The notes under the pieces were generated by a model, which worked only from the letters and a program-made list of their open reading frames with translations, ran no database searches and was not told the DNA's origin. From contig CM026547.1 in NCBI GenBank assembly GCA_014905635.1, forward strand, positions 744,001 through 808,000: a stretch of 64,000 nt of DNA, given 5' to 3'. The position numbers and the translations under genes are program-made. Shown here one piece after another: positions 1 through 64,000 of the stretch; positions within the stretch are counted from its first letter, which is position 1, and the number at the start of each line of letters is the position of its first letter. Origin of the DNA: Scenedesmus sp. PABB004 (lineage: Eukaryota).

Positions 1-788
1 CCGTTTGCGGGGCTGCTCGGCCTGCCGTCGCTGCCGAGCCCGCCGCCGCCGCCCGTGTTCCTGCCCGGCGTCGGCCTGCTGAGCCTGACTGACGCGGTGG
101 AGCGGCTCGCGCCGCCGCTGAGCGACCAAGAGGTGGTCTACCTGCAGAGCCTGCAGGAGCTTGTCGCGAGTGCGTGGGGGGCGCCGCCGCCGCCCAGCGC
201 GGCAGCGGAGCGGCGCGGCCGCCGGCGCGGGGGGCCCCGTGCCGCGCCGAGCGGCAGCCCACCCGCCGCACCCGCGCCGCGCCTGCAGGCGTGCTGGGCG
301 TGCCGCCGGCGCAGCTGGAGAGCCCGGGGCTGGACACGCTGCTGTCGCTCGTCACAAACCCCGGCGAGCAGGCGCGCGAGCTGCAGGCCGCGCTGACGTC
401 GCTCGCGCGCGGCGACGCCGGCCAGGCGGCCGCCGCGGGCGACGTCGCGGTGGGCGTGGTCGAGCAGGTCGCGGCGACGCTGGCCGAGCGCGCGGGCGTG
501 CCGGTGGACGTGATGTTCCCGATGCGCAGGGCGATGCTGGCGGGGCTGGGCCGCAGCGGCGGCCCCGCGCCGGCGAGCGCCGCGCCCGCCCTGCCGGTGG
601 GCGCCGGCGCCAGCAGCGGCAGCGGCGGCAGCAGCCACGCCCTCGGCGCGGGCGGCCACAGCGGCGCCGGCGGGCACAGCGGCCACAGCGGCGCCGGCCT
701 GGGCGTGCTGGAGGGCGCCGTGGCGGTGGCGGCAGCGGCGAGCACCACCACGAGCAGCGGCAAGCAGCTGGTCATGAGGCAGCTGTGA
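1..788 (+). CDS. 3' end of an intron-containing gene, hypothetical protein (5' part outside window)
   Basis: Codon-biased frame PFAGLLGLPSLP...YLQSLQELVA, GT-AG intron 170-288, continues in phase as SVLGVPPAQLESPG...KQLVMRQL* (stop 786-788); TGTAA at 1059-1063 downstream. Confidence 0.6.
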
Positions 789-1025
789 GCAGTGGCACAC
801 GCGGCGGGCGGCCGGCGTCACTGAATAAGCTTGCTGTGTGAGCTCGAGCAGACCGCGTTTGCGGCCGGCCGCGCCCGACACCATTCGTCGTGCCCGCCGG
901 GTGTTGCGGGGCCCAATACGAACAGCTGCGGCCCTGGGACCGGGCGGCGCCTGTTTGATCGCGTTTGCGAGTATGCCCGCGCCGGGTGGGCGTGCGGCGT
1001 GTGCGCCGACTTGACGGCGGCGAGC

Positions 1026-1042
1026 AGAGAGAGAGAGAGAGA
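1026..1042. repeat. (AG)n microsatellite between convergent genes
   Basis: Direct reading of the sequence. Confidence 0.85.
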
Positions 1043-1070
1043 CAGAGCGGTCACCGATTGTAACCGGTGG

Positions 1071-2494
1071 TCACCGCCACGGCCGCGTCGGTACCGACCG
1101 CGGCACGCCTCGCGCCACCAGCGGCGGAGGCGGCGGGGGCGGCGGCGGCGGAGGCGGCGGCGACGGCGGCGGCGGGGGCAGCGGCGGCGGAGCCGGCGCT
1201 GGCGCGGGATGCAGCACCTTCGGCGGGGCGGTGGGGGTGCGGCGCGGTGCGGTGGGGCGCCCACGCGCGCGCTCGCAGCGACGCGCACCGCAGCCGCCCT
1301 CATCAGCCCCGCGCCCCTCCGCCAGCGCCGCGCACCTGCATCAGCGCAGCGAGCTCCGCCTGCCGCCGCGCCTCCTCGGCCGCCGCCGCGGCCTGCGCGG
1401 CCTCCCACTCGCTGCCCGCAGTCGTCAGCACCGACTCGAAGGCCCAGCCAAAGATCTGGCCGGGCGCGATGCCAGCCATGTCGACCGGCCAGGCGGGGGG
1501 CGCTGCCGGAGCAGCCGCCGGCGGCGCTGGCTGCTGCTGCTGCTCCGCCGCCTCGCTCACCGCCGGCCCCGCCGGTGGGAGCGGCGCTGCAGCTGCGGCG
1601 GCGGTGCCGCCGAGCAGCTCCGCATCGCTGCCGGCGGCGTCCGGCGCCTGGTCGGCCGCCGCCGCCGCGCCCGGCAGCGGCGCCATCGCCGCCATCGTCG
1701 CCAGCGGCGCGATGTCGAGCTGCGTCGGCGGCGGCAGCGCCGCCTGCTGCTGCCCCGCCTCGTCCAGCTGCTGCCCCGGCTCCGGCGGCCCCTCCAGCAG
1801 CTGCTGCGGCGCTTCAGGCGCCGCAAATGGTGGCGCTGCAGCGCCGCTGCCCGCCGCCGCCGCCGCCTCGGCCTCGGCGGTGGCGTTGCGCACCGTGAAG
1901 GCCTGCACGACGTCGCTGCCGCTCGAGAGCACGCCGTCGCCGTGCTGCGCCGCCGCCACGGTCAGCGTGGCAGCGTAGCGCCCCGCCGGCAGCACCACGC
2001 TGCGCTGCGCGCCCACGAAGCTCGTCTCAAACGGCCGCCCGTCGTCGCGCGTGCCGGAGACCTCCCAGTCCCAGCCCACGAGCGCCGCGCCCGCGAGCGC
2101 CTGCGAGGCGGCGCCGTCGAACATCACCGGCTGCTTGCCCGTGATGACCAGCTCCTGGCCGGCCCGCGGCGCGGTGATGCGCGCGGTCGGGCCGGCGATG
2201 CCGGCGAGCCAGACCGACACCGCCGCCGCGCCCGACGGCGGCGCGGCCTGCGGCGCGGCAGCGGCGCCGACGGCGGGCATCCACTCCGCGGGACCCGCGT
2301 CCAGCAGCGCTCTCCGCCGTTGGCCAGGCGCCGCGCTGCTGCGGGCGGCGCGCGGCGGCGGCGGTCAGGCCAGCGCGCCGCTGCTGCCGCCGGTGCGCTG
2401 CCGCGGTGTCGCGCTCGCACCAGAGCGCGCACGATGCGCAGGCTGCGAGCGCGATCAGCGCCAGCGCGTGCGCCGGCTGGCGCGCGCGCGGCAT
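1071..2494 (-). CDS. Secreted protein with PKD/Ig-like domain and Pro-rich (extensin-like) C-terminal tail
   Basis: ATG 2494 with hydrophobic signal-like HALALIALAACASCAL; RRRALL motif; PTARITAP...VMFDGAASQ...WDWEV...LPAGRYAATLTV resembles a PKD beta-sandwich; last exon VLHPAPAPAPPPLPPPPSPPPP...PWR*; two short introns. Confidence 0.6.
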
Positions 2495-2874
2495 CGCGCG
2501 CGGCAAGCCGCGACAGCCGCGCGTCGCTGCTGTCCGAGCGAGGCCGCTGAGCGCCAGCACGACGCGGAGCGGGCTGGCAGCACTCGTGAGAACGTCAAGG
2601 CGGTTGCAGATCGGCCCGCGAGCCGCTGGCGCGCGGAGCTGAGCGCTTCGGGCGCGGGAAAGCGGCTGAGCGCGGGACGGGGGCGCGCTGGCTGCCGCCC
2701 TGTTCGTGAACTGCGGCCCAGCAGCGGCTCCGAGCACCCGGGAGCTGCGCGCGTGGCGCTCGAGCCGCTGGCGTGACGCCGCGACGAGGCGACGCGACCC
2801 CAGCGCTTGCCCGTCTGCCTGCCCCCGTTCCGCCGCCCCCGAGCTGCCCCCGGCCCGCCCAGCCCCCTTCCCTC

Positions 2875-3684
2875 TCACACGCCGAGCGCCGCCTCCAGCG
2901 CGGCGCGCTCGCGCGCCCCGAGGTGCGGCGCCGCGGCCTCGAACCAGCCCGGGTCGGCCGCGGCGAGCTGCGCCAGCCCCGCGCGCACGAGCGCGCGCAT
3001 CGGCGTGCGCAGCAGCGGGTCGTTGGCGTCGGCGGGGTCGTCCGGCAGCGGTGTCGCGGCGGCGCTGCGGTCCATGACGTCGGCGAGGTCCAGCCCGCCC
3101 TCGCCGCCGAGCTCCGGCGGCACGCTGCGCGAGTTCCGGGCGGCCGCGGCGCGGGCGGCTCAGCCGTTCGTCGCCGTCCGCCCCCGCTTGGGCGGCAGCA
3201 CGCGCCGCGCTCGCGCACCCCATGGCCTTGAGCCGCGCGCCGACGGGGCTCGAAAAGTCGGGCGCGCAGGCGCCGCCGCCGTCGTCGTCGTCGTCGCTGC
3301 CGCTCTCGTCGCCCCAGTCGCCCTCCTCCTCCTCGCCGCCGCCGCCGCCGCGGCCGCCCTCGGCGTCAGCCGCGAGCAGCTGCCCCAGCACCTGCAGCAC
3401 CTTGGCGGGCGCGGGGACCTGGGTGTAGTGCAGGCCGCCCTGCTGCCGCGCGCGCGCGCGCGTCACGCGGCCGCCCCCGCCGCCGCCGGCCTCCTCGACG
3501 GGCTGTCCCTGGCACAGCAGCCCCACGAGCGCGGGGTGGTGCCGCGCCTGCAGCAGCTGCAGCAGCGCGGCCGCGCTCCGGCGCGTGAGCAGGCTGCCGG
3601 TCATGTCTGGCGCGTGCTCCAGCCACAGCGGCACCACGACCGCGAGGCCGCTCGCGGCGGAGCCGCCTGCGGCGGCGGCGACAC

Positions 3685-3717
<33 letters not shown>

Positions 3718-6700
3718 TCAACGTGCGAGCACGGCGGCCGCAGCCGGTGCTGTGCCGCCGCGCGCCAAAGAAGCCAGCGGCGGCGGCGCACCCGGCGACG
3801 CGAGCTGCATGCCCGCCAGCAGCTCCAGCAGGCGCGCGGAGTCGAGCAGCGCGAGGCACACGACAAACTCCAGCAGGCTCGCAACGGTCGCGGCGCTGCA
3901 GCCGCCGCCCGCGAGCTTGGCGGCGAGGGCGTGCAGCAGCAGGCCCACGCAGCTGCCCGCGGCGGGGCCCGCGGCCGCGCCGGCGCCCGCCGCCAGCGCC
4001 GGCGGCGGCGGCGCCGCGAGCTCGGAAGGGAATGTCTTGAGCAGCTGCGCCAGCAGCGGCCCCGCGCAGCGGCTGCAGCTGTCCGGCTGCGCCGGCGCGA
4101 CCAGCTGCAGCGCCGCGCCGAGCAGGCGCGCCAGCGGCCCGCCGCCCTCGCCCGGCGCGTCGGCAGCGCACGCCGCCAGCAGCTCCGGCGTGGGGCAGCA
4201 GCGCAGCAGCTGCAGCAGCAGCTGGACGGCGCTGTTGAGCTCCGACGGGTCGTCCGAGGCTGAAAGCAGCGCCAGCACGGGGCCCAGCACGCCGCGGCAC
4301 AGCTGCGGGCGGGCGCGGGGCGGGCGCGCATCGACGAGCCCCCGTCGGCGAGCCAGCCCCGCACACACGAGCGCGCGCCCGGCAGCAGACGGTCCGCGGC
4401 CCGCCAGCCGCCGCCCGGCGCACCTCGGCCGCGACCGCGGGCTGCCCTGGGTCAACGAGCGTGCCCAGCAGGTCCAGGCTCGCCTCCACGAGCATCGGCC
4501 CCTCCTCGCCCGCGCCCTGCGCGGCTGGCGGCGGCGCGGCGGCGCGCGCCGCGCCGCGTGCCGCCGCGCCGCGCGCAAGGATGCCTGCGAGTGTCGGCGC
4601 CGCCGCCGCGGCGAGGCCGGGCAGGCACGCGGGGTGGGCGGCGATGGCGGCAATGACCGCCTGCGCGTCCGGGGCGATCAGCGGGTCCGCCGTGTGCGCG
4701 ACCCAGACCTGTGGGCGCGGTGCGCGGGTGGCGGCGGCCGTGTCAGTGCAGGAGCGAGCCCAAGGAAGGCGCGGCGGCGCGCGTGCGCGTGCGCGCGCCG
4801 CACCTGCAGCACGGGCTGCGCCACCGCGAGCGCCTGCTCCGGCGCGAGGCCCGGCGCGCCGCGCGCGCCCGCCGCGTCAATGACTGCCGCGAGAACCTCC
4901 AGCACGAGGTGCAGGCTCTCCTCCTCCGCCGCGCCCAGCAGGCGCACGAGCGCCGGCAGCAGCTGCGGCAGCAGCGCCGCGAGGCCCGCCGCCGGCGCCG
5001 CAGGGCAGAGGCAGGCCAGGGCGCGGAACGCGCCGATGCTGACCGTGGCCGAGCTGCCCGCGACGACTGGCGCGGGCGCCGCGGCGCGGCGGAGGGCGGC
5101 GCAGCGTGAGGCGGGGGAAACCGGGAGGCGGGGGCGCCCGCGTGCGAGGGCGCCGGCGCCGGCGGCGCGCGCGGCGCCCACCCGCGGCCGCGGCCGCCTG
5201 CAGCAGCGCCTCGCGCTGCGCCGGCGTGGCGACCTCCTGCAGCCGCGCGCCGACGCAGAGCGCGCGGCCGGCCAGGAGCTGCTGCCCGTCGTCGCCCAGC
5301 TGCGGCGGCGGCACGGGCTGCTGCTGCGCCTGCAGCGCCGCGCCCGTCGCCGCGAGCGGCGCGAGGTCGCGCTGCAGCAGCGCGTCGACCGCCTGCTGCA
5401 GCTGCGCCGCCGGCAGCGCGCCCGACGCCACGGCCTGCAGCCGCCGCGGCAGCGGCGGCGTTGGCGCGCCGCCGTGCCGGCAGCCACGGCAGCAGCAAGC
5501 CCACCCGCCCGCGCGCCCGTGCCCGTGCAGCGCAGACCCACCTGCACGAGCTGGTCGCTGCAGGCGCCCAGGGCCATGATCGCCGCCTCGCGCATCGCCC
5601 ACCAGCTGGCCTGGCCCGCCGCCGCCGCGGCGTCCGCCTCGGCCAGGCGGCGCGACACGGCCTCAAGCAGCAGGACGAGCGCGGCGACACCAAACGTGTC
5701 AGCCAGCTCCACGAGCACCAGCTCCGCGGACGCCCTGCGCAGGGCGCGGCCGCGGCGCGGTCAGCGGTCCGCGCGGGGGGCATGCCTGGGCGAGCCGCCT
5801 GCCCCCCTCCCTTGCTCTGCGGCGCCGGCTGCGTGAGCAGCTGGGCGGCCGCCGCGCGGCAGCGCTCGCCTGCATGACACGATGTCCTCCTCCTCGTCAG
5901 CCACAAACTGGTTGACGCTCGCCGCCCACGCGTGCGCCTGGTCCTGCGCGCCGGCGGGCACGCGCACCGCCTTCGTCGCACGCGGGCGCGCGCGCCGCGC
6001 GGGGGCGCTGGCCTGCCCTGCCTGCGAGAGACGCGCACGCGCTGCACGGCGCACCTCTGTCATCTGGAGGTATGGGATCGCCACGTACACCAGCTGCGGC
6101 AGCGCCGCGCCCAGCTGCTGCCGGAAGCGCGGCGGGCCGACGAGGCTGAGCAGCAGCTCAAACAGCTGCGGCGGCGGGCGCGGGCGGCGCGGCGCGGGCG
6201 CCGTCAGCACGGCGCCGGGGGCGCGCGCCACGACCCACACAGCACGCACAGCACACACAGCACACGGCGACGGTCGGCGGCGGGCGTGTCAGAGCAAGGA
6301 TGACTATTTGGCTGCCAATTCTCATCAGCCAGCGGCCGGGGCCGCTGCGATTGCACGGTAGGGCGTTGTTCGCCCTCAGTCGCGGTGTGAGACTCATCAG
6401 CCACGCCCGCCCCGCGACGCAACGCAACGAACGCAGCACGACACGCCGCCACGCGCCGCCGCCGCGCAGCGCGCGGCGAGCGCTGCTGCGCCCGCCCGCG
6501 CCCGGCCGCACCTGCGCCAGCAGCGACTCGAGACCCACGCCCTCGTCGCCGTCCGCGCCGTCCGCGGCGTCGTGCCCGTCCTCGCCGCTGCCCTCCACCA
6601 GCACCGCCTGGTGCAGCGGCTGCAGCGGCGGGGGGAGCGGGTCAGCACCCGGGCCTCGCCGCGAGCGCGCACGCGGCCCCGCGCCCGCGCCCCCGGTCCC

Positions 6701-8104
6701 GCGGACCTGCGCCGCGAGCAGCAGCTGCCACGTCGCGCCCATGAGCGCCGGGACGCTGCCCTCCAGGGGCTTGCTGAAGTAGGTGACCAGCGGCTGCGCG
6801 AGCCGCAGCGCCGCGTGCTTCGCCGGCCAGCCGGCGCGGTCCTGCGCGCGCGGGGTGGCGCGGTGAGCGGCGGGCGGTGCACGCGCCCGGCGCGGCGGCG
6901 CAGCGCGCCGTTGCGCGCGGCGCGCGTGCCTGCATGTCGGCGCCCAGCACGCCGCACACGAGCGGGACCCAAGGGGACATGAGGGGGACGAGCATGTTCC
7001 GCACCTGCGAGGCGGGGCGGCGGCGACACGAGCGGGCGTGTGGCGCGGCGCGCTGCATGTCGGCGGCGCGGCGCGGCGCGTGCGAGCTGCCCGCGTGCAG
7101 TGTTGCCCCCGCTGCCGCGGCGCGCGCCTGGCGCTGGTAGGTCCCCGAGAGCGAGGCGAGCGCGCCGGCGAGCTCGGCCATGATCGCGAAGCAGGTCGCC
7201 GCGAGCCCCGGCGGCGTGTGCGGGGCCGACACGACCGCCGCGAGCTCCGGCGACAGCGCCTGCACGAGCGCGGGCGCCTGGTCGTTGTCGAGGTCGGACG
7301 CCATCACGCCGAGGCAGCGCAGGCAGCCCATGACTGCGGCGGCGCGGGGCGCGCGGCGCGTGGGCGCGGGGCGCGGAGCGCGCCGGCGGCCGCCTGCTGC
7401 CGCTGCGGCTGGGCCGGCGCGCCGGCTGCGCACGCAGGTTGGTGTCCTTGCGCTCCTTGATGGCCCCCACAATGAACTCCAGAAGCCCCGGCCACGCCTG
7501 GCAGCGGCGCGGCGGCGGCGCGGCGGCGGTCGGCGGCCGGCGGCGCGGCGGCTGCTAGCTGCCAGGGCCGGCCCGCGTCGGCGGCGGCGGCGTTGCGCGC
7601 GCCGCAGGCGCGCCTGGGGCCAGTCCCACGCCGCGACCGCGGCGATGGCCATGCCGACGGCGGTGCGTATCTTGGAGTCGGGGTCGGCCAGCCCCGCCGG
7701 CAGCGCCGCGCGGATGGCGGCCTTGTCCGCCTCGCTGACCTCCGGCGGCACGAAGCCGCGCTCGCCCTCGACCCAGTGCTGCGAGAGAGGGGCGCCGGCG
7801 GCGGCGCGGGGCGGTGGCGGCGTGGGCCGGCAGCGGCGGCGCGCGGGCCGGCGGCGCGGGCGGCGGCGGTGGCGGCGCCGCGCACCTGCTTCACGTACTG
7901 CTTGAGCAGCACCGCCGCCGCCTGGCGGTCGGGCGGGGGCAGCTCCGCGGCGTGCGCGATCTGCGCGAGCGCCACGCCAAAGCCCGGCGCGGCGCCCTCG
8001 CGCGCGAGCGCCGCCTCCGCCGCCCGGATCGCCTCCGGGTCCTGCGCCGCCGCCAGCAGCCGCACCGCCGCCAGCACGCGCTGGGGCTGCGGCGGCTCCG
8101 CCAT
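2875..8104 (-). CDS. IPO9: Importin-9 (karyopherin beta family), multi-exon
   Basis: IBN_N region DRQAAAVLLKQYVKQ|HW...DKAAIRAALPAGLADPDSKIRTAVGMAIAAVAAWDWPQ; W..SVNQFVADEEED..SCR; WWAMREAAIMALG; acidic loop near the C-terminus; ends AALEAALGV*. Confidence 0.88.
6282..6408 (-). ncRNA. Intronic box C/D snoRNA, predicted guide for 2'-O-methylation of U6 snRNA
   Basis: In an unusually long importin-9 intron, same strand: terminal stem GGGCGUG/CACGCCC, box C UGAUGA (6399-6394), D' CUGA (6379-6376), C' UGAUGA (6327-6322), D CUGA (6292-6289); GUCAUCCUUGC before box D is complementary to U6 GCAAGGAUGAC. Confidence 0.85.
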
Positions 8105-8459
8105 GGCCGCGCCCCTCGGCAACCGCCGCTGCTCGCGCGCAGCGCCGCCGGCAACCAACCGCACGGAGGCTCAACGAGCGTGGGCGCCGGGTCGCCGCAA
8201 TGACGCGGGCGGCTGCGGAGTGGCCGATCGAGCGGCAGGCGCGACAAAAGGGTGAATGTTAAGCGGGGCGCCGCCGCTGCCAGACCCTGCCCTCGCACGG
8301 GGCTGCGGGGCGACACAATCGCACTGCTCCACACACCATTCTGCATCGCGCGCCACACCTCGGCCGCTCCACGCGCCAGGCCGATCCCGCCCCGCGCCGC
8401 GCGCCCGCCAGCGCGGCGGGGGGCGCGCCCGTCGCCCCGGGCATGGGCCGGCACGCCTC

Positions 8460-10696
8460 ATGAGGCGGGCGGGCGGGCCGTGCCCGTGCTGCGGGAACGC
8501 GAGCCGAGGCAAGCTCTGCCCGGCCTGCATCAATGCCCAAATCTTCGCGCGCCCCGAGGGTGCCGAGTCGCTGGCGGGCCTCCGGGAGCGGCGCGCGGCG
8601 CTGCTGACGCAGCTGGAGGCGCGCCTGGAGCAGCAGGCGCGGAGCGCGCGGCGCAGCGGCGGGCCCGGCGCGCCGCACGGCCGCGGCGGCGGCCCGGGGG
8701 GCGGCCGGGGCGGCGCGCGAGCTGGGGGGCGTGCATGCGGCAGCTGCGGCGGCGCCGCGCGCGCGCGCGCGCGCGCCGCTGCCTGCGCCGTCTGCGCACT
8801 GCCACGCCTGGCGCCGCTGACGCGGACGCCGCGCGCGACCCGCGGCCGCAGGCGGGCGCGCAGCGCCAGCGCGTGGCGCGATGGCAGGCGCTGCAGGAGC
8901 TCAAGGCCGCGCGCGCGCAGGCGGCGCGCGCCAAGGAGGCGCTGGCGCGCGGTGAGGCGGCGCGGGGCTGCGTGGCCACGCGCCGCGGCCCGCGCCGCTG
9001 CGCGCTCCGCTCACGTTGCCGCGCCGCGCGCGCCTCCGCCGCCGCCGCGCAGCGCAGCAGCAGCTGGCGGCGCTGGGCGCGTCAAACGCGGCGCGGCGGC
9101 GCGCGGTGGACGAGCTCGCCGCGTCGCTGGCGGCCGCGCGGCAGAGCGTGCTGGGCGTCACGCTGCCGACCGTGCTGCGCTACCAGTCCCTTACGCTGAG
9201 CCACGTGGGCGCGATGCTCGCGCGCGAGCAGCGCCACAAGCTGCGTGAGCTGTCGGAGGTCTTCCCGCTGCGCATCAACGCCGTGCGCACCGCGGGCGGG
9301 CCGATCCAGATCACCGTCGCAAACCTGCGCCTGCCCGACAGCGGCGCGGCGCCGCCGGGCGGCTGGCCCGAGCCGCAGGTGCACGCGCGTGCGCGCGGTT
9401 CGGCCACGCATCGTCCAGCCCCGCGCCGGCCGCGCCGGCCGCGCTGACAGCCCGCCGCCCCCCTCCGCCGCCGCCGGCAGGCCACGAGCGCGGCGCTGGG
9501 CTACCTGCTGCTGCTGGTTGACCAGGTCTCGCTCATCATGGGCGGCCCCGTGCTGCACGAGTCGGCGCACCAGGCGAGCACGAGCAGCATCTGGACGCCC
9601 GCTGGCTTCTGGGACCGGCGGCCGCCGAGCGCGGGTGCGATGCTGCCGCTGCACGTCGCGGCGCCGGGCGGCGGCGCGGCCGGCGGCGCGGGCCCCGCGG
9701 CGTACGCGTCGACCACGGGGCGCTACCTCGCGGGCGCGTCGTTCTGGGGCCCGCGCGGGGACGCGCCCGGCGGCGGCGCGGCCGGGCTCGCCGCAAGCAC
9801 TGCCTCGGCCGCCGCAGCGGCGGCGTACGCGGGCGCGGCGGCCGCGGCCGCGGCGCTCGGCCGCGCGACGGGCCTGGAGGCCGGCGGCGGCGCTGCGCCC
9901 GGCGCCGCGCCGAGCGCGGCGGGCGGCCCTGGCGGCGGCGGCGGCGGCGCCGGCGGTTCTGGCGGCGCGCGCGGCGGGCGCCCGCCCGACTTCAAGGCGG
10001 CGTGGGACCTGCTGCAGCGCAGCCTGGCCTGCTTCCTCAAGGACAAGGCCGCGCACAACGGCATGCAGCTGCCCGCGGCGTGGAACCCGCTCGCCTGGCT
10101 CGTCGTGTACTGCGCCGTGGTCAAACGCGACGCGAAGCAGGACGGAAAGCTCGTCGCCGCGAGCGCGCAGGCCGACGCCGCGGCGGCGGCGGCGGCGGCG
10201 CGGCGGCGGCGAGCCGCCCGGCGGCGAGGCGGCCGCGGCGCTGGCGGCGGCCGGCGGCGGCGCGCCCCGCTCGGCGGGCACCACGGCTGGACGGGTGCGG
10301 CGCCAGCGCCCAGCACCGGCGCGGCCGGGCCCGCGCTGTGTGCGCCCCTGCCGCCCGCCCGCCGGTGGCCGATGAGTGCGCAACGCCGCCGCCCGCCGCC
10401 GCCGCCCAGGGCTGGAGGAGGACGACGAGGACGAGGAGGACGACGGCTGGGGCGTCGTGCAGGCGCCCTACCTCCCGCCGCCGCCGTCGCAGCCCGACGC
10501 CGTGGAGCACTGGGCGCGCGCGATGTACGCCGACGGCAACGCGCGCGGCGCGCGCCGCCCCGGCGCGTCGGCGCCCGGCCGCGGCGCGGCCGGGCTCGCG
10601 CGGCTCGGCAGCGCCAGCGGCGCCGCGCTCGGCAGCAGCCCGGGCGCGGGGGGCATGCTGCCGATGGAGCGCATTCGCTCGCTGTTCGGCAAGTGA
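8460..10696 (+). CDS. ATG14: Autophagy-related protein 14 (class III PI3K complex subunit), multi-exon
   Basis: N-terminal CPCC...CPAC zinc motif, coiled coil, SAALGYLLLLVDQVSLIMGGPVLHE...SSIW...FWD, and C-terminal W..VQAPYLPPPPSQPDAVEHWARAMYAD, matching plant-type ATG14. Confidence 0.85.
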
Positions 10697-11167
10697 GGCG
10701 GGAGGGAGCGAGGCGGGGCGCGAGGCGAGGCCGAGGCTCGCCGCGCGGGGCGCGCCGCGCGGCGCGCCGGCGTGTGTACCAACAGCATATGAGCGCCTGC
10801 ACTGAGGCTCGTGGCTGCGCCCCTGGCGGCGCCCCTGTGGCCGCCCTGGTGGCCGGGGGCCGCGCGGCGGTTGAACGGGTCCACGCACATGCGGGCCAAT
10901 TCCGCGCCGCGCGTCGCCCGCCCGCCCAAGCCGCGCCGCCTGGGTGCGTCCCACGCCGTCCGGCACCCAGCCACGCGCTCGGATCGGCGCGCACCGCTTT
11001 GCGCCGGCGGCGGCGCGCTTTTGCTGCGCGCCACGCCGCACCACGCCCGCCCGTGCCCACCGGCGATGCCCAAGCGACACGCTCTGGGCATTCCTGTGTG
11101 CTGTTTGCCCCGGTTTTTTAAGCTCCACGCACCGAGGCCGATCGCGTGCACCACTCAGCAGCGCGCG

Positions 11168-12007
11168 ATGGGAAGGCCTTTCCGAGAGTACCTGTCGGGG
11201 CCAAGGATTTATTGCTGCTCAGGCTGCAAGACGCACGCGGCGGACCACGATGACATCGTCTCCAAGGCGCGCCCGCCCCGGAGCGCCGAGGCGGGGCGCA
11301 TGCGCCCGATTGGCGGGGCTCCCCGCGCAGCGGCGCCCCCGCGCGCCTCGGGCCCCGCCTCACGCGATCTCCCGCACCGCAGGCCTTCCAGGGCCGCCGC
11401 GGCCGGGCCTACCTGTTCAACAGCGTGTGAGCGGGGGCCCAACCCGTCGCGCTGCTCCCTCCCGGCGCCCGCCGCGCGCCAGCCCGCCCACGCCCGCCCC
11501 CCCCCCCCGCGCCGACGCGCAGCGTGAACGTGTCGCTGGGCCCCAAGGAGGACCGCATGCTCATCACCGGCCTGCACACGGTCGCCGACGTGCGTGGGCG
11601 CGGCGCGCTGCTGGCGCCGCGGGCGCCCGCGCCCAGCGCCGCCGCCGGCCGCGCAGATCTTCTGCACCGTCTGCAACACCAACCTGGGCTGGAAGTACGA
11701 GATGGCCTTCGAGGAGGGGCAGAAGTACAAGGTGCCGCGGCCGCCGCCCCGCGCGGCGCCGCGCGCACGCGCGCGTGCAGCGGCCCGGCCCGCGCGGCGC
11801 GCGCGCCGTGCCGCAACCGCGCCGCGCGCCCGCGCCCGCGCCCGCGCCCGCCACTCGCAGGAGGGCAAGTTCATTCTGGAGAAGACCAACCTGCTCAAGG
11901 TGCGGAGGGCTCCGCTGCCTGCCTCCCCGACCCTCTGGCCGCGCGGAGCGCCCAGCGCTCACGCCGCCGCCCGACCCGCCCTGCGCGCGCAGGACGGCCA
12001 GTGGTGA
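11168..12007 (+). CDS. YPEL: Yippee-like protein (6 exons)
   Basis: Spliced product MGRPFREYLSGPRIYCCSGCKTH...[76 protein letters not shown]...W*. Confidence 0.95.
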
Positions 12008-13137
12008 CGCGGGCGCGCCCGGCCGGCGCCGCCCGCGCGCGCGTGGCGGTCCCCGCGCGCCGGCGGCGGCGGCGCGCGCCCGCCCACCCCTGGTGGGCGC
12101 CTGGTGCCCAACAGCTGGTGCAGTTGCCAAGGAGTTTTGTGTGCGTCTGTTGGCCAACCATCAGGCACCAGCGCCTGTCTGTACAACAGCGTGTGCGAGC
12201 CGACCGACCGAGCACTGACTGACTGACTGACGGCGTGCGCGCGGGGGTTGCCCCTCGTGCCCTCTCCCTTGCTCGCGCGACAGCGCGCGAGACCACGGGC
12301 GCTGCCCCGGCTGCGCCGGGCCGCCTGGACAGCTTAGTCTAGACGCGCGGCGGCTTGGAGGCGACGGGCCTTGTTGCTGGCGGGCGCGGGCGGGCGGTGT
12401 CCGTGTGCGGTGTGGCGTGTGAATGCCTGTACCTGGTGCGTGTGCGTGTATCGGCGGCGCCGACTTGTTGATGATGCTACGGCCCCCCCCTACGTGTGCC
12501 ACTGTGCGGCTGTGTACCACCAATGTTAGGCAGGCACTTGGGGCGGCGCGGCACCCAGCTTAGCAGGATGGGCCGCGACAGGGGCGGCGGAGCGAGCGGG
12601 TGCGGCGGTTGTAGGGGGTCGGCGATTCGAGCCAGGGCGGCGAGCGCGCGCCCGGGCCACTAGCTGCGTGTGCCTCTCCGTGTACTACCACCAAGGCTTG
12701 AAGAGTTTTTGTGCGGCGGTGTGCTTGGGTTGTTCTGCGCGGCGCGCGGGCGTCGTGGGCACGGCGGCTGGTGGTGAACCGCCGGAGCCGTCACGTCACG
12801 CGCACCGCGCCTTCGATCACAGGCAGCACAGCCTGGTCCGGCCCGGCCAGACCGCAGCCCTTGCTCACCGGACACACCCGGCCGCGCGCCGCTGCTCGCT
12901 CGCGCAGCCGCGCCACGCCACAGAGAGAGCCGCCCGCCCGCTCCTCGTGCGCGCGTTCTCTTAAGACTGGGCAGTCTCTCCCGCTGACAGCGGGAGAAGG
13001 GGAGCAGCGGCACCGGGCGGCAGCAGCGGCGCTGCTGCCGGCGCTCACAGCGGAGCGGCGGCCCGGGAGCGGCGGCACCCCCTCCCCGCCTCCCCACCAC
13101 CTCCACCACCTCGTCCACCACCGCCGCCGCCCGCGCC

Positions 13138-13984
13138 ATGGCGGCGGCGGCGCCCGTCGCGGCGGCCGACCCCGCGCCGCGGCCGCCGAGCGAGGCCGAC
13201 CCCGCGGACGAGCTGTTTGAGGTCGTCGACGCCGACGGCATGCCGCTGCGCGTCGTGCGCCGCGCCGAGGTGCACGCGGCCGGCCTGCTGCACCGCGCCG
13301 TCTACGTCTGGCTCTTTGACCGCGCCGGGCGCCTGCTGCTGCAGCGCCGCGCGCCCGAGAAGAAGATCGGCGGCGGCCAGTGGGACCTCAGCGTCGCGGA
13401 GCACCTCGCCGTGGGTGCGGCGCGGCGGCGCCGCGCGCCGCGCGCTGCGCCCGCTGCCGCCGCCGGCTGCGGCCGACGCGCCGCCCCGCGCGCCCGCGCC
13501 GCGCCGGCAGGCGAGAGCTTCCGCGACGCCGCGGTGCGGGGGCTGGCGGAGGAGCTCGGCGTGCCCGGCGCCGCGGCGGCCGCGCTGCCGGCCGCGCCGC
13601 TGTGCCCCGCGCACCGGCGCAGCCTGCTGGTGCCGGGGCCGCCGCGGTACGAGGACAACGAGCTGGTCGTGAGCTACGCCCTGCGCGGCTTTGACGGCGA
13701 GGTGAGGGGCGCGAGGGAGGTCAAGGAAACCAGCGCGCGCGCCCGCGGCGGCGCGGCGTTCGGCAGCAGCGCCGCTGGCCGCCCGCGCCGAGCGCCGTCG
13801 CGGGGCCCTCCCCCGCGCGCAGGTGTCCGCCAACCCCGCGGAGGTGGCCGAGGTGCGCTGGGTGTCGCCGGCGGCGCTCGTGGACGAGATCGCCGCGGCG
13901 CCGGACGCGTTCACGCAGTGGTGCCGCGAGGAGCTCGAGCTGCTCTGCCAGATCGGCAGCTTCGGCGACCCCGGCCTGAACTGA
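13138..13984 (+). CDS. Nudix hydrolase of the IPP-isomerase-like fold (3 exons)
   Basis: ELFEVVD...VHAAGLLHRAVYVWLFD..GRLLLQRRAPEKKI..GQWDLSVAEHL|GESFRDAAVRGLAEELG...DNELV...NPAEVAEVRWV...FTQW; stop 13982-13984. Confidence 0.8.
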
Positions 13985-14129
13985 ACGCGGGTGGACTGTG
14001 CGGCCGGCCGCGCGCTGAGCCCCGACGCGTCATTGCGCGGTGCTGGCGGCGGGTCGGCCGAGGCGCGGCGGGGGCGTTGACCTGGTCTCCGCACGCGTGG
14101 CAACTCATCACGCGACCGCTGCCAATAAC

Positions 14130-17100
14130 TCACACCCACGGCCGCCAGCCCTCCCAGCAGCGCGCCAGGATGCGCTCATCTGTCGCAAGCTCCAGCAGCA
14201 CGCCCGCGACGGCCTCGGCGCCGCCCGGCAGCAGGCCGTGCAGCGGCAGCCCGCGCCGCACGTACGCCGCCGCGGCGCCGGCCGCGCCCCCGCCCGCCGC
14301 GGCGCCGGGCGCCGGCGCGCCCGCGAGCGCGGCCGCCATGCCCGCCCAGGCCGCCTGCCCCGCCGCGTCGCGCGCGGTGCCGTGCTTGGCGGCCGCCTCG
14401 GCGGTAATGACGCCCGCGGGGTTGTGCCCCGCGATGCGGCGCAGCACCTGGCCGACCTTCACGTCGGCCACGCCCAGCGCGCGCGCCTCGCCGCCGGCGT
14501 CGCCGCCGCCCGGCGCCGGCGCGGGGAGCTGCGCCGCCGCGGCCGCGAGCTGGCCGAGCATCGCGCCCTCCTTCTGCCACTCTGCGATCGGCTCGCTGAG
14601 GAAGACCTGCAGAATGGACGCCAGCACCTGCTGGCTCTGCATCGCGGCGTCGACCCACGCCACGACCGCCGGCGCGAGCAGGCCGCACGCGTCGTGCGGC
14701 TGCAGCACGCCGCGCAGCTGCCGCGTGAGCCGGAACGGCGGCAGCTCCGGCACGGGCAGCGCCTGCGGCGCGGCGCGGCGCGGCGCGGCGCGCTCAGCGG
14801 GGCGCGCCCAGCGGCGCGCGCCCAGCGGCGCCGGGGCGCCCGCCGCGCTGGGGTGCTGGCCGCGGCGCCCGGCCCCCCATCTCGCAGCGCCGGCCGCGCG
14901 GCCGCGGGAGCCGGCGGGGCCCCGCGCCGCACCAGCACGGCGGTGCCAAAGGCGTAGCCAAAGTCGATCGGCACCACCGACCCGCTGCCCTCGGCGAGCA
15001 GCAGGTTGCCGAGGTGCCTGTCGCCGAGGCCCACCAGGTACCCAGCCGCGCTGCTGGCGGCCAGGCTGGCCGCAAACGCGGAGCGCACGCGCAGCCAGGC
15101 CTCGGCGTGGAGCGCGCGGCGGCGCAGCGCGTGGCGCAGCGCGTCCCACGGCAGCTGGGCCTGTTATTGCTCGGCGGCGGCGGCGGCGGCGGCGGCGGCT
15201 GAGCGCGGGGGCGCGCGCGTGCAGGCGCGGCCGCGGCGCGGCGCCCACCTCGGCGCGGCGCAGCCCCGCCACCACGCGGTCGTCGGGCGCCGCCCACGCG
15301 GCGCGGTAGGCCTTGGCGACGTCGCCCCGGCCGTGCGGCCGGGGATCGCCTGCAGGCGGGCGATTGCCGCGCGCGCTCGCTCGGCGGCGCGCGTGCAGCT
15401 GGAGCACGCGCGAGGCCCGGCGCCTGCGCGCGCACACACACCTGCTGGAACAGCTCCGCCGCGCGCTCCATCGCGCCCGGCTCCAGCGCGCGGCCGATCA
15501 CGTCGACCATGGGCGTCGTGCCCTGCCGCGGCGGCGCGGCGGCGGCGGCGGCGGCGGCGGTGGAGCGGCCCGCGCTGGGTGCCGGGTCGCGCGGCGGCGG
15601 CACTTCCGCAGCGGCACTGGCGGCGCGGCGGACCTCCACAAAGCCGAGCAGCCCCAGGTGCGGCGAGCAGGGGACGGCGTCGTATGTCACGAGCGCGTCG
15701 CCGAGGCGCCGCGCCGCGCACGCGGCGTGCTCGGCGGCGAGGCGCGCCATGACCACAAAGAGCTGCTCGATGCGCTGCGGGGCAGCGGCGGGGCGGCGGC
15801 AGCAACGCAGCGTTGAGCCGGGGCGGGGGCGGCGCGCGTGGCGGCGGCGCGCGCGGCGGCGACGTGCGCGGCGGCGGCGACGTGCGCGGCGGCGCGGACC
15901 TCGTCGAGTCGCGCGTCCTCGCCGCCCTTGACCACAAACTTGTGCGTCCTGGCGGGTGCGGCGGGGCGGGCGCGGCGGGGCGGGCGCGGCGGGGCGGGTG
16001 AGGCGCGGCGTCAAGGGCAGGGAGGCCGGCGTGGAGGCGCCCGGCGGCACCTGAAGTCGCTGCTGTGCACGGCGAGGAGCTTGGGGCGCTGCTTGGAGTT
16101 GAAGATGTGGCAGCTCGTGCCAAAGTCGTGCACCGCGACGGGGCCCTGCGAGTCGGCCGCCAGCAGCGCAGCGCCGGCGGCCGCGCCGCCGCCGGCGCGC
16201 TCGGCGGCGCGGCCGCGGCGAGCTCAAGCGCAAACGCGTCGGCGTTGCTGACCGCCAGCATCCTCGGCAGCAGCAGCGGCGTCCGCGTGGCGGCGCCTGC
16301 GGAGCGGGGGGGGGGGGGGCACGCACGTGGGCGCAGGCCTTCCCGCCGGCGGGCCGGCGCTGCGGCGCGGCCGCGCAGTTGACTGCGCACACCCTGGCGC
16401 TCGGCGAAGCGCCCGAACCAGCCCGACAGCCGCTCGAGCGCGATGTGGCCGAGCGCCTGGTAGCTTGGCTTGTCGGCCTCGGCCCTGAACGCAAGCCAGG
16501 CGTCACGGAAGGTCGCGAGCCGCAGGTGCTCGCCGCGCGGGCCCAGCCGGGCCGCGAGCGGCGCGCCGACCGCCTCGGCAAAGGCCTGGTTGATCGTGGA
16601 CGCGCGATGCGGGCCGCGGCCGCGCCGCGCGGGCGCCGCGCCCTCCTGGCGGCGGGCGGACGCGCAAGCGGGCGGGCGGGAGTGTTGGCCCCGCGCCGGC
16701 CGGGCGCGGCCGCCGGCCCGCGCCGCGCGCGTGCGTGTGCGCGTGCGGTCTCGCACGGACCTGCAGGAAGCGGGTGACGACGTCGGGGTGGATGGCCTCG
16801 ACCCACAGCCGCCGCAGCTCGCCCTCGTCCTGCGCCGCCCAGGCCGCCGCGACGGCGCCGCTCCACGCGTCGAGGCGCTGCTTGGGCAGCGTGAGCTCGT
16901 CGAGCGCGGCCACCAGGTCGGGCAGCTCCCCGAGCGCGGGGCCGCGCAGCAGGGCCTCAAGCTGCGCCGCGCGCGCGAGCGCGGCCGCCGCAGCCGCGGC
17001 CGCGGCGGGGTCGGGCGCGGCCGCGTGGCGCTGCCAGTGCTCGCGGCTCATGGTAAATGGGAGGTACAGGCGCTGAGGGAACCTGGCCAGGTTGTGGGGG

Positions 17101-20100
17101 GGTTGTGGCGGGGCGACACGCACGGTCAGGCGCGCCGAGCACGCGGTGTGCGGGCGGGAAACAAGTCCACGCGCTCGCGCACACGCGCGCGCGCGCGCGC
17201 GCGTGCCGCCGCCGCTGCGCCCACCTGGCTGCGAGCGCCTCGAGCGGCGCGCGCAGCGCCTCGCCCGCGTCGCCGTCGCCGAGCCGGATGAGCAGCTGCG
17301 AGGCCCACGGCAGAAGCACGTGCAGCGGCACCGCCTGCCACCCCGCGGCAAACGCGGCCGCGGCGGCCGCGCCGCCGCCGCCGCCGCCCGGGCGCGCGGC
17401 GAGCGCCGCCAGGACGGTGGGGACGTGCAGGCGCGCCGCGCCGCTGTGGGGGCCGCCCGCCGCCATGGCTGCCAGCAGGTGCCGGACCGCCAGCGCGGCG
17501 AGGCCGCCCGCGGCGCTGACGACGCCGGCCGCGTCGCCCGGCAGCGCGCCCGCGCCCGCCCCCGGATCCGCGTGCTGCTGCTGGTGCAGGTGGCTGCACA
17601 GGAGGCCAAACTCGAGCTGCACCGACCCGGCGCTGCCCGCCGCCGCGGACGCCGCGCCCTGCGGCGGCGGCGCCTCCGCGTCCGCGGCCGCCTGCAGCGC
17701 CAGCGCAGCGTGGTAGTCCTGCACCGCGGTCGCGTAGTGCTGCCGCACGACGGCCGCCGCGGCCGCGGCGGCGCCCTCCGCACCGGACGCGGCTGCCGCC
17801 GCGCCGCCGGCGGACGGCGCGTGCCGCGCGATCGCGGCCGCCGCGCCGGCCTCGGCCACGAGCGCGCGCGCGCCCAGCGCTGCGGCCTGGCCTGGTGCCA
17901 GCGCGTGCGCCGGCGCGGCGGCCTGCTGCCGCGCCGTCGCAGCGAGGGGCGCGAGGGCCTGGAGGTAGTGCTGCAGCAGCGGCAGGCTGCTGGGGTCGGT
18001 GGGGCAGGCCGCGAGCTGCGCCAGCCCCAGGCGCACACCGGCCAGCACGCCGCGCGTCTCGAGCGCCGCGAGCTGCGCGGGCGGCACGAGCGCCGCCACG
18101 CGCAGGCGGCCGAGGTCGGCGGCGGACGTCGCCAGGAGCGCCTTGGCGGCGTCGAGGCAGCCCGCCGCGACGAGTCGCCCCGCGGCGAGCAGCTGCAGCT
18201 CCGCCAGGCCGCCCTCCGCCGACGCCGCGAGTCGGCGGCGCAGCCCCCCGTCGAGGCCGCCCTGCAGCTGCAGCGTCGCGAGCAGCTGCCGGCGCAGGCC
18301 CAGCACAAGCAGCAGCGGCGCAGCAGCCGCGTTGGCGGTCGACGGCCAGCGCCGGCGCCAGCGCGGCAGCAGCACGCCGCTCAGCGCCTCGGCCGCGCCA
18401 CGCCACGCGCCCGGCAGCGCGGGCGTGAGCTGCGCGGCGCCGAGCGCGCCAGCCGCGGCCGCAACGCTGCCGCCGGGCGTGCCAGCGGCCGCGGCCCCGC
18501 CCATCGCGACAGCAGCGTCGCGCAGCGCGGCCCTGAGCAGGGCCGTGAGCTCGTCCAGCTCCGCCGCCGGCTGCAGCACGCCCGCCGCCGCCTGCAGCGC
18601 GCTGAGCGAGGAGCCGCCGCTGGACGACCAGCGCGCGCAGAAGAGCCTGGGCGCGACGCGTTCCGAGGCACGAGGGCAGCGCAGCGGGTGAGCGGGCGGG
18701 CAGGCGAGCGGGTCACGGCGCCGTGTGCCGCCGCGCGCTCCACACCTGAGCGCCTCGCTGAGGGCGGAGCGGCACGCCTCGACAGCGTCAGGCCGCTGCA
18801 GCAGCTGGCACAGCGCGAGCTCGACGCCTGCGGGAGCGGCGGCGGGGCGCGCGCGGGCCGCGCTCGGCCGCCCCGCCCCGCCCCCGCGGCGCCCGGCGGC
18901 GCGCAGCGCGCGCGGCGCGGCGCGCGGCGCGGCGCACCCGCGACCTCCTGCAGCTGCTGCAGCCACGCGCCCTGCTCACGCGCCGCCTGGAGCAGCCCGC
19001 CGGCGCCGAGCAGCGCGGTGTGGCCCGACGGCCCCACCAGCAGACAGGACTGGACGTACGGGACCAGGTAGTCGCGAATCTGCGGCAGCGCCGGCGGGCG
19101 CGGTCGGCGGGCGGACGGCGGGCGGACGGCGGTGGCGCGCGCCGCGGTGCAGGCCCGGCGCGGCGCCGCGGTGCAGGCACGGCGCGCCGCCGCGCCTCCT
19201 TGTTAGGGGAGCTGAACAGGCGCGCCAGGTCGGGCGCCGCCGGCTCGGCGCCCCCCTCAGCGTCGTCGGGCGTGACGTCTGCCTGGACCTGCTCCTGGAT
19301 GACCTCCCACTGCCCGAGCTGCTGCAAGCAGGTCAGCCGCTCGGTAAACGCGAGCTCCTCCTCGCAGTGGCTCGGCACGCCGCCGGCGCCGAGCAGCGCC
19401 GCCGCGCCGCCCTGCGGCGCCGGCGGGCCCGCGCCGCCGCCGCCGGCGGCGGCGTGCTGCTTCGCCGCCTCGTGCAGGCGGGTGCTCTCCTCAATGACGG
19501 AGTCCAGCAGGTCCAGCGCCGCCTGGTGCCGCCCCGCCGCGACCAGCCCCAGCGCGTGCCGCATGCCTGCAGCCGGGCGGCGCGCGCGGCGCGCGTGTCG
19601 CGGGCGCGGGGCCGGCGGCGGGCCGGCCTGCACGGGCCGCCCGCGACTCGGCGCTGCCCGCCGGCGGCGCCGCGGCGCGCACCTGGCGACTTGACAAGGT
19701 GCCGCAGCCGCACGAGCCCCAGGAGGTCGGGCTCAGCCAGCGCGCCGTACAGCTCGGCCAGCGCACGCCAGCAGGCGGGCGGGTCGGGCTGGCGCAGCGC
19801 GCCGCCGGCCGCGGCGCCCGGCTCGGCACCCGTGACGAGCACCGGCGCGAGCGGGAATCCCTGGTCAGGCCGCCGGCCGCCGGTGGCCGCTGACTCGGCG
19901 ACCGCGCCCTGGCCGGAGGGGTCTGCGGCAGTGACGCGGCGCGAGCAGCGGCGGCGGCGGCGGCGCGCGTGAGCGCGGGCCGGGCGCGGCGGCCCGCACA
20001 CCCTCGCGGCGCACGTGCTGCGGTGGCGCCCACCGGCGTAAAGCATCTGCTCCTCAACCTGCGCCGCCGCCGCGCCGAGGCCGCCCGACGCCTCCGCGGC

Positions 20101-23100
20101 GGCGAGCAGCAGCCGCGGCTCGAGCCACAGCGAGCGGTCGGCGGCCGCGAGCTGCTGCAACGCGTCCACCAGCGGCGGCGCGTGCGGCGCGGCGGCAAAG
20201 GATGCCGCGAGCGCCTCGCGCACCGAGCACAGGTCGTCCCTGAGCGCGCGGCGGGCACGCGCGTCGAGCGCCGCGCCGCGTCCAGCCTCCGCCGCCGCAG
20301 CGAGCATGCTGCCGTGCAGCGCGGCGAGCAGGCACGCCGCGATGGCCGGCCGCGCGCCCGCGAGCGCCGCGAGCGGGCCCCACAAGCTCTTGGGCGTGAC
20401 CGCCTGCACGTCAGGCAGCTCGCCGTTGCGGTAGTCCCTGGCGCCGGGCGGCGGCGGCGGCGGCATGGGAAAGGCGCGGTGGCGTGGGTGGGGCGCGGCG
20501 CGCGGCGGCGCGTGGGGCGGCGCGCGGCTTACACGGCGCACGGCCCGGCGGCGGCGCGCCGCGGGCGCCGGCGCGGGCGCACCTGATGAGCTTGACGTGC
20601 GCAGCGCGCGCGCGGGCTGCCGCCTCGGCGCGCTGCTGCCGGCGCAGCTCGCCCTTGCGGAAGTCCTGGCCCTGCGCGCGGCTGGCCTTGATGGGGCGCC
20701 GGGAGAGGTCGAGCACGCGCAGGCTGCCGGCGCCGCCGGCCGGCACGGCGGCGCCCCCGCCCAGCGCCGCGCCGGCGCCGGCAACGACGACCCGCACGGC
20801 GCCGCCCCGCTGCGCGGGGCCGCGCGCCAGGCCGGCAGCTGCTTGCGTGAGCGACAGCGTCTGGCTGGCCGGGCCGCCGCCCAGCCTGACCAGCGTCGGG
20901 CTGAGCGACGCACGACCCGCGAGCTGCGCCGTGCTCAGGAGCACCTGCGACAGGCTGGCGCCGCCCTCGCCGCCACCGTCGCCGCCGCCGAGCGCGCCGG
21001 CGCCGGCGCCGTCGCCCAGCTGGGTGAGCACGGCGAGCGAGGCGGCGCCGGAGGCAAAGGTCCCGCCCGCCTGCGTCTGGATTGGGTAGTCAACGAACGC
21101 GCAGCTCGACAGTGGCGCACTGAAGAGGCTGCCCGTCCAGGCGCTGCCCGCCTCGCGCGGCAGCGCCAGCAGCAGCCCCGCGGCCGCCGCGGGCCAGCGC
21201 GCCTCGGCGCCGCGCGCCGCGGCCTCAGCACCGCCCGGGTCGAGCCCCGCCTCGGCCCACGCCTCGCCGAGGCGCCGGCGCATCGCTGCAAGCTGGCGCA
21301 GCAGCGCTGCGAGGCGCTGCGCGGGGGCGCGCGGCAGCAGCGTGGTGTGGGGCGTGCCCGGGCAGAGCTGCGCGAGCTTGGCCAGCTCCTCCTCCGCCGC
21401 CGGCTGCGCGGGGCCGCTCAAGGCGTTTGCCGCGTCCACGGCGCCCGTGCTGTGCCAGAAGCCCGCCGCCGCCGCGCGCAGCGACGGCGCGCGGTCGCAC
21501 GCCAGCACGAGCAGCGCCGCCTCGAGCCGCTGCTGCGCGGCGCTGAGCTGCTCGGCGAGCGCGCCGACGTCGCCGCCGCCGCTCGCAAGCCGCAGCGCGA
21601 GCGCGTCCACGCGCCGCCACGCCGCCACGAGCAGCGCCAGCAGCGCGCCGCGCACCTCCGGCTTGCCGTGACACAGCAGCGCCGGCAGCTGCGCCAGCAC
21701 GAACCGCGCCCCCGCCAGCGGGGCCATGGCCGGCAGCAGCTGCCCCGCGAGCTGCAGCCCTGCCAGCTGCATGCCCGTGCTGCCAGCGCACGGCAGCGTG
21801 CCCGGCGCGAGGCGGGCCAGCGCGTCGTCCTCCAGCAGCTCGGCCGCAGCCGCGGGCGAGGCGGCACACCTGCGCGGCGCGCGGGCACCGGCGCGGCGGC
21901 GGCGACGGCGGCGGCAGGCAAGGCGTGAGGCGCACGGGGCGGCGCGGCGCGAGGCGGCGTGCGCGTCCCCCGCGCGCGCGGCGCACCGCTGCCGCAGGAG
22001 CATGAGCGCCACGCTGCGCAGCGCGGGGCCCAGCCCCCGCTCCGGCCGCAGCAGCGCCTGGACCAGCCACGCCACGAGGTTGGCGCCGCGCACGCCGCCG
22101 CCCGACCACAGCAGCGCCTCTGCCGCGCCGCGCGCCTGCTCGCGCGCCGAGCGCGCGCCGGCGGGCGGCGCCGGCGCGGCGCCGTCTGCCGGCCGTGCCA
22201 CGGCGCCCGCCGCGCCCTCCAGAAGGCGGACGAGGTTGGCGTGCTTCCCGGTGCTGAACATGCGGCGCATGCTGTCAGCCAGCTCCACGGCGACCTGCGG
22301 GGGCGGCGCGGCGCGGGCGCTGGTCGCCGCCGGCGCGGCCGCTCGCGGCGCCGCGCTCCGGGGGGCGCCACCGCCGCTGCGGCGCCACGCACCACGCCGC
22401 TGCGGACTTGCAGCTCCACCACGCCCGCCACGGGTGGCCCGCCCGCCGCGGTGACGGCCTCGGCCGCGGCCTGCCGCTGCTCAACGCGCAGCAGGCCCAG
22501 CAGCAGCAGCCCCGCCGTGTGGCCGAGCCGGACCGCGCGCGTGGGGGTGAGGGCGCGGTCTTTGATGTGGCCCAGCAGCACCGACCACAGCGCGGCTGCG
22601 GGCGCACGCGGCGGCGGGGCGAGCGTGGGAGCGCGCTCGTGAGCCGCGCCGCCGGGCCGCAAGCGAACGGCAGAGCCGCGCCGCCCGCCGCCGCGCACCT
22701 GCCGCGCGGCCCCTGCGCATGAGCTCCGGCGCGTGGCCGCGGGACAGCGCGAGCCCGAACAGCTGCAGACCGTACGAGAGCCGCGACGCAGCCCCGGCGC
22801 CGGTGGCGGCGCGGCCGCGGCCGCGGCCGCCGGGGCTGGCCACCTGCGCGGCCGGGCCCGCGTCGGCGAGGTGGCGCGCGACGTCGTCGCCGGTGAGCGC
22901 CACCCGGCTGCCCCAGCGCTGCATCAGCGCGTCGATGAACCGCAAGCTGGCTGCGCTGCCGGAGCTGTCTGACGCGTCAAAGCCCACCGCGGCGAGGTGG
23001 CGCAGCAGCGCGCCAGCGGGCGCCGACACGCACGCGCCGTGCGCGAGCGGGCCGTCGTCTGCCGCACGCGGCGGCGGCGGCGGCGGCGGGCGGCGGCGGC

Positions 23101-26100
23101 GGCGCGGGGCGGTCGGGCGCGCGCGGCGGCGGGCGGCGGCGACGCCCGCGCGGCTGGCGCGCGTGCTGCCATTTGGTCGCACCTGACGTGCGCTCAAACA
23201 GCCTCGGCCACATGACCGACACGAGCACCAGATCACGCAGCACGTAGCTGAACCGCCCGGGCGCGACGCCGCCGCCCGCGCCCCCGCGCTGGCCCGGTTG
23301 CTGCTGCTGCTGCTGCTGCTGCCCCGGCTCGGCCGCGCCCGGGGGCAGCAGCGCCGCGACGAGGCTGGGGAACAGCAGCTCGCCGTGCGCGGCGAACAGC
23401 GTGTCGCTGACGTAGACATCCTCCGGCCGCGCCTCGGCTCCGGCCGCACCAGCGCGCGCCGGACCTGCGCCCGCCGGGTCTGCGCCGGCCTCCGCGCCCT
23501 GGCCGCCGGCTTGGTCGCCGCCGCCCTCGCCGCCGCCGGCGCCGGCGGGGGTGCCGGCCGCCGCGCCGTCGACGTCCATGGGCTGCGCGGCCGCCCCGCG
23601 GGCGTCGGCGGCGGCCCCGCGGGCGCGCCCGCGGGCGCGTCCCCGCGCGCGCCGCCGCGGACCGCGGATGCGACCGCGCGCGCCACCCTCGCCTCGCGCG
23701 CCCTGACCTCCACATGCAGCACCGCCTTGGCAAGAAAGACGCGCACCGCGCGCGGCGCGGCCGTGTCGCCCAGCGCCTGCGCCAGCAGCGCCATCCAGCG
23801 CGGCATGCCGCCCTGCGACGCGGAGTGCCGCGGCGGCGCCCCGGTCGAGGCGGCGGCGCGCTGCACGCTGCGCGCTGCGCGGCTGGACTCCTCCGCGCCA
23901 TGGCCCGCACCGGCACGTCCGAGGGTAGCGCCAGGGCGCGCTCAATGAGCCGGACCAGCGGCAGCATCGTCGGGTGGGCATCGTAGGCATCGTCAATTGG
24001 CAGGTCCTGTCGCTCCCTGTGGCGGAGCGCCGGCGGGGCGGCAAGCGAGGCTGGGCGGAGGCTCGCACGGCGCGGTCGCCGAGGCGGCGCCGGCGGCGGC
24101 GCACCTCATGGCCAGGCCGACGGCCTCCTCCGGGCTCAGCGCCAGCAGCCCCGCCGCGGCGAGCTGCTCGTGCACCGCCGCCAGCGCTGCGGGGCTCGCG
24201 TCCGCGCCCTGCACCGCCAGAGCCAGCGCGTCGTGGTAAAGCGCGGTGGCCGCCTGCGAGGCGCCCCGACTGGGCACCGGGCCGCCAGGCCCGCCGTCGG
24301 CGCCGGCCTGCGGCGTCGCGGCGACGGCCGCCGCCTGGCTGGCCGCCAACAGGCCCTGCGCCTGGCTGGCGACCAGCTGCGACGCGTCGCCGAGGCTGGC
24401 CGCCAGCGCCTGGCTCGTCAGCTGCATCACGCCGTCAGCCGACATGGTGAACAGCTGGCTCCCGCCGCCGCGCGCGCCGCCGCGCTGCGCGCCGGCCGCG
24501 GCGAGCGCCTGCAACTCGCGCTGCCGCCGCCGCGACTGCTGCTCGCTGCCGCCGGGCCCGCGCGCCGCGCCGGCGGCGCCGAGCGTGCCGAAGCTCACAC
24601 GCGACAGGGCGCCGACGTCGAGCAGGTGTCCCCACATCTGCGCTGGGCTTTGCCTGGGGCGGCCGGCGGCGGCGGCGGCGGCAGCGTGCGTGCGGCGTCG
24701 GGCGCGAGGGCGCGCGTGCGGCACGGCGTCAGCGGCGGCGGGCGGCGCGCTCACGTCTTGGCGCCCGTGAACGCGGGCGCAAACAGCTGCGCCTGAGATT
24801 GCGTGCAGCGCAGCAGGCTCGCGGCGGCCGCGTACGCCGCGCAGCGCACGCAGCGCGCGAGCGGCTCGTTGGCAAGCGCCGCGGCACCGAGCTTGCGCGC
24901 GTCGGCGGTCGCCTGCTTCACCACCGCGCCGTGCTTGCCGGGCAGGCCCGCGACCACGCCCTCCAGCGCGGCGCGGTCCAGCTGGTCGTACATCGACGCA
25001 AGCAGGCGGTACGCCGCCCAGCGGCAGCCGAGGAGCCACGCCTCCTCATGCTCGCCAGCCACCGGCGCCGCCGGCGCCGCCGCGGCGCCGTGCTGCGCGA
25101 GCGCGAGCAGGCCGGCCACGTGGTTGCGAAACCACGCGGCGCGCTGCTGCGGGTGCGGCGCGAGCTCGAGCGCCGGCAGCAGCAGGTGCTGCAGCACCGC
25201 GAGGCGCAGGCCGAGCGAGTGGCCAGCGGCGTCGTCAAACACGTGGCGCCAGCAGTCATCCAGCAGCGCCTGCGCCGCCGCTGGGATGGCCGCCGGGTCG
25301 CCCTGTGCGCTGCCCGGCGGCGGGCCGCCGCCGCCGCCGGGCGAGGCCGGCGCCGGGCTGTCCGGCCGCGCGGCCTGCACAAGCCGCGGCCGCTTGGCGG
25401 CGGGGCTGGCGGGCGGCGCGCGCGCGTCGCCCTGTGTGGCCGGCGCCGGCGCGCGCCACACCGCCGCCGCCACGACCGCGAGGCGCAGCTCCAGGGCTTC
25501 CTGGAAGGGGTGCGGCGGCTCGCCTGCGGGCGGGCGGCGCGGGCGGGCGGCCGCGGCGCGCGTGGGCGCCCCGGGCGCGCGGCGCGGGCCGGGCGCCGCG
25601 GCGCGGCCGGGCGTCGGGGTGCGGGGCGCACCTCCCGCGCCCGGCTCGAGGCGGCCGCCCATCTTCTGGAGCTCTGGCAGCAGCACGTCGATCAGCAGGA
25701 GCAGCACCGCCGTCGAGGCGCCCGCGCCTGCCTCCGTGCCGCCGGCGGGTGCCGACTTGGCCAGCGCGACGGCCGCGCCCGCCAGGCCGAGCAGCTGATC
25801 CCGGTACGCCACGCCCGCCGGCGAGCGCCTGCGGCGGGGCGCGCGGGCGGCGGCGGGTCGGCGGCGCCCGCGCCCGCGCCCGCGGCGAGGGCGGCGGCGC
25901 CCGCCCAGCGGCCCCGCGCCGCGACGCACTTTGAGATGCGCGTCGTCACGCCCCAGCCGGACACCACATCGTCGAGCGTGCATCGGAGTCCCGCCAGCGC
26001 GTCCGCGACCGCCCCCGCCTGCTGCGCCTGCGCCGCCAGGCCCAGCAGCACCGGGCCCAGCGCGCCGACCGCCTGTGTGACCAGGACCTGCGACTGCACG

Positions 26101-29100
26101 CTCCCGCCGCCGCTGGACAAAATTTTGCAAAAGGCGGCGACCGTCCAGGCAAAAGCGGGATTGGCGGCGGGGCTCAGCACGCGCGCGCCGTCCAGCTCCA
26201 CCAGAGCCACCAGGAGGTTGAGCGCCGTGCCGCGACAGCCCTGCGGCGCGGTCGGATCGAGCAGCGGCGCAAGCGAGGGCAGGCCTGCGCGCGGCGCGGC
26301 GCGGGGTGCGTTAGCGGAGCGGCGCGGGCGGGGCCCAGCGCAGCTGTTGGCGCGGCGCGTGCCCTCGCCCCCTTGGGTCACCTGCAAAAACGTGGCCCAG
26401 GAACGCGCCCGTCCGCAGGTCCGTCCGGCGCGCGCCGGCAGCGTCCGACGGCGCGAGGCTGCGCAGCGCGCCCAGGAGCAGAACCTCGACCGCGAGCGCC
26501 GCGCTGGCCACGCCGGCGCTGGCGGCGGCGGGCTGCTCGGCGCGCGCTGCGTCGCCGCCGCCGGCGCCGCCCTTGCCGGCCGCAGCGGGCGCAGCAAGCG
26601 CCGCGAGCAGCGGCGGCAGGAGCCTGTCTGCATTGAAGATGAGCCAGGCGTGCAGGCGGTGACCAAACACGTGGCACAGCCGCTGCCCCGCCGGTTTGGT
26701 CACCAGCTGCAGCAGCTCCGTGGGCGGCAGCCCAAGCTGCAGCGCGAGCTGCAGGGCTCCGTGCGCGGCGTCCTCGACCTGGGGCGGCGGCCGCACCGCG
26801 CCCGGGCGGCCGCCCACGCCCGGGGCAAAGCCGCCGCCAGCGTCCAGCCCCACCAGGCCCAGAGCGAGCGCCAGGCTCGCCTGGCAGAGCTGCCGCTGCA
26901 GCGCCCCGCCACCGGGCGCGAGCAGGGAGCCGCCAGGCCAGGCGCGCGCGTCCGGCTGCAGCTCGCCTGCCGCAATCAGGCCTGCGCCGCGGCGGCGCGG
27001 GCGGGGCCGCGCGCCTTGGTGAGTGTGGCCCGCCACAGCTTAGCCCCCGGCGCGACCGCCCGGCAAGCACGCACCCTTGACGACGCGGCTCACTGCCGAC
27101 AGCGCCGGCTCCCGCAGCGCCGCCCCTGGCGCCAGCACGGGCAGCACCACGCTGCGCAGCAGCGCCAGCAGGTCCGCCTGCAGCTGCGCCAGGGCGCCCG
27201 GCTGCTTTGTTGCTGCGTCGCGCAGCAGGGTGCGCACCGCCGCCTGGAGTCTGGTGCGCGCGGCGACTGCAGCGGCGGCGGCGGCGGCAGCGGCGGGGGC
27301 GGTAGCGGCGGCTGCGTTGTCCGGCCGCGCCAGCCCCGACGCTGGCAGCGCGCGGCGGCAGCAGCCTCGCCCGGGCACACCTTCGGGCGGCGAAAAGCCA
27401 AGCCTTTCTGGCGCCAGCAGGCACATCAGGCACAGCCGCCCCACGCTGCCGGGCCCAGCGCCCGCAGCAGCGGCCACCGCGCCGGCGCCGGTGCGCGCCG
27501 CCGCCGCTGCCAGCGCCACGAGCGCGCGCTCACGTGCGGCCTCCAGCATCCCGCTGCCCAGCAGGTGCTGCGCGAGCTCAAGCGCTGCCAGCACGGCCGC
27601 CTGCAGCTCGGCCGGCCCCGCCGCCAGCAGCAGGTCGCCGCTGGCGAGCGGGGAGAGGGCAGGGCCAGCCGCCGCCGGTGCCGGCGCTGCAGTCGCGCCG
27701 CCGCCGCCGCTCGGCTGCCCGACAATGTCTGGCAGGAGCAGCAGCAGCTGCGCGACGCCATCCAGCGCGCTGGGCACGGGGCTCAGCTGCTGTGCCAGCG
27801 AGCCCAGCTCTTTGGCGTCCAGCAGCCTGTGCGCGGCGGCGGAGCGGCTCACGCGCAGCGCTGCACGTTGCGCCGCGCCGCCGGCAGCCCCCCCCCCCCC
27901 CCTATTGCTCACCCCTGCTCCAGCGCCCAGCAGCACCAGTCGGCGGCGCCCGCCACGCCCCGCAGCCACGCGGCGCACACCGCCCTGCTGCCGGCAGCTG
28001 CGCCCGGCGCGGGCGGCGCTCCGAACAGCGCGCCTGCCACGGCCACCGGCGGGTGCGGCTCCTGCAGCGCCAGCATGCCGCGCAGCGCCTCCTGCTTGCG
28101 GCTGGTGCTGCCGGCGCAGTGCACCGCCGACAGCCATGCCATGACGCTGGACGCTGCGAACGGCAGGAAAAGGAGGACAGCCAGGTCGGGTCGTTGCTTC
28201 TGAGCGGCGACGCGGCGGCGCGCGTCTGCCGGCAGCGCCGCCCACCTGCTGCGTCGCCCGGCGCCGGCGAGGCAGCGCCCGGCGCGCCCGCTGCCGCGGC
28301 AGCCGCCAGCAGCTCGCGCGCGAGAATCGCGAGGAGCTGCTGCGCCGTGCCGCGCTGCGCCGGCGCCGGCGCGGCGGTCAGCGGCCACAGCCCGGCGGCC
28401 AGGAAGCCTCCCAACGGGCTCGATGCGTAGCCTGCTGGGGCGGGCGGGCGCGTGTGTTGGCGTGAGGGGCAGCCGCACGCGTGGGGTGCGTGCAGGCCCG
28501 CGCTCGACCAGCGCGCCACGCACCTGCCAGCCCCTGCGTGGCGGCGGCATCGCTGCCGCCCTCGTCGCTGGCGGGCGCCGCGAGCGTGTCGAGGCAGGGC
28601 GGCAGCCACTGCTGCAGCAGCACCGCGAGCGCCCGGCGCGCGGACGCCGCCGCGCTGCTGCCAGCGAGCGCGTCGCCTGCGGCGGGCGACGTGCGCAGGT
28701 CGACGTGGCGCAGGCGCGAGCATGCGCGCGCCGCGTGAAGGCAGCGCGCCCGCGCGCACCTGGGGCGTCCGCCAACGCCGCCACCAGGCGCCGCAGCACC
28801 TCCAGCAGGTGCGCCTCCACCAGCAGCGTGGCCTCGATGGGCTGCGCCAGCAGCAGCCGGCACGGCAGCGCCCTGTTGCGGCGCACGGCGCCGTGTGGGC
28901 AGGCGCGCGCCCGCGTGCACCGCGCGCCCGGCTGCACCGCGCCGCAATGCATGCGACCGCGTGTGCGCGCGCAGCGCCCGGCGCCGCACCTGGCGCACGC
29001 GGCCAACGCCTCCGCGGCGCCGCCGCGCTCGCACGCGGCGCGGCGGCCGAGTCGATCCAGCAGGCGCACGAGCAGCTGGCGCCCCGTGCGGCTCGTCGTG

Positions 29101-32100
29101 CCCGCCGCCCGCCCAGCGGCGGCGTGCCCGCGTGTGACCGCACACTTGAAGTACTCCCCGCACAGCAGGCTTGCGAGCTGCACCAGGCTGCGGCCACCGC
29201 CGCTTGCGGCAGCGACGCCGTCGCTGCCTGCGTCGTTGTTGCCGCCACCGCTGTTGCCGCCATCGCCGCCGCCGCCGCCGTTGCCGCCGCCGCAGGCTGC
29301 GTCCAGCAGGCAGTCCATGAGAACGCCGGCCGCGGCGCCGTCCGCGTCAGAGGAGCTGCGGCGCGCGCCGAGGCGGCGGCGCGCGGAGCGCGCTCAGCAC
29401 GCGCCCCGCCGGGGCTCCTCTGCGCTCTTGCCCAGCGCCCCCGCACCTGCCGAGCCAGTGCACAATCTGGTCGAGCAGCGCGCCGAACAGCTGCCACGCG
29501 ACGGGGTCGGCGCTCGCTGCGAGGCGCAGCAGCACCGGCCAGAGGCGCGCCGCCATGCCGGCAAACTGCACGGCCGCGGCGTGCTGCTCCTGCCCCGCTG
29601 CGGTCGCCACTGCGCGCGCAGGGGTGGCAACAGGCGCAGTCAGGGGGTGGTGAGGGAGGTGCCTGCGAGCGCAGCGCTGCACTCGGCGGCCAGCGAGGAA
29701 GCAGCGGCTCACGCTGCGCGGCGCCCTGCGCCATGTGCCCAATCGTCCACAGCGCCACGCTGTGCAGGGCCTCGAACGCCGCCACGCGCCGCGCGCGCGG
29801 GCCGCCGCCCTCCGCCACCGCCACGAGCTGCGGCAGCAACGCGTCCAGGAAGACCTGCGCGCGGCGGCGGCAGGTCAGCATGGCACGCACGCGGCGAGCG
29901 GCGCCCCGCGCCCCAGCGTGCCGCCCAGCGAGGCGCTCCCACCTCGAAGCTCACGGCGCCGCCGCCCTCGAGTGGGAAGGTGGTCGCCAGGCCCACGAGC
30001 GGCACGTCGCACCAGACCTGCCCGCCGCCGCCGCCGCCCGCGTGGCTCGCAGCCGACGCCGCAGCGGCTGCCAACGCTGACGCCGCGACGCCGCCCTGGC
30101 GGCCCAGCCAGAGCTGAATGCGCGGCTGCAGCGGCGCCAGACCCTGCGGCAGCGGCGAGCGGCGGCGCACCACACTCAGTGCTCGCCTGCGACGGCAGCG
30201 CGGGCAGCAACCCGCCGCCGCCGCTCGCCTTGCGGGCCGCCTCCTTGGCGCGCTGCTCTGCCGCGGCGCGCCGCCGGCGGTCGCGCGTGTACGCTGCTGC
30301 ACTCGTGTCCGGCGCCGAGGCGCCCTCGACCCCCGCGCCGCCGCCACCGCCGCCGCCGTCCTCGCCGTCCTCGCCGTCATCTTCGTCGGCCGGCAGGTCC
30401 AGGTCGCCCAGCTCCTCATCCTCGCCCCCGCCGCGGCCGGGTGGCGCGGCGCCGTCGTGCAGATACGGGTGCAGCAGCGGCACGACCGCCGGCAGCAGCG
30501 CCGCGAGCTGCGCCGGCTGCGCCGCCTCCCACGCCTCGAGCGCTGAGACCGCCACGGCCGCGACGGCGGGGCGGTCCAAGCCCAGGCGCAGCGCGAGGCG
30601 CAGCGGCGCCAGCGTGCGCTCCGCCGGCAGCAGCGCCAGCGCCGCGGGGGCGAGCAGCAGCTCCAGCGCCGCGGCCAGGCCCTGCTCGTCCAGCGCGTCG
30701 CAGGCGGCCGCCGCCGAGGGCAGCAGGCGCCGGAACAGCTCCGTGAGCTCCTCACGCTGCAGGGTCACCGCGCTGCCCGCCCCGCCGTCGCCGCGGCCCG
30801 GCTCCAGCAGCAGCAGGCCGCCGCACTCGCACAGGCCCAGCGCGCTCGCTGCCAGCTGGTAGAGGCCGAAGAGCCCTGGGTTCAGCGCCGCCGCCGAGAC
30901 GACGGCCAGCACGAGCGGCTGCGCCCAGGCGGCAAACGGCTCGGGGCCGAGCTCGGGCAGCAGGCTGGCCAGGAAGGCTGCGGCGGCGGCGGCGGCGGCG
31001 GCGTGCGTGGCGCGCGGGGTCGGGCGCGGGCCGGTGACGGCGCCCCAGATGCGCCCCCACCTGTGAGGTCCTGCAGGCCACGCAGCACGCCAGCGTCGCA
31101 CCGCACGCCACTGCCCGCGCCGCCGCCGACGGGGTCATCCTGATCGCCGCCGTCGCCGGCAGGCGCGGCCGCGCCGCGACCAGGTGGCGGCGCGGCCGCG
31201 TCGCCACCGCTGCCGCCAGCCGGGTCCAGCGCGCGGCGCTTGCGCGCCCGGCCGCCGTGCGCCGGCTCGCCGCCCTCCAGCTCCTGCGTCGCCGCCGCCA
31301 GCCGCACCGACGCCGCCGCCCTGCGCGCCGCCGCGTCGCCGGCGCCGCCCGCCTGGCTGGCGCCGCCAGGCGCGCCGCCGGCGCTGGCGGCCGCCGCCGC
31401 GCCCGCGAGCGCCGCCGCCGCCGCGCTCGCGTCGCTCAGCACGTGCGCCGCCGCGGGCTGCAGCGCCGCGAGCGCCGCATCCAGCAGGCCCCCGTACAGC
31501 GCCGCCCGCAGCGCCGGGGGCAGTAGCGCCGGCGCGGCGGGCGTGGTGCCGGGGCGCAGCAGTGCGAGCCACAGCCCGCGGTGGATGTGCCACGGGCGCA
31601 GCGCCGCGCCCGCGGCCTTGCCGGCGTCGGTGACGATCACCGGCCCGGCCTCGATCTGCGGCGGCGGCCGCGCCACGGCGGCGGCGGCGGCGGCGGCGGC
31701 GTCAGCCGCCCGCCTGCGCGGCGGCCGCCGCGCCGCGCCAGGCGCGCCCCCGCCGCGCACCTCCTCCGGTGTGAGCTGCGCGAGCGCGTGGCCCAGCAGC
31801 TCCCGCACCACGCTGTCCAGCACGGCCGCGCCGAGCACGCCGCCACCCTCCTCCTGCTGCGGCTGCGCGCCGGGCGCGGCCGCGCCGCCGCCGCCGCCCG
31901 CGGCCGCGGCCGCGACGAGCAGCCGCGCGAGCGCGGCCTGCGTCTTGACACGCTGCGAGGGCCACTGCCAGACGTACGAGCCTGCCGCGCGCGCACACAA
32001 GTGTGAGCGCGCAGGCGCCGCCCGCGGCGCCGCCCGCGCCCGCGCGCCACCGCCCGCTCGCCCGCGCGCACCCCGCCCGCCGCGCACCGATGAGCCGCGC

Positions 32101-32396
32101 CGCGACCTGCAGCGCCGCGTCGACGGCGGGCGACGAGGACGACGGCGCGTCCAGTTCTTGCGCGACCGCCGCCAGCGCGCCCAGCAGCACCACCTCGCGC
32201 TCCACGGGCGCCTCCTGCGCAGCGGTTGCGTCGGTTGCGTCGGTTGCGGAGCAGCAGCGTGCGCGCGCGGGCGGGCGCTGCGCGGGCGCGCGCGGGCGGC
32301 GCCCGCGGGCCGCGCCTGGAGCGAGTCGACGCCGCTGATGAGCGGCGACTGTGCCTGCACCAGGGGCAGCAGCGTCGCGAGCACCACGCGCAGCCC
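14130..32396 (-). CDS. PRKDC: DNA-dependent protein kinase catalytic subunit (PIKK); 5' end not found
   Basis: Kinase motifs KQRPKLL, VKGGEDARLDE|RIEQLF, YLVGLGDRHLGNLL...IDFGYAFG, PVPELPPFRLTRQL; FATC ending LATDERILARCWEGWRPWV*; DNA-PKcs-typical YRNGELPDVQ; long HEAT-type region; SQ/TQ clusters; dozens of short introns. Confidence 0.9.
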
Positions 32397-33059
32397 CTGC
32401 GCAGCGCAGCAGCGGCGGGCGCGGCGCGGCGCAGCGGGGGCGAGGGCGGGGCGGGGGCGGGCGTGAGCGCATGGTTGGCGTCACGGGAGCGCGGGGTGGG
32501 GGAGAGCGTTGCTGCCCGGCTGGCGGGGAGGGGGGCGGGGCGGTGGGTGCGTGCTGCCGCTGCGTGCGCGTGTGCGAGTGCGGTGGTGGTGGGGCCTTGC
32601 GGGAGCCGCGTGGATCGGGTCAGGAAGGCTGGCCCGGGACCTCCAAGCGCCGCGCGGGGCCGGCGGGGCGGCGGCGGCGGTTCAGGGCGCTGCGCGACGC
32701 GGTTCCACACCTCCGCCCTCACACACGGCCGCCCACGCTCGCACTGCCGATCACTCTCCACGGGAGCACGTAACACAGACGCAGGTTGGTTCGTCATCCC
32801 GCCGGCAACCTGTTGTACACAGACAGACGCAGTCTCAACCGCGTGCGCCGCAAGGCGGGTCGCGCGCCGCGCCGATTCGCAGGCTCCAAAACCTCCAAAA
32901 CCTCGCCGCCGCGCCACAAGGGGGGTCACACCAACACAACGAAGGGGGCCGGGGAACGGGGGTCCCAACGACAGAGTCACGCGGCGCACGGCACGAAAAC
33001 CTGGGCTCGGGGGCGGCCGCGAGGCCGCCGCGTCATGCCCGCCGCCGCCGCCGCCGCCG

Positions 33060-34561
33060 TCAGGCCTGCTGCTGCTGGCGCAGCGCGAGCACCTGCTTGT
33101 GCTCCTCCTCGACCAGCGCCAGGCTGCTGCACCGCGGCAGCGCCGCGGCCCAGCCGAGGTCGAGCGAGCGCGGCAGCACGACGCGCCGCAGCCGCGGGCA
33201 CGCCGCGACGAGGTCGCGCAGCGCGCCCGCGCCCACGCCGGCGCAGCGGTGCGCGTTGACCTCCACCAGCGCGCCGCAGCGCACGGCGAGCGCGCGCAGC
33301 GTATCGTCGGTCATCGCACGCGTTAGCTTGACGTGCGTCAGCCCGCCGCAGTTGGCCGCGAGCGCCGCGCCCGACGCGTCTGTGAGCTTGAGCAGCTTGC
33401 TGCTCAGCCGCACGTCGGTCAGCCCCCTGCACGCCTCGAGCAGCACGGTGAGCCCGCCGTCGGTCACGTGCTCGCTGTAGCCGCCGAGCGAGAGGCTCGT
33501 CAGGCCGGGGCAGTTGGCCGCGACCGCGTACAGCGACCTGCGCGCGGAGGGGCGGCGGCGCGCGCGCGTGGGCCGCGGTCGCGACCGCCGCTGCCGCAGC
33601 CGCTGGCGCTGTTTAGCTGCTATTCCTGGCGCCGCAACTGCCCCAGCGCCGCGCGCCGCCGCCTCCCCCCCCCCCCCCCCCCCGCCCCGCCGCGCGCGCC
33701 GCGCGCGCGCACCGGTCCGACACGCGGTCGCAGTTGTGCAGCGCGAGGCGGCGCAGGCGGGCGCAGCCCTCACTGAGCGCGATGAGGCCGTGGTCGTCAA
33801 AGAGCTCGGCGGGGAGGCTGTAGCGCGTGAAAAAGACCTCGAGCGCCTCGAGCGACTTGCAGTGCACCGCGAGCGCGCGCGCGAGGTCGTTGGTCATGCC
33901 GCCCACGCACGACGCGCGCTCGTCGAGGGAGAGCACGCGCAGGCGCGGCGCGAGCGCGGCGAGCGCGTACGCGCGCAGCCCGCGCGTGTGTGGGAGGACC
34001 TGGTCGCGCTTGACGCCGTTGGAGAAGCGCTGCGCGCCCTCGGCCGCGCGCGCGCCCGCGCTCCTGTGCGCGCGCGAGCAGCGGCGGCGCGTGGGCGCGG
34101 CGGCGGCGGCGGCGTGCGGCGGCGGCGGCGCACGCTGGCAGGGGCGGCGGCGCGTGCGGCGCGCGCGCCGCCCGCGCTCACCGCGCCATGCGCAGCACCT
34201 CGCAGCCGCCGCGCGAGCGCTGCAGCAGGCCGACGAGCGCCGCCGCGCTGCAGACGTGGCCGCACTCGCCCTCCTCGAAGCACAGCTCCGCCCAGTGCTC
34301 GCGGCCGGCCAGCAGGCGCGCGAGGCCGGCGCACGCGCACAGCAGCGCGCACCGCGACCGCAGGTCCAGCCGCGCGCACACCGACAGCACCAGCGCCGGC
34401 GGCAGCGCCTCCGTGAAGTCGACGCCCGGGCCGGGCAGCGGCAGCGCGGCGGCGGGCGGCGGCGCGCTGTCGCAAGCGTCGGCGTGCGGCGCCGCCGCGG
34501 GGCCGCCGTGCGCCGGCGCGGGGCCCGCCACGCAGACGGGGCCCATCACGTCGTCGTCCAT
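33060..34561 (-). CDS. F-box / leucine-rich repeat protein
   Basis: F-box-like ALPPALVLSVCARLDLRSRCALLCAC; cysteine-type LRRs (CARLRRLALHNCDRVSD, CPGLTSLSLGG..EHVTDGGL, CRGLTDVRL..LTDAS). Confidence 0.85.
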
Positions 34562-34896
34562 GGGCCGGCGGAGCCGGGCGATCGTTGTTTGCGGACTCCC
34601 CGCCCAGCACGTTCCGCGCCCCCCTGTGTGGCCGCAGCGGCGCCGGGGGTCACGGGCTGCCTCGTGCCGGCGGCCGGGAGTGGGCCCGGGAGCGGCGGGA
34701 GGCGCCGAGGAGACAACACTGTCACGCGTTTTTGGCTCAGCGCCCCCGCACGCCGTGCGTCACTCTAGGAGCGCTCCACGCCTCACCGCCGACGCACGCA
34801 CACCCGGAGCGCTTGCCCGGCCCCGCAGCGAGCGCGCGCGCCCGCCGACCGCGCCCGCCACCAGCCCGCGCTCCCCGCTCGCTGCGCGCCGGGGCC

Positions 34897-35949
34897 ATGG
34901 CCAAGTGGGACGTGAGTGGGCCAGCGAGCGCCGGCCGCGCAGGCGCCCGGCAGAACAGCAGCAGCAGCAGCGGCAGCACCTTCTAGCGGCGCCGTCGCCA
35001 CGCCGCCCGGCGGCGCCCGCGCTCGCGGGCGGTCGGGCCGCGTCCTGGCCCGCCATCAGGCCCCGCGCCAGCCGGCTGCGGCGCCGCCGCGCCGCTCCAA
35101 CCGCCCGCCGCCCGCGCCCGCAGGACCGGGACCCGCGCTGGGTGGTGCAGCACCGCGACGACGGGAAGAACGTCAACGGCTGGCACTGGGAGGACAAGAA
35201 CCGCTTCGACTGGGCCAAGGCGCGGCTGCAGGAGGTCCTGCCGGCGCTGCCGCCCGCGCAGGCGGGCGGGCTGCGCGTGGCGCGCGTGACGGACGTCGCC
35301 GGCGAGGTGCGGCGGCGGGCTCGGCGCGCGGCGCGCGGCGCGGCGCCGCGCCGGCGGCGGCGCGCAGACGCACGCCGCGGGCCGGCGCGGGCGCGCCGCG
35401 CAGGCGATGACGTCGACGCGCAAGGGCAACAAGAAGCTGGCCATCTACGACCTCAAAGTCACCATGAAGTGGGAGGCGCAGGGCGACGACGACGAGCAGC
35501 AGGCGCGCCCCGCGGGCGCGCCCCGCGGGCCGCACGGGCGCGCGGGCGCGCGGCGCGGGCGCGCGGCGCGGCGCCCCCTGGCGACGCCCCGCGCACGCGC
35601 GACGCCCGCGCGCGCGCCGCCCGCCGCCTTTTTTTTCGCCGCAGTACACGGGCACGCTGCAGCTGGATGACTTTGCGTCCCACAGCGAGCCGGAAGAGTA
35701 CGTGCTGACCGCGACAGCGGACGCGGTCGGCGACGCGGACAAGCGGGTGAGCGGCGCCGCGGCCGCGCGCCCGCGCCTGGCGGCGCGCGGACCAGCGGGC
35801 CGCGGGCGAGGCCGGGCGCCGACGCCGGGCGCCGCTGCCGCTGCCGCCGCTGCGCGCCGCAGCAAGTCTACAAGGCCGTCGCCGAGAGCTTGCGGCCGGC
35901 GATCGTCGAGGCGCTGCAGCAGCTGGTGCAGGAGATGGTGGAGCTATGA
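34897..35949 (+). CDS. Activator of Hsp90 ATPase, N-terminal-domain-only protein (Aha1_N / Hch1-like)
   Basis: MAKWD|DRDPRWVVQHRDDGKNVNGWHWEDKN (NxNxWHW motif), RKGNKKLAIYDLKVTMKW; stops after ...LVQEMVEL with no START-like C-domain. Confidence 0.85.
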
Positions 35950-36407
35950 CGCCGGCCGCGCTGCTGGCGCGGCGCTGTACATCACGAGCGAGGCGGCGGC
36001 CCGCCGGCCATTCTGGCTGGCTGCGCCGCCGGCACGGCGCTGCTGCAGGCGCAGCAGCGGGCGGCGCCGGCGTGCGGGCGTGGGCAGCGGGCGGCAGCGA
36101 GCGGCGGAGCGGAGCGGAGCGGAGCGGAGCAGAGCGTGCGGGGCGGACGCGCGGGAGGCACAGTAATCGGACCGCGCCGAGCTCCCCGCTTCGCAACACG
36201 GCCGTGCTGCGGCGGCAGCACGGCCGCTGTTCTTTTGTCGCGACGGCGCGGCTCGACCGCGCCTCCAGCGCGCCCGCCCCCCGTCCAGCGTGCCACGCTA
36301 GCGCTCCCCAACGCTCCGCGCCCGCGCGTCGACGCTCGCGGCGGCCACACGTGCAGCGGCAGCGGCAGCAGCAGGGGCGCGCGGCGCAGCGGCGCCTCCG
36401 CCCACGC

Positions 36408-37386
36408 ATGCAGACGCGCCGGAGCGGCGCCCACGCCCACATGCAGACGCGCCGGCGGCGCGCGGCTGAGCGCGAGAGCGGCGGGCCACCGCTGCCGGCG
36501 CTTCCCGCGGGTGTTCAGGCTGCAGTGCTCGCCGCGGCTGTTGCGGCCCACGCCGAGCCGGACGCGCTGGACGTGCACACCGGCTGTTCTGCCGCCTGGC
36601 TGGCAAGCCTGTCCCTGGTGTGCCGGGCCTGGCGCGACGAGCTGGCGACGAGCCCGGCGCTGCGCAGGCGCGCCCGGCTCGAGGCGCTGCGCGGCCTGGC
36701 GCTCCGGCACGACCACGCGCACCACGTCGTCTCAGCGGCGCGCTCCAGGGCGGCGCGGCTCAGCGCCGTGCCGCGCCGCCTGGCGCTCCGCTTCTCCGAC
36801 GGCTCGGCGGTCGACCTCGCAGTGCGGCGCCGCGGCGGCGCCGCTGGCGCCGCCGACGGGCTGCCCGCGACCGCGCTGGTCGTCGCCGCGCGCGCGGACC
36901 AGCTCACGGGCACCGGCCTGGGGGAGCTGCTGGCCGACCTCGACGCCCTGGACAGGCGCCACGCGGCGTCGATGGCGCTCCGCGTGGAGCCCGGCGTGCG
37001 CGGCGGCGACGGCCGAGGCGCGAGCGGCGGCGGCGCGACGATTGCGAGCCCGGCCGAGCTCGCGGCGGCCGCGGCGGCGCTGCTGCAGCGCGAGCTGGCG
37101 GACGTCGTGATGGAGGGCGACCCAGCAGGCGGGCGCCTGCTGTTTTTGCCGACGGCGCAGGGCTTCCGGCGGCGCGCGCCGCGACGTGCGTGAGTTGCGC
37201 CGCCTGTTCGTTCACGCCGGCAATCGCCTCCGTCATTCCACGCCGCCCTCCGCACCGCAACGCACGCAAATGTACGGCCTTTACGAGACCTGTCACTCTT
37301 CCAGCGGCTCGTGCGAGTTTTTGCAAGGCTGGACCACCGCCTCCCTGTACGATGTGCTCCGCGCGACGGCGCAGCACACCTCGTAG
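36408..37386 (+). CDS. Hypothetical protein with degenerate F-box-like N-terminus
   Basis: ATG at 36408 or 36441; LPALPAGVQAAVL...LASLSLVCRAWRD; ends either at TGA 37193 or, via GTGAGT...CAG intron 37190-37304, at TAG 37386. Confidence 0.5.
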
Positions 37387-37612
37387 CATTCGCGGCCACT
37401 GCCTTCAACAAGCAGGGCAGCGGCGGGGGCGAGAGCACCGGCGCCGGTGCTGCGCGCGGCTGACCCAAGACGCGGCGCACTCTACGAAACACAGCGGCGC
37501 CCGCGCGCTGCACGAGAGCGAGCTGGAGTAGATCTAGAGCACGCCGGCGGCGTGCAAGTGGGCGACGCCGGCCGTCGCCTCGTGGGCGGCGGCGGCAGCA
37601 GCGGCGGAGGCC

Positions 37613-39927
37613 ATGGTCGCGCCCGCGGCCGCCACGGCCGCCGCAGCGGCGGCGCAGCTCGCCCACCCCAGCTACCCCAGCTTCCCGGCGTTCCTGCGCG
37701 AGCACGACCTCATGCCGCGCGAAGCGGACGTGGCAGACATCGCCAGCTACGTGGCGCTGCTGGACGACCCTCTGCCGCTGGAGGAGGTGCTCAGCGTGCT
37801 GTCCGACGTCGAGGGCTGGGCCAGCCCGGCGCCGGCGCCCGGCGGCGCCGGTGGCGCACCGGCGGCATGCCCGCAGCAGCAGCTCCAGCACAGGCAGCAG
37901 CACCAGCACCAGCCGCCGCAGCGGCTGCAGCGCCAGGCGGCGCCGCGCGGCGGCCCGGCGGCGGCGGCCGATGCGGGCAGCAGCAGCTCGTCCGACTCCG
38001 ACGAGGAGTTTCTGCCGCCGGCAGCGGCCAAGCCCAGGGCCAGCCGCCCAGGCGTGGGCCGCGGCGGGGCGCGGGCCGCGCCGTGCGGCGGCGGCAGCAG
38101 CAGCTCGCCGCACAGCAGGGGCGCGGGCGTGGCCAAGCCGCGCGCCAAGCGCGCGCCCAGCGACGCGCAGCGCGCCGCGCACAAGCGCTTCCGTCAGCGG
38201 CGCAAAACCATGATGCAAGCGCTGGAGGCGGAGGTGGCCTCAAAGCGCACGCTGCTGGAGGAGCTGGAGCGTGAGCACGAGGCCCTCGGGGCAAAGGCCC
38301 GCGCGCTGGGCGGCCTGGTCTCCACGGCAGGTCAGCGGCGGCGGCGCTCGTCACTGGAACGGGGGGCAGCCAGTGCCCGACTCAGGCAGTGCCGCTGACA
38401 CACGGCCGCTACGCCCGCCCGCCGCCCCTGCCCCCGCCAGGCGAACACGTGGCGCTGCTGCAGCGCCTGGAGCAGCTGAACCTTGAGAGAGCGGACCGGC
38501 GGGAGGAGGGGGGACGGGAGGAGCCGGCGTGGCGGCTGCCGACGTCGTCGCAGGCCATGCCCAGCCCCCGCAGCGCCGGCGGCACCGTGCTGCCGCTGAG
38601 CGAGGCGACGGCCGCGGCGGCGGCGCCGGGGCTGCGCCCGCCGCCCGACGGGCTCGCCTCCCGCGGCGAGGGCCTGGCGGCGGCGCTGGACCTGGCGCCG
38701 CCGCGGGCGCGGCGCCACAGCGCCAGCGCCGTGCCCGAGGCAGGCTCCGTGGAGAGTTTCGCCGCCAAAGTGCAGCGCCTGCTCGCGCGGCGTGTCACGG
38801 GGGCGCACGACGAGGAGCTGCCGCAGCTGGCGCTGCACGACGAGCGGCTGCGCCGCGCGGTGTCCACGCTCCGCGTGCTGTCCCAGGCGGTCGTGTGGGA
38901 GTTGATGCAGCTCGTGATCGTGGTGCAATCTGAGCAGGCGCTCGCGGCGACAGGCCCCGCCGCGGCGCCGGCACCGCCCAGCCCCGCGCTCGCCCGCCTG
39001 CAGCACCTGCAGCGCGCCGTCACCGCCGAGATCCGCGCATTCGCCGTCGGCAACCGACTCAGCTTCATGGCGCTGCACCTGGTCAACCTGGAGACGGGCA
39101 GCCTCGGCCCGCCGCCGCAGGCGCACTGGGCCAGAGCGGCGCAGCTGCTGCGAGACCGGTGCGGCGCGGGGAAGCGGTCGGCTGCCGCGCGCCGCGCCGC
39201 CGCCTGCGCACTCCGCGCCGCCTGCGCGCGCCGCACCGCCCACCCACTGCACCGTGCCCCGCCACACCGCGCCCAGGCTCGCGCCCGGCGAGCTCAGCGA
39301 CCTGGTGGCTGCCTGGCAGCTGTCCCAGCGCGCGCAGCAGCAGATGAAGCTTGAGCGCGCCGGACTGTGGGCGCAGCTGCGCACGCTGCTCGACACCTAC
39401 GAGCCGGCAGGGTATGAACACGACGGCGTGATCCTCGACCTGGAGGGTGTGCGCCACGCGGCGCGGCGCGGCACGGCGCGGCCGCCCTGCGGCAAGGCCG
39501 CATGGCCACTGACGGTAGCGCCCCGCCGCCGCTCCGCAGGCCCGCACGGGCGCGGCGAGGCGCTGCTGGATGCGATTGACTCAAACCTGCGCAAGGAGTA
39601 CACGCTGGAGGGCATATTCCAGCACAGCCTGCACCGCCTGCTGTCGCCGCTGCTCTCTGCGGAGATGCTGGTGCGCGCCGGCGACCGCGAGTTTGGCCTT
39701 TTTTTGTGTGCCGCCGCGCCGCCGCCGCGCCCGCGCCGACGGCCCGGCCCCGCGCCCGCCCCGCGCCCGCCCCGCCGCCGCAGGCCCACAGCTATCCGTA
39801 CCTCCCCGATCACCACGCCATCATGGCGCAACTCGCGCCCTCCTTCACGCCCCTGCGCGAGCTCGGCGGCTGGCCGGACGGCCGGGCGCAGCCAAGTCCG
39901 GCCGCCGCGGGGACGGCGGGGGCGTGA
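37613..39927 (+). CDS. bZIP transcription factor, copy 1 (5 exons)
   Basis: Basic region AQRAAHKRFRQRRK followed by heptad zipper LEAEVASKRTLLEELEREHEALGAKARAL; C-terminal helical domain ending LSPLLSAEML|AHSYPYLPD. Confidence 0.82.
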
Positions 39928-40334
39928 GCGGTCGCGCCGGCTGTGCTTTGAGTGCCGGGGGCATCCTGCACTTGTCTTGCATCAAAGGAGGGGGGTTCGG
40001 CAACCGGGCGGCGTGCTGCGCCTGGAGATGCCGGCGCGGGCGCACGGCGCAATGCTTTCAACCATCGGTGGTGGCCAGGCGGCAGAATAATGGAGGCGTT
40101 CAGATAGATTGCAATCAGCCTGCCTCTTGGGAGCAGCATCGGTGCGCAGTAGGCGGAGGACGGTAGAGCATGCTGGGCAGCAGCGGGACGGGCAGCGTGC
40201 GTGCGCGCGTGCACACGCCGTGCCGATTGGTGTGCATTGCAATAAGACATCGGTGTGGTGCGGAGTTGTTGGAGTCTGAACAGCGGGTGGTTGGCGACGC
40301 GGAGTTGAACGCACGCAAGCCCCAGCCGCGAGGA

Positions 40335-40912
40335 TCGGCGGTCGACCTCACGGCACCTCGGCGGCGCCAGCGGCGCCGCCGACGGGCTGCCCGCGACCGC
40401 GCTGGTCGTCGCCGCGCGCGCGGACCAGCTCACGGGCACCGGCCTGGGGGAGCTGATGGCCGACCTCGACGCCCTGGACAGGCGCCACGCGGCGTCGATG
40501 GCGCTCCGCGTGGAGCCCGGCGTGCGCGGCGGCGACGGCCGAGGCGCGAGCGGCGGCGGCGCGACGATTGCGAGCCCGGCCGAGCTCGCGGCGGCCGCGG
40601 CGGCGCTGCTGCAGCGCGAGCTGGCGGACGTCGTGATGGAGGGCGACCCAGCAGGCGGGCGCCTGCTGTTTTTGCCGACGGCGCAGGGCTTCCGGCGGCG
40701 CGCGCCGCGACGTGCGTGAGTTGCGCCGCCTGTTCGTTCACGCCGGCAATCGCCTCCGTCATTCCACGCCGCCCTCCGCACCGCAACGCACGCAAATGTA
40801 CGGCCTTTACGAGACCTGTCACTCTTCCAGCGGCTCGTGCGAGTTTTTGCAAGGCTGGACCACCGCCTCCCTGTACGATGTGCTCCGCGCGACGGCGCAG
40901 CACACCTCGTAG
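40335..40912 (+). pseudogene. 5'-truncated duplicate of the F-box-like gene (3' half only)
   Basis: Matches 36804-37386 but lacks the first ~400 nt including the F-box-like region; indels near the junction; a CTG>ATG change at 40456 creates a short ORF. Confidence 0.65.
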
Positions 40913-41138
40913 CATTCGCGGCCACTGCCTTCAACAAGCAGGGCAGCGGCGGGGGCGAGAGCACCGGCGCCGGTGCTGCGCGCGGCTGACCCAAGACGCG
41001 GCGCACTCTACGAAACACAGCGGCGCCCGCGCGCTGCACGAGAGCGAGCTGGAGTAGATCTAGAGCACGCCGGCGGCGTGCAAGTGGGCGACGCCGGCCG
41101 TCGCCTCGTGGGCGGCGGCGGCAGCAGCGGCGGAGGCC

Positions 41139-43462
41139 ATGGTCGCGCCCGCGGCCGCCACGGCCGCCGCAGCGGCGGCGCAGCTCGCCCACCCCAGCTA
41201 CCCCAGCTTCCCGGCGTTCCTGCGCGAGCACGACCTCATGCCGCGCGAAGCGGACGTGGCAGACATCGCCAGCTACGTGGCGCTGCTAGACGACCCTCTG
41301 CCGCTGGAGGAGGTGCTCAGCGTGCTGTCCGACGTCGAGGGCTTGGCCAGCCCGGCGCCGCCGCCTGGCGGCGCCGGTGGCGCACCGGCGGCATGCCCGC
41401 AGCAGCAGCTCCAGCACAGGCACCAGCACCAGCACCAGCCGCCGCAGCGGCTGCAGCGCGGCGGCCCGGCGGCGGCGGCCGATGCGGGCAGCAGCAGCTC
41501 GTCCGACTCCGACGAGGAGTTTCTGCCGCCGGCAGCGGCCAAGCCCAGGGCCAGCCGCCCAGGCGTGGGCCGCGGCGGGGCGCGGGCCGCGCCGTGCGGC
41601 GGCGGCAGCAGCTCGCCGCACAAGGGCGCGGGCGTGGCCAAGCCGCGCGCCAAGCGCGCGCCCAGCGAAGCGCAGCGCGCCGCGCACAAGCGCTTCCGTC
41701 AGCGGCGCAAAACCATGATGCAAGCGCTGGAGGCGGAGGTGGCCTCAAAGCGCACGCTGCTGGAGGAGCTGGAGCGTGAGCACGAGGCCCTCGGGGCAAA
41801 GGCCCGCGCGCTGGGCGGCCTGGTCACTGCGGCAGGTGCGGCGGCGGCGCTCGCCGCTGGGAGGGGGGACCAGTGCCGCGACCCGGCTCAGGCAGTGCCG
41901 CTGACAACACGGCCGCTGCGCCCGCCCGCTGCCACCACCACCGACAGATGAACACGTGGCGCTGCTGCAGCGCCTCGAGCAGCTCAGCCTTGACAGCGCG
42001 GCGCGGCGGGAGGAGGGGGCACAGGAGCCGGCGTGGCGGCTGCCGACGCCGTCGCAGGCCATGCCCAGCCCCCGCAGCGCCGGCGGCACCGTGCTGCCGC
42101 TGAGCGAGGCGACGGCCGCGGCGGCGGCGCCGGGGCTGCGCCCGCCGCCCGACGGGCTCGCCTCCCGCGGCGAGGGCCTGGCGGCGGCGCTGGACCTGGC
42201 GCCGCCGCGGGCGCGGCGTCACAGCGCCAGCGCCGTGCCCGAGGCAGGCTCCGTGGAGAGTTTCGCCGCCAAAGTGCAGCGCCTGCTCGCGCTGCGCGTC
42301 ACGAGGGCGCGCGACGCGGAGCTGCCGTGGCTGGCGCTGCGCAATGAGCGGCTGCGCCGCGTGGTGTCCACACTGCACGTGCTGGTCCAGGCGATTGTGC
42401 GGGAGTTCATGCAGCTCGTGATCGTGGTGCAGTCTGAGCAGGCGCTCGCGGCGGCGGGCCCCGCCGCGGCGCCGGCACCGCCCAGCCCCGCGCTCGCCCG
42501 CCTGCAGCACCTGCAGCGCGCCGTCACCGCCGAGTTTCGCGCATTTGCCGTCGGCAACCGGCTCAGCATGATGGCGCTGTACCTGGTCAACCTGGAGACG
42601 GGCAGCCTCGGCCCGCCGCCACCGGCGCACTGGGCCAGCGCGGCGCAGCTGCTGCGAGACCGGTGCGGCGCGGGGACGCGGTCGTCTGCCACGCGCCGCG
42701 CCGCCGCCTGCGCACTCCGCGCCGCCTGCGCGCGCCGCACCGCCCACCCACTGCACCGTGCCCCGCCACACCGCGCCCAGGCTCGCGCCCGGCGAGCTCA
42801 GCGACCTGGTGGCTGCCTGGCAGCTGTCCCAGCGCGCGCAGCAGCAGATGAAGCTTGAGCGCGCCGGACTGTGGGCGCAGCTGCGCACGCTGCTCGACAC
42901 CTACGAGCCGGCGGGGTACGAACACGACGGCGTGATCCTCGACCTGGAGGGTGCGCCGCGCGGCGTGGAGCGTGGCGCTTGGCGCGGCACGGCGGCCGCC
43001 CCGCGGCCAGGCGCACAGCGTGCGGCCCCCGACGGCTGCGCCGCGCCCGACCGCGGCTCGCCGCCGCGCCGCAGGCCCGCACGGGCGCGGCGAGGCGCTG
43101 CTGGATGCGATTGACTCAAACCTGCGCAAGGAGTACACGCTGGGGGGCATCTTCAACTGGGCCATACACCGCCTGCTGTCGCCGCTGCTCTCTGCGGAGA
43201 TGCTGGTGCGCGCCGGCGACCGCGAGTTTGGCCTTTTTTCGTGTGCCGCCGCGCCGCCGCCGCACCTGCACCGACGGCCCGGCCCCGCGCCTGCCCCGTG
43301 CCCGCCCCGCCGCCGCAGGCCCACAGCTATCCGTACCTCCCCGATCACCACGCCATCATGGCGCAGCTCGCGCCCTCCTTTGCGCCCCTGCGCGAGCCCG
43401 GCGGCGGGCTGGACGGCCAGGCGCAGCCAAGCCCGGCCGCCGCGGGGACGGCGCGGGCGTGA
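41139..43462 (+). CDS. bZIP transcription factor, copy 2 (5 exons)
   Basis: Same exon structure and essentially the same bZIP as copy 1; splice sites and frame appear intact. Confidence 0.82.
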
Positions 43463-43857
43463 GCGGTCGCGCCGGCTGTGCTTTGAGTGCCGGGGGCATC
43501 CTGCACTTGTCTTGCATCAAAGGAGGGGGGTTCGGCAAGCGGGCGGCGTGCTGCGCCGGGAGATGCCGGCGCGGGCACGGCGCAATGCTTTTAACCATCG
43601 GTGGTGGCCAGGCGGCAGAAAAATGGAGGAGGCGTTCAGATGGAATGGGCAATCAGCTTGCCTCTTGGGCGCAGCATCGGTGCAGTAGGCGGAGGACGGT
43701 AGAGCACGCGGGGCGGCAGCGGGATGGGCAGCGTGCGTGCGTGCACACGCTGTGCCGATTGGTGTGCAACAGAACATCTGGTGGGGAGTTGTTGTTGGGG
43801 GGCAGAACAGCGCGTTGCTGGCGACGAGGTGTTAACGCATGTGAGGCTCGCCCGCGC

Positions 43858-43868
43858 TCACGGCTCCA

Positions 43869-43934
<66 letters not shown>

Positions 43935-46900
43935 TGCTGCACTGCTCCGCGGCGCCGCTGTGTTGCCTCTTCATGTGGCGCAGCAGGCTCTCGTAGCTCA
44001 GCCCCGCGGCGGCGCCGCACACGCCGCATACCCGGGGCTCGGGCTTGGCGCGCGGCAGGTCGCGCGGGCCGAGGCTGGGGCGGCCGTGCAGCTGGGCGTC
44101 GAGGTGGAGCAGCTGGCGCATGAATCCCGCGTTGGGCGCTGCCGCGGGGCGCACCGAGCTGCCGCGGGGCGCGCGCGCCGTCAGGTGCCGGCGCGCGGGC
44201 GCGCGGGCCGCCGCCGCAGCAGCCGCAGCGCGCGGCCCCGTCCCCCCCCCCCCCCACCGGGCGCGCCATGCTCACCGCACGTGCGCGAGCGCGCTCGCCA
44301 GCGTGTGGCCATGGCTCCGCATCAAGTACGCGAGAAGCAGCGCCACAGACCGCGACTTGCCCTCGTGGCAGTGCAGCAGGACCGCGCCCCCGCCCGCCAG
44401 CGCGGCGTCGATCCAGGCCGTGACCTGCGGCGGCGGCGGCAGCTCAGGGGCCGGCCAGCGCAGCGCAGCGCAGCGCAGCGCAGCGCCCCCCCCCCCCCAT
44501 CCCCGCTGCCGCACCGGTCCAAAGTGCTGCGCCAGCGCCTCGCGTGCCTCGTCGCGCAGCGCGACGCGCAGCACGGCAAACGGCGCCGCCGCGCCGTCCA
44601 GCTGCAGCTCGTGCGCCGCGTTGACGACGTGAGTGACGCCCAGGTGGGCCAGCAGGTGGTGGCTGTCGGCCGCGACCGCGTTGCCGAGGTAGAGGCGGGG
44701 CGCCACGCACACCGGCGCCTGCACCAGCGCGCCTGCCGAGGCGGCGGCGGCGGGCGGCGGCGCCCGGCGTCGCCTGGCTCGGCGGCGCCCGGCGCGGCAG
44801 TGGTGGCCGGCCGGCGCGCCGCACCCGCCGCGAGCGCGGAGAGGCGGCGGAGCATGTGCTGCAGCCTGACGCCGAGCTCGTAGCTGTCGACGATGGGCTG
44901 CCCGCCGTCGGCGAGGAAGCCCGTGGACAGCACTGCCGCGAGGTGGTGCCGCGCCTGCCACGCGCCGATCGCCCCGGACAGCTCCGCGCCTGGCGGCGGC
45001 GCGCGTGGGGGCCGGCGCGGCTGCGCGTGGGCCGCCGCGCAGCGCCGAGGGAGCAGCCAGAGGCCACGCCCCCGCGACTCACGGCGCTCCGCGAAGACCG
45101 CCCGCCAGTGCGCCATGCGCTCCGCCAGCACGCCGTCGTGGCGCGCCTCGTGCTTGATCGAAGCCAGCGCGTGGTCGAGCTGCATGGTGGCCATGCTGGC
45201 CATGCTGGCCAGCACCTGGCGCCCGGGGCGGCGGGGCCGGCGCGCGCCAGCGTGAGCAGCGGCGCGCGGGCGGGGCCACCGTGGGCGGCCGCGCCGGCGC
45301 ACAGGGCGCTGCCGCAGGCGCCCACCTGCAGGCTGCTGCTGGAGGAGCGCTGCACCGCCGGTGACGCGACAGCCGCCGTGCTGTGCCCCTGCGCAGGGAA
45401 GCTCAGCGGCCGCCCGAGCATCGCCTGCGGCATCGGTGAGCCGCCCGCTGCCAGGCCCGGCGCCGTGGGCACGCAGCAGGACAGGGGGCGCCGCTCCCCG
45501 CAGGCGGGTGACGTTGCAGCGGCACCCGCGAACAGCTCGCGCGGCGACACCTGCCGCGGCGGCGCAGGCGGGGGTCGGCGGGCCGCACTGCGTGCAGCGG
45601 CGGCGGCGGCGGCGGGCTCGCTGCCTCACCCTGGGCGGCGCGGCGTGCGGGTCCGCGTCGAGCGCCGACGAGCCGGAGCGGCGGGCTGCGCCGGCGCAGT
45701 GCCGCGGCGCGCCGCCGTCGGATCCGAGCAGTGCGGCGCCGCCAAACACGCCCGCCAGCGCCTGCGCCTGCGCCTGGTTGGCGCGCGGGCTCAGCGCCGC
45801 CGCGACCGCGGTCTCGACGTCGATGCCGCCGACCGCGACCGGGCTGCCCGCGCCGCTCAGCGGCGGCAGCGCGATCGGCGGCGGCCGCGGCGCGCCCGCG
45901 GACCGCGCCGCCTCCCGCGGGGCGGGCGTGAGGGCGTCGCCGCCGGGCGGGCCGCAGAGGGCCGCCCTGATCGAGGCAAAGCCCACGTGACTCGCGGCCC
46001 TCCTCGCCAGCGGGCCCCCCTTGAGCCCTCCAGGTGGCGGGCTCAGCAGGCCGGCAGAGTGCCTCGGCAGGGCGCCGCTGCCGCTGCTGCTGCCGCGCTC
46101 GCTGTCTGCCACCGCGCCCGCCGGCTGCAGCGTGCTGCCGCCGCCGCCGCCGCTGCCCGGCACAGCGGGGCTGCTCCGGCTGCTGCCGGCGCTGCCGTCG
46201 GTGGCGGCCGCCGGGCTGGCCGCGCTGCCGCCCGACGCCGCCGCTGGCGGCTGGCCGCCTGTGCTCCCGCCGTGTAGGCTGTTCAGGCTGGTGCGCGCCG
46301 AGGGGCGCGGCGACGGCCGCGGGCTGCGCAGCGGCGCCGTGCCCGCGGGGCTGGGCAGCACCGCCGGGTTGAGGCGCGCCACGTCAGCAATGAACTCCGC
46401 CACCCAGCCAGACACCGTCGCCGAAACCATCTCGAGCAGGCCCTGCGCGCCAGGGGCAGCGGGACAGTTGGGCCGCGGCGGCAGTCAAGCCGTCCACGAC
46501 GGCCCGTGGCGGATGGCGGCCGCCGGCCAGCGGCGGCGGCGGCAAGCCGCCGCCCGCACCTTGATCTGCAGCACACCGCTGAGGCAGCGCCGCAGCCCCG
46601 CCTGGAAGCGTGCGACGTCCTCGTCGCGCAGCACCAGCGCCTCCGTCGAGCCGTCCCCGCTGCCGCTGCCGCCGTCCCCGCTGCCACCACCATCGCCGCC
46701 GCCGCCGCCCCCGCTGCCGTGCGGCACGACGGGCCGCGCGCTGCCGTCCAGCGACAGCCGGCTGCACCGCCCCTGCGCGGCCGGCCGCCGCACGTTGCTG
46801 AGCAGCTGCTGGAGCAGGCGGCGGCTGACCTCTGGCGCGGCGAGCACCAGCTGCGCGAGCCGCTCCACCGCGGCGTCCTCGGCCGACGCCTTGAGCGCCG

Positions 46901-48396
46901 GCGGCCGCCGCGCGACGCAGCTGTCTATCGCCACCGGGCGCCCTGCGTGCCGCGTGCCTGCGGGCGGCGCGCCGCGCGGCGCGCGTCGGCCGCGGCGCGG
47001 CGCGCCGTCGCGGCGGCCGCGCGCTGGCCTGCGCCGGCGCGCGCCGCGCGCACCCGGCGCGCCCAGCAGCAGGTTGTGGGCGTTCCCGCGCCAGCCCAGG
47101 TCGGCGCAGGGCATGCGGTCGGCGTTGCCGAGCAGCATGTCCAGGCAGAACAGGCAGCCGACGTCCTCGGCGAGCGCGCCCAGCGCGGGCGGCTGGGGCG
47201 CGGGCGGCGCGGCGCGCGTGAGGCGGCGGCGCGCCGGGGGCGCTGCCGCGCGCGGCCGGGGCCCGCGGCGGCGGCGCGCGCGCCGCGCCTGCAGCACGTG
47301 CGGGCTGTCCGCGAGCCGCGCGCCGTCAATGAGCTCCATCAGCAGGAAGCAGGGCAGCGCCCGCAGCTCGCACAGCAGCTCGCTCGCGGCCGCGGCCGCG
47401 CTCGCGGGGCGGCCGCCGCAGCACACCGCGCAGGCGCCGGGGGCGCCGGGCGGCGGCGGCGCGGCCGGCGCGCCGGCGGGCGCGCCCGCGGCGGCCGGGC
47501 AGCAGGCGGGGCAGCCCGCCAGGCGCGTGACGGCCTGCAGCGCCGCGGCCCACTCGCCGGCGGTGGGGCCGGCCTGCGCGCAGGGGCGGCAGCGGGGGCT
47601 GCTCGGCGGCTGCTCGCCGCCACGCGGGAGCGCGTGCTGGGCGGCGAGCACATCCCCACCCACCGAGCGGACGATGCGGCAGTCCGGCGCCGCGATGCCC
47701 AGGTGGCGCGTGAGTTCGTTGGCAAACTGCTCTGCCTGCATCGCCAGCCGCGTGGCGCCAACCTTCAGCACCACCACGCCCTCGCGCGCCAGCGGCGCCG
47801 GCGGCGGCGGCGGCGGCGCGTGCCCCGGGCCGCCGCCCGGCCGCGGCTGCTGGGCGCGCTGCGCCGCGTGCAGCAGCGCCTGCTGCGCCGCCTGCTGCCG
47901 GCTGAGCCGAAAGAACAAGAAGAAGACTGCGCCCCCCGAGTGCAGCTCAACCACCTGCGGTCGCGCGCTCGCCTCGTCGTCCAGCGCGCTCGCGTGGTCA
48001 GAGAGCGCGTCCGACGGCACGACGCCCGCGAGCGAGCCCCACGGCACCGCGCCGTCACCTGCGGCGGCGTCGGCGCGCGCGGCGCCGCCAGCTTTTTGCC
48101 GGCTTGCGCGGAGGTGCCGCCACGCGCGGTCCGCCGCGCGCCGCCAGCTTGTGCGCACCAATGTGCAGGGGGAGCGCGGAGCGGACGCGCTCCCGGGCTG
48201 AGAGCTTTGTGGGCGTGCCACTCGCGGACGCGCTGCTGGTGCGGCCTCCAGTCAGGCTTCTGCTCAGGCCGGTCACCTGGATCGCGCCGCACGCCTCCTG
48301 CAGGACGCCGGCGAGCTCGGCCGCCTCGAGCAGGCTGCTCTCGCCCAGGTGCTGCAGCGCGATGCGCCACACGCGCTCCGCGCCGACGCCCGCCAT
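43858..48396 (-). CDS. PHS1: PHS1-like protein: actin-fragmin-kinase-type atypical kinase fused to a dual-specificity phosphatase
   Basis: HSGGAVFF, VVLKV..TRLAMQAEQFANELTRHLGIAAPDCRIV, CLDMLLGNADRMPCADLGWRGNAHNLL, AIDS; linker VDSYELGVRLQH; DSP active site VLLHCHEGKSRS, AAPNAGFMRQL. Confidence 0.85.
43870..43932 (-). repeat. (GGC)n trinucleotide repeat encoding a poly-Gly tail of the PHS1-like protein
   Basis: Uninterrupted GCC run on the + strand just before the stop codon at 43858. Confidence 0.9.
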
Positions 48397-48805
48397 CGAG
48401 ACTGCACCCGCAGCCGCCCTAGAGCATCGCCGCTAGCGCTGCGACGGCGCGCAGGCCGCGGCGTTTGAGTTGCCGCTGCAGCTGCTGCTGCGGCCGGCGG
48501 CCCGGCGCGCCGCCGCACGGCGCCGCGGCCGGCACCACGGCGAGACGAAGGCCCCCCGCGTCTGCGAGGGTGCCGTGCTGGACCGGCGACCGCTGGCCCG
48601 CAGCGCGGCGCCGCCGCTGCTCGCCGCCGGCGGCTGTGTTGGCCTGGCGAGGCCGCAGCGAGGGGCGTGCAGAGCGCCTGTTCAACGGCACAGCACCCAA
48701 CAACACCCCTGCGCTACGGGCCTGAACCGGCGGCCTGCAGGACCCTGAACCGCGCCTGTGCCCCGGCCGCGCCGCCGCGCCCCGGCCGTCGCGCCCCTGG
48801 CAAGC

Positions 48806-50824
48806 CTACGCCCCAGCCGGCGCCGCCGCCCCGGCCGCCTCGGCGCCCCCCGTCGCCGCGAGCCAGTCGCGCATGAGCTCGTTCACCTGTCCAGGGCGGT
48901 CCTGCTGCACCCAGTGGCTGCAGTTGGCCAGCACCTTGACCGTCGCGCGCGGCACGGCCGCCTCGATCCCATCGAGCAACTCCACGCCGAGCGCGACGTC
49001 GCCGTCGCCGTGCAGCACGAGCACTGGCAGGTCAAGCCGCCGGCGCAGCGCGCTGCGCGGGCGCGCGCGCGCCGCACGGGGCGCGCGGGGCGTCGGCGGG
49101 CGCGCACGCGCACCGGGGGCGCGCGCGCTCGCGCGCACCGCCCGCGCGGCGCGTGCCGCGCAGCACGCACCCCCAGAGCGGGTCGTCCGCGCGCGACAGC
49201 GTCACAAAGCGCAGCAGGGACCTGTAGTAATTCAACGCCGCGGTCGCTGCGCCCGGCTGCGCCATCGCGGCGCGGAACACGGCGACGTCCGCGGCGCTCA
49301 GCGCGCCCGCGTTGCGCACGCCGGCGGGCGGCTCCGCAAACATGCCGGCCAGCGCAGCGCAGTTGTCAGCGGTGATGACCGCCTCGGCCAGCCAGGGCGC
49401 CTGGCGGCGGGGGCGGGGCGGCGGCGGTGCGGCGACGGGGTCGGCGCCGCGGGGTCGGCGCGTGTGCGCGTGCGCGCGGGCGCGCCGCGTGGGCCGGGGG
49501 TTTGAGGAGCCAGCTGAAACCCAGGGCGCGGGCGCGCGTGGGGAGGGCCAGCCGCGGCCGCGCGTGGGGAGGGCCAGACCTGGAAGAGCAGCATGTAGAG
49601 CTGCCGGCGGCGCTGCGCGAGGCCGGTGTTGGTCATGCTGACGCCGAGGTGCGGCAGGCCTGGCGCGCGCGCGTTGCGCACGTTGCGGGCGGTGCGTGTG
49701 CGCGTATGGAGGAGGAGGAGGAGGAGTGCCGGAGGGAGGGGGGAGGGAGAGTGCAGACGGGGGGAGCACGCTTGCCGCGGCGGCGCGTGCGCCCGCCGGC
49801 GGGCGCCGCGCCGCACCCATGACCACCAGGCGCTCCACGAGCTCCGGATACAGCGCTGCCGTGACCCACGCCACGCCGCCGCCCCTGCGGAGAGGCCGCG
49901 GCGGCCGCCCCGCGGCTCGGCGGCCCGCCCGCGCCGCGCGCGCGCCGCGCGCGCCCCCTACCAGTCGTGCGCCACGAGCGTACAGCGGTCGTGCCCCAGC
50001 GCGGCGACCGCGCCGGCGACGTCCGCGGCCAGCACGTCCAGCCGGTAGCTCGCCAAGCCCTGTGGCTTTTCACTGCTGGCGTAGCCGCGCATGTCCAGCG
50101 CGACGCAGTCAAACTCCTCACCGAACGCGGCCATCTGGTGGCGCCAGCTGTACCTGCGGTGCGCGCCCGCGCATTGGCTGGCGCCCCGCGCGGCGCTGCG
50201 GCCCCGCGGCGGCCGGCGACGGAGTCCGGCCATGGCGCGCCGCGCGGCTCACCAGCACTCGGGGAAGCCGTGCAGGAAGAGCATCAGCGGCCGGCCGGGG
50301 CGGCGCCCGGGCGACACCGTGTGCAGCCGCAGGCCGTTGACCGTGATGTGCTGCTCCTCCAGCGGGAACGGCGGCGGCGCGAGCGCCCCGGCGAACGCGC
50401 CCGGGTCGGGCGGCGCGAGCAGGGCCCACGGCCTGGCGCGGCGCGGCGCGCGGCGCGGCTCAGCGCAGCGCAGCGCGGCGCGCGGTGGCGCAGCGCGCCG
50501 CGGTGGCGCGGCCTCGTCCGCGCACCGGCGGATGTGCTTGGCGAGCAGCGACAGCGCCGCGCCGATCCACACCGGCACCGCCACGGCGGCAAAGAGCGCC
50601 GCCTGCGCGAGGCCGCCCGGCGCGATTGCCTCTAGTTCCTTCGCCTTCTGCTCCACCAGCGACGGCGGCGACACCCTGTCGTGCACCGCCGTGCGCGCCG
50701 CGAGGGCGTCGCTCGAGGCCATTGCCCCGGCGCGCGTGCGGCTGCTGCTGCTGCTGCCGCTGCCGCCGCGCCGGCTGCAACGCCCCGCCCGCAGCGCCGG
50801 CGCCGAGAGCGGACGCAGGAGCAT
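48806..50824 (-). CDS. Epoxide hydrolase-like alpha/beta hydrolase
   Basis: FLHGFPECW|YSWRHQM, ALDMRGYASS, LVAHDW|GGGVAW (Asp nucleophile), ALNYYR, VLHGDGD, CSHWVQQD; alternative start 50722. Confidence 0.88.
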
Positions 50825-51031
50825 GCGGTCGAGGCGACTGCTCGACTAGCTGGCGGCTCGAAAGTGAGCTGCGGCAGCGGCGCCGCTGCACTGCGCGCGG
50901 CGCGCAAGCGATCGATCAGTCCTCGCGTCCCGGGCGTGGGCTCTGCACGCCTGGCAACTAGCCAACTAACCAACCGCGGCACGCGCCGACAGCGGCACGC
51001 GCGCCGGGCGCGGTGGCCCTCCAAAACCCCG

Positions 51032-53592
51032 CTACCGCACCCGCGCCACCGCTACCGCAGCACGCGCACTGCGAGCACGTCCGCCACCGCGCTCGCCGCC
51101 TCGCGCCGGCGCTCCCCCACGCCCAGCCGCGCGCCGCCGCTGAGCACGCTGCTGCCGCTGGCCCAGCCGCCGCTGCCGCGCGCCCAGCCGCCCCGGGCGC
51201 CGCCGACGCGGGCCGTGGCGCCGCGCTGCCCCCGCCGGCGCCAGCGCTGCCGCCGCCCCAGCCCCAGGCCGCCGCCGCGCCGGCCGCCGCGCCGCGCCCG
51301 CCGGCGCCGCGCTGGCGGGGCGGGGCGGCGGCTGCCGCGCGAGCGGGCGGCCCTCGTACGACGCGGCCGACTCTCCGCCAAAGCACCAGGCCGTGGGGGC
51401 GCGCTCCGGGGGCAGGTCGGGCCAGGCCTCCTCCTCCTCCTCGCGGCCGCCAAACGGTGACACGGCCTTGTGCGTGCCGCGCAGCGCGTCGCCGCCGACC
51501 AGCCAGCCCGGCAGCACGTCAGGGCTGTGGGCGGCGGGCCGCTCCGCCGCGCAGCTGCACGCGGCGGGCTGGTGCTGTCCCACGCCGCCCATGCTGCCCC
51601 ACGCCTGGCTCGACTGCACGCGCCCCGGCCGCCACGCGGCCGCGGCGGCGGCGGCGGCCGCCGCTGCGGCTGGGCCCCGGCTGCCCCCAAACCAGAGCCC
51701 CGCGCCGCGCTCCTCTCCTGCGCCGCCGCCGCCGCCCACGGCTGGCGCGCTGCTGGGGCGCGCGGGCCTGCTGGCGCCCCGACCGGCTGCGGCGCCGCGC
51801 GCTTCGCCTGCCGGTCCGGCGCACGCGCCGCGCGCCAGCGGCTGCTGCGTGCTCTGCCCCGGCGCCGCCTGCTGCGGCGCCGCCTGCTCCGGCGCGGCCT
51901 GCTGAAGCGCCGCCTGCTCCGGCGCCGCCCTCGCCGGCGCCGCCGAGCCCGGCCACGCCGAGGCGGGCGCCGTGCGGCCCTTGAGGCGCCGCGTGAGCCG
52001 GCGATAGTCCACCAGCCCGGCGTTGTCCTGCAGGCCCGCCACCAGCGCCGCGCGCTGCAGCGGCGCCAGCCCCAGCGCCGCGCCAGCCAGCACGGCGTCG
52101 AGCTCGCCGCCGGTCAGCTTGCCGCTCTCGTCGCGGTCGGCTCGCTCGCAGGCGCTCCACAGTGCGCCGAGCGCGCCAGGCGCCAGCTCCAGGCCGTCCA
52201 GCACGCCCTGCGCCGCCGCTGCGGCACTGCGCGCCGCCACCGCGGCCGCCTGCTTGCGCGCAAACAGGTGCGCCAGGTCGCGGTCCGCTGGCGCGGCGCC
52301 GTCAATGTCGGCGACGCTGGTGGTGTGGTCGTGCGGGCGGCGCGCGCGCGGGCCGCGCCGCGGCGAGCACCGCCCTGCGGCGCGGCAGCGGCGCGCGCGT
52401 GGGGCGGCGCACGCGCAGCGGCGGCCGGCGCGGGCCGCGCCCCGGCCGTCCGCGCGTGGCAGCGGCGCACCGCGCGCCCTCAATGTCGAGCGTGCGCAGC
52501 GAGCTGTCTGCCTCGCAGGCGCTGCGCGGCCGCGCGCGGCGCGGCGCGCGCGGGCCGCCGGGGTGGCCCTTGGCCAGCGGCGAGCCGCGCGGCGCGGGGC
52601 AGGGGCGCGCCATGTAGCCGTTTATGTCGCCCACACTAAGCGCAGACCACCGCGCCGCCGCCGCTGTCGCGCTGCCCACGTGGCGCCTTGCGGGGGCGCG
52701 GCAGCGCCGAGCGCGTGCGCGGGGTCAGGCGCGCGGGGGTAAAAAAGCGCGGGGCGTCAATCGAGGTCGAGTGTGCGCGCGCGCGCACGCGTGCCCAGAG
52801 CGCACCGGTGCGCGGGGCGCCAGCCGGCGCGCGCGCCGTCGATGTCGGAGACGTCCAGCTGCAGCGGCCTGCCGGCGGCGCCGCCCGCGCTGCCCGGCCG
52901 TGCCGCCGCCGCCGGGCCCGGCCGGCGCATCGCGCCGGCGATGTCCGCCACGCACAGCACGTCCCTGACCGCGCGCTCGCGCGGCGCCGGCCCGCCCGGG
53001 AACGGCAGCCCGGGCCTGCGGTCGTGCGCGCGCCGAGCGCGCAGGGAGGCGCGGCCGGCAGCAGCGCCCAGCAGCAGTGAGGGGGGATCCGGCGGCCGCC
53101 GCCCGCGGCCGCGTGCGTGCGGGCGCCGCGCGCCAGCGCCGCCGCCGCACCCTGTGGCGGCGCCGGCGAAGCTGGGGCTCTGGACGAGGCGAGCGACGCG
53201 GCGCCGCCGCCCTCCCCCGCGGCCGCGGGCGCCACGGGCGCGGACACGGCGGCGCCGAGCCGCAGCAGCTGCTGCGCGCGCCGCGTGAGCGAGCGCACGG
53301 CCGGCGCCGCGCCGTCGATGCCCTCCGTGCTGAGCGTGCCGTGCGCGTAGCCCTGCGCCGTCTGCTGTGCCTGGGCCGCCCGCCGCACAGCGCCCCTGCC
53401 GCGGCGCCGCGTACGGACGCCGAGTGAGGCCGGCCCGCGGGCGCCGCGGCTAGCAGCGCCACGCCGCGCGAGCGCAGCAGAGCTGCTGCGCGCGCCGCGC
53501 CTCGCGCCGCCGCCGTCGCCCAGCGCGTGCACGGCCAGCGGTTCAGCCACCGGGTCCGGCGCCTCCGCCTGTGCCTGCGCCGGCGGCGGCAT
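51032..53592 (-). CDS. Hypothetical protein with six DIxGA-type repeats and an EF-hand pair
   Basis: Repeats TLSTEGIDGA, LCVADIAGA, LDVSDIDGA, LSVGDINGY, LRTLDIEGA, TSVADIDGA; EF-hand-like ADRDESGKLTGGEL and DNAGLVDY; low-complexity tail. Exon boundaries approximate. Confidence 0.55.
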
Positions 53593-53781
53593 GGCCGCTG
53601 GTCCGCGCCTCGACGGCGGCGCGGCGGCCGAGCGGGCGGGCGTCACGGACGCTCCGCGACGCGGGTTTTTCGGCTGTGCGGCGCATAGCTCGGCGCGCTC
53701 CCGCAGGAGCGCCGCCGCGACGACACCGGCGGCCGCGCCGTGCCGCTGCTCGCTGCACGCCGACCCCCGCCGCCGAGCGGC

Positions 53782-55827
53782 ATGCTGGCCGCCCGCAGAG
53801 GATCCACGCGTGCCCTGCGCTGCCCACAGGTGATGACCACCGCGCTGGCCGGCCCGACGCGCGCTGCACATCGCCGCCGCTTGACCGCTGCTGCTGCTGC
53901 CGCGCGCAGGCCAGCGCCGCCGGGCGCGCAGGGCCGCCGCCCGGCCAGCAGCAGCGGTCAGGCTCGTTGGCCGCCGCAGGGCCGCCGCCCGGCCAGCAGC
54001 AGCAGGAGCAGCAGCAGCAGGTGCAGCAGCAGCAGCCGAAGCGCGGCAAGCGCGCTGCCGGCGGCGCGGCGCCCGCGCGCCCCGCCGCCAAGCGGCCGGC
54101 GGCGCAGCAGGCGCAGCGGGGCGCGCGCGGCGGCGACGACGGGCTGCGGCTGGTGCCGGCGCCGTTCCAGGGGCAGCGCGGGCCGCTGGAGTTCCGCGGC
54201 GAGCTGCGGTGAGCGCGCCCGGGGCAACGTGCGCCCGCGCTGCACGCGCCGCCGCCGCTGCCAGCGCCGCCGGCGCCGCCCCGCAGCTACGCAACCACGC
54301 CCGCCGCCGCGGCGCGCTGGCTGGACGAGCTGCTGGCCCTCGCCGACTCCGCGCCGGCGCCCGTCGTGGTCGGCTATGACACCGAGTCAAAGGTGGACTT
54401 CCAAGACCCCAGGCCGCAGCCTACGTCGCTGCTGCAGCTGTGCTGGCACCCGCCGGGGCGCCGCAAGGTGCGGGGCGCGGCGACGGCGCGCCCGCGCACG
54501 CGCGCGAGCGGGGCGCGCGGCGCCGCCTGCGCCGCCGGCCGCGCACCCGCCGACCGCGCTGCGTCGCGCCGCGCCGCGCCGCCAGCCGGTGTGCCTGCTG
54601 CTGCCCGTGGGTCGCCTCGGACTCTGCCGGCGCGTCCTGCGGGTGCTCGGCCACAAAAGCATCATTAAGGCGAGCGCCCCCGCGGCATGCCCAGACGCGG
54701 CGCCGCCCCGGCGGGCAGCCGCCGCGCGCGCCCTCGGCGCCCCTGCACGCTGCGGTCGGTCGGACGACTGCTCGCCGCCGCCGCGGCCGCCGCCGCCGCA
54801 GGCTGGCATCGGCCTCGCCCACGACATGCTGGACCTGCAGCGCGAGTACCCCGCCGCCGGCGCGCCGGGCGCGCTGCAGGTGTGTGGGCCGCCCGCCCGC
54901 CGGCGCGGCGGGGCGCTGCGCGCGCCGCGCTCAAACGCAGCGGCGGCGGGGCGGCGCCGACGCGCCGCTGGCGCGCCGCGCCGACGCGCTGCCCCGGCGC
55001 GCTGCCGTCGCTGCCCGCAGTGCCTGATCGACCTCAGCTGGCTCGCCAACAGCAGCGCGTGCGCGATGCCCAAGCCGCTCGCGCCGCCCGCGGCCGCGCG
55101 GCAGCGCGAGATGGCGGCCCGCAGCATCCGCACCTTCGATGCGCCAGAGGCGTGGGGCCTCGCGGGTGCGCGGCCGCTAGCCAGCGCCGGCGGCGGCCGG
55201 CACCGGCGGCCCGCTGCTGACGCCCGCGCCGCGCCGCGCCGCGCGCCGCCAGCGCTGCTGGGGGCGACGTCTGAGTTCACGTTGACCAAGGTCAACCGCA
55301 TCACGCGGTCAAACTGGAGCCGCATGCCGCTCGAGCCGGCGCAGATCGCCTACGCCGCGGCCGACGCGGCGGCGGGGCTCATCATCTTTCGCTCCCTGCA
55401 GCTGCGCTGGCTGCAGGTGCAGCACGCGGCGGCCGGCGGCGGGCTGGGCGCGCTGGTCGGGTCGGGCGGCGCCGAGCGCCTCGCCGCGGCGGCGGCGGCG
55501 CGGCAGCGGGCGGCGGCGCAGCAGCAGGCGGCGGCGCCGGAGGGGCGGGAGGGGCTTGCGTTCACACTGGAGGCGGACCAGCTGACCGACCCCGGGCTCT
55601 GGGAGCAGGGGCCTGCCTTGGCGCCGGCGCGGGCGCTCGCGCCGCGCTGGCGCGACGAGGTGCTGCGGCCCGGCTTCCAGGCCACGGCGGCGCAGCTGGC
55701 GCGCATGCTGCAGAACGCTGAGGACCGGGCCGAGGCGGGCGAGGCGACGGGGCTCGGCGGCGCGGCCGAGGGCGGCGCCCTGTTCTCGCTGCGGCCCGTC
55801 CAGGGCGCGTGGGGCGAGCACGCGTGA
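53782..55827 (+). CDS. WRN/EXD2-type DEDDy 3'-5' exonuclease, possible organellar presequence
   Basis: ExoI VGYDTE, SLLQL, KAGIGLAHDMLDL (ExoII), SNW...LEPAQIAYAAADA (ExoIII); Arg-rich N-terminus MLAARRGSTRALR. Confidence 0.85.
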   Translation: MLAARRGSTRALRCPQVMTTALAGPTRAAHRRRLTAAAAAARRPAPPGAQGRRPASSSGQARWPPQGRRPASSSRSSSSRCSSSSRSAASALPAARRPRAPPPSGRRRSRRSGARAAATTGCGWCRRRSRGSAGRWSSAASCGERARGNVRPRCTRRRRCQRRRRRPAATQPRPPPRRAGWTSCWPSPTPRRRPSWSAMTPSQRWTSKTPGRSLRRCCSCAGTRRGAARCGARRRRARARARAGRAAPPAPPAAHPPTALRRAAPRRQPVCLLLPVGRLGLCRRVLRVLGHKSIIKASAPAACPDAAPPRRAAAARALGAPARCGRSDDCSPPPRPPPPQAGIGLAHDMLDLQREYPAAGAPGALQVCGPPARRRGGALRAPRSNAAAAGRRRRAAGAPRRRAAPARCRRCPQCLIDLSWLANSSACAMPKPLAPPAAARQREMAARSIRTFDAPEAWGLAGARPLASAGGGRHRRPAADARAAPRRAPPALLGATSEFTLTKVNRITRSNWSRMPLEPAQIAYAAADAAAGLIIFRSLQLRWLQVQHAAAGGGLGALVGSGGAERLAAAAAARQRAAAQQQAAAPEGREGLAFTLEADQLTDPGLWEQGPALAPARALAPRWRDEVLRPGFQATAAQLARMLQNAEDRAEAGEATGLGGAAEGGALFSLRPVQGAWGEHA

Positions 55828-56255
55828 GCGGGGCTGCTGGGCGCGCTGCGCGCGGAGCGTCGCAGCGGCGGGCTGCGCCGCGGGAGGCGCGGCCCCGCCC
55901 GGCCCGCGGGCGTCGCTGGTGGCGGTTGCAGGGGCGGCGCGCCGTCGCCGCAGGCAATTGCCCGCCCGCGCCGGGCGCGCGTGCAGCGCCCCGCACAAGC
56001 CGCCGCGCCGCGTGCAGCAACTCCCGCGCCGCATGACCGCTGCAATCAAACGCGCCAACTCGCCCGCCCTCGCTGCCGTCGGCAGCCCCGGCCTGCCTGC
56101 CTAGCCGCGCCTACGAACGCGGTCGCCAGCCCGCTCCACACGGGCGGCCGCGCCGCCCCCAAAACTCGCCCGCGCGCCGCGCATGATACAGAGTGCCAGT
56201 GGCAGCAGCCGCCGCTGCTGAGCGGCGCCGCGCGGCGCCCCGCCGCAATGGGCGG

Positions 56256-57559
56256 TCACTCGGGCCGCGGCAGGCCGCACACCTCGCACGTGCTCGCGCC
56301 GAGGTCCTGGTTGTTCACCGTGCAGTGCCGGCACTTCCAGAAGCCCTGCTCGCGCACCAGCTCCCCCGTGACCGGGTCCACCTCGTCGTCGTCATACTCA
56401 CCGCCGCCGCCGGCGCCGCCGCCAGAGCCGCCGCCGCCGTCGGCGCCCCCCGCGGCGGCGCCGCCGCCGGCCGCGGCGGCGCGGCTGCTGCGGCTGCGCT
56501 TGCCCGCGCCGCGGCCGCCGCCGGCGGCGCCCGCGCCGCCGCTCCCCGCCGCCGCCGCGCGGCTGCTGCCCGCGCCGCTGTCGGCCGCCGCCGCCGCCGC
56601 GCCGCTGCTGCCGGGCTGGTCGTCCGGCGCGGGCTGGCCCGCGTAGCGCCTGCGCGGCGGGGGGCGCGGCGCGCGGCGCTCGGGCGCCGCGGGCGGGCGG
56701 CCGGCCCCCGCCGCCGCCGCCGCCGCTGGCGCCGTGCCCCGCCCGCGCCCTGCTTGCTCTCACTTGTGCATGTCCTCGAAGCCCCGCTCCAGCTGCGCGA
56801 CGAGCTTGTCGAACGAGCCGTGCGTGACGTCGGTGAGGCCGATGAGGTGCTTGCGGAACTCCTGCGCGCGCGACGTGACAGGGGCGCAGGCGCAGCAGCA
56901 GCGGGAGGGTTCAGCCGCCCACCGGGTTCAGCAGCCAGGGCTCCGGCTGCGCGCAGGTCAGCCGCGCGGGCGCCCCGCAGCCGCGCGCGGCGGTGTGAAG
57001 CACTTGACGCGCGGGCGGGCGCACCTGGAAGCGCTCGCTGGGGATGAGCCCCACCTCGGCCCACTCGTCCCGCAGCGCGCGCAGCTTCATCTCAGCCCAC
57101 TCGTGCAGCTGAGGGGCACGGCGGCGGCGGCGGCGGCGGGTGAGACGCGCGGCGGCGGGTGAGACGCGCGACGGGCGGGAGGCGTGGGGACGGGGCGGCG
57201 CCCCTGACGCACGCCGCCAAACGCTCCCCCCTCCCACGCCCACACCCACACGCCCACACGCCCCGTGCGCCCCCCCCCCCCCCCGGCGCACGCACCTGGT
57301 CGAGGATGCGCTCCGCGTCGCCCTGGAGGAACTCGAAGAACTGCCGCCGCGCCGCGCAGGCGGGGTCGTCCTCGTCCTCAAAGCTGTAGTACCCGTACGC
57401 GTACGTCCACTTCAGGATGCGACGGCACTCGACCACCTGCGGCGCGCGCGGTGCGCGCGGCGGCGGCGGCGGCGCGCGGGTTGGGTGAGGCTGCGGCGGC
57501 AGCGGCGGCGGGTCGGCCGCCGGCGCCGCGCGACCGGCCCACTCCCCCGCCCCGCCGCC

Positions 57560-57604
<45 letters not shown>

Positions 57605-60410
57605 CACACCCACACCCACACCCACACACGGCCCCCGTGCCCCCTGCCGCCCCCGCGCCGCCCCGTGCCCCCCCCCCTGCCGGCCCCGCGCCTGGCGCCA
57701 GCACACCCACACACCCACACACGGCCCCCGTGCCCCGCGCCGCCCCGCGCCGCCCCCTGCTCCATGCCGCGCGCCTGGCGCCAGGCGTCCATGATGAACT
57801 TGAGCTGGCTCGTCGGCGTCTTGGTCATGTCGCTCAGCCGCTCGAGCGCCTCCGCCGCAAACAGCGTCGCGTCCTTGCGCGCCTTGTCGCGCGCCTGCGA
57901 GGGGCGCGCGCGCGCGCGCGCGCGCGCGCCGGCGGCGGCGGGCAGCGTCGGTGGCCACGTCGCTCGCCGCGCGCGCGGCGCGCGCGGGGACCCCGACCAG
58001 CCGCCGCCGCCCCGCCGCCCCGTGCGCGCGCAGCCCCAAAACGCGCGCCGCCGCGCGGCCGCCGCGACCCAGACCCCAACGCGGCTCCCACCTTGTTGTG
58101 CGCGTCCCAGCGCTCAAAGTAGTGCATGTAGCGCTCGAGGCTGTGCTTCGCGTTCTCGCGCCGCCGCGCCTCGCCGTCGTACTCGCCCGTCTTCTTGGCC
58201 GCCTCGTACCTGGCGGCGCGCGGCGCGGCGCGCGGTCACGGCGGGCGCGGGCGCGGCGGGCGCGGCGCAGCGCCGTCACGCGCGGGCGCGGCGAGGTCGC
58301 GCGCGAGCGCGGGCGGCGGCAACGTCACTAGATCATCAACGCGCCGCCCGCCGCGCCTGTTGCACGCGTAGAAGCCGCCCGTGCGCTCGCCGTGCTCCGC
58401 CCAGGAGCCGTTGCAGAGCCAGCAGAACTCGTGCTTGCACTGGCTGCACGTCATGTGCATGCAGCCCTGGTTCTTCTCAATCGGCCGGTGGCAGCGCGGG
58501 CACGGCTGCGGCGGCGCGACGCCGGCGGCGGCGGGTGAGCGGCTGGCGGCCGCGCGGGCGGCCGAGCGCCGCCGCCCGCTCGCAGGCGGCGCGCGGGGCG
58601 CGGCGCGGCGCGGCGCGGCGCGGCGCGGCGCGGCGCGGCGCGGCGCGGAGACCTTGGTGTTGGCGAGGATCCAGTTGAGGTTTTCGCTCTCCGCGCTGTT
58701 CTTGGTCACCCAGCGCCGCACCGTGTCGCACGACACCTGCCGCGGCGGCGGCGCGCGGCGTCGGGCGGCGGCCGCGCGGCGCGCGGCTCCGCCGGCGGCG
58801 GCGCGCGCGCGAGGCGCGCGCGGGGGCGTGCCGCGCGCCGCACCGGGCGGTGCGCCTCCTCCTTGCAGTTGAAGCAAAAGGTGGTGCTGCAGTTGGTGCA
58901 CATCACGTCCAGCGGCTCCTCCGGCGCGCGCTCCACGCAGCACTCCACCGCGTTGTCGCAGTTGGCGCCTGCCGCGGCGCGGCGCGGCGCGGCGCGCGTG
59001 GGCGGCGGCGGCGGCGGCGGCGCGCGCAGGCGCTTGCCGCGAGGCCCGCTCGCAGCCGCGTCACAACAGGTCAACACCGCCGCGTCACAACAGCTCAACA
59101 CCGCAGCGCCCGAACCCCCTCCTCCCGCACCCGTGCACCAGACCATCGCGCGGTTGTCCTCCACAAAGCTGCGCAGCGCGAAGCCGTCGTAGCGCGCAGC
59201 GAGCTCGGCCGTGCCCGGCCGGCCGCGCAGCACCTCATGCACGAGCGCCACCGGCACCTGCGCGCGGCGCGCGGCGCTTGGCGCGGCGCCGCTGGCGCCC
59301 GCGCGCTCGCGCGTGCGCGTTGCTGCGGCACGCACCTCGGCCTTGCAGTCGGGCAGCGGGCAGCGCAGGTCGAGGCAGGACGGGCCGCTGCTGACCGCGT
59401 TGGCCAGGTAGCCGGCCCAGCAGTCGAGGCAGAACGCGTGCTTGCAGGCCGCGCTGCGCATGCTGGGGCGCGGGTAGGTGTCGAAGCAGATCATGCACTG
59501 CGGCGCGGCGGCGCGGGGCGGCGCAGGGCGCGGGGCGACGCAGGGCGCAGGTTGCGGCGCGGCGGCGCGAAGCGACGCAGGGCGCGGGGCGTCAGCGGCG
59601 GCGCGGCGCCGCCCGCGGGAGCGGCCGCTGCTGCCGCGGCTGCCGCTGCGCGCTCGGGAGGTGGAGACTCCAGCGTAGCAGAGCCCCCTGGGGCCCGCCA
59701 CGCGCTTGCGCCCGCGGGCGCACCTTGTCGTCGGCGCCCGGCGGGTCGGGCGCGTCGTCGACCATGCCCACCGCGCGGCGCACCGCGTCCATGTCGCCAA
59801 ACCACTCCTCGTTCGCGCGGTTCGCGTCCCTGCGCCGCCGCGGCGCCGCGGCGCCGCCGTCGGCCGGCCGCCCGCGGGGCCAACCGCCGCAACCGCCCGC
59901 GCGCGCAGCAGCGGCGGCGCAGGCGCGCCGGGGCCGGCGCATGTGTGTGCGGCGCCTGCGCGCGCGGCGCGTGGCGCGTGGCGTGGTAGCGCGCACCACT
60001 TGTACTTGCGCAGGATGCGCGCGGCGTCGTCGTCGCTGATGCCCAGAATGCTCATCACGCCCTCGACCGCCTCGCGCTGCCGCCGCGCGATGTCGGCCTT
60101 GGTCAGCACCAGGTACTTGTGCTGCGCCCACCCCCCGCGGCAGGGCGTGGAGAGGAGGCGGCGCGTCAGCGGGGGCGCGAGCGCGCGGCGGCTGCAGCGC
60201 GGCGCGGGGCGCGGCGCGGGCCGCGCGGCGCCGCCGCTGCTGCCGCTGCGGCGCGCGCGCGCCGGCGCGCGCTGCTGCCGTCGCGGCGCTCCCGGCGGCC
60301 ACCTTGCGCTGCGCCGTGAAGGCGTCGGCGTCGGCGAAGCCGTAGTCGTCGTCGCTGGCCTCCATCTCCGAGTCCTCGTCGCTGCTGTACGCCATGTCGT
60401 CGCTGCTCAT
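56256..60410 (-). CDS. ARI: ARIADNE-family RBR E3 ubiquitin ligase with C-terminal RanBP2 zinc finger
   Basis: Acidic N-terminus; RING1 CMICFD...[57 protein letters not shown]; Ariadne domain ([22 protein letters not shown]); [11 protein letters not shown]...CEVC. Confidence 0.95.
57562..57630. repeat. (CA)n microsatellite and CACACC repeats in an ARIADNE intron
   Basis: Direct reading of the sequence. Confidence 0.9.
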
Positions 60411-60724
60411 CCCGAACACCACCCCCGAGGAGCGGGGGACGCGCCCAGGAAGCGGCCACACACGCTGCTGGGCGGCGAGGGGGCGTGGGCGGGGCTGCGC
60501 GAGCGGCGGCGGGCGGGCGCTGCTGCGTCGCGATCGCCGGCGCGGTGCGCAGCTGCGGCGGGTGGGCAGCGGCGTCGTGGAACGGGAGAGGCACTCCCGC
60601 GCGCGAGGCGCTTGGAACCAGGCGCTGGGCCGCCCACCAAAAACGCAACGCCACGCCGCCGCGCGCCGACCGCCGCCGGCGCAGACCCGCCCCGCCCTGG
60701 TGAGCAGCCACGGCGCCGATCGGC

Positions 60725-63700
60725 ATGGAGCTGCTGCTGCCGCGGCCGCCGCGACCGCCGGCGGCAGCGGCGGCGGCGCGGCGCGGCTCGCTGCCGCCCG
60801 CGCGCGTGCGTCGGCGCGCGGTGCTGCACCGGGCTGCGGCGCCGGCGGTGGCGGCGCGGCGAGCACGGCGTCGGCGCTGGAGCTGCTGCTGCCCGCGGCG
60901 GAGCAGCAGCTGGCCGCGCTGGCCGCGGCCGCGGGCGCGCTCGTGGCGGCGCCGCTGCGGAGCGGGCCGGCGCTGCTGGAGGCGCTCGCGGCGCTGGAGC
61001 TCGCGCGCGGCAACCTGCTGCGCCCGGCGGGGCACCTCCAGGGCGGCGCGCCCGGCGGCCCCGCTGCCGCGGTGGCGCGCCTGGCGGACCACATTTACCG
61101 GGACGCCGCGCTGCTGGCGGCGCTGCTGGACACGTTCGCGGAGGCGGTCGCGGCGCTGGCCGCCGAGGCGGCGGAGGCGGCGGAGGCGGCGGCGGCGGAC
61201 GGCGCGGCGGGCGGCGCGGCGGGCTCGGCGGTCGTGCTGCCGTGCCTGGATGGGCGGCGCAGCCTCGCGTTCGTGCGGCTGCCGGCCGCGGGCGTCGCGG
61301 CAGCGCCGGCCGCGGTCGGCGCCGCCGCGCGCGCCGCGCAGGCGGCGTGCCGGCAGCTGGCGGGGTCGGCCCCCGGCGGCGGCGCGCCCCCGCCGCTGCG
61401 CGGGGCGGCGGCGCTGCAGGCGGCCCTGCGGGCGCTGGACGGAGCGCTCGCCGCCACGCTGCCGCTCGACGTGTGTTGCGGCGCCAGCAGCGACGGCGAC
61501 GGCGCCAGAGGCTGCAGCAGCACGCTCGAGCACCTGATGGTGTGCCGGCAGCTGCTGGCGAGCTGGCTTGCGCCGCTGGCGGCCGACGCGGGCCACGATG
61601 CGGCGGCCGCAGCGGCGGCAGCAGCAGAGCCCGCGGCGCCGCGGACGGCGCGACGGCAGCTCCAGTGCGCGCTCGTGGTGCTGGCCGCGGTCAGCAGCAG
61701 CAGCGCCGGCGACGGCGCCGTCGCGCCGGCGCTGCTGATGACTCAGGAGCAGGCGGCGGTGCTGGCGCCCCTGCTGCGCGATGCGGGGCTGGACGGCGCG
61801 GCGCGCACGAGCGGCGGCGCAGCGGCGCCGAGCGCGTGGCTGCCGCTGGAGGCCTCTGACGCGCCGCCGCCGGCAGGCGATGCTGCCACGGAGCAGCCGC
61901 GGCGCTGCCCGCTGGTGCGCCAGGGCGCATGCGGCGCCCTGCTGCTGCAAGCGGCAGCGACGCTGCCGCTGGACGACGGCGGCCCAGACGGTGGCGCGCT
62001 CGTCGTGCCGGGCCTTGTCAGCGCCACGGACGCGGCGGCGCAGCTGCTGCAGGCGCCGCCGCCGGGCACGGACGGCGTGCTGGCGGTGCCCGCAGGCGCG
62101 CCGCTGCGGCTGCTGCGGCTGTCGACGGACGTGCTGCAGCTGCTGCTGCGCCAGCACCCGTCGTCGGCAGTGCGGGAGCAGGCCTATCTGGCAGGCCTAC
62201 TGCCCTTGCTGCGCCTGCAGGAGCAGGCGCGTGGCGCGGCGGTGGCGGCAGCCGTCAGCGCCCCGCGCGCTCGCGGCACTCGCTCTCGCTGCCCCGCCGC
62301 CGCGCCGCAGCGGCCGCCGCGCCCGTCGCACCCCACCGAGCGCCGCCCGGCCGCCGCAGGTGCTGGGCGTGGTGCTGGGCCTCCGACGCCGTGTGGCGGC
62401 GGAGCACGGCGCGGCGAGCTACGCCGCGCTGGTGTTGTCCGGCAGCTGCCTGGGCCAGCCGGCCGTGGCGTCGGCGCTGCTGGACCAGCTGCAGCCGGCG
62501 CTGCGAAGCTATGCTGCCGCCGAGCTGGGCGAGCTGCAGGTGCTCGCCGCGCGCCAGGCGCGCGTGGAGGGGCGCCGGGGCGACGCGGCCGGCGAGCTCG
62601 CTGCGTGGGACCTTGAGAGCGCGCAGCGGGCGCTGGTGAGGCGCGGCCGCCGCCGACGCGGCGCGCGCGTGCGCGGCGCGGCGCGGCGCGGCGCGGCGCG
62701 GCCGCCAGGCGGGCGCCCGCGCGCCCACACGACGCCGCTGCGGCGCCGCCGCTGCCCCGCAGGTGCGGCAGGTGACGCAGGTGAACTGGGGCCGGGACTT
62801 CGCGCCGTACTTCACGCTGCCGGGCATATTCACGCGCATTGACGCGCTGCTCTCTGCCGCCTGCGGGCTGCGCCTGCTGCCGGCCGACGCGCCCGAGGCG
62901 CGGCGGCGGCGGCGGCAGCGGCGGCGCGCGCGCGCGCGGGCGCGTGGGGCGCGCACGTGATGCACCTGGCCTTGCTGGACGACACAGGGTGCCCGGCGGA
63001 CGCGGCGCAGCCGCCGCTGCTGGGCCACGTGTTTGTGGAGCTCGTCTCAGGGCTCGGCTTTCCCAGCTGCACCCTGCTGCAGCTGCCGGCCCCGGTGCCT
63101 GCGGCCCAGGGGCCCGCGGCGGCGGCGGCCGCTGCCGTCGCGCCGGGGGCGGTCGTTGTGCGGCTGCCGCTCCCCGCGCCGCCGGCGCTGCTGCGCGTGG
63201 GGCCGGGCGGCGACGCGCAGGCGCCGCTCGCGCTGCCGGGGCCCGCGGCGCTCCAGGCGCTCCTGCACGAGCTCGGGCACGCGCTGTCCTATCTCTGCCC
63301 GCTGCGCACGCTGCGGAGCGCGCTGCGGGGCCAGCCGGCGGCGTCGCCGCGCCCCGGCGCCGGCTGGCTGTTCACCGAGCGCCCCGGCCCGCACGCGCTC
63401 TGCTTGCTCGCGGGGCCGCCGCCCGGCCTCGACGTGCGGGAGCTGAGCTCGCACCTCTTCGAGCACTGGTGCCGCGACCCCGCCTCCCTCGTGGTGCGCC
63501 GCGCGGCGGCGCCGCGCCCCGCGCGCCCGCCGGCGCCCTCGCCGGCCGTGCCCCGCGCGCCCCGCCCGGCGCCCTCGCCGCCGCGCCGGCCGTGCCCCAC
63601 CGCGCCGCGCCGCCGCCTTCCCGCCGGCCCGCCAGCAGGCGCTGAGCTGCCACGCGCGGCTGGGCGTGCCGATCTCGCACCGCGACGCGCGCGAGCTCCC

Positions 63701-64000
63701 GCTCCTGCTGGCCGCGTTTGGCGGGCGCAGCGCGGTGCGGCTGCACAACTCGATCGTCGAGGCGGGGGCCGACCTTTCGCTCCACGCGGGCGCCAGGGCC
63801 TTTGAGCAGAACGGCGCGGCTGATAGTCTTGGCGCGGCGGGCGACGCCGCGGCCGCCGCGGTGGCGGCGGCGCGGGCGGCGGCGCGCGCGCGCGCCCTGC
63901 CCGCCGGCGCGGCGCAGCTCGACGAGGCCGACGAGCTCGCGGCAGCCGGCCCCGTCGGCGGGGCCAAGGCGAGTTACGTCGCCGCCCGCCTGCTCGCGGC
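60725..64000 (+). CDS. Divergent M3-family metallopeptidase (oligopeptidase/MIP-like); 3' end outside window; frame uncertain at two sites
   Basis: ALLHELGHAL (HExxH) followed by LDVRELSSHLFEHWC; upstream AAWDL, FAPYFTL..I, LLGHVFVEL as in M3A peptidases. Confidence 0.65.

Follow-up and report, generated by a model that had tools for sequence, protein, structure and literature searches.

Intron 7 of the importin-9 gene in the window (the whole 64-kb stretch of DNA that was analysed) contains a real box C/D snoRNA element that very probably functions as a guide for 2′-O-methylation of U6 at the equivalent of human A70; we infer both its expression and the modification from sequence. In the model we propose, a single-copy, intron-encoded RNA would be cut from the spliced importin-9 intron, trimmed to its terminal stem and bound by Snu13, Nop56/58 and fibrillarin, all steps borrowed from general box C/D biology. 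The guide would then open the internal stem-loop of U6 by invading its 3′ strand, and fibrillarin would methylate the paired adenosine, A63 of the organism's own U6. The C′/D′ half would act as a structural scaffold, its insert forming two hairpins and its guide slot going unused. The genome encodes fibrillarin. The RNA is of a familiar type, a box C/D guide for U6, and brings no new mechanism. The mark itself, Am70, sits in the catalytic stem-loop of U6 and, together with Cm62 and Cm63, raised the methylation of G72 by THUMPD2 more than 10-fold in vitro (PMC13109388).

The snoRNA unit and its host intron

The host gene (Table 1) was identified by its first two exons. Exon 1 matches the Pfam domain IBN_N (E 4.6e-6), and importin-9 was the only sequence match of exon 2 in the PDB (E 3.4e-10). 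Four of the 15 predicted introns have GC donors in place of GT (at 7613, 7127, 6929 and 5869, minus strand). Intron 7, which the original prediction put at about three times the usual length, is indeed 346 nt long. The remaining 14 predicted introns span 87–135 nt, and their median, 109 nt, is smaller by a factor of 3.2. The end of box D lies 123 nt from the 3′ splice site of intron 7.

Table 1. Positions in the window of the snoRNA unit, its parts and its host
Feature	Position	Strand	Remarks
Box C/D snoRNA unit including terminal stem	6279..6411	-	133 nt
Terminal stem, 5′ arm	6402..6411	-	10 bp
Terminal stem, 3′ arm	6279..6288	-	
Box C, UGAUGA	6394..6399	-	preceding base is C, not a purine (consensus RUGAUGA)
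Spacer before D′, 14 nt	6380..6393	-	without credible target, not conserved; read as unused guide slot
Box D′, CUGA	6376..6379	-	
Insert hairpin 1	6361..6375	-	5 bp, 5-nt loop; immediately 3′ of D′
Insert hairpin 2	6330..6347	-	7 bp, 4-nt loop; just upstream of C′
Box C′, UGAUGA	6322..6327	-	
Small hairpin between C′ and guide	6308..6318	-	4 bp, 3-nt loop; not conserved
D guide GUCAUCCUUGC, 11 nt	6294..6304	-	fully complementary to own U6 nt 60-70; D+5 = A63
Box D, CUGA	6289..6292	-	
Importin-9 host gene	2875..8104	-	hand-built, DNA-only model; 16 exons, 1119 codons, no internal stop
Intron 7, snoRNA host	6166..6511	-	GT-AG, phase 0, 346 nt

A box C/D snoRNA with boxes C, D′, C′ and D had been predicted in this intron, and all of its parts are present. 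The unit reads on the minus strand (6411–6279), which had not been stated. Its terminal stem, described earlier as 7 bp long, consists of 10 Watson–Crick pairs (6411–6402 with 6288–6279) and ends 2 nt before UGAUGA and 0 nt after CUGA. This is the geometry of a kink-turn, whose parts, the 10-bp stem, a 3-nt bulge and the C/D pairing, can all be recognized in the sequence. The mature RNA is probably a few nucleotides shorter than the 133-nt unit at either end. Boxes D′ and C′ are separated by two hairpins instead of one stem. Both had been anticipated, the first with its 5 bp and 5-nt loop; the second was misdrawn, having 7 bp and a 4-nt loop, not 8 bp and a 2-nt loop. A third, small hairpin, between C′ and the guide, has to be added to the original description. 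A single U separates the guide GUCAUCCUUGC from box D.

The guide followed by any one base and CUGA occurs once in the window and in none of 100 shuffled sequences. Neither a DNA search of the genome nor relaxed guide patterns revealed a paralogue; four other genomic matches to one relaxed pattern had no boxes, and the one other match to a second was the start of an exon. The Rfam search of the element that had been suggested as a check returned no family: there were no gathering-score matches in the window to Rfam 15 covariance models, SNORD23 and snoR26 among them if Rfam models these, and positions 6100–6600 gave only four weak non-snoRNA matches (E 2.6–5.3). A hammerhead match (15.2 bits against a cut-off of 37) was rejected as weak. 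One contig of DNA reads over 6237–6393 differs from the window at four letters, two of which are listed, one turning a terminal-stem G–C into G–U and the other at a hairpin edge; with a depth of 2, it is too thin to count as evidence.

The probable U6 target

A complete U6 gene and a partial copy were found in the genome, each with the complement of the guide; the predicted target stretch is thus part of the organism's own U6. The plant-type U6 and organelle-like contigs suggest that the organism is a green alga. The complementarity had been described as 11 nt, with the D+5 rule selecting the equivalent of human A70, and both statements hold. The D guide pairs best with U6 60–70, forming 11 of 11 possible Watson–Crick pairs with A63 at position D+5, and the next best site scores 8.5. 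This search covered U6, U1, U2, U4, U5, the rDNA and 42 tRNA predictions, the latter from 38 loci and accounting for 17 of 18 nuclear matches (63 of 216 candidates scored; only 13 nuclear anticodons recovered). The pairing criterion was at least 9–10 consecutive pairs next to D or D′, with the fifth base selected; a 9-bp criterion has been used before (PMC8053127). Shuffled guides reached the same score in 2 of 3000 cases on U6 and in 6 of 3000 on the five snRNAs, and once the rRNAs were added 10 of 150 did so. In a large target set an 11-bp match is by itself no rarity and therefore needs the support of relatives. In a rough, naked-RNA model the duplex is worth −20.8 kcal/mol, against ∼3.3 to open U6 60–70.

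With an offset of 7, human A47, A53, G54, C60–C63, U64, A70, G72 and C77 all fall on identical bases of the organism's own U6, and with an offset of 2 so do all eight Arabidopsis sites. Since both offsets hold, A63 corresponds to human A70 and to Arabidopsis A65. It probably also corresponds to Schizosaccharomyces pombe A64, judging from the 6-nt offset of S. pombe A41 to human A47. The adenosine is methylated in human U6 (PMC13109388, PMC8599867, PMC7960923), in Arabidopsis (PMC8053127) and in S. pombe, where the mark is lost upon deletion of sno530 (PMC10484740).

In the region that holds both U6 copies (G000:C77:372889-376120; L001:1501-1601, L002:1507-1552, L119), the full gene, the only one in the assembly, has no run of four T for ∼1.9 kb downstream, whereas all six nuclear tRNA genes examined have a T run within ∼15 nt. 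Because such a terminator is missing, the functional U6 gene may be an unusual one or may be absent from the assembly. The second copy, 3.1 kb downstream, contains the 3′ part of U6 only (44 nt at 98%) and ends a 1.1-kb inverted duplicate (77%) of Cys-rich, ORF-like DNA that lies behind the first copy. The U6 3′ end may be unusual, or U6 may be linked to a mobile element. On another contig (G000:C46), U1, U2 and U4 are each present as an oppositely oriented pair (L074-L075, L106-L110); U5 adjoins one of the U4 copies, and a CAAACCA-like 3′ trailer is common to U1, U2, U4 and U5. The matches to nuclear SSU (3.3 kb; L068, G000:C54) and LSU (4.2 kb; L071, G000:C17) rRNA far exceed the lengths of the models, which suggests several insertions, for example group I introns.

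Three further box C/D RNAs share one intron elsewhere in the genome (L127:1185-1691; G000:C7, ∼388630-389135), whose host gene we take to resemble FGAM synthase. They comprise a snoZ223-like RNA (30 bits, below the cut-off), SNORD24 (46 bits) and, at 1420-1515, an unannotated RNA with a guide at its D box for U6 A40, the equivalent of human A47. The preceding intron seems to contain another U24-like element. The A47-type mark thus seems to be served in this genome by a separate snoRNA in another intron. A pattern for an A53-type U6 guide had no matches. LARP7-dependent U6 guides (SNORD7, 8, 9, 10, 67 and 94) carry a CAGGG-type motif. The RNA in the window has no CAGGG, only GAGGG after D′; CAGGG occurs in three of the relatives described below (L027, L036 and L061). 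Three La-motif genes were found in the genome, and a search for the xRRM returned nothing either from the genome or from its own controls.

Relatives and alternative readings

Metagenomes were scanned with a pattern made up of C′, the exact guide and D, which misses variants with G–U pairs. Because the guide was part of the pattern, its identity among relatives is by construction. The scan yielded 49 loci, most of them coding-like chance matches; a scan of a viral collection gave two matches, both coding-like. Three of the 49 lay too close to a contig end for an upstream box C to be sought. Upstream of five of the other 46 (L027, L036, L041, L060 and L061) there is one more UGAUGA, and a stem of 6 bp or longer is placed as in the window, with the identical offsets of 2 nt and 0 nt. 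The number of complete units expected from shuffled sequences (400 each) was 0.0. L036 and L061, which have a host gene in common, were counted as a single lineage. L064, with an imperfect box C and a 4-bp stem, is a weaker sixth candidate, and the unit at L022 is cut by the contig end. None of these seven units had an Rfam match. A model built from seven units scored its training set at 50–72 bits and everything else at 26 or less, a separation that is circular.

L027, from an alga-like genome, is the only one of the 49 loci to match the host protein (tblastn, four exons, E 1.7e-14 to 0.004). The unit at this locus occupies the same phase-0 importin-9 intron, 393 nt long in L027, between exons that align with those of the window, so that the conservation suggested earlier as a check was found. 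The coincidence of hosts does not depend on the search pattern, and the shared intron is the independent evidence. L027 also has the two-hairpin layout between D′ and C′, in unrelated sequence; the longest word common to the two introns is the guide, again by construction. Outside the boxes and the guide the relatives have no clear sequence in common, and we would call common descent firm for L027 only. The guide seems to move between host genes: in L036 and L061 it lies in a coiled-coil gene, in L041 in AT-rich DNA and in L060 in a gene with a weak match to PSME4 (E 1.5). Pfam gave nothing significant for the hosts of relatives other than L027. The context of L064 is presumably the last intron of a gene resembling the end of a DEAD-box helicase; a search gave no match there.

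These comparisons bear on whether the motif in this long intron could be accidental or decayed, yielding no functional RNA in this species. UGAUGA-N25-55-CUGA pairs are common (608 in the genome), and boxes alone carry little weight. Box C lacks its purine, and boxes C and C′ are buried when the minimum-energy fold is computed without constraints; both points count against a guide. GC-rich DNA also folds easily, the fold of the insert being matched by 11 of 200 shuffles for the RNA in the window (2 of 200 for L027). However, the element combines all four boxes with a 10-bp stem and a perfect guide, each of them intact. No other C…D pair in the 64-kb window has a kink-turn stem that reaches 6 bp, the host intron is the only oversized one among 15, and the corresponding intron of L027 houses the same unit. 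A chance origin is therefore highly improbable. It is also very unlikely that the RNA pairs with U6 without simple D+5 methylation of A63, acting instead as a chaperone of the stem-loop in U4/U6 assembly or directing modification of one or more neighbouring bases. There are precedents for such behaviour: human SNORD23–U6 chimeras were first read as aimed at the unmethylated U64 (PMC5389715), in the plant snoR26 the same stretch, shifted by two bases in register, is used for C63 (PMC8053127), and guides of multiple specificity exist in yeast and Arabidopsis (PMC8053127). These exceptions use D′ boxes (PMC11863803, PMC8053127), whereas in the window only 1 nt separates the guide from a canonical box D. 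Ot-CDsno55 of Ostreococcus tauri, which was found without that constraint, has an equal spacing, and the selected base is methylated in three distant lineages.

Compatible with methylation of A63, and in our view unlikely, is a dual role in which the 14-nt D′ element also directs methylation of a target outside the set searched, such as an intron-containing or missed tRNA, 5S, U3, 7SL, MRP, a minor snRNA or an mRNA. The original prediction took the element at D′ for an orphan second guide, and the element's length is that of a guide, boxes D′ and C′ are perfect consensus, and both slots appear to be used in Ot-CDsno55. The target set was also incomplete, with many nuclear tRNAs missing along with 5S, U3, 7SL, MRP and the minor snRNAs, and a search for a tRNA-Pro-type motif gave no match. 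Within that set (U1, U2, U4, U5, U6, SSU, LSU, 5.8S and spacers, and the 42 tRNA predictions) the element has no site above chance: its best, 9 bp with one G–U in LSU, was equalled by 73 of 150 shuffles on the rRNAs and five snRNAs. On U6 it would add no pairing beyond 7 bp with two G–U. Exact complements of 12 nt occur at six other places in the genome, none resembling a structured RNA gene, and a control pattern gave 9 matches against 7. A bulged pairing with tRNA-Ala was rejected, as it fails on the organism's own sequences. Nor is the slot conserved, being 8 nt and unrelated in L027 and different again in L036, L061 and L060. It is best read as an unused guide slot, and we retain a single guide, directed at A63, as the preferred reading.

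Comparison with known U6 guides

The guide for Am70 is proven in S. pombe, where it is an atypical RNA, tentative in mammals and not assigned in Arabidopsis. Among open-access papers, we found none that names an algal guide for the equivalent position. The novelty of the element, described originally as an unannotated algal U6 guide, was somewhat overstated, given sno530, Snord23 and Ot-CDsno55. The S. pombe RNA sno530 guides 2′-O-methylation of U6 A64, the equivalent adenosine of the stem-loop. It has a non-canonical architecture with an imperfect C box, pairs over 12 nt with one non-Watson–Crick pair and depends on Bmc1–Pof8–Thc1 (PMC10484740). The RNA in the window, in contrast, is canonical and forms a perfect duplex, a comparison made with the published description of sno530.

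In mammals, neither the table of a 2021 review (PMC7960923) nor a 2023 preprint (bioRxiv 10.1101/2023.06.22.546166) gives a guide for human U6 Am70, which both list. Snord23 was proposed in 2025 as the mouse guide, from a chimera peak below the significance cut-off (PMC11863803). SNORD23/Snord23 uses the D′ register, whereas the RNA in the window uses D. Arabidopsis Am65 has been mapped and is likewise listed without a guide (PMC8053127, Table 3). Land-plant snoR26 has an element antisense, fully or partly, to the same stretch of U6 (PMC8053127, PMC5122169); its position differs, at D′ and with two more bases between it and the box, and its assigned target is C63 (PMC8053127), which is C61 in the organism studied here. 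An 8-mer core of the guide occurs at least 18 times in the sequence file of PMC5122169, in snoR26 and in one H/ACA RNA, and among the matches listed from that file none is in a CrCD entry. Two further likenesses in the same file were noted by eye: the D element of grass Z109 is similar to the guide but shifted by one base, and in Chlamydomonas CrCD05 the D′ element could pair, with one mismatch, with the 5′ side of the U6 stem-loop in the region of human C62 (PMC5122169).

Ot-CDsno55 is, on our comparison, the closest known RNA. It was detected by RNA-seq as an uncapped RNA of 130 nt with 225–374 raw reads per library, is called O. tauri-specific and is given U6.A45 (A47-type, via D′) as its only target (PMC7671301). 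It resembles the RNA in the window in being box C/D, green-algal and ∼130 nt long, and in the long insert that separates D′ from C′. By eye, 10 of the 11 bases of its D guide are those of the window, the exception being a C-to-U change that gives a G–U pair at position 6; one U and then box D follow, and when set against Ot-U6 the element selects the same adenosine. Ot-CDsno55 thus appears to carry a second guide, not listed among its targets, for the A70 equivalent. It provides RNA evidence, already published, for this type of guide and hints at a dual A47/A70 form. The two RNAs differ in that Ot-CDsno55 is a dual guide within a cluster, whereas the RNA in the window lies alone in its importin-9 intron, with no A47 guide at D′ and no AGGG motif after C′. 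A GAUC(G)AGGGAA motif after C′ is common to Ot-CDsno55, L036 and L061.

The snoRNA points to an uncatalogued family of canonical guides for U6 Am70, for which it and its relatives can serve as seeds of the missing family model. A plain algal D-box guide with an expressed, published relative also offers a clean setting for testing the role of the mark in splicing. Only tentatively, we suggest that the family is old, occurring across green algae and possibly in further eukaryotes (L041, L064), and that it derives from a dual A47/A70 guide like Ot-CDsno55. This would have split into two RNAs in some algae and moved between introns, leaving an empty D′ slot, and snoR26 may be a re-registered relative that explains Arabidopsis Am65.

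Follow-up and report, generated by a model that had tools for sequence, protein, structure and literature searches.

The window analysed here, a 64-kb stretch of the genome of Scenedesmus sp. PABB004, carries on its minus strand a DNA-PKcs gene whose recognisable part (14133..32396) ends at a stop codon at 14133. Over this span of ~18 kb, ~45 introns and ~4400 coding-like codons are predicted; the coding segments total 4425 aa, corresponding to ~13 kb of coding sequence, in a green-alga-like host genome with a GC content of ~80%. Pfam matches to DNA-PKcs_N, CC1-2, CC3, CC5, PI3_PI4_kinase and FATC follow one another in this order along the gene, and tblastn HSPs are colinear with residues 515-4181 of the DNA-PKcs of Myrmecia bisecta. 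Upstream on the same strand lies an FBXL-type F-box/LRR gene (33060..34561, minus strand) of three coding exons, recognised by a Pfam F-box-like match (E 0.004) and by the PDB entries FBXL17 and FBXL2 (E ~3e-10). Its TGA (33062-33060) is separated from the first recognisable DNA-PKcs exon by 663 nt, close to the ~660 nt that had been estimated. Beyond the F-box gene there are plus-strand genes at 35121-43426 and then unrelated minus-strand genes up to the end of the window, 31 kb away.

The kinase and FATC motifs, which the original prediction had described as intact, were all found. The PI3/PI4-kinase domain is recognised in the ORF at 14462-15163 (PF00454, E 1.3e-17), the translation of which contains GDRHLGN and IDFG and thus the DRHxxN and DFG signatures. 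The FATC domain is located at the extreme C-terminus and ends at the stop at 14133 (PF02260, E 1.7e-5, 24.9 bits against a curated cut-off of 25.3), and this C-terminal region is matched by tblastn to Myrmecia residues 3996-4181. The cradle domains CC1-2, CC3 (NUC194) and CC5 are in the correct order; because the exons are short, their single-ORF Pfam matches are weak and stay under the curated cut-offs, and hhalign gave a probability of 99.9 for a match that covers the N-HEAT arm's end and the beginning of CC1-2. At about 20433-20410 the sequence YRNGELPD represents the YRxGxxPD (YRxGELPD) motif as defined in a supplementary legend (PMC10419180, supplementary figure 4). A FAT region may be indicated by tblastn HSPs to Myrmecia residues 3425-3660 at 17616-16668 (E 0.003-0.008), with no Pfam FAT match on single ORFs.

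The protein is very divergent and has many Ala/Gly/Pro-rich inserts. Its nearest detectable relatives are green algal, and the best match in a library of 1.84 billion proteins reached only 43% identity, over the C-terminal exon. The best conserved exon of the N-HEAT arm (30229..30975, minus strand) is equivalent to residues ~630-800 of full-length relatives and was matched by local HMM searches (E 2.2e-21 and 3.7e-28), by hhalign (probability 99.6-99.9) and by positions 673-750 of the 810 in Pfam DNA-PKcs_N. Used as a query against longer proteins in the size range 308-2000 aa it returned no homologue, none of its 598 pattern matches in metagenome contigs was confirmed, and a phmmer search of PDB with two N-terminal ORFs gave no DNA-PKcs match.

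Exons of up to 401 codons remain open, and nearly all frame changes are accounted for by GT-AG introns of 83-177 nt; for one, near 16186-16146, a canonical intron of normal length is lacking, and an indel is possible there. The predicted introns of the gene measure ~45-320 nt, with a median of ~100 nt and individual introns of 291 and 320 nt. The presence of the kinase, FATC and YRxGELPD elements, together with long open exons and frames explained by introns, suggests continued selection rather than old decay. Judged from its sequence, the gene looks real, of chlorophyte type and otherwise intact, with a remainder that looks functional.

The first recognisable coding exon (32316..32396, minus strand; peptide GLRVVLATLLPLVQAQSPLISGVDSLQ) comprises 27 codons in phase 0 at both ends and, as originally described, has no ATG. 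It aligns to residues 384-409 of the Bryopsis sp. protein. Read by eye, 26 of its 27 codons have G or C at the third position, and the codon log-likelihood is +23.8 in its frame, with -20 and -41 for the remaining frames. The AG of the preceding 3' splice site (32397..32398, minus strand) follows the sequence CTGCGCAG and is, by reading, the only AG between 32480 and 32397; with a PWM score of 6.2, where 36 inferred acceptors of this gene have a median of 5.9, it bears out the earlier judgement that this is a good acceptor. The in-frame TGA that had been reported closes the exon-1 frame at 32481..32483 (minus strand), and the branch-like GCTCAC, given as ~32469-32464, is present at 32468-32463. 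Intron 1 (32215..32315, minus strand; 101 nt) is of the GC-AG type with a donor, cag/GCGCGG, that scores 4.1, and the Bryopsis alignment is continuous over the resulting ...DSLQ/EAPV... junction. Exon 2 (32088..32214, minus strand) is matched by positions 446-490 of an HMM of two chlorophyte N-termini (E 0.022), and exon 3, which starts SYVWQWPSQ..., extends over 31761..31981 (minus strand) with an uncertain 3' limit. These features support the view that the first homologous exon would need an upstream splice partner.

Spliced together, exons 1-3 align to Bryopsis residues 384-473 with a Smith-Waterman score of 133, which none of 500 shuffles reached (maximum 60). The 5' exons scored 42.8 by hhalign against a profile of Myrmecia and Bryopsis (reached by 0 of 200 shuffles, maximum 23.4), and the block that follows was aligned to template columns 628-974 with a probability of 99.9. 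Bryopsis G384 is aligned to human D380, so that the earlier alignment, which had placed the exons following the first around human residues ~400-490, is upheld by the tools. In the Bryopsis protein the Pfam DNA-PKcs_N match begins at profile position 2, which suggests that the short form at this locus is derived; here the first homologous residue is Bryopsis 384 (human ~380) rather than one of the first positions of that profile. Taking residues 1-891 as the limits of the human N-HEAT arm, as stated in a figure legend (PMC8549938, Fig. 1), ~380 residues, or ~43% of the arm, are without a recognisable counterpart at the locus, in line with the ~350-400 residues that had been predicted to be absent.

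The missing part was not recovered elsewhere in the window either. Nothing resembling residues 1-383 (Bryopsis numbering) was found in the whole 64 kb by profile, BLAST and coding-potential scans, which agrees with the earlier statement that no DNA-PKcs-like exon occurs upstream. Neither tblastn of 16 queries against six-frame ORFs nor searches with a 16-sequence HMM, a chlorophyte HMM and phmmer gave an N-terminal match on either strand of the window. Weak phmmer or tblastn matches at 42.5, 43.7, 43.8, 50.0 and 58.1 kb (E 0.6-44) were rejected as noise; they fall in exons of other genes, lie beyond the coding-like segments or run antisense to coding sequence. Short homologues in the databases were also rejected as precedents, since in the cases checked longer members occur within the same cluster (3515 versus 3749 aa in Aphanomyces, 3947 versus 4372 aa in Entosiphon). 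A third short homologue (P0153) starts only at CC1-2.

Between 33080 and 32450 no coding potential was detected. Only three minus-strand ATGs occur in 33062-32397, at 33036, 32797 and 32472, and none is in the exon-1 frame without splicing. The ATG at 32472 (32470..32472, minus strand) was rejected as a start: it shares the frame of exon 2, for which the scores over exon 1 are -34 to -41, and it cannot be brought into frame by an intron of workable length. That at 33036 was rejected as well, as it opens a 19-codon ORF with no phase-0 donor scoring above 0. The ATG at 32797, by comparison, opens a candidate leader exon (32723..32797, minus strand) of 25 codons with a phase-0 donor at 32722 (PWM 3.9), or of 29 codons with one at 32710 (PWM 5.0), the quartiles of donor scores being 3.5, 5.0 and 6.4; this arrangement, already raised in the original prediction, is geometrically valid. 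A third in-frame cis solution besides these two is offered by read-through from the F-box gene, in which a phase-0 donor-like GT (33091..33092, minus strand; cag/GTGCTCGCG) with a PWM score of 5.0, equal to the median, stands 10 codons before the stop and could be spliced in frame to 32396 over an intron of 696 nt.

The composition of the spacer changes at about 32720, the same place as the donors at 32722 and 32710. On the DNA-PKcs side is a C-rich tract (32399..32722, minus strand; C-over-G skew 0.29-0.47), within which the GCTCAC element lies and which may be a first intron (of 326 or 314 nt) or a 5' leader. Its C-richness had been pointed out before: of all 150-nt windows in the 64 kb, those of 32401-32600 are among the most strongly skewed towards C over G (plus-strand values of -0.44 and -0.46), and only three loci reach an absolute skew of 0.38. 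On the other side is a T-rich patch of low GC content (32681..32980; minimum 59%), which resembles a 3'UTR, probably that of the F-box gene; the long low-GC patches that were compared with gene ends are located downstream of stop codons. The poly(A) signal TGTAA, found once per strand in 64 kb, is too rare to be of use in placing the F-box 3' end, and an Rfam scan of the whole window found no family.

Our best guess, offered tentatively, is that the locus is genuinely 5'-truncated and expressed from a local leader. The exon at 32396 would then be spliced in cis to a short leader exon transcribed within the 663-nt spacer, for which the ATG at 32797 with the donor at 32722 or 32710 (intron of 326 or 314 nt) provides the sole in-frame ATG solution. 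The product would be an N-terminally truncated DNA-PKcs that keeps the distal N-HEAT, cradle, FAT, kinase and FATC regions and has lost the proximal N-HEAT repeats. The strength of the acceptor (6.2), the donor scores (3.9 and 5.0) and the existence of introns of 291 and 320 nt elsewhere in the gene favour this reading. Against it, an intron of 314-326 nt would be at the top of the range of the gene, far from the median of ~100 nt, and the codon usage of the leader exon is unlike that of coding sequence in this genome (GC3 of 0.53 in its first 15 codons, where four clear gene starts have 1.00). The context of the ATG is gggATGa, whereas three of the four clear gene starts have ATGG. Moreover, the leader exon falls inside a low-GC patch of the type that follows stop codons and may simply be F-box 3'UTR, while a C-rich tract is also found upstream of the Nudix start codon, so that the one seen here need not be an intron. 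Finally, the proximal N-HEAT is present in both Bryopsis and human.

Some of the same observations could be explained by an assembly artefact, or by a deletion or rearrangement that is very recent and specific to the strain, with its breakpoint in the intron before exon 32396; we regard this as unlikely, though as an explanation to be taken seriously. The contig would then lack the promoter along with the 5' third of the N-HEAT arm, and the remnant would not be a working gene as it stands. Such an event would account for the lack of an adapted start codon, the sole usable ATG having non-coding codon usage, and for F-box 3'UTR-like DNA that directly adjoins an intron-like tract; the possible indel at 16186-16146 points the same way. 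Genomes of 80% GC such as this one are also hard to assemble. For the long DNA-PKcs gene of green plants, one paper reports that errors of assembly and annotation are frequent (PMC10419180). The junction, however, contains neither an N run nor a notable repeat, with only GC-rich low-complexity matches around it, and the contig resolves a 3.4-kb tandem duplication that is 94% identical. The open exons of up to 401 codons suggest that the base-level error rate is low, and a dead gene with ~13 kb of coding sequence ought to gather indels fast, whereas at most one candidate is seen.

Of the original interpretation, the missing ~380 residues, the need for a splice partner and the option of the ATG at 32797 have stood; its headline, a split or trans-spliced gene, gained no positive support, and we consider it improbable. 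In such a discontinuous gene the N-terminal ~380 residues (human 1 to ~379) would be encoded at a separate locus and would either form a second polypeptide or be joined by trans-splicing into the acceptor at 32397. That acceptor does look orphan, its exon has no in-frame ATG, and a rough spliced model has no Met in its first ~690 residues. The remainder of the gene looks selected, and since Bryopsis and human both conserve the missing part, its loss would be costly. Yet nothing positive speaks for a second gene, the window gives no pointer to a second locus, and the cis donors at 32722, 32710 and 33092 are of normal strength and phase-compatible, so that the acceptor does not lack usable partners. 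To our knowledge, spliceosomal trans-splicing of split protein genes has not been described in green algae. When the N-terminal 390 residues of the Myrmecia protein were used to look for short stand-alone relatives, none turned up; this search is uninformative, as it also missed the known Bryopsis homologue. Spliced-leader trans-splicing was rejected separately, since it calls for a start codon downstream of the acceptor and the first ~690 residues contain no Met.

The donor at 33092 raises the prospect of a read-through chimera, in which the last F-box exon is alternatively spliced from 33092 to 32396 and an FBXL-DNA-PKcs(deltaN) fusion is made from the F-box promoter and ATG, the F-box/LRR module replacing the proximal arm. 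We think this very improbable. The two genes are on the same strand 663 nt apart, a well-adapted start would be supplied, and the site is in phase 0 with a median score, 10 codons ahead of the stop; in-phase donor-like sites that reach 5.0 are rare (7 of 6464 codon boundaries in coding segments). An equally good in-phase site is present at 33467 in the same exon, however, which makes the coincidence at 33092 a weak one, and the 696-nt intron would be twice the longest inferred here and would include the 3'UTR-like patch. By reading, each of the last 10 F-box codons has G or C at the third position, which suggests that the F-box stop is in use, and no F-box or LRR Pfam domain was found in any of the 17 DNA-PKcs homologues scanned. 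The other structure proposed originally, a giant intron that holds nested genes and separates the body of the gene from N-terminal exons far upstream in cis, has in its favour solely the first exon's need for a partner and can practically be dismissed, given that the F-box gene, the plus-strand genes and several unrelated minus-strand genes occupy the sequence up to 64000, that N-terminal profile matches are absent on both strands and that inferred introns are only ~45-320 nt.

Canonical DNA-PKcs, as known from human PRKDC, Myrmecia bisecta (4181 aa) and Bryopsis sp., has the same order of distal N-HEAT, CC1-2, CC3, CC5 with YRxGELPD, kinase and FATC as the gene described here, which differs in having no equivalent of human residues 1 to ~379 at the locus. 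Engineered N-terminal deletions of human DNA-PKcs, which are laboratory constructs, likewise have no proximal N-HEAT repeats and keep the cradle and kinase. Split nuclear genes joined by spliceosomal trans-splicing exist in Giardia; the likeness lies in an exon that starts at an acceptor and has neither an obvious cis partner nor a start codon, and the difference in the plausible cis donors found here. We know of no natural DNA-PKcs orthologue without the proximal N-HEAT. The relevant parts of two publications make no mention of one (PMC10419180; PMC8549938). Similar in appearance are published two-part models of this very long gene, Klebsormidium among them, in which the 5' and 3' parts are likewise unjoined in the available model and which their authors attribute to assembly, annotation and prediction errors. 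In those cases both parts are described as predicted from the same genome, with a transcript bridge in Klebsormidium, whereas at the present locus the 31 kb upstream and the 14 kb downstream contain no 5' part.

The sequence is compatible with a shortened protein, a front part encoded elsewhere or a fault in the assembly. If an assembly gap or a recent deletion is responsible, the finding is an ordinary one and serves chiefly to warn annotators how easily this 18-kb gene with ~45 introns can be mis-modelled in a genome of 80% GC. Among the PI3K-like kinases, DNA-PKcs alone has the N-HEAT domain, which takes part in the holding of DNA ends and in Ku-dependent activation. Should the enzyme of this alga work without the proximal arm, or obtain that arm from a second gene, it would represent a rare remodelling of a large PI3K-like kinase and would bear on the question of how large a part of the arm is needed for activation.

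Spliced together, the three most 5' recognisable DNA-PKcs exons (exon 1, 32396-32316; exon 2, 32214-32088; exon 3, from 31981; all on the minus strand) give a translation that aligns with residues 384-473 of Bryopsis DNA-PKcs (Smith-Waterman score 133; best of 500 shuffles, 60) and scores 42.8 by hhalign against a profile of the chlorophyte Myrmecia and Bryopsis proteins (best of 200 shuffles, 23.4). Downstream of these exons, a weak colinear match is followed by a strong one (probability 99.6-99.9, pairing model residues 320-757 with columns 620-986 or 628-974 of the template). In the Bryopsis protein, Pfam DNA-PKcs_N begins at profile position 2, and G384 pairs with D380 of the solved human protein (phmmer alignment, 300 bits). 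Because exons 1-3 align from this position, the locus lacks a counterpart of human residues 1 to ~379, in agreement with the 350-400 aa estimated in the original prediction; the start of the gene is thereby confirmed and sharpened to the equivalent of human residue ~380. With N-HEAT delimited as human residues 1-891 (PMC8549938, Fig. 1 legend), the missing part amounts to ~43% of it.

Along the rest of the gene, a Pfam scan of all minus-strand stop-to-stop ORFs from 7 to 33 kb returned matches in the order expected for DNA-PKcs: DNA-PKcs_N (profile positions 673-750 of 810) at ~30684-30456, CC1-2 (profile positions 6-41) at ~29556-29449, CC3 near 23.8 kb, CC5 near 20.4 kb, PI3_PI4_kinase (E = 1.3e-17) and FATC, which runs to the stop codon at 14133. 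The motifs GDRHLGN and DFG of the catalytic site are both found, together with YRNGELPD and, at the C-terminus, the FATC tail. When trained on confirmed exons, a codon-usage scan identified ~4400 coding-like codons, and GT-AG introns of 83-177 nt account for nearly all frame changes, a few introns being as long as 291-320 nt. The open frames and canonical splicing of the remaining ~13 kb of coding sequence speak against an old pseudogene; the alternatives are continued selection, a very recent lesion, or no real lesion at all. One frame change (~16186-16146, within the region 16146-16260, minus strand), directly before the kinase N-lobe, coincides with no canonical intron in the usual size range and could be an indel (an assembly error or a real frameshift), a 41-nt GC-AG intron, or a 111-nt GT-AG intron at the cost of 28 coding-like codons. 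The protein is very divergent: with the C-terminal exon as query, HMMER returned 355 matches at E <= 0.001 among 1.84 billion representative proteins, the best at only 79.7 bits and 43% identity, and all 12 long matches scanned were DNA-PKcs. The nearest relatives are green algal, namely a partial Astrephomene protein and a 3313-aa protein clustering with an MMETSP transcript, through which a full-length Myrmecia bisecta DNA-PKcs (4181 aa) and a Bryopsis N-terminal-half model (2138 aa) were reached. The DNA-PKcs of Ostreococcus and Bathycoccus are described as canonical in length, at 3935-4204 aa (PMC10419180).

Exon 1 translates as GLRVVLATLLPLVQAQSPLISGVDSLQ, with a codon-model score of +23.8 (the other two frames score -20 and -41) and G or C ending 26 of its 27 codons, counted by eye. 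The AG directly before it (32398-32397) belongs to an acceptor scoring 6.2, slightly above the median of 5.9 across the 36 acceptors inferred for DNA-PKcs; GCTCAC lies at 32468-32463 and a TGA in the exon 1 frame at 32483-32481. The sequence statements of the original prediction were all correct within a base or two, and the Bryopsis alignment, unbroken across both junctions of exons 1-3, upholds the proposed join of exons 2 and 3. As the alignment crosses the first junction without a gap, intron 1 (32315-32215, minus strand) is assigned as GC-AG, with the donor cag/GCGCGG, rather than to a nearby GT. Exon 1 contains no ATG and the rough DNA-PKcs model has no methionine for ~690 residues, and an upstream partner is therefore needed.

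The analysis drew on the 64-kb window and on relatives out of public protein collections. The missing arm was sought in all six-frame ORFs of at least 20 aa in four ways: the N-termini of 16 homologues were run by tblastn, a 16-sequence HMM and a chlorophyte HMM were applied, and residues 1-420 of the Myrmecia and Bryopsis proteins served as phmmer queries. These searches recovered the exons already known, from 30981 downwards, at E = 1e-8 to 1e-28, as well as exon 2 at E = 0.022; for earlier DNA-PKcs positions, none of the four found a match better than E ~3 in these ORFs of the window, and the weak matches either lay in exons of other genes, ran antisense to coding sequence, or fell in DNA that is not coding-like. 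Since such searches are insensitive to short exons (exon 1 alone reached only E = 15), coding potential was also mapped on both strands, and the stretch 33080-32450 showed none in the codon scan. The missing arm bears no relation to a large importin-like gene of HEAT type (1333-8113, minus strand), which carries Pfam IBN_N at the 5' end.

Three cis solutions are in frame with exon 1, two of them variants of a local leader and the third a read-through from the upstream F-box gene. We tentatively favor a locus that is genuinely truncated at its 5' end, with expression from a local leader, in which an exon beginning at ATG 32797 would be spliced to exon 1 to give an N-terminally truncated DNA-PKcs, either from the donor at 32722 (splice-site matrix score 3.9; 25 codons, 326-nt intron) or from that at 32710 (score 5.0; 29 codons, 314-nt intron). 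Composition changes right at these donors from low-GC and T-rich to strongly C-rich, which counts for the leader. Against it, GC3 over its first 15 codons is 0.53, compared with 1.00 at the window's four clear-cut gene starts, and it lies inside a 300-nt low-GC patch, comparable patches being found downstream of stop codons at five other gene ends compared. The C-rich tract before exon 1 could itself be leader instead of intron, since similar tracts directly precede the start codon of the Nudix-like gene. That no adapted start codon is present speaks against a truncation that is old and well settled. The only other minus-strand ATGs between the F-box gene and exon 1 are at 33036 and 32472; the latter was rejected as a start, being in the frame of exon 2 and not of exon 1, with no intron of workable size restoring the frame.

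The window is ~80% G+C throughout (0.74-0.82 per 2-kb windows), and its genes are spliced and eukaryotic. Long patches below 70% GC against this background lie at 741-1120, 11021-11300, 12081-12800, 32681-32980, 39921-40360 and 43501-43880; they look like 3'UTRs, given their position downstream of stop codons at the gene ends compared. TGTAA, the poly(A) signal typical of green algae, occurs just once per strand and is therefore of no use for placing 3' ends here. C/G skew of at least 0.38 (150-nt windows) occurs only in 32401-32600, 57201-57800 and 49601-49750, the last two tracts falling within RBR-ligase and hydrolase gene regions.

An artefact or recent deletion at the 5' end is a somewhat unlikely explanation; in its favor, green algal DNA-PKcs annotations are described as often split or truncated through assembly and prediction errors (PMC10419180). 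That the arm is encoded elsewhere seems more doubtful still, and trans-splicing, of which the locus bears no positive sign, makes up a small part of that likelihood. Nuclear trans-splicing of split genes is not known from green algae. The headline of the original prediction, a split or trans-spliced gene, finds no support but keeps some probability. A small share of the likelihood was assigned to none of the readings considered here. A chimera with the same-strand FBXL-type gene (ending at 33062-33060; F-box-like by Pfam, its LRRs giving matches to FBXL17 and FBXL2 at E ~3e-10) is improbable: a donor at 33092 in its last exon (matrix score 5.0, phase 0, 10 codons ahead of the stop) would give an in-frame FBXL-DNA-PKcs fusion with a good start codon, but the intron would be 696 nt, an equally good in-phase site exists at 33467, and an F-box/LRR domain was found in none of the 17 DNA-PKcs homologues scanned. 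The second intron of this gene contains a run of ~22 G (33658-33682, minus strand). Above it lie plus-strand genes (35121-43426), including a 3.4-kb tandem duplication (36797-40200 and 40329-43736; 94% identity over 3449 nt) with one plus-strand multi-exon gene per copy, for which no Pfam family was found in scans that there covered minus-strand ORFs only; further up, minus-strand genes encode a dual-specificity phosphatase, an actin-fragmin-type kinase, an alpha/beta hydrolase and an Ariadne-type RBR ligase. At the other end, the plus-strand Nudix-like gene converges with DNA-PKcs, with ~150 nt between coding ends (13981-14133), which indicates a compact genome. N-terminal exons far upstream in cis, also proposed originally, are excluded for practical purposes, as a giant intron of >31 kb with ten or so genes inside would be required in a gene whose introns are ~100 nt long.

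Ordinary causes of the missing arm remain likely. Should DNA-PKcs naturally lack the proximal N-HEAT arm here, or be discontinuous, that would be notable.
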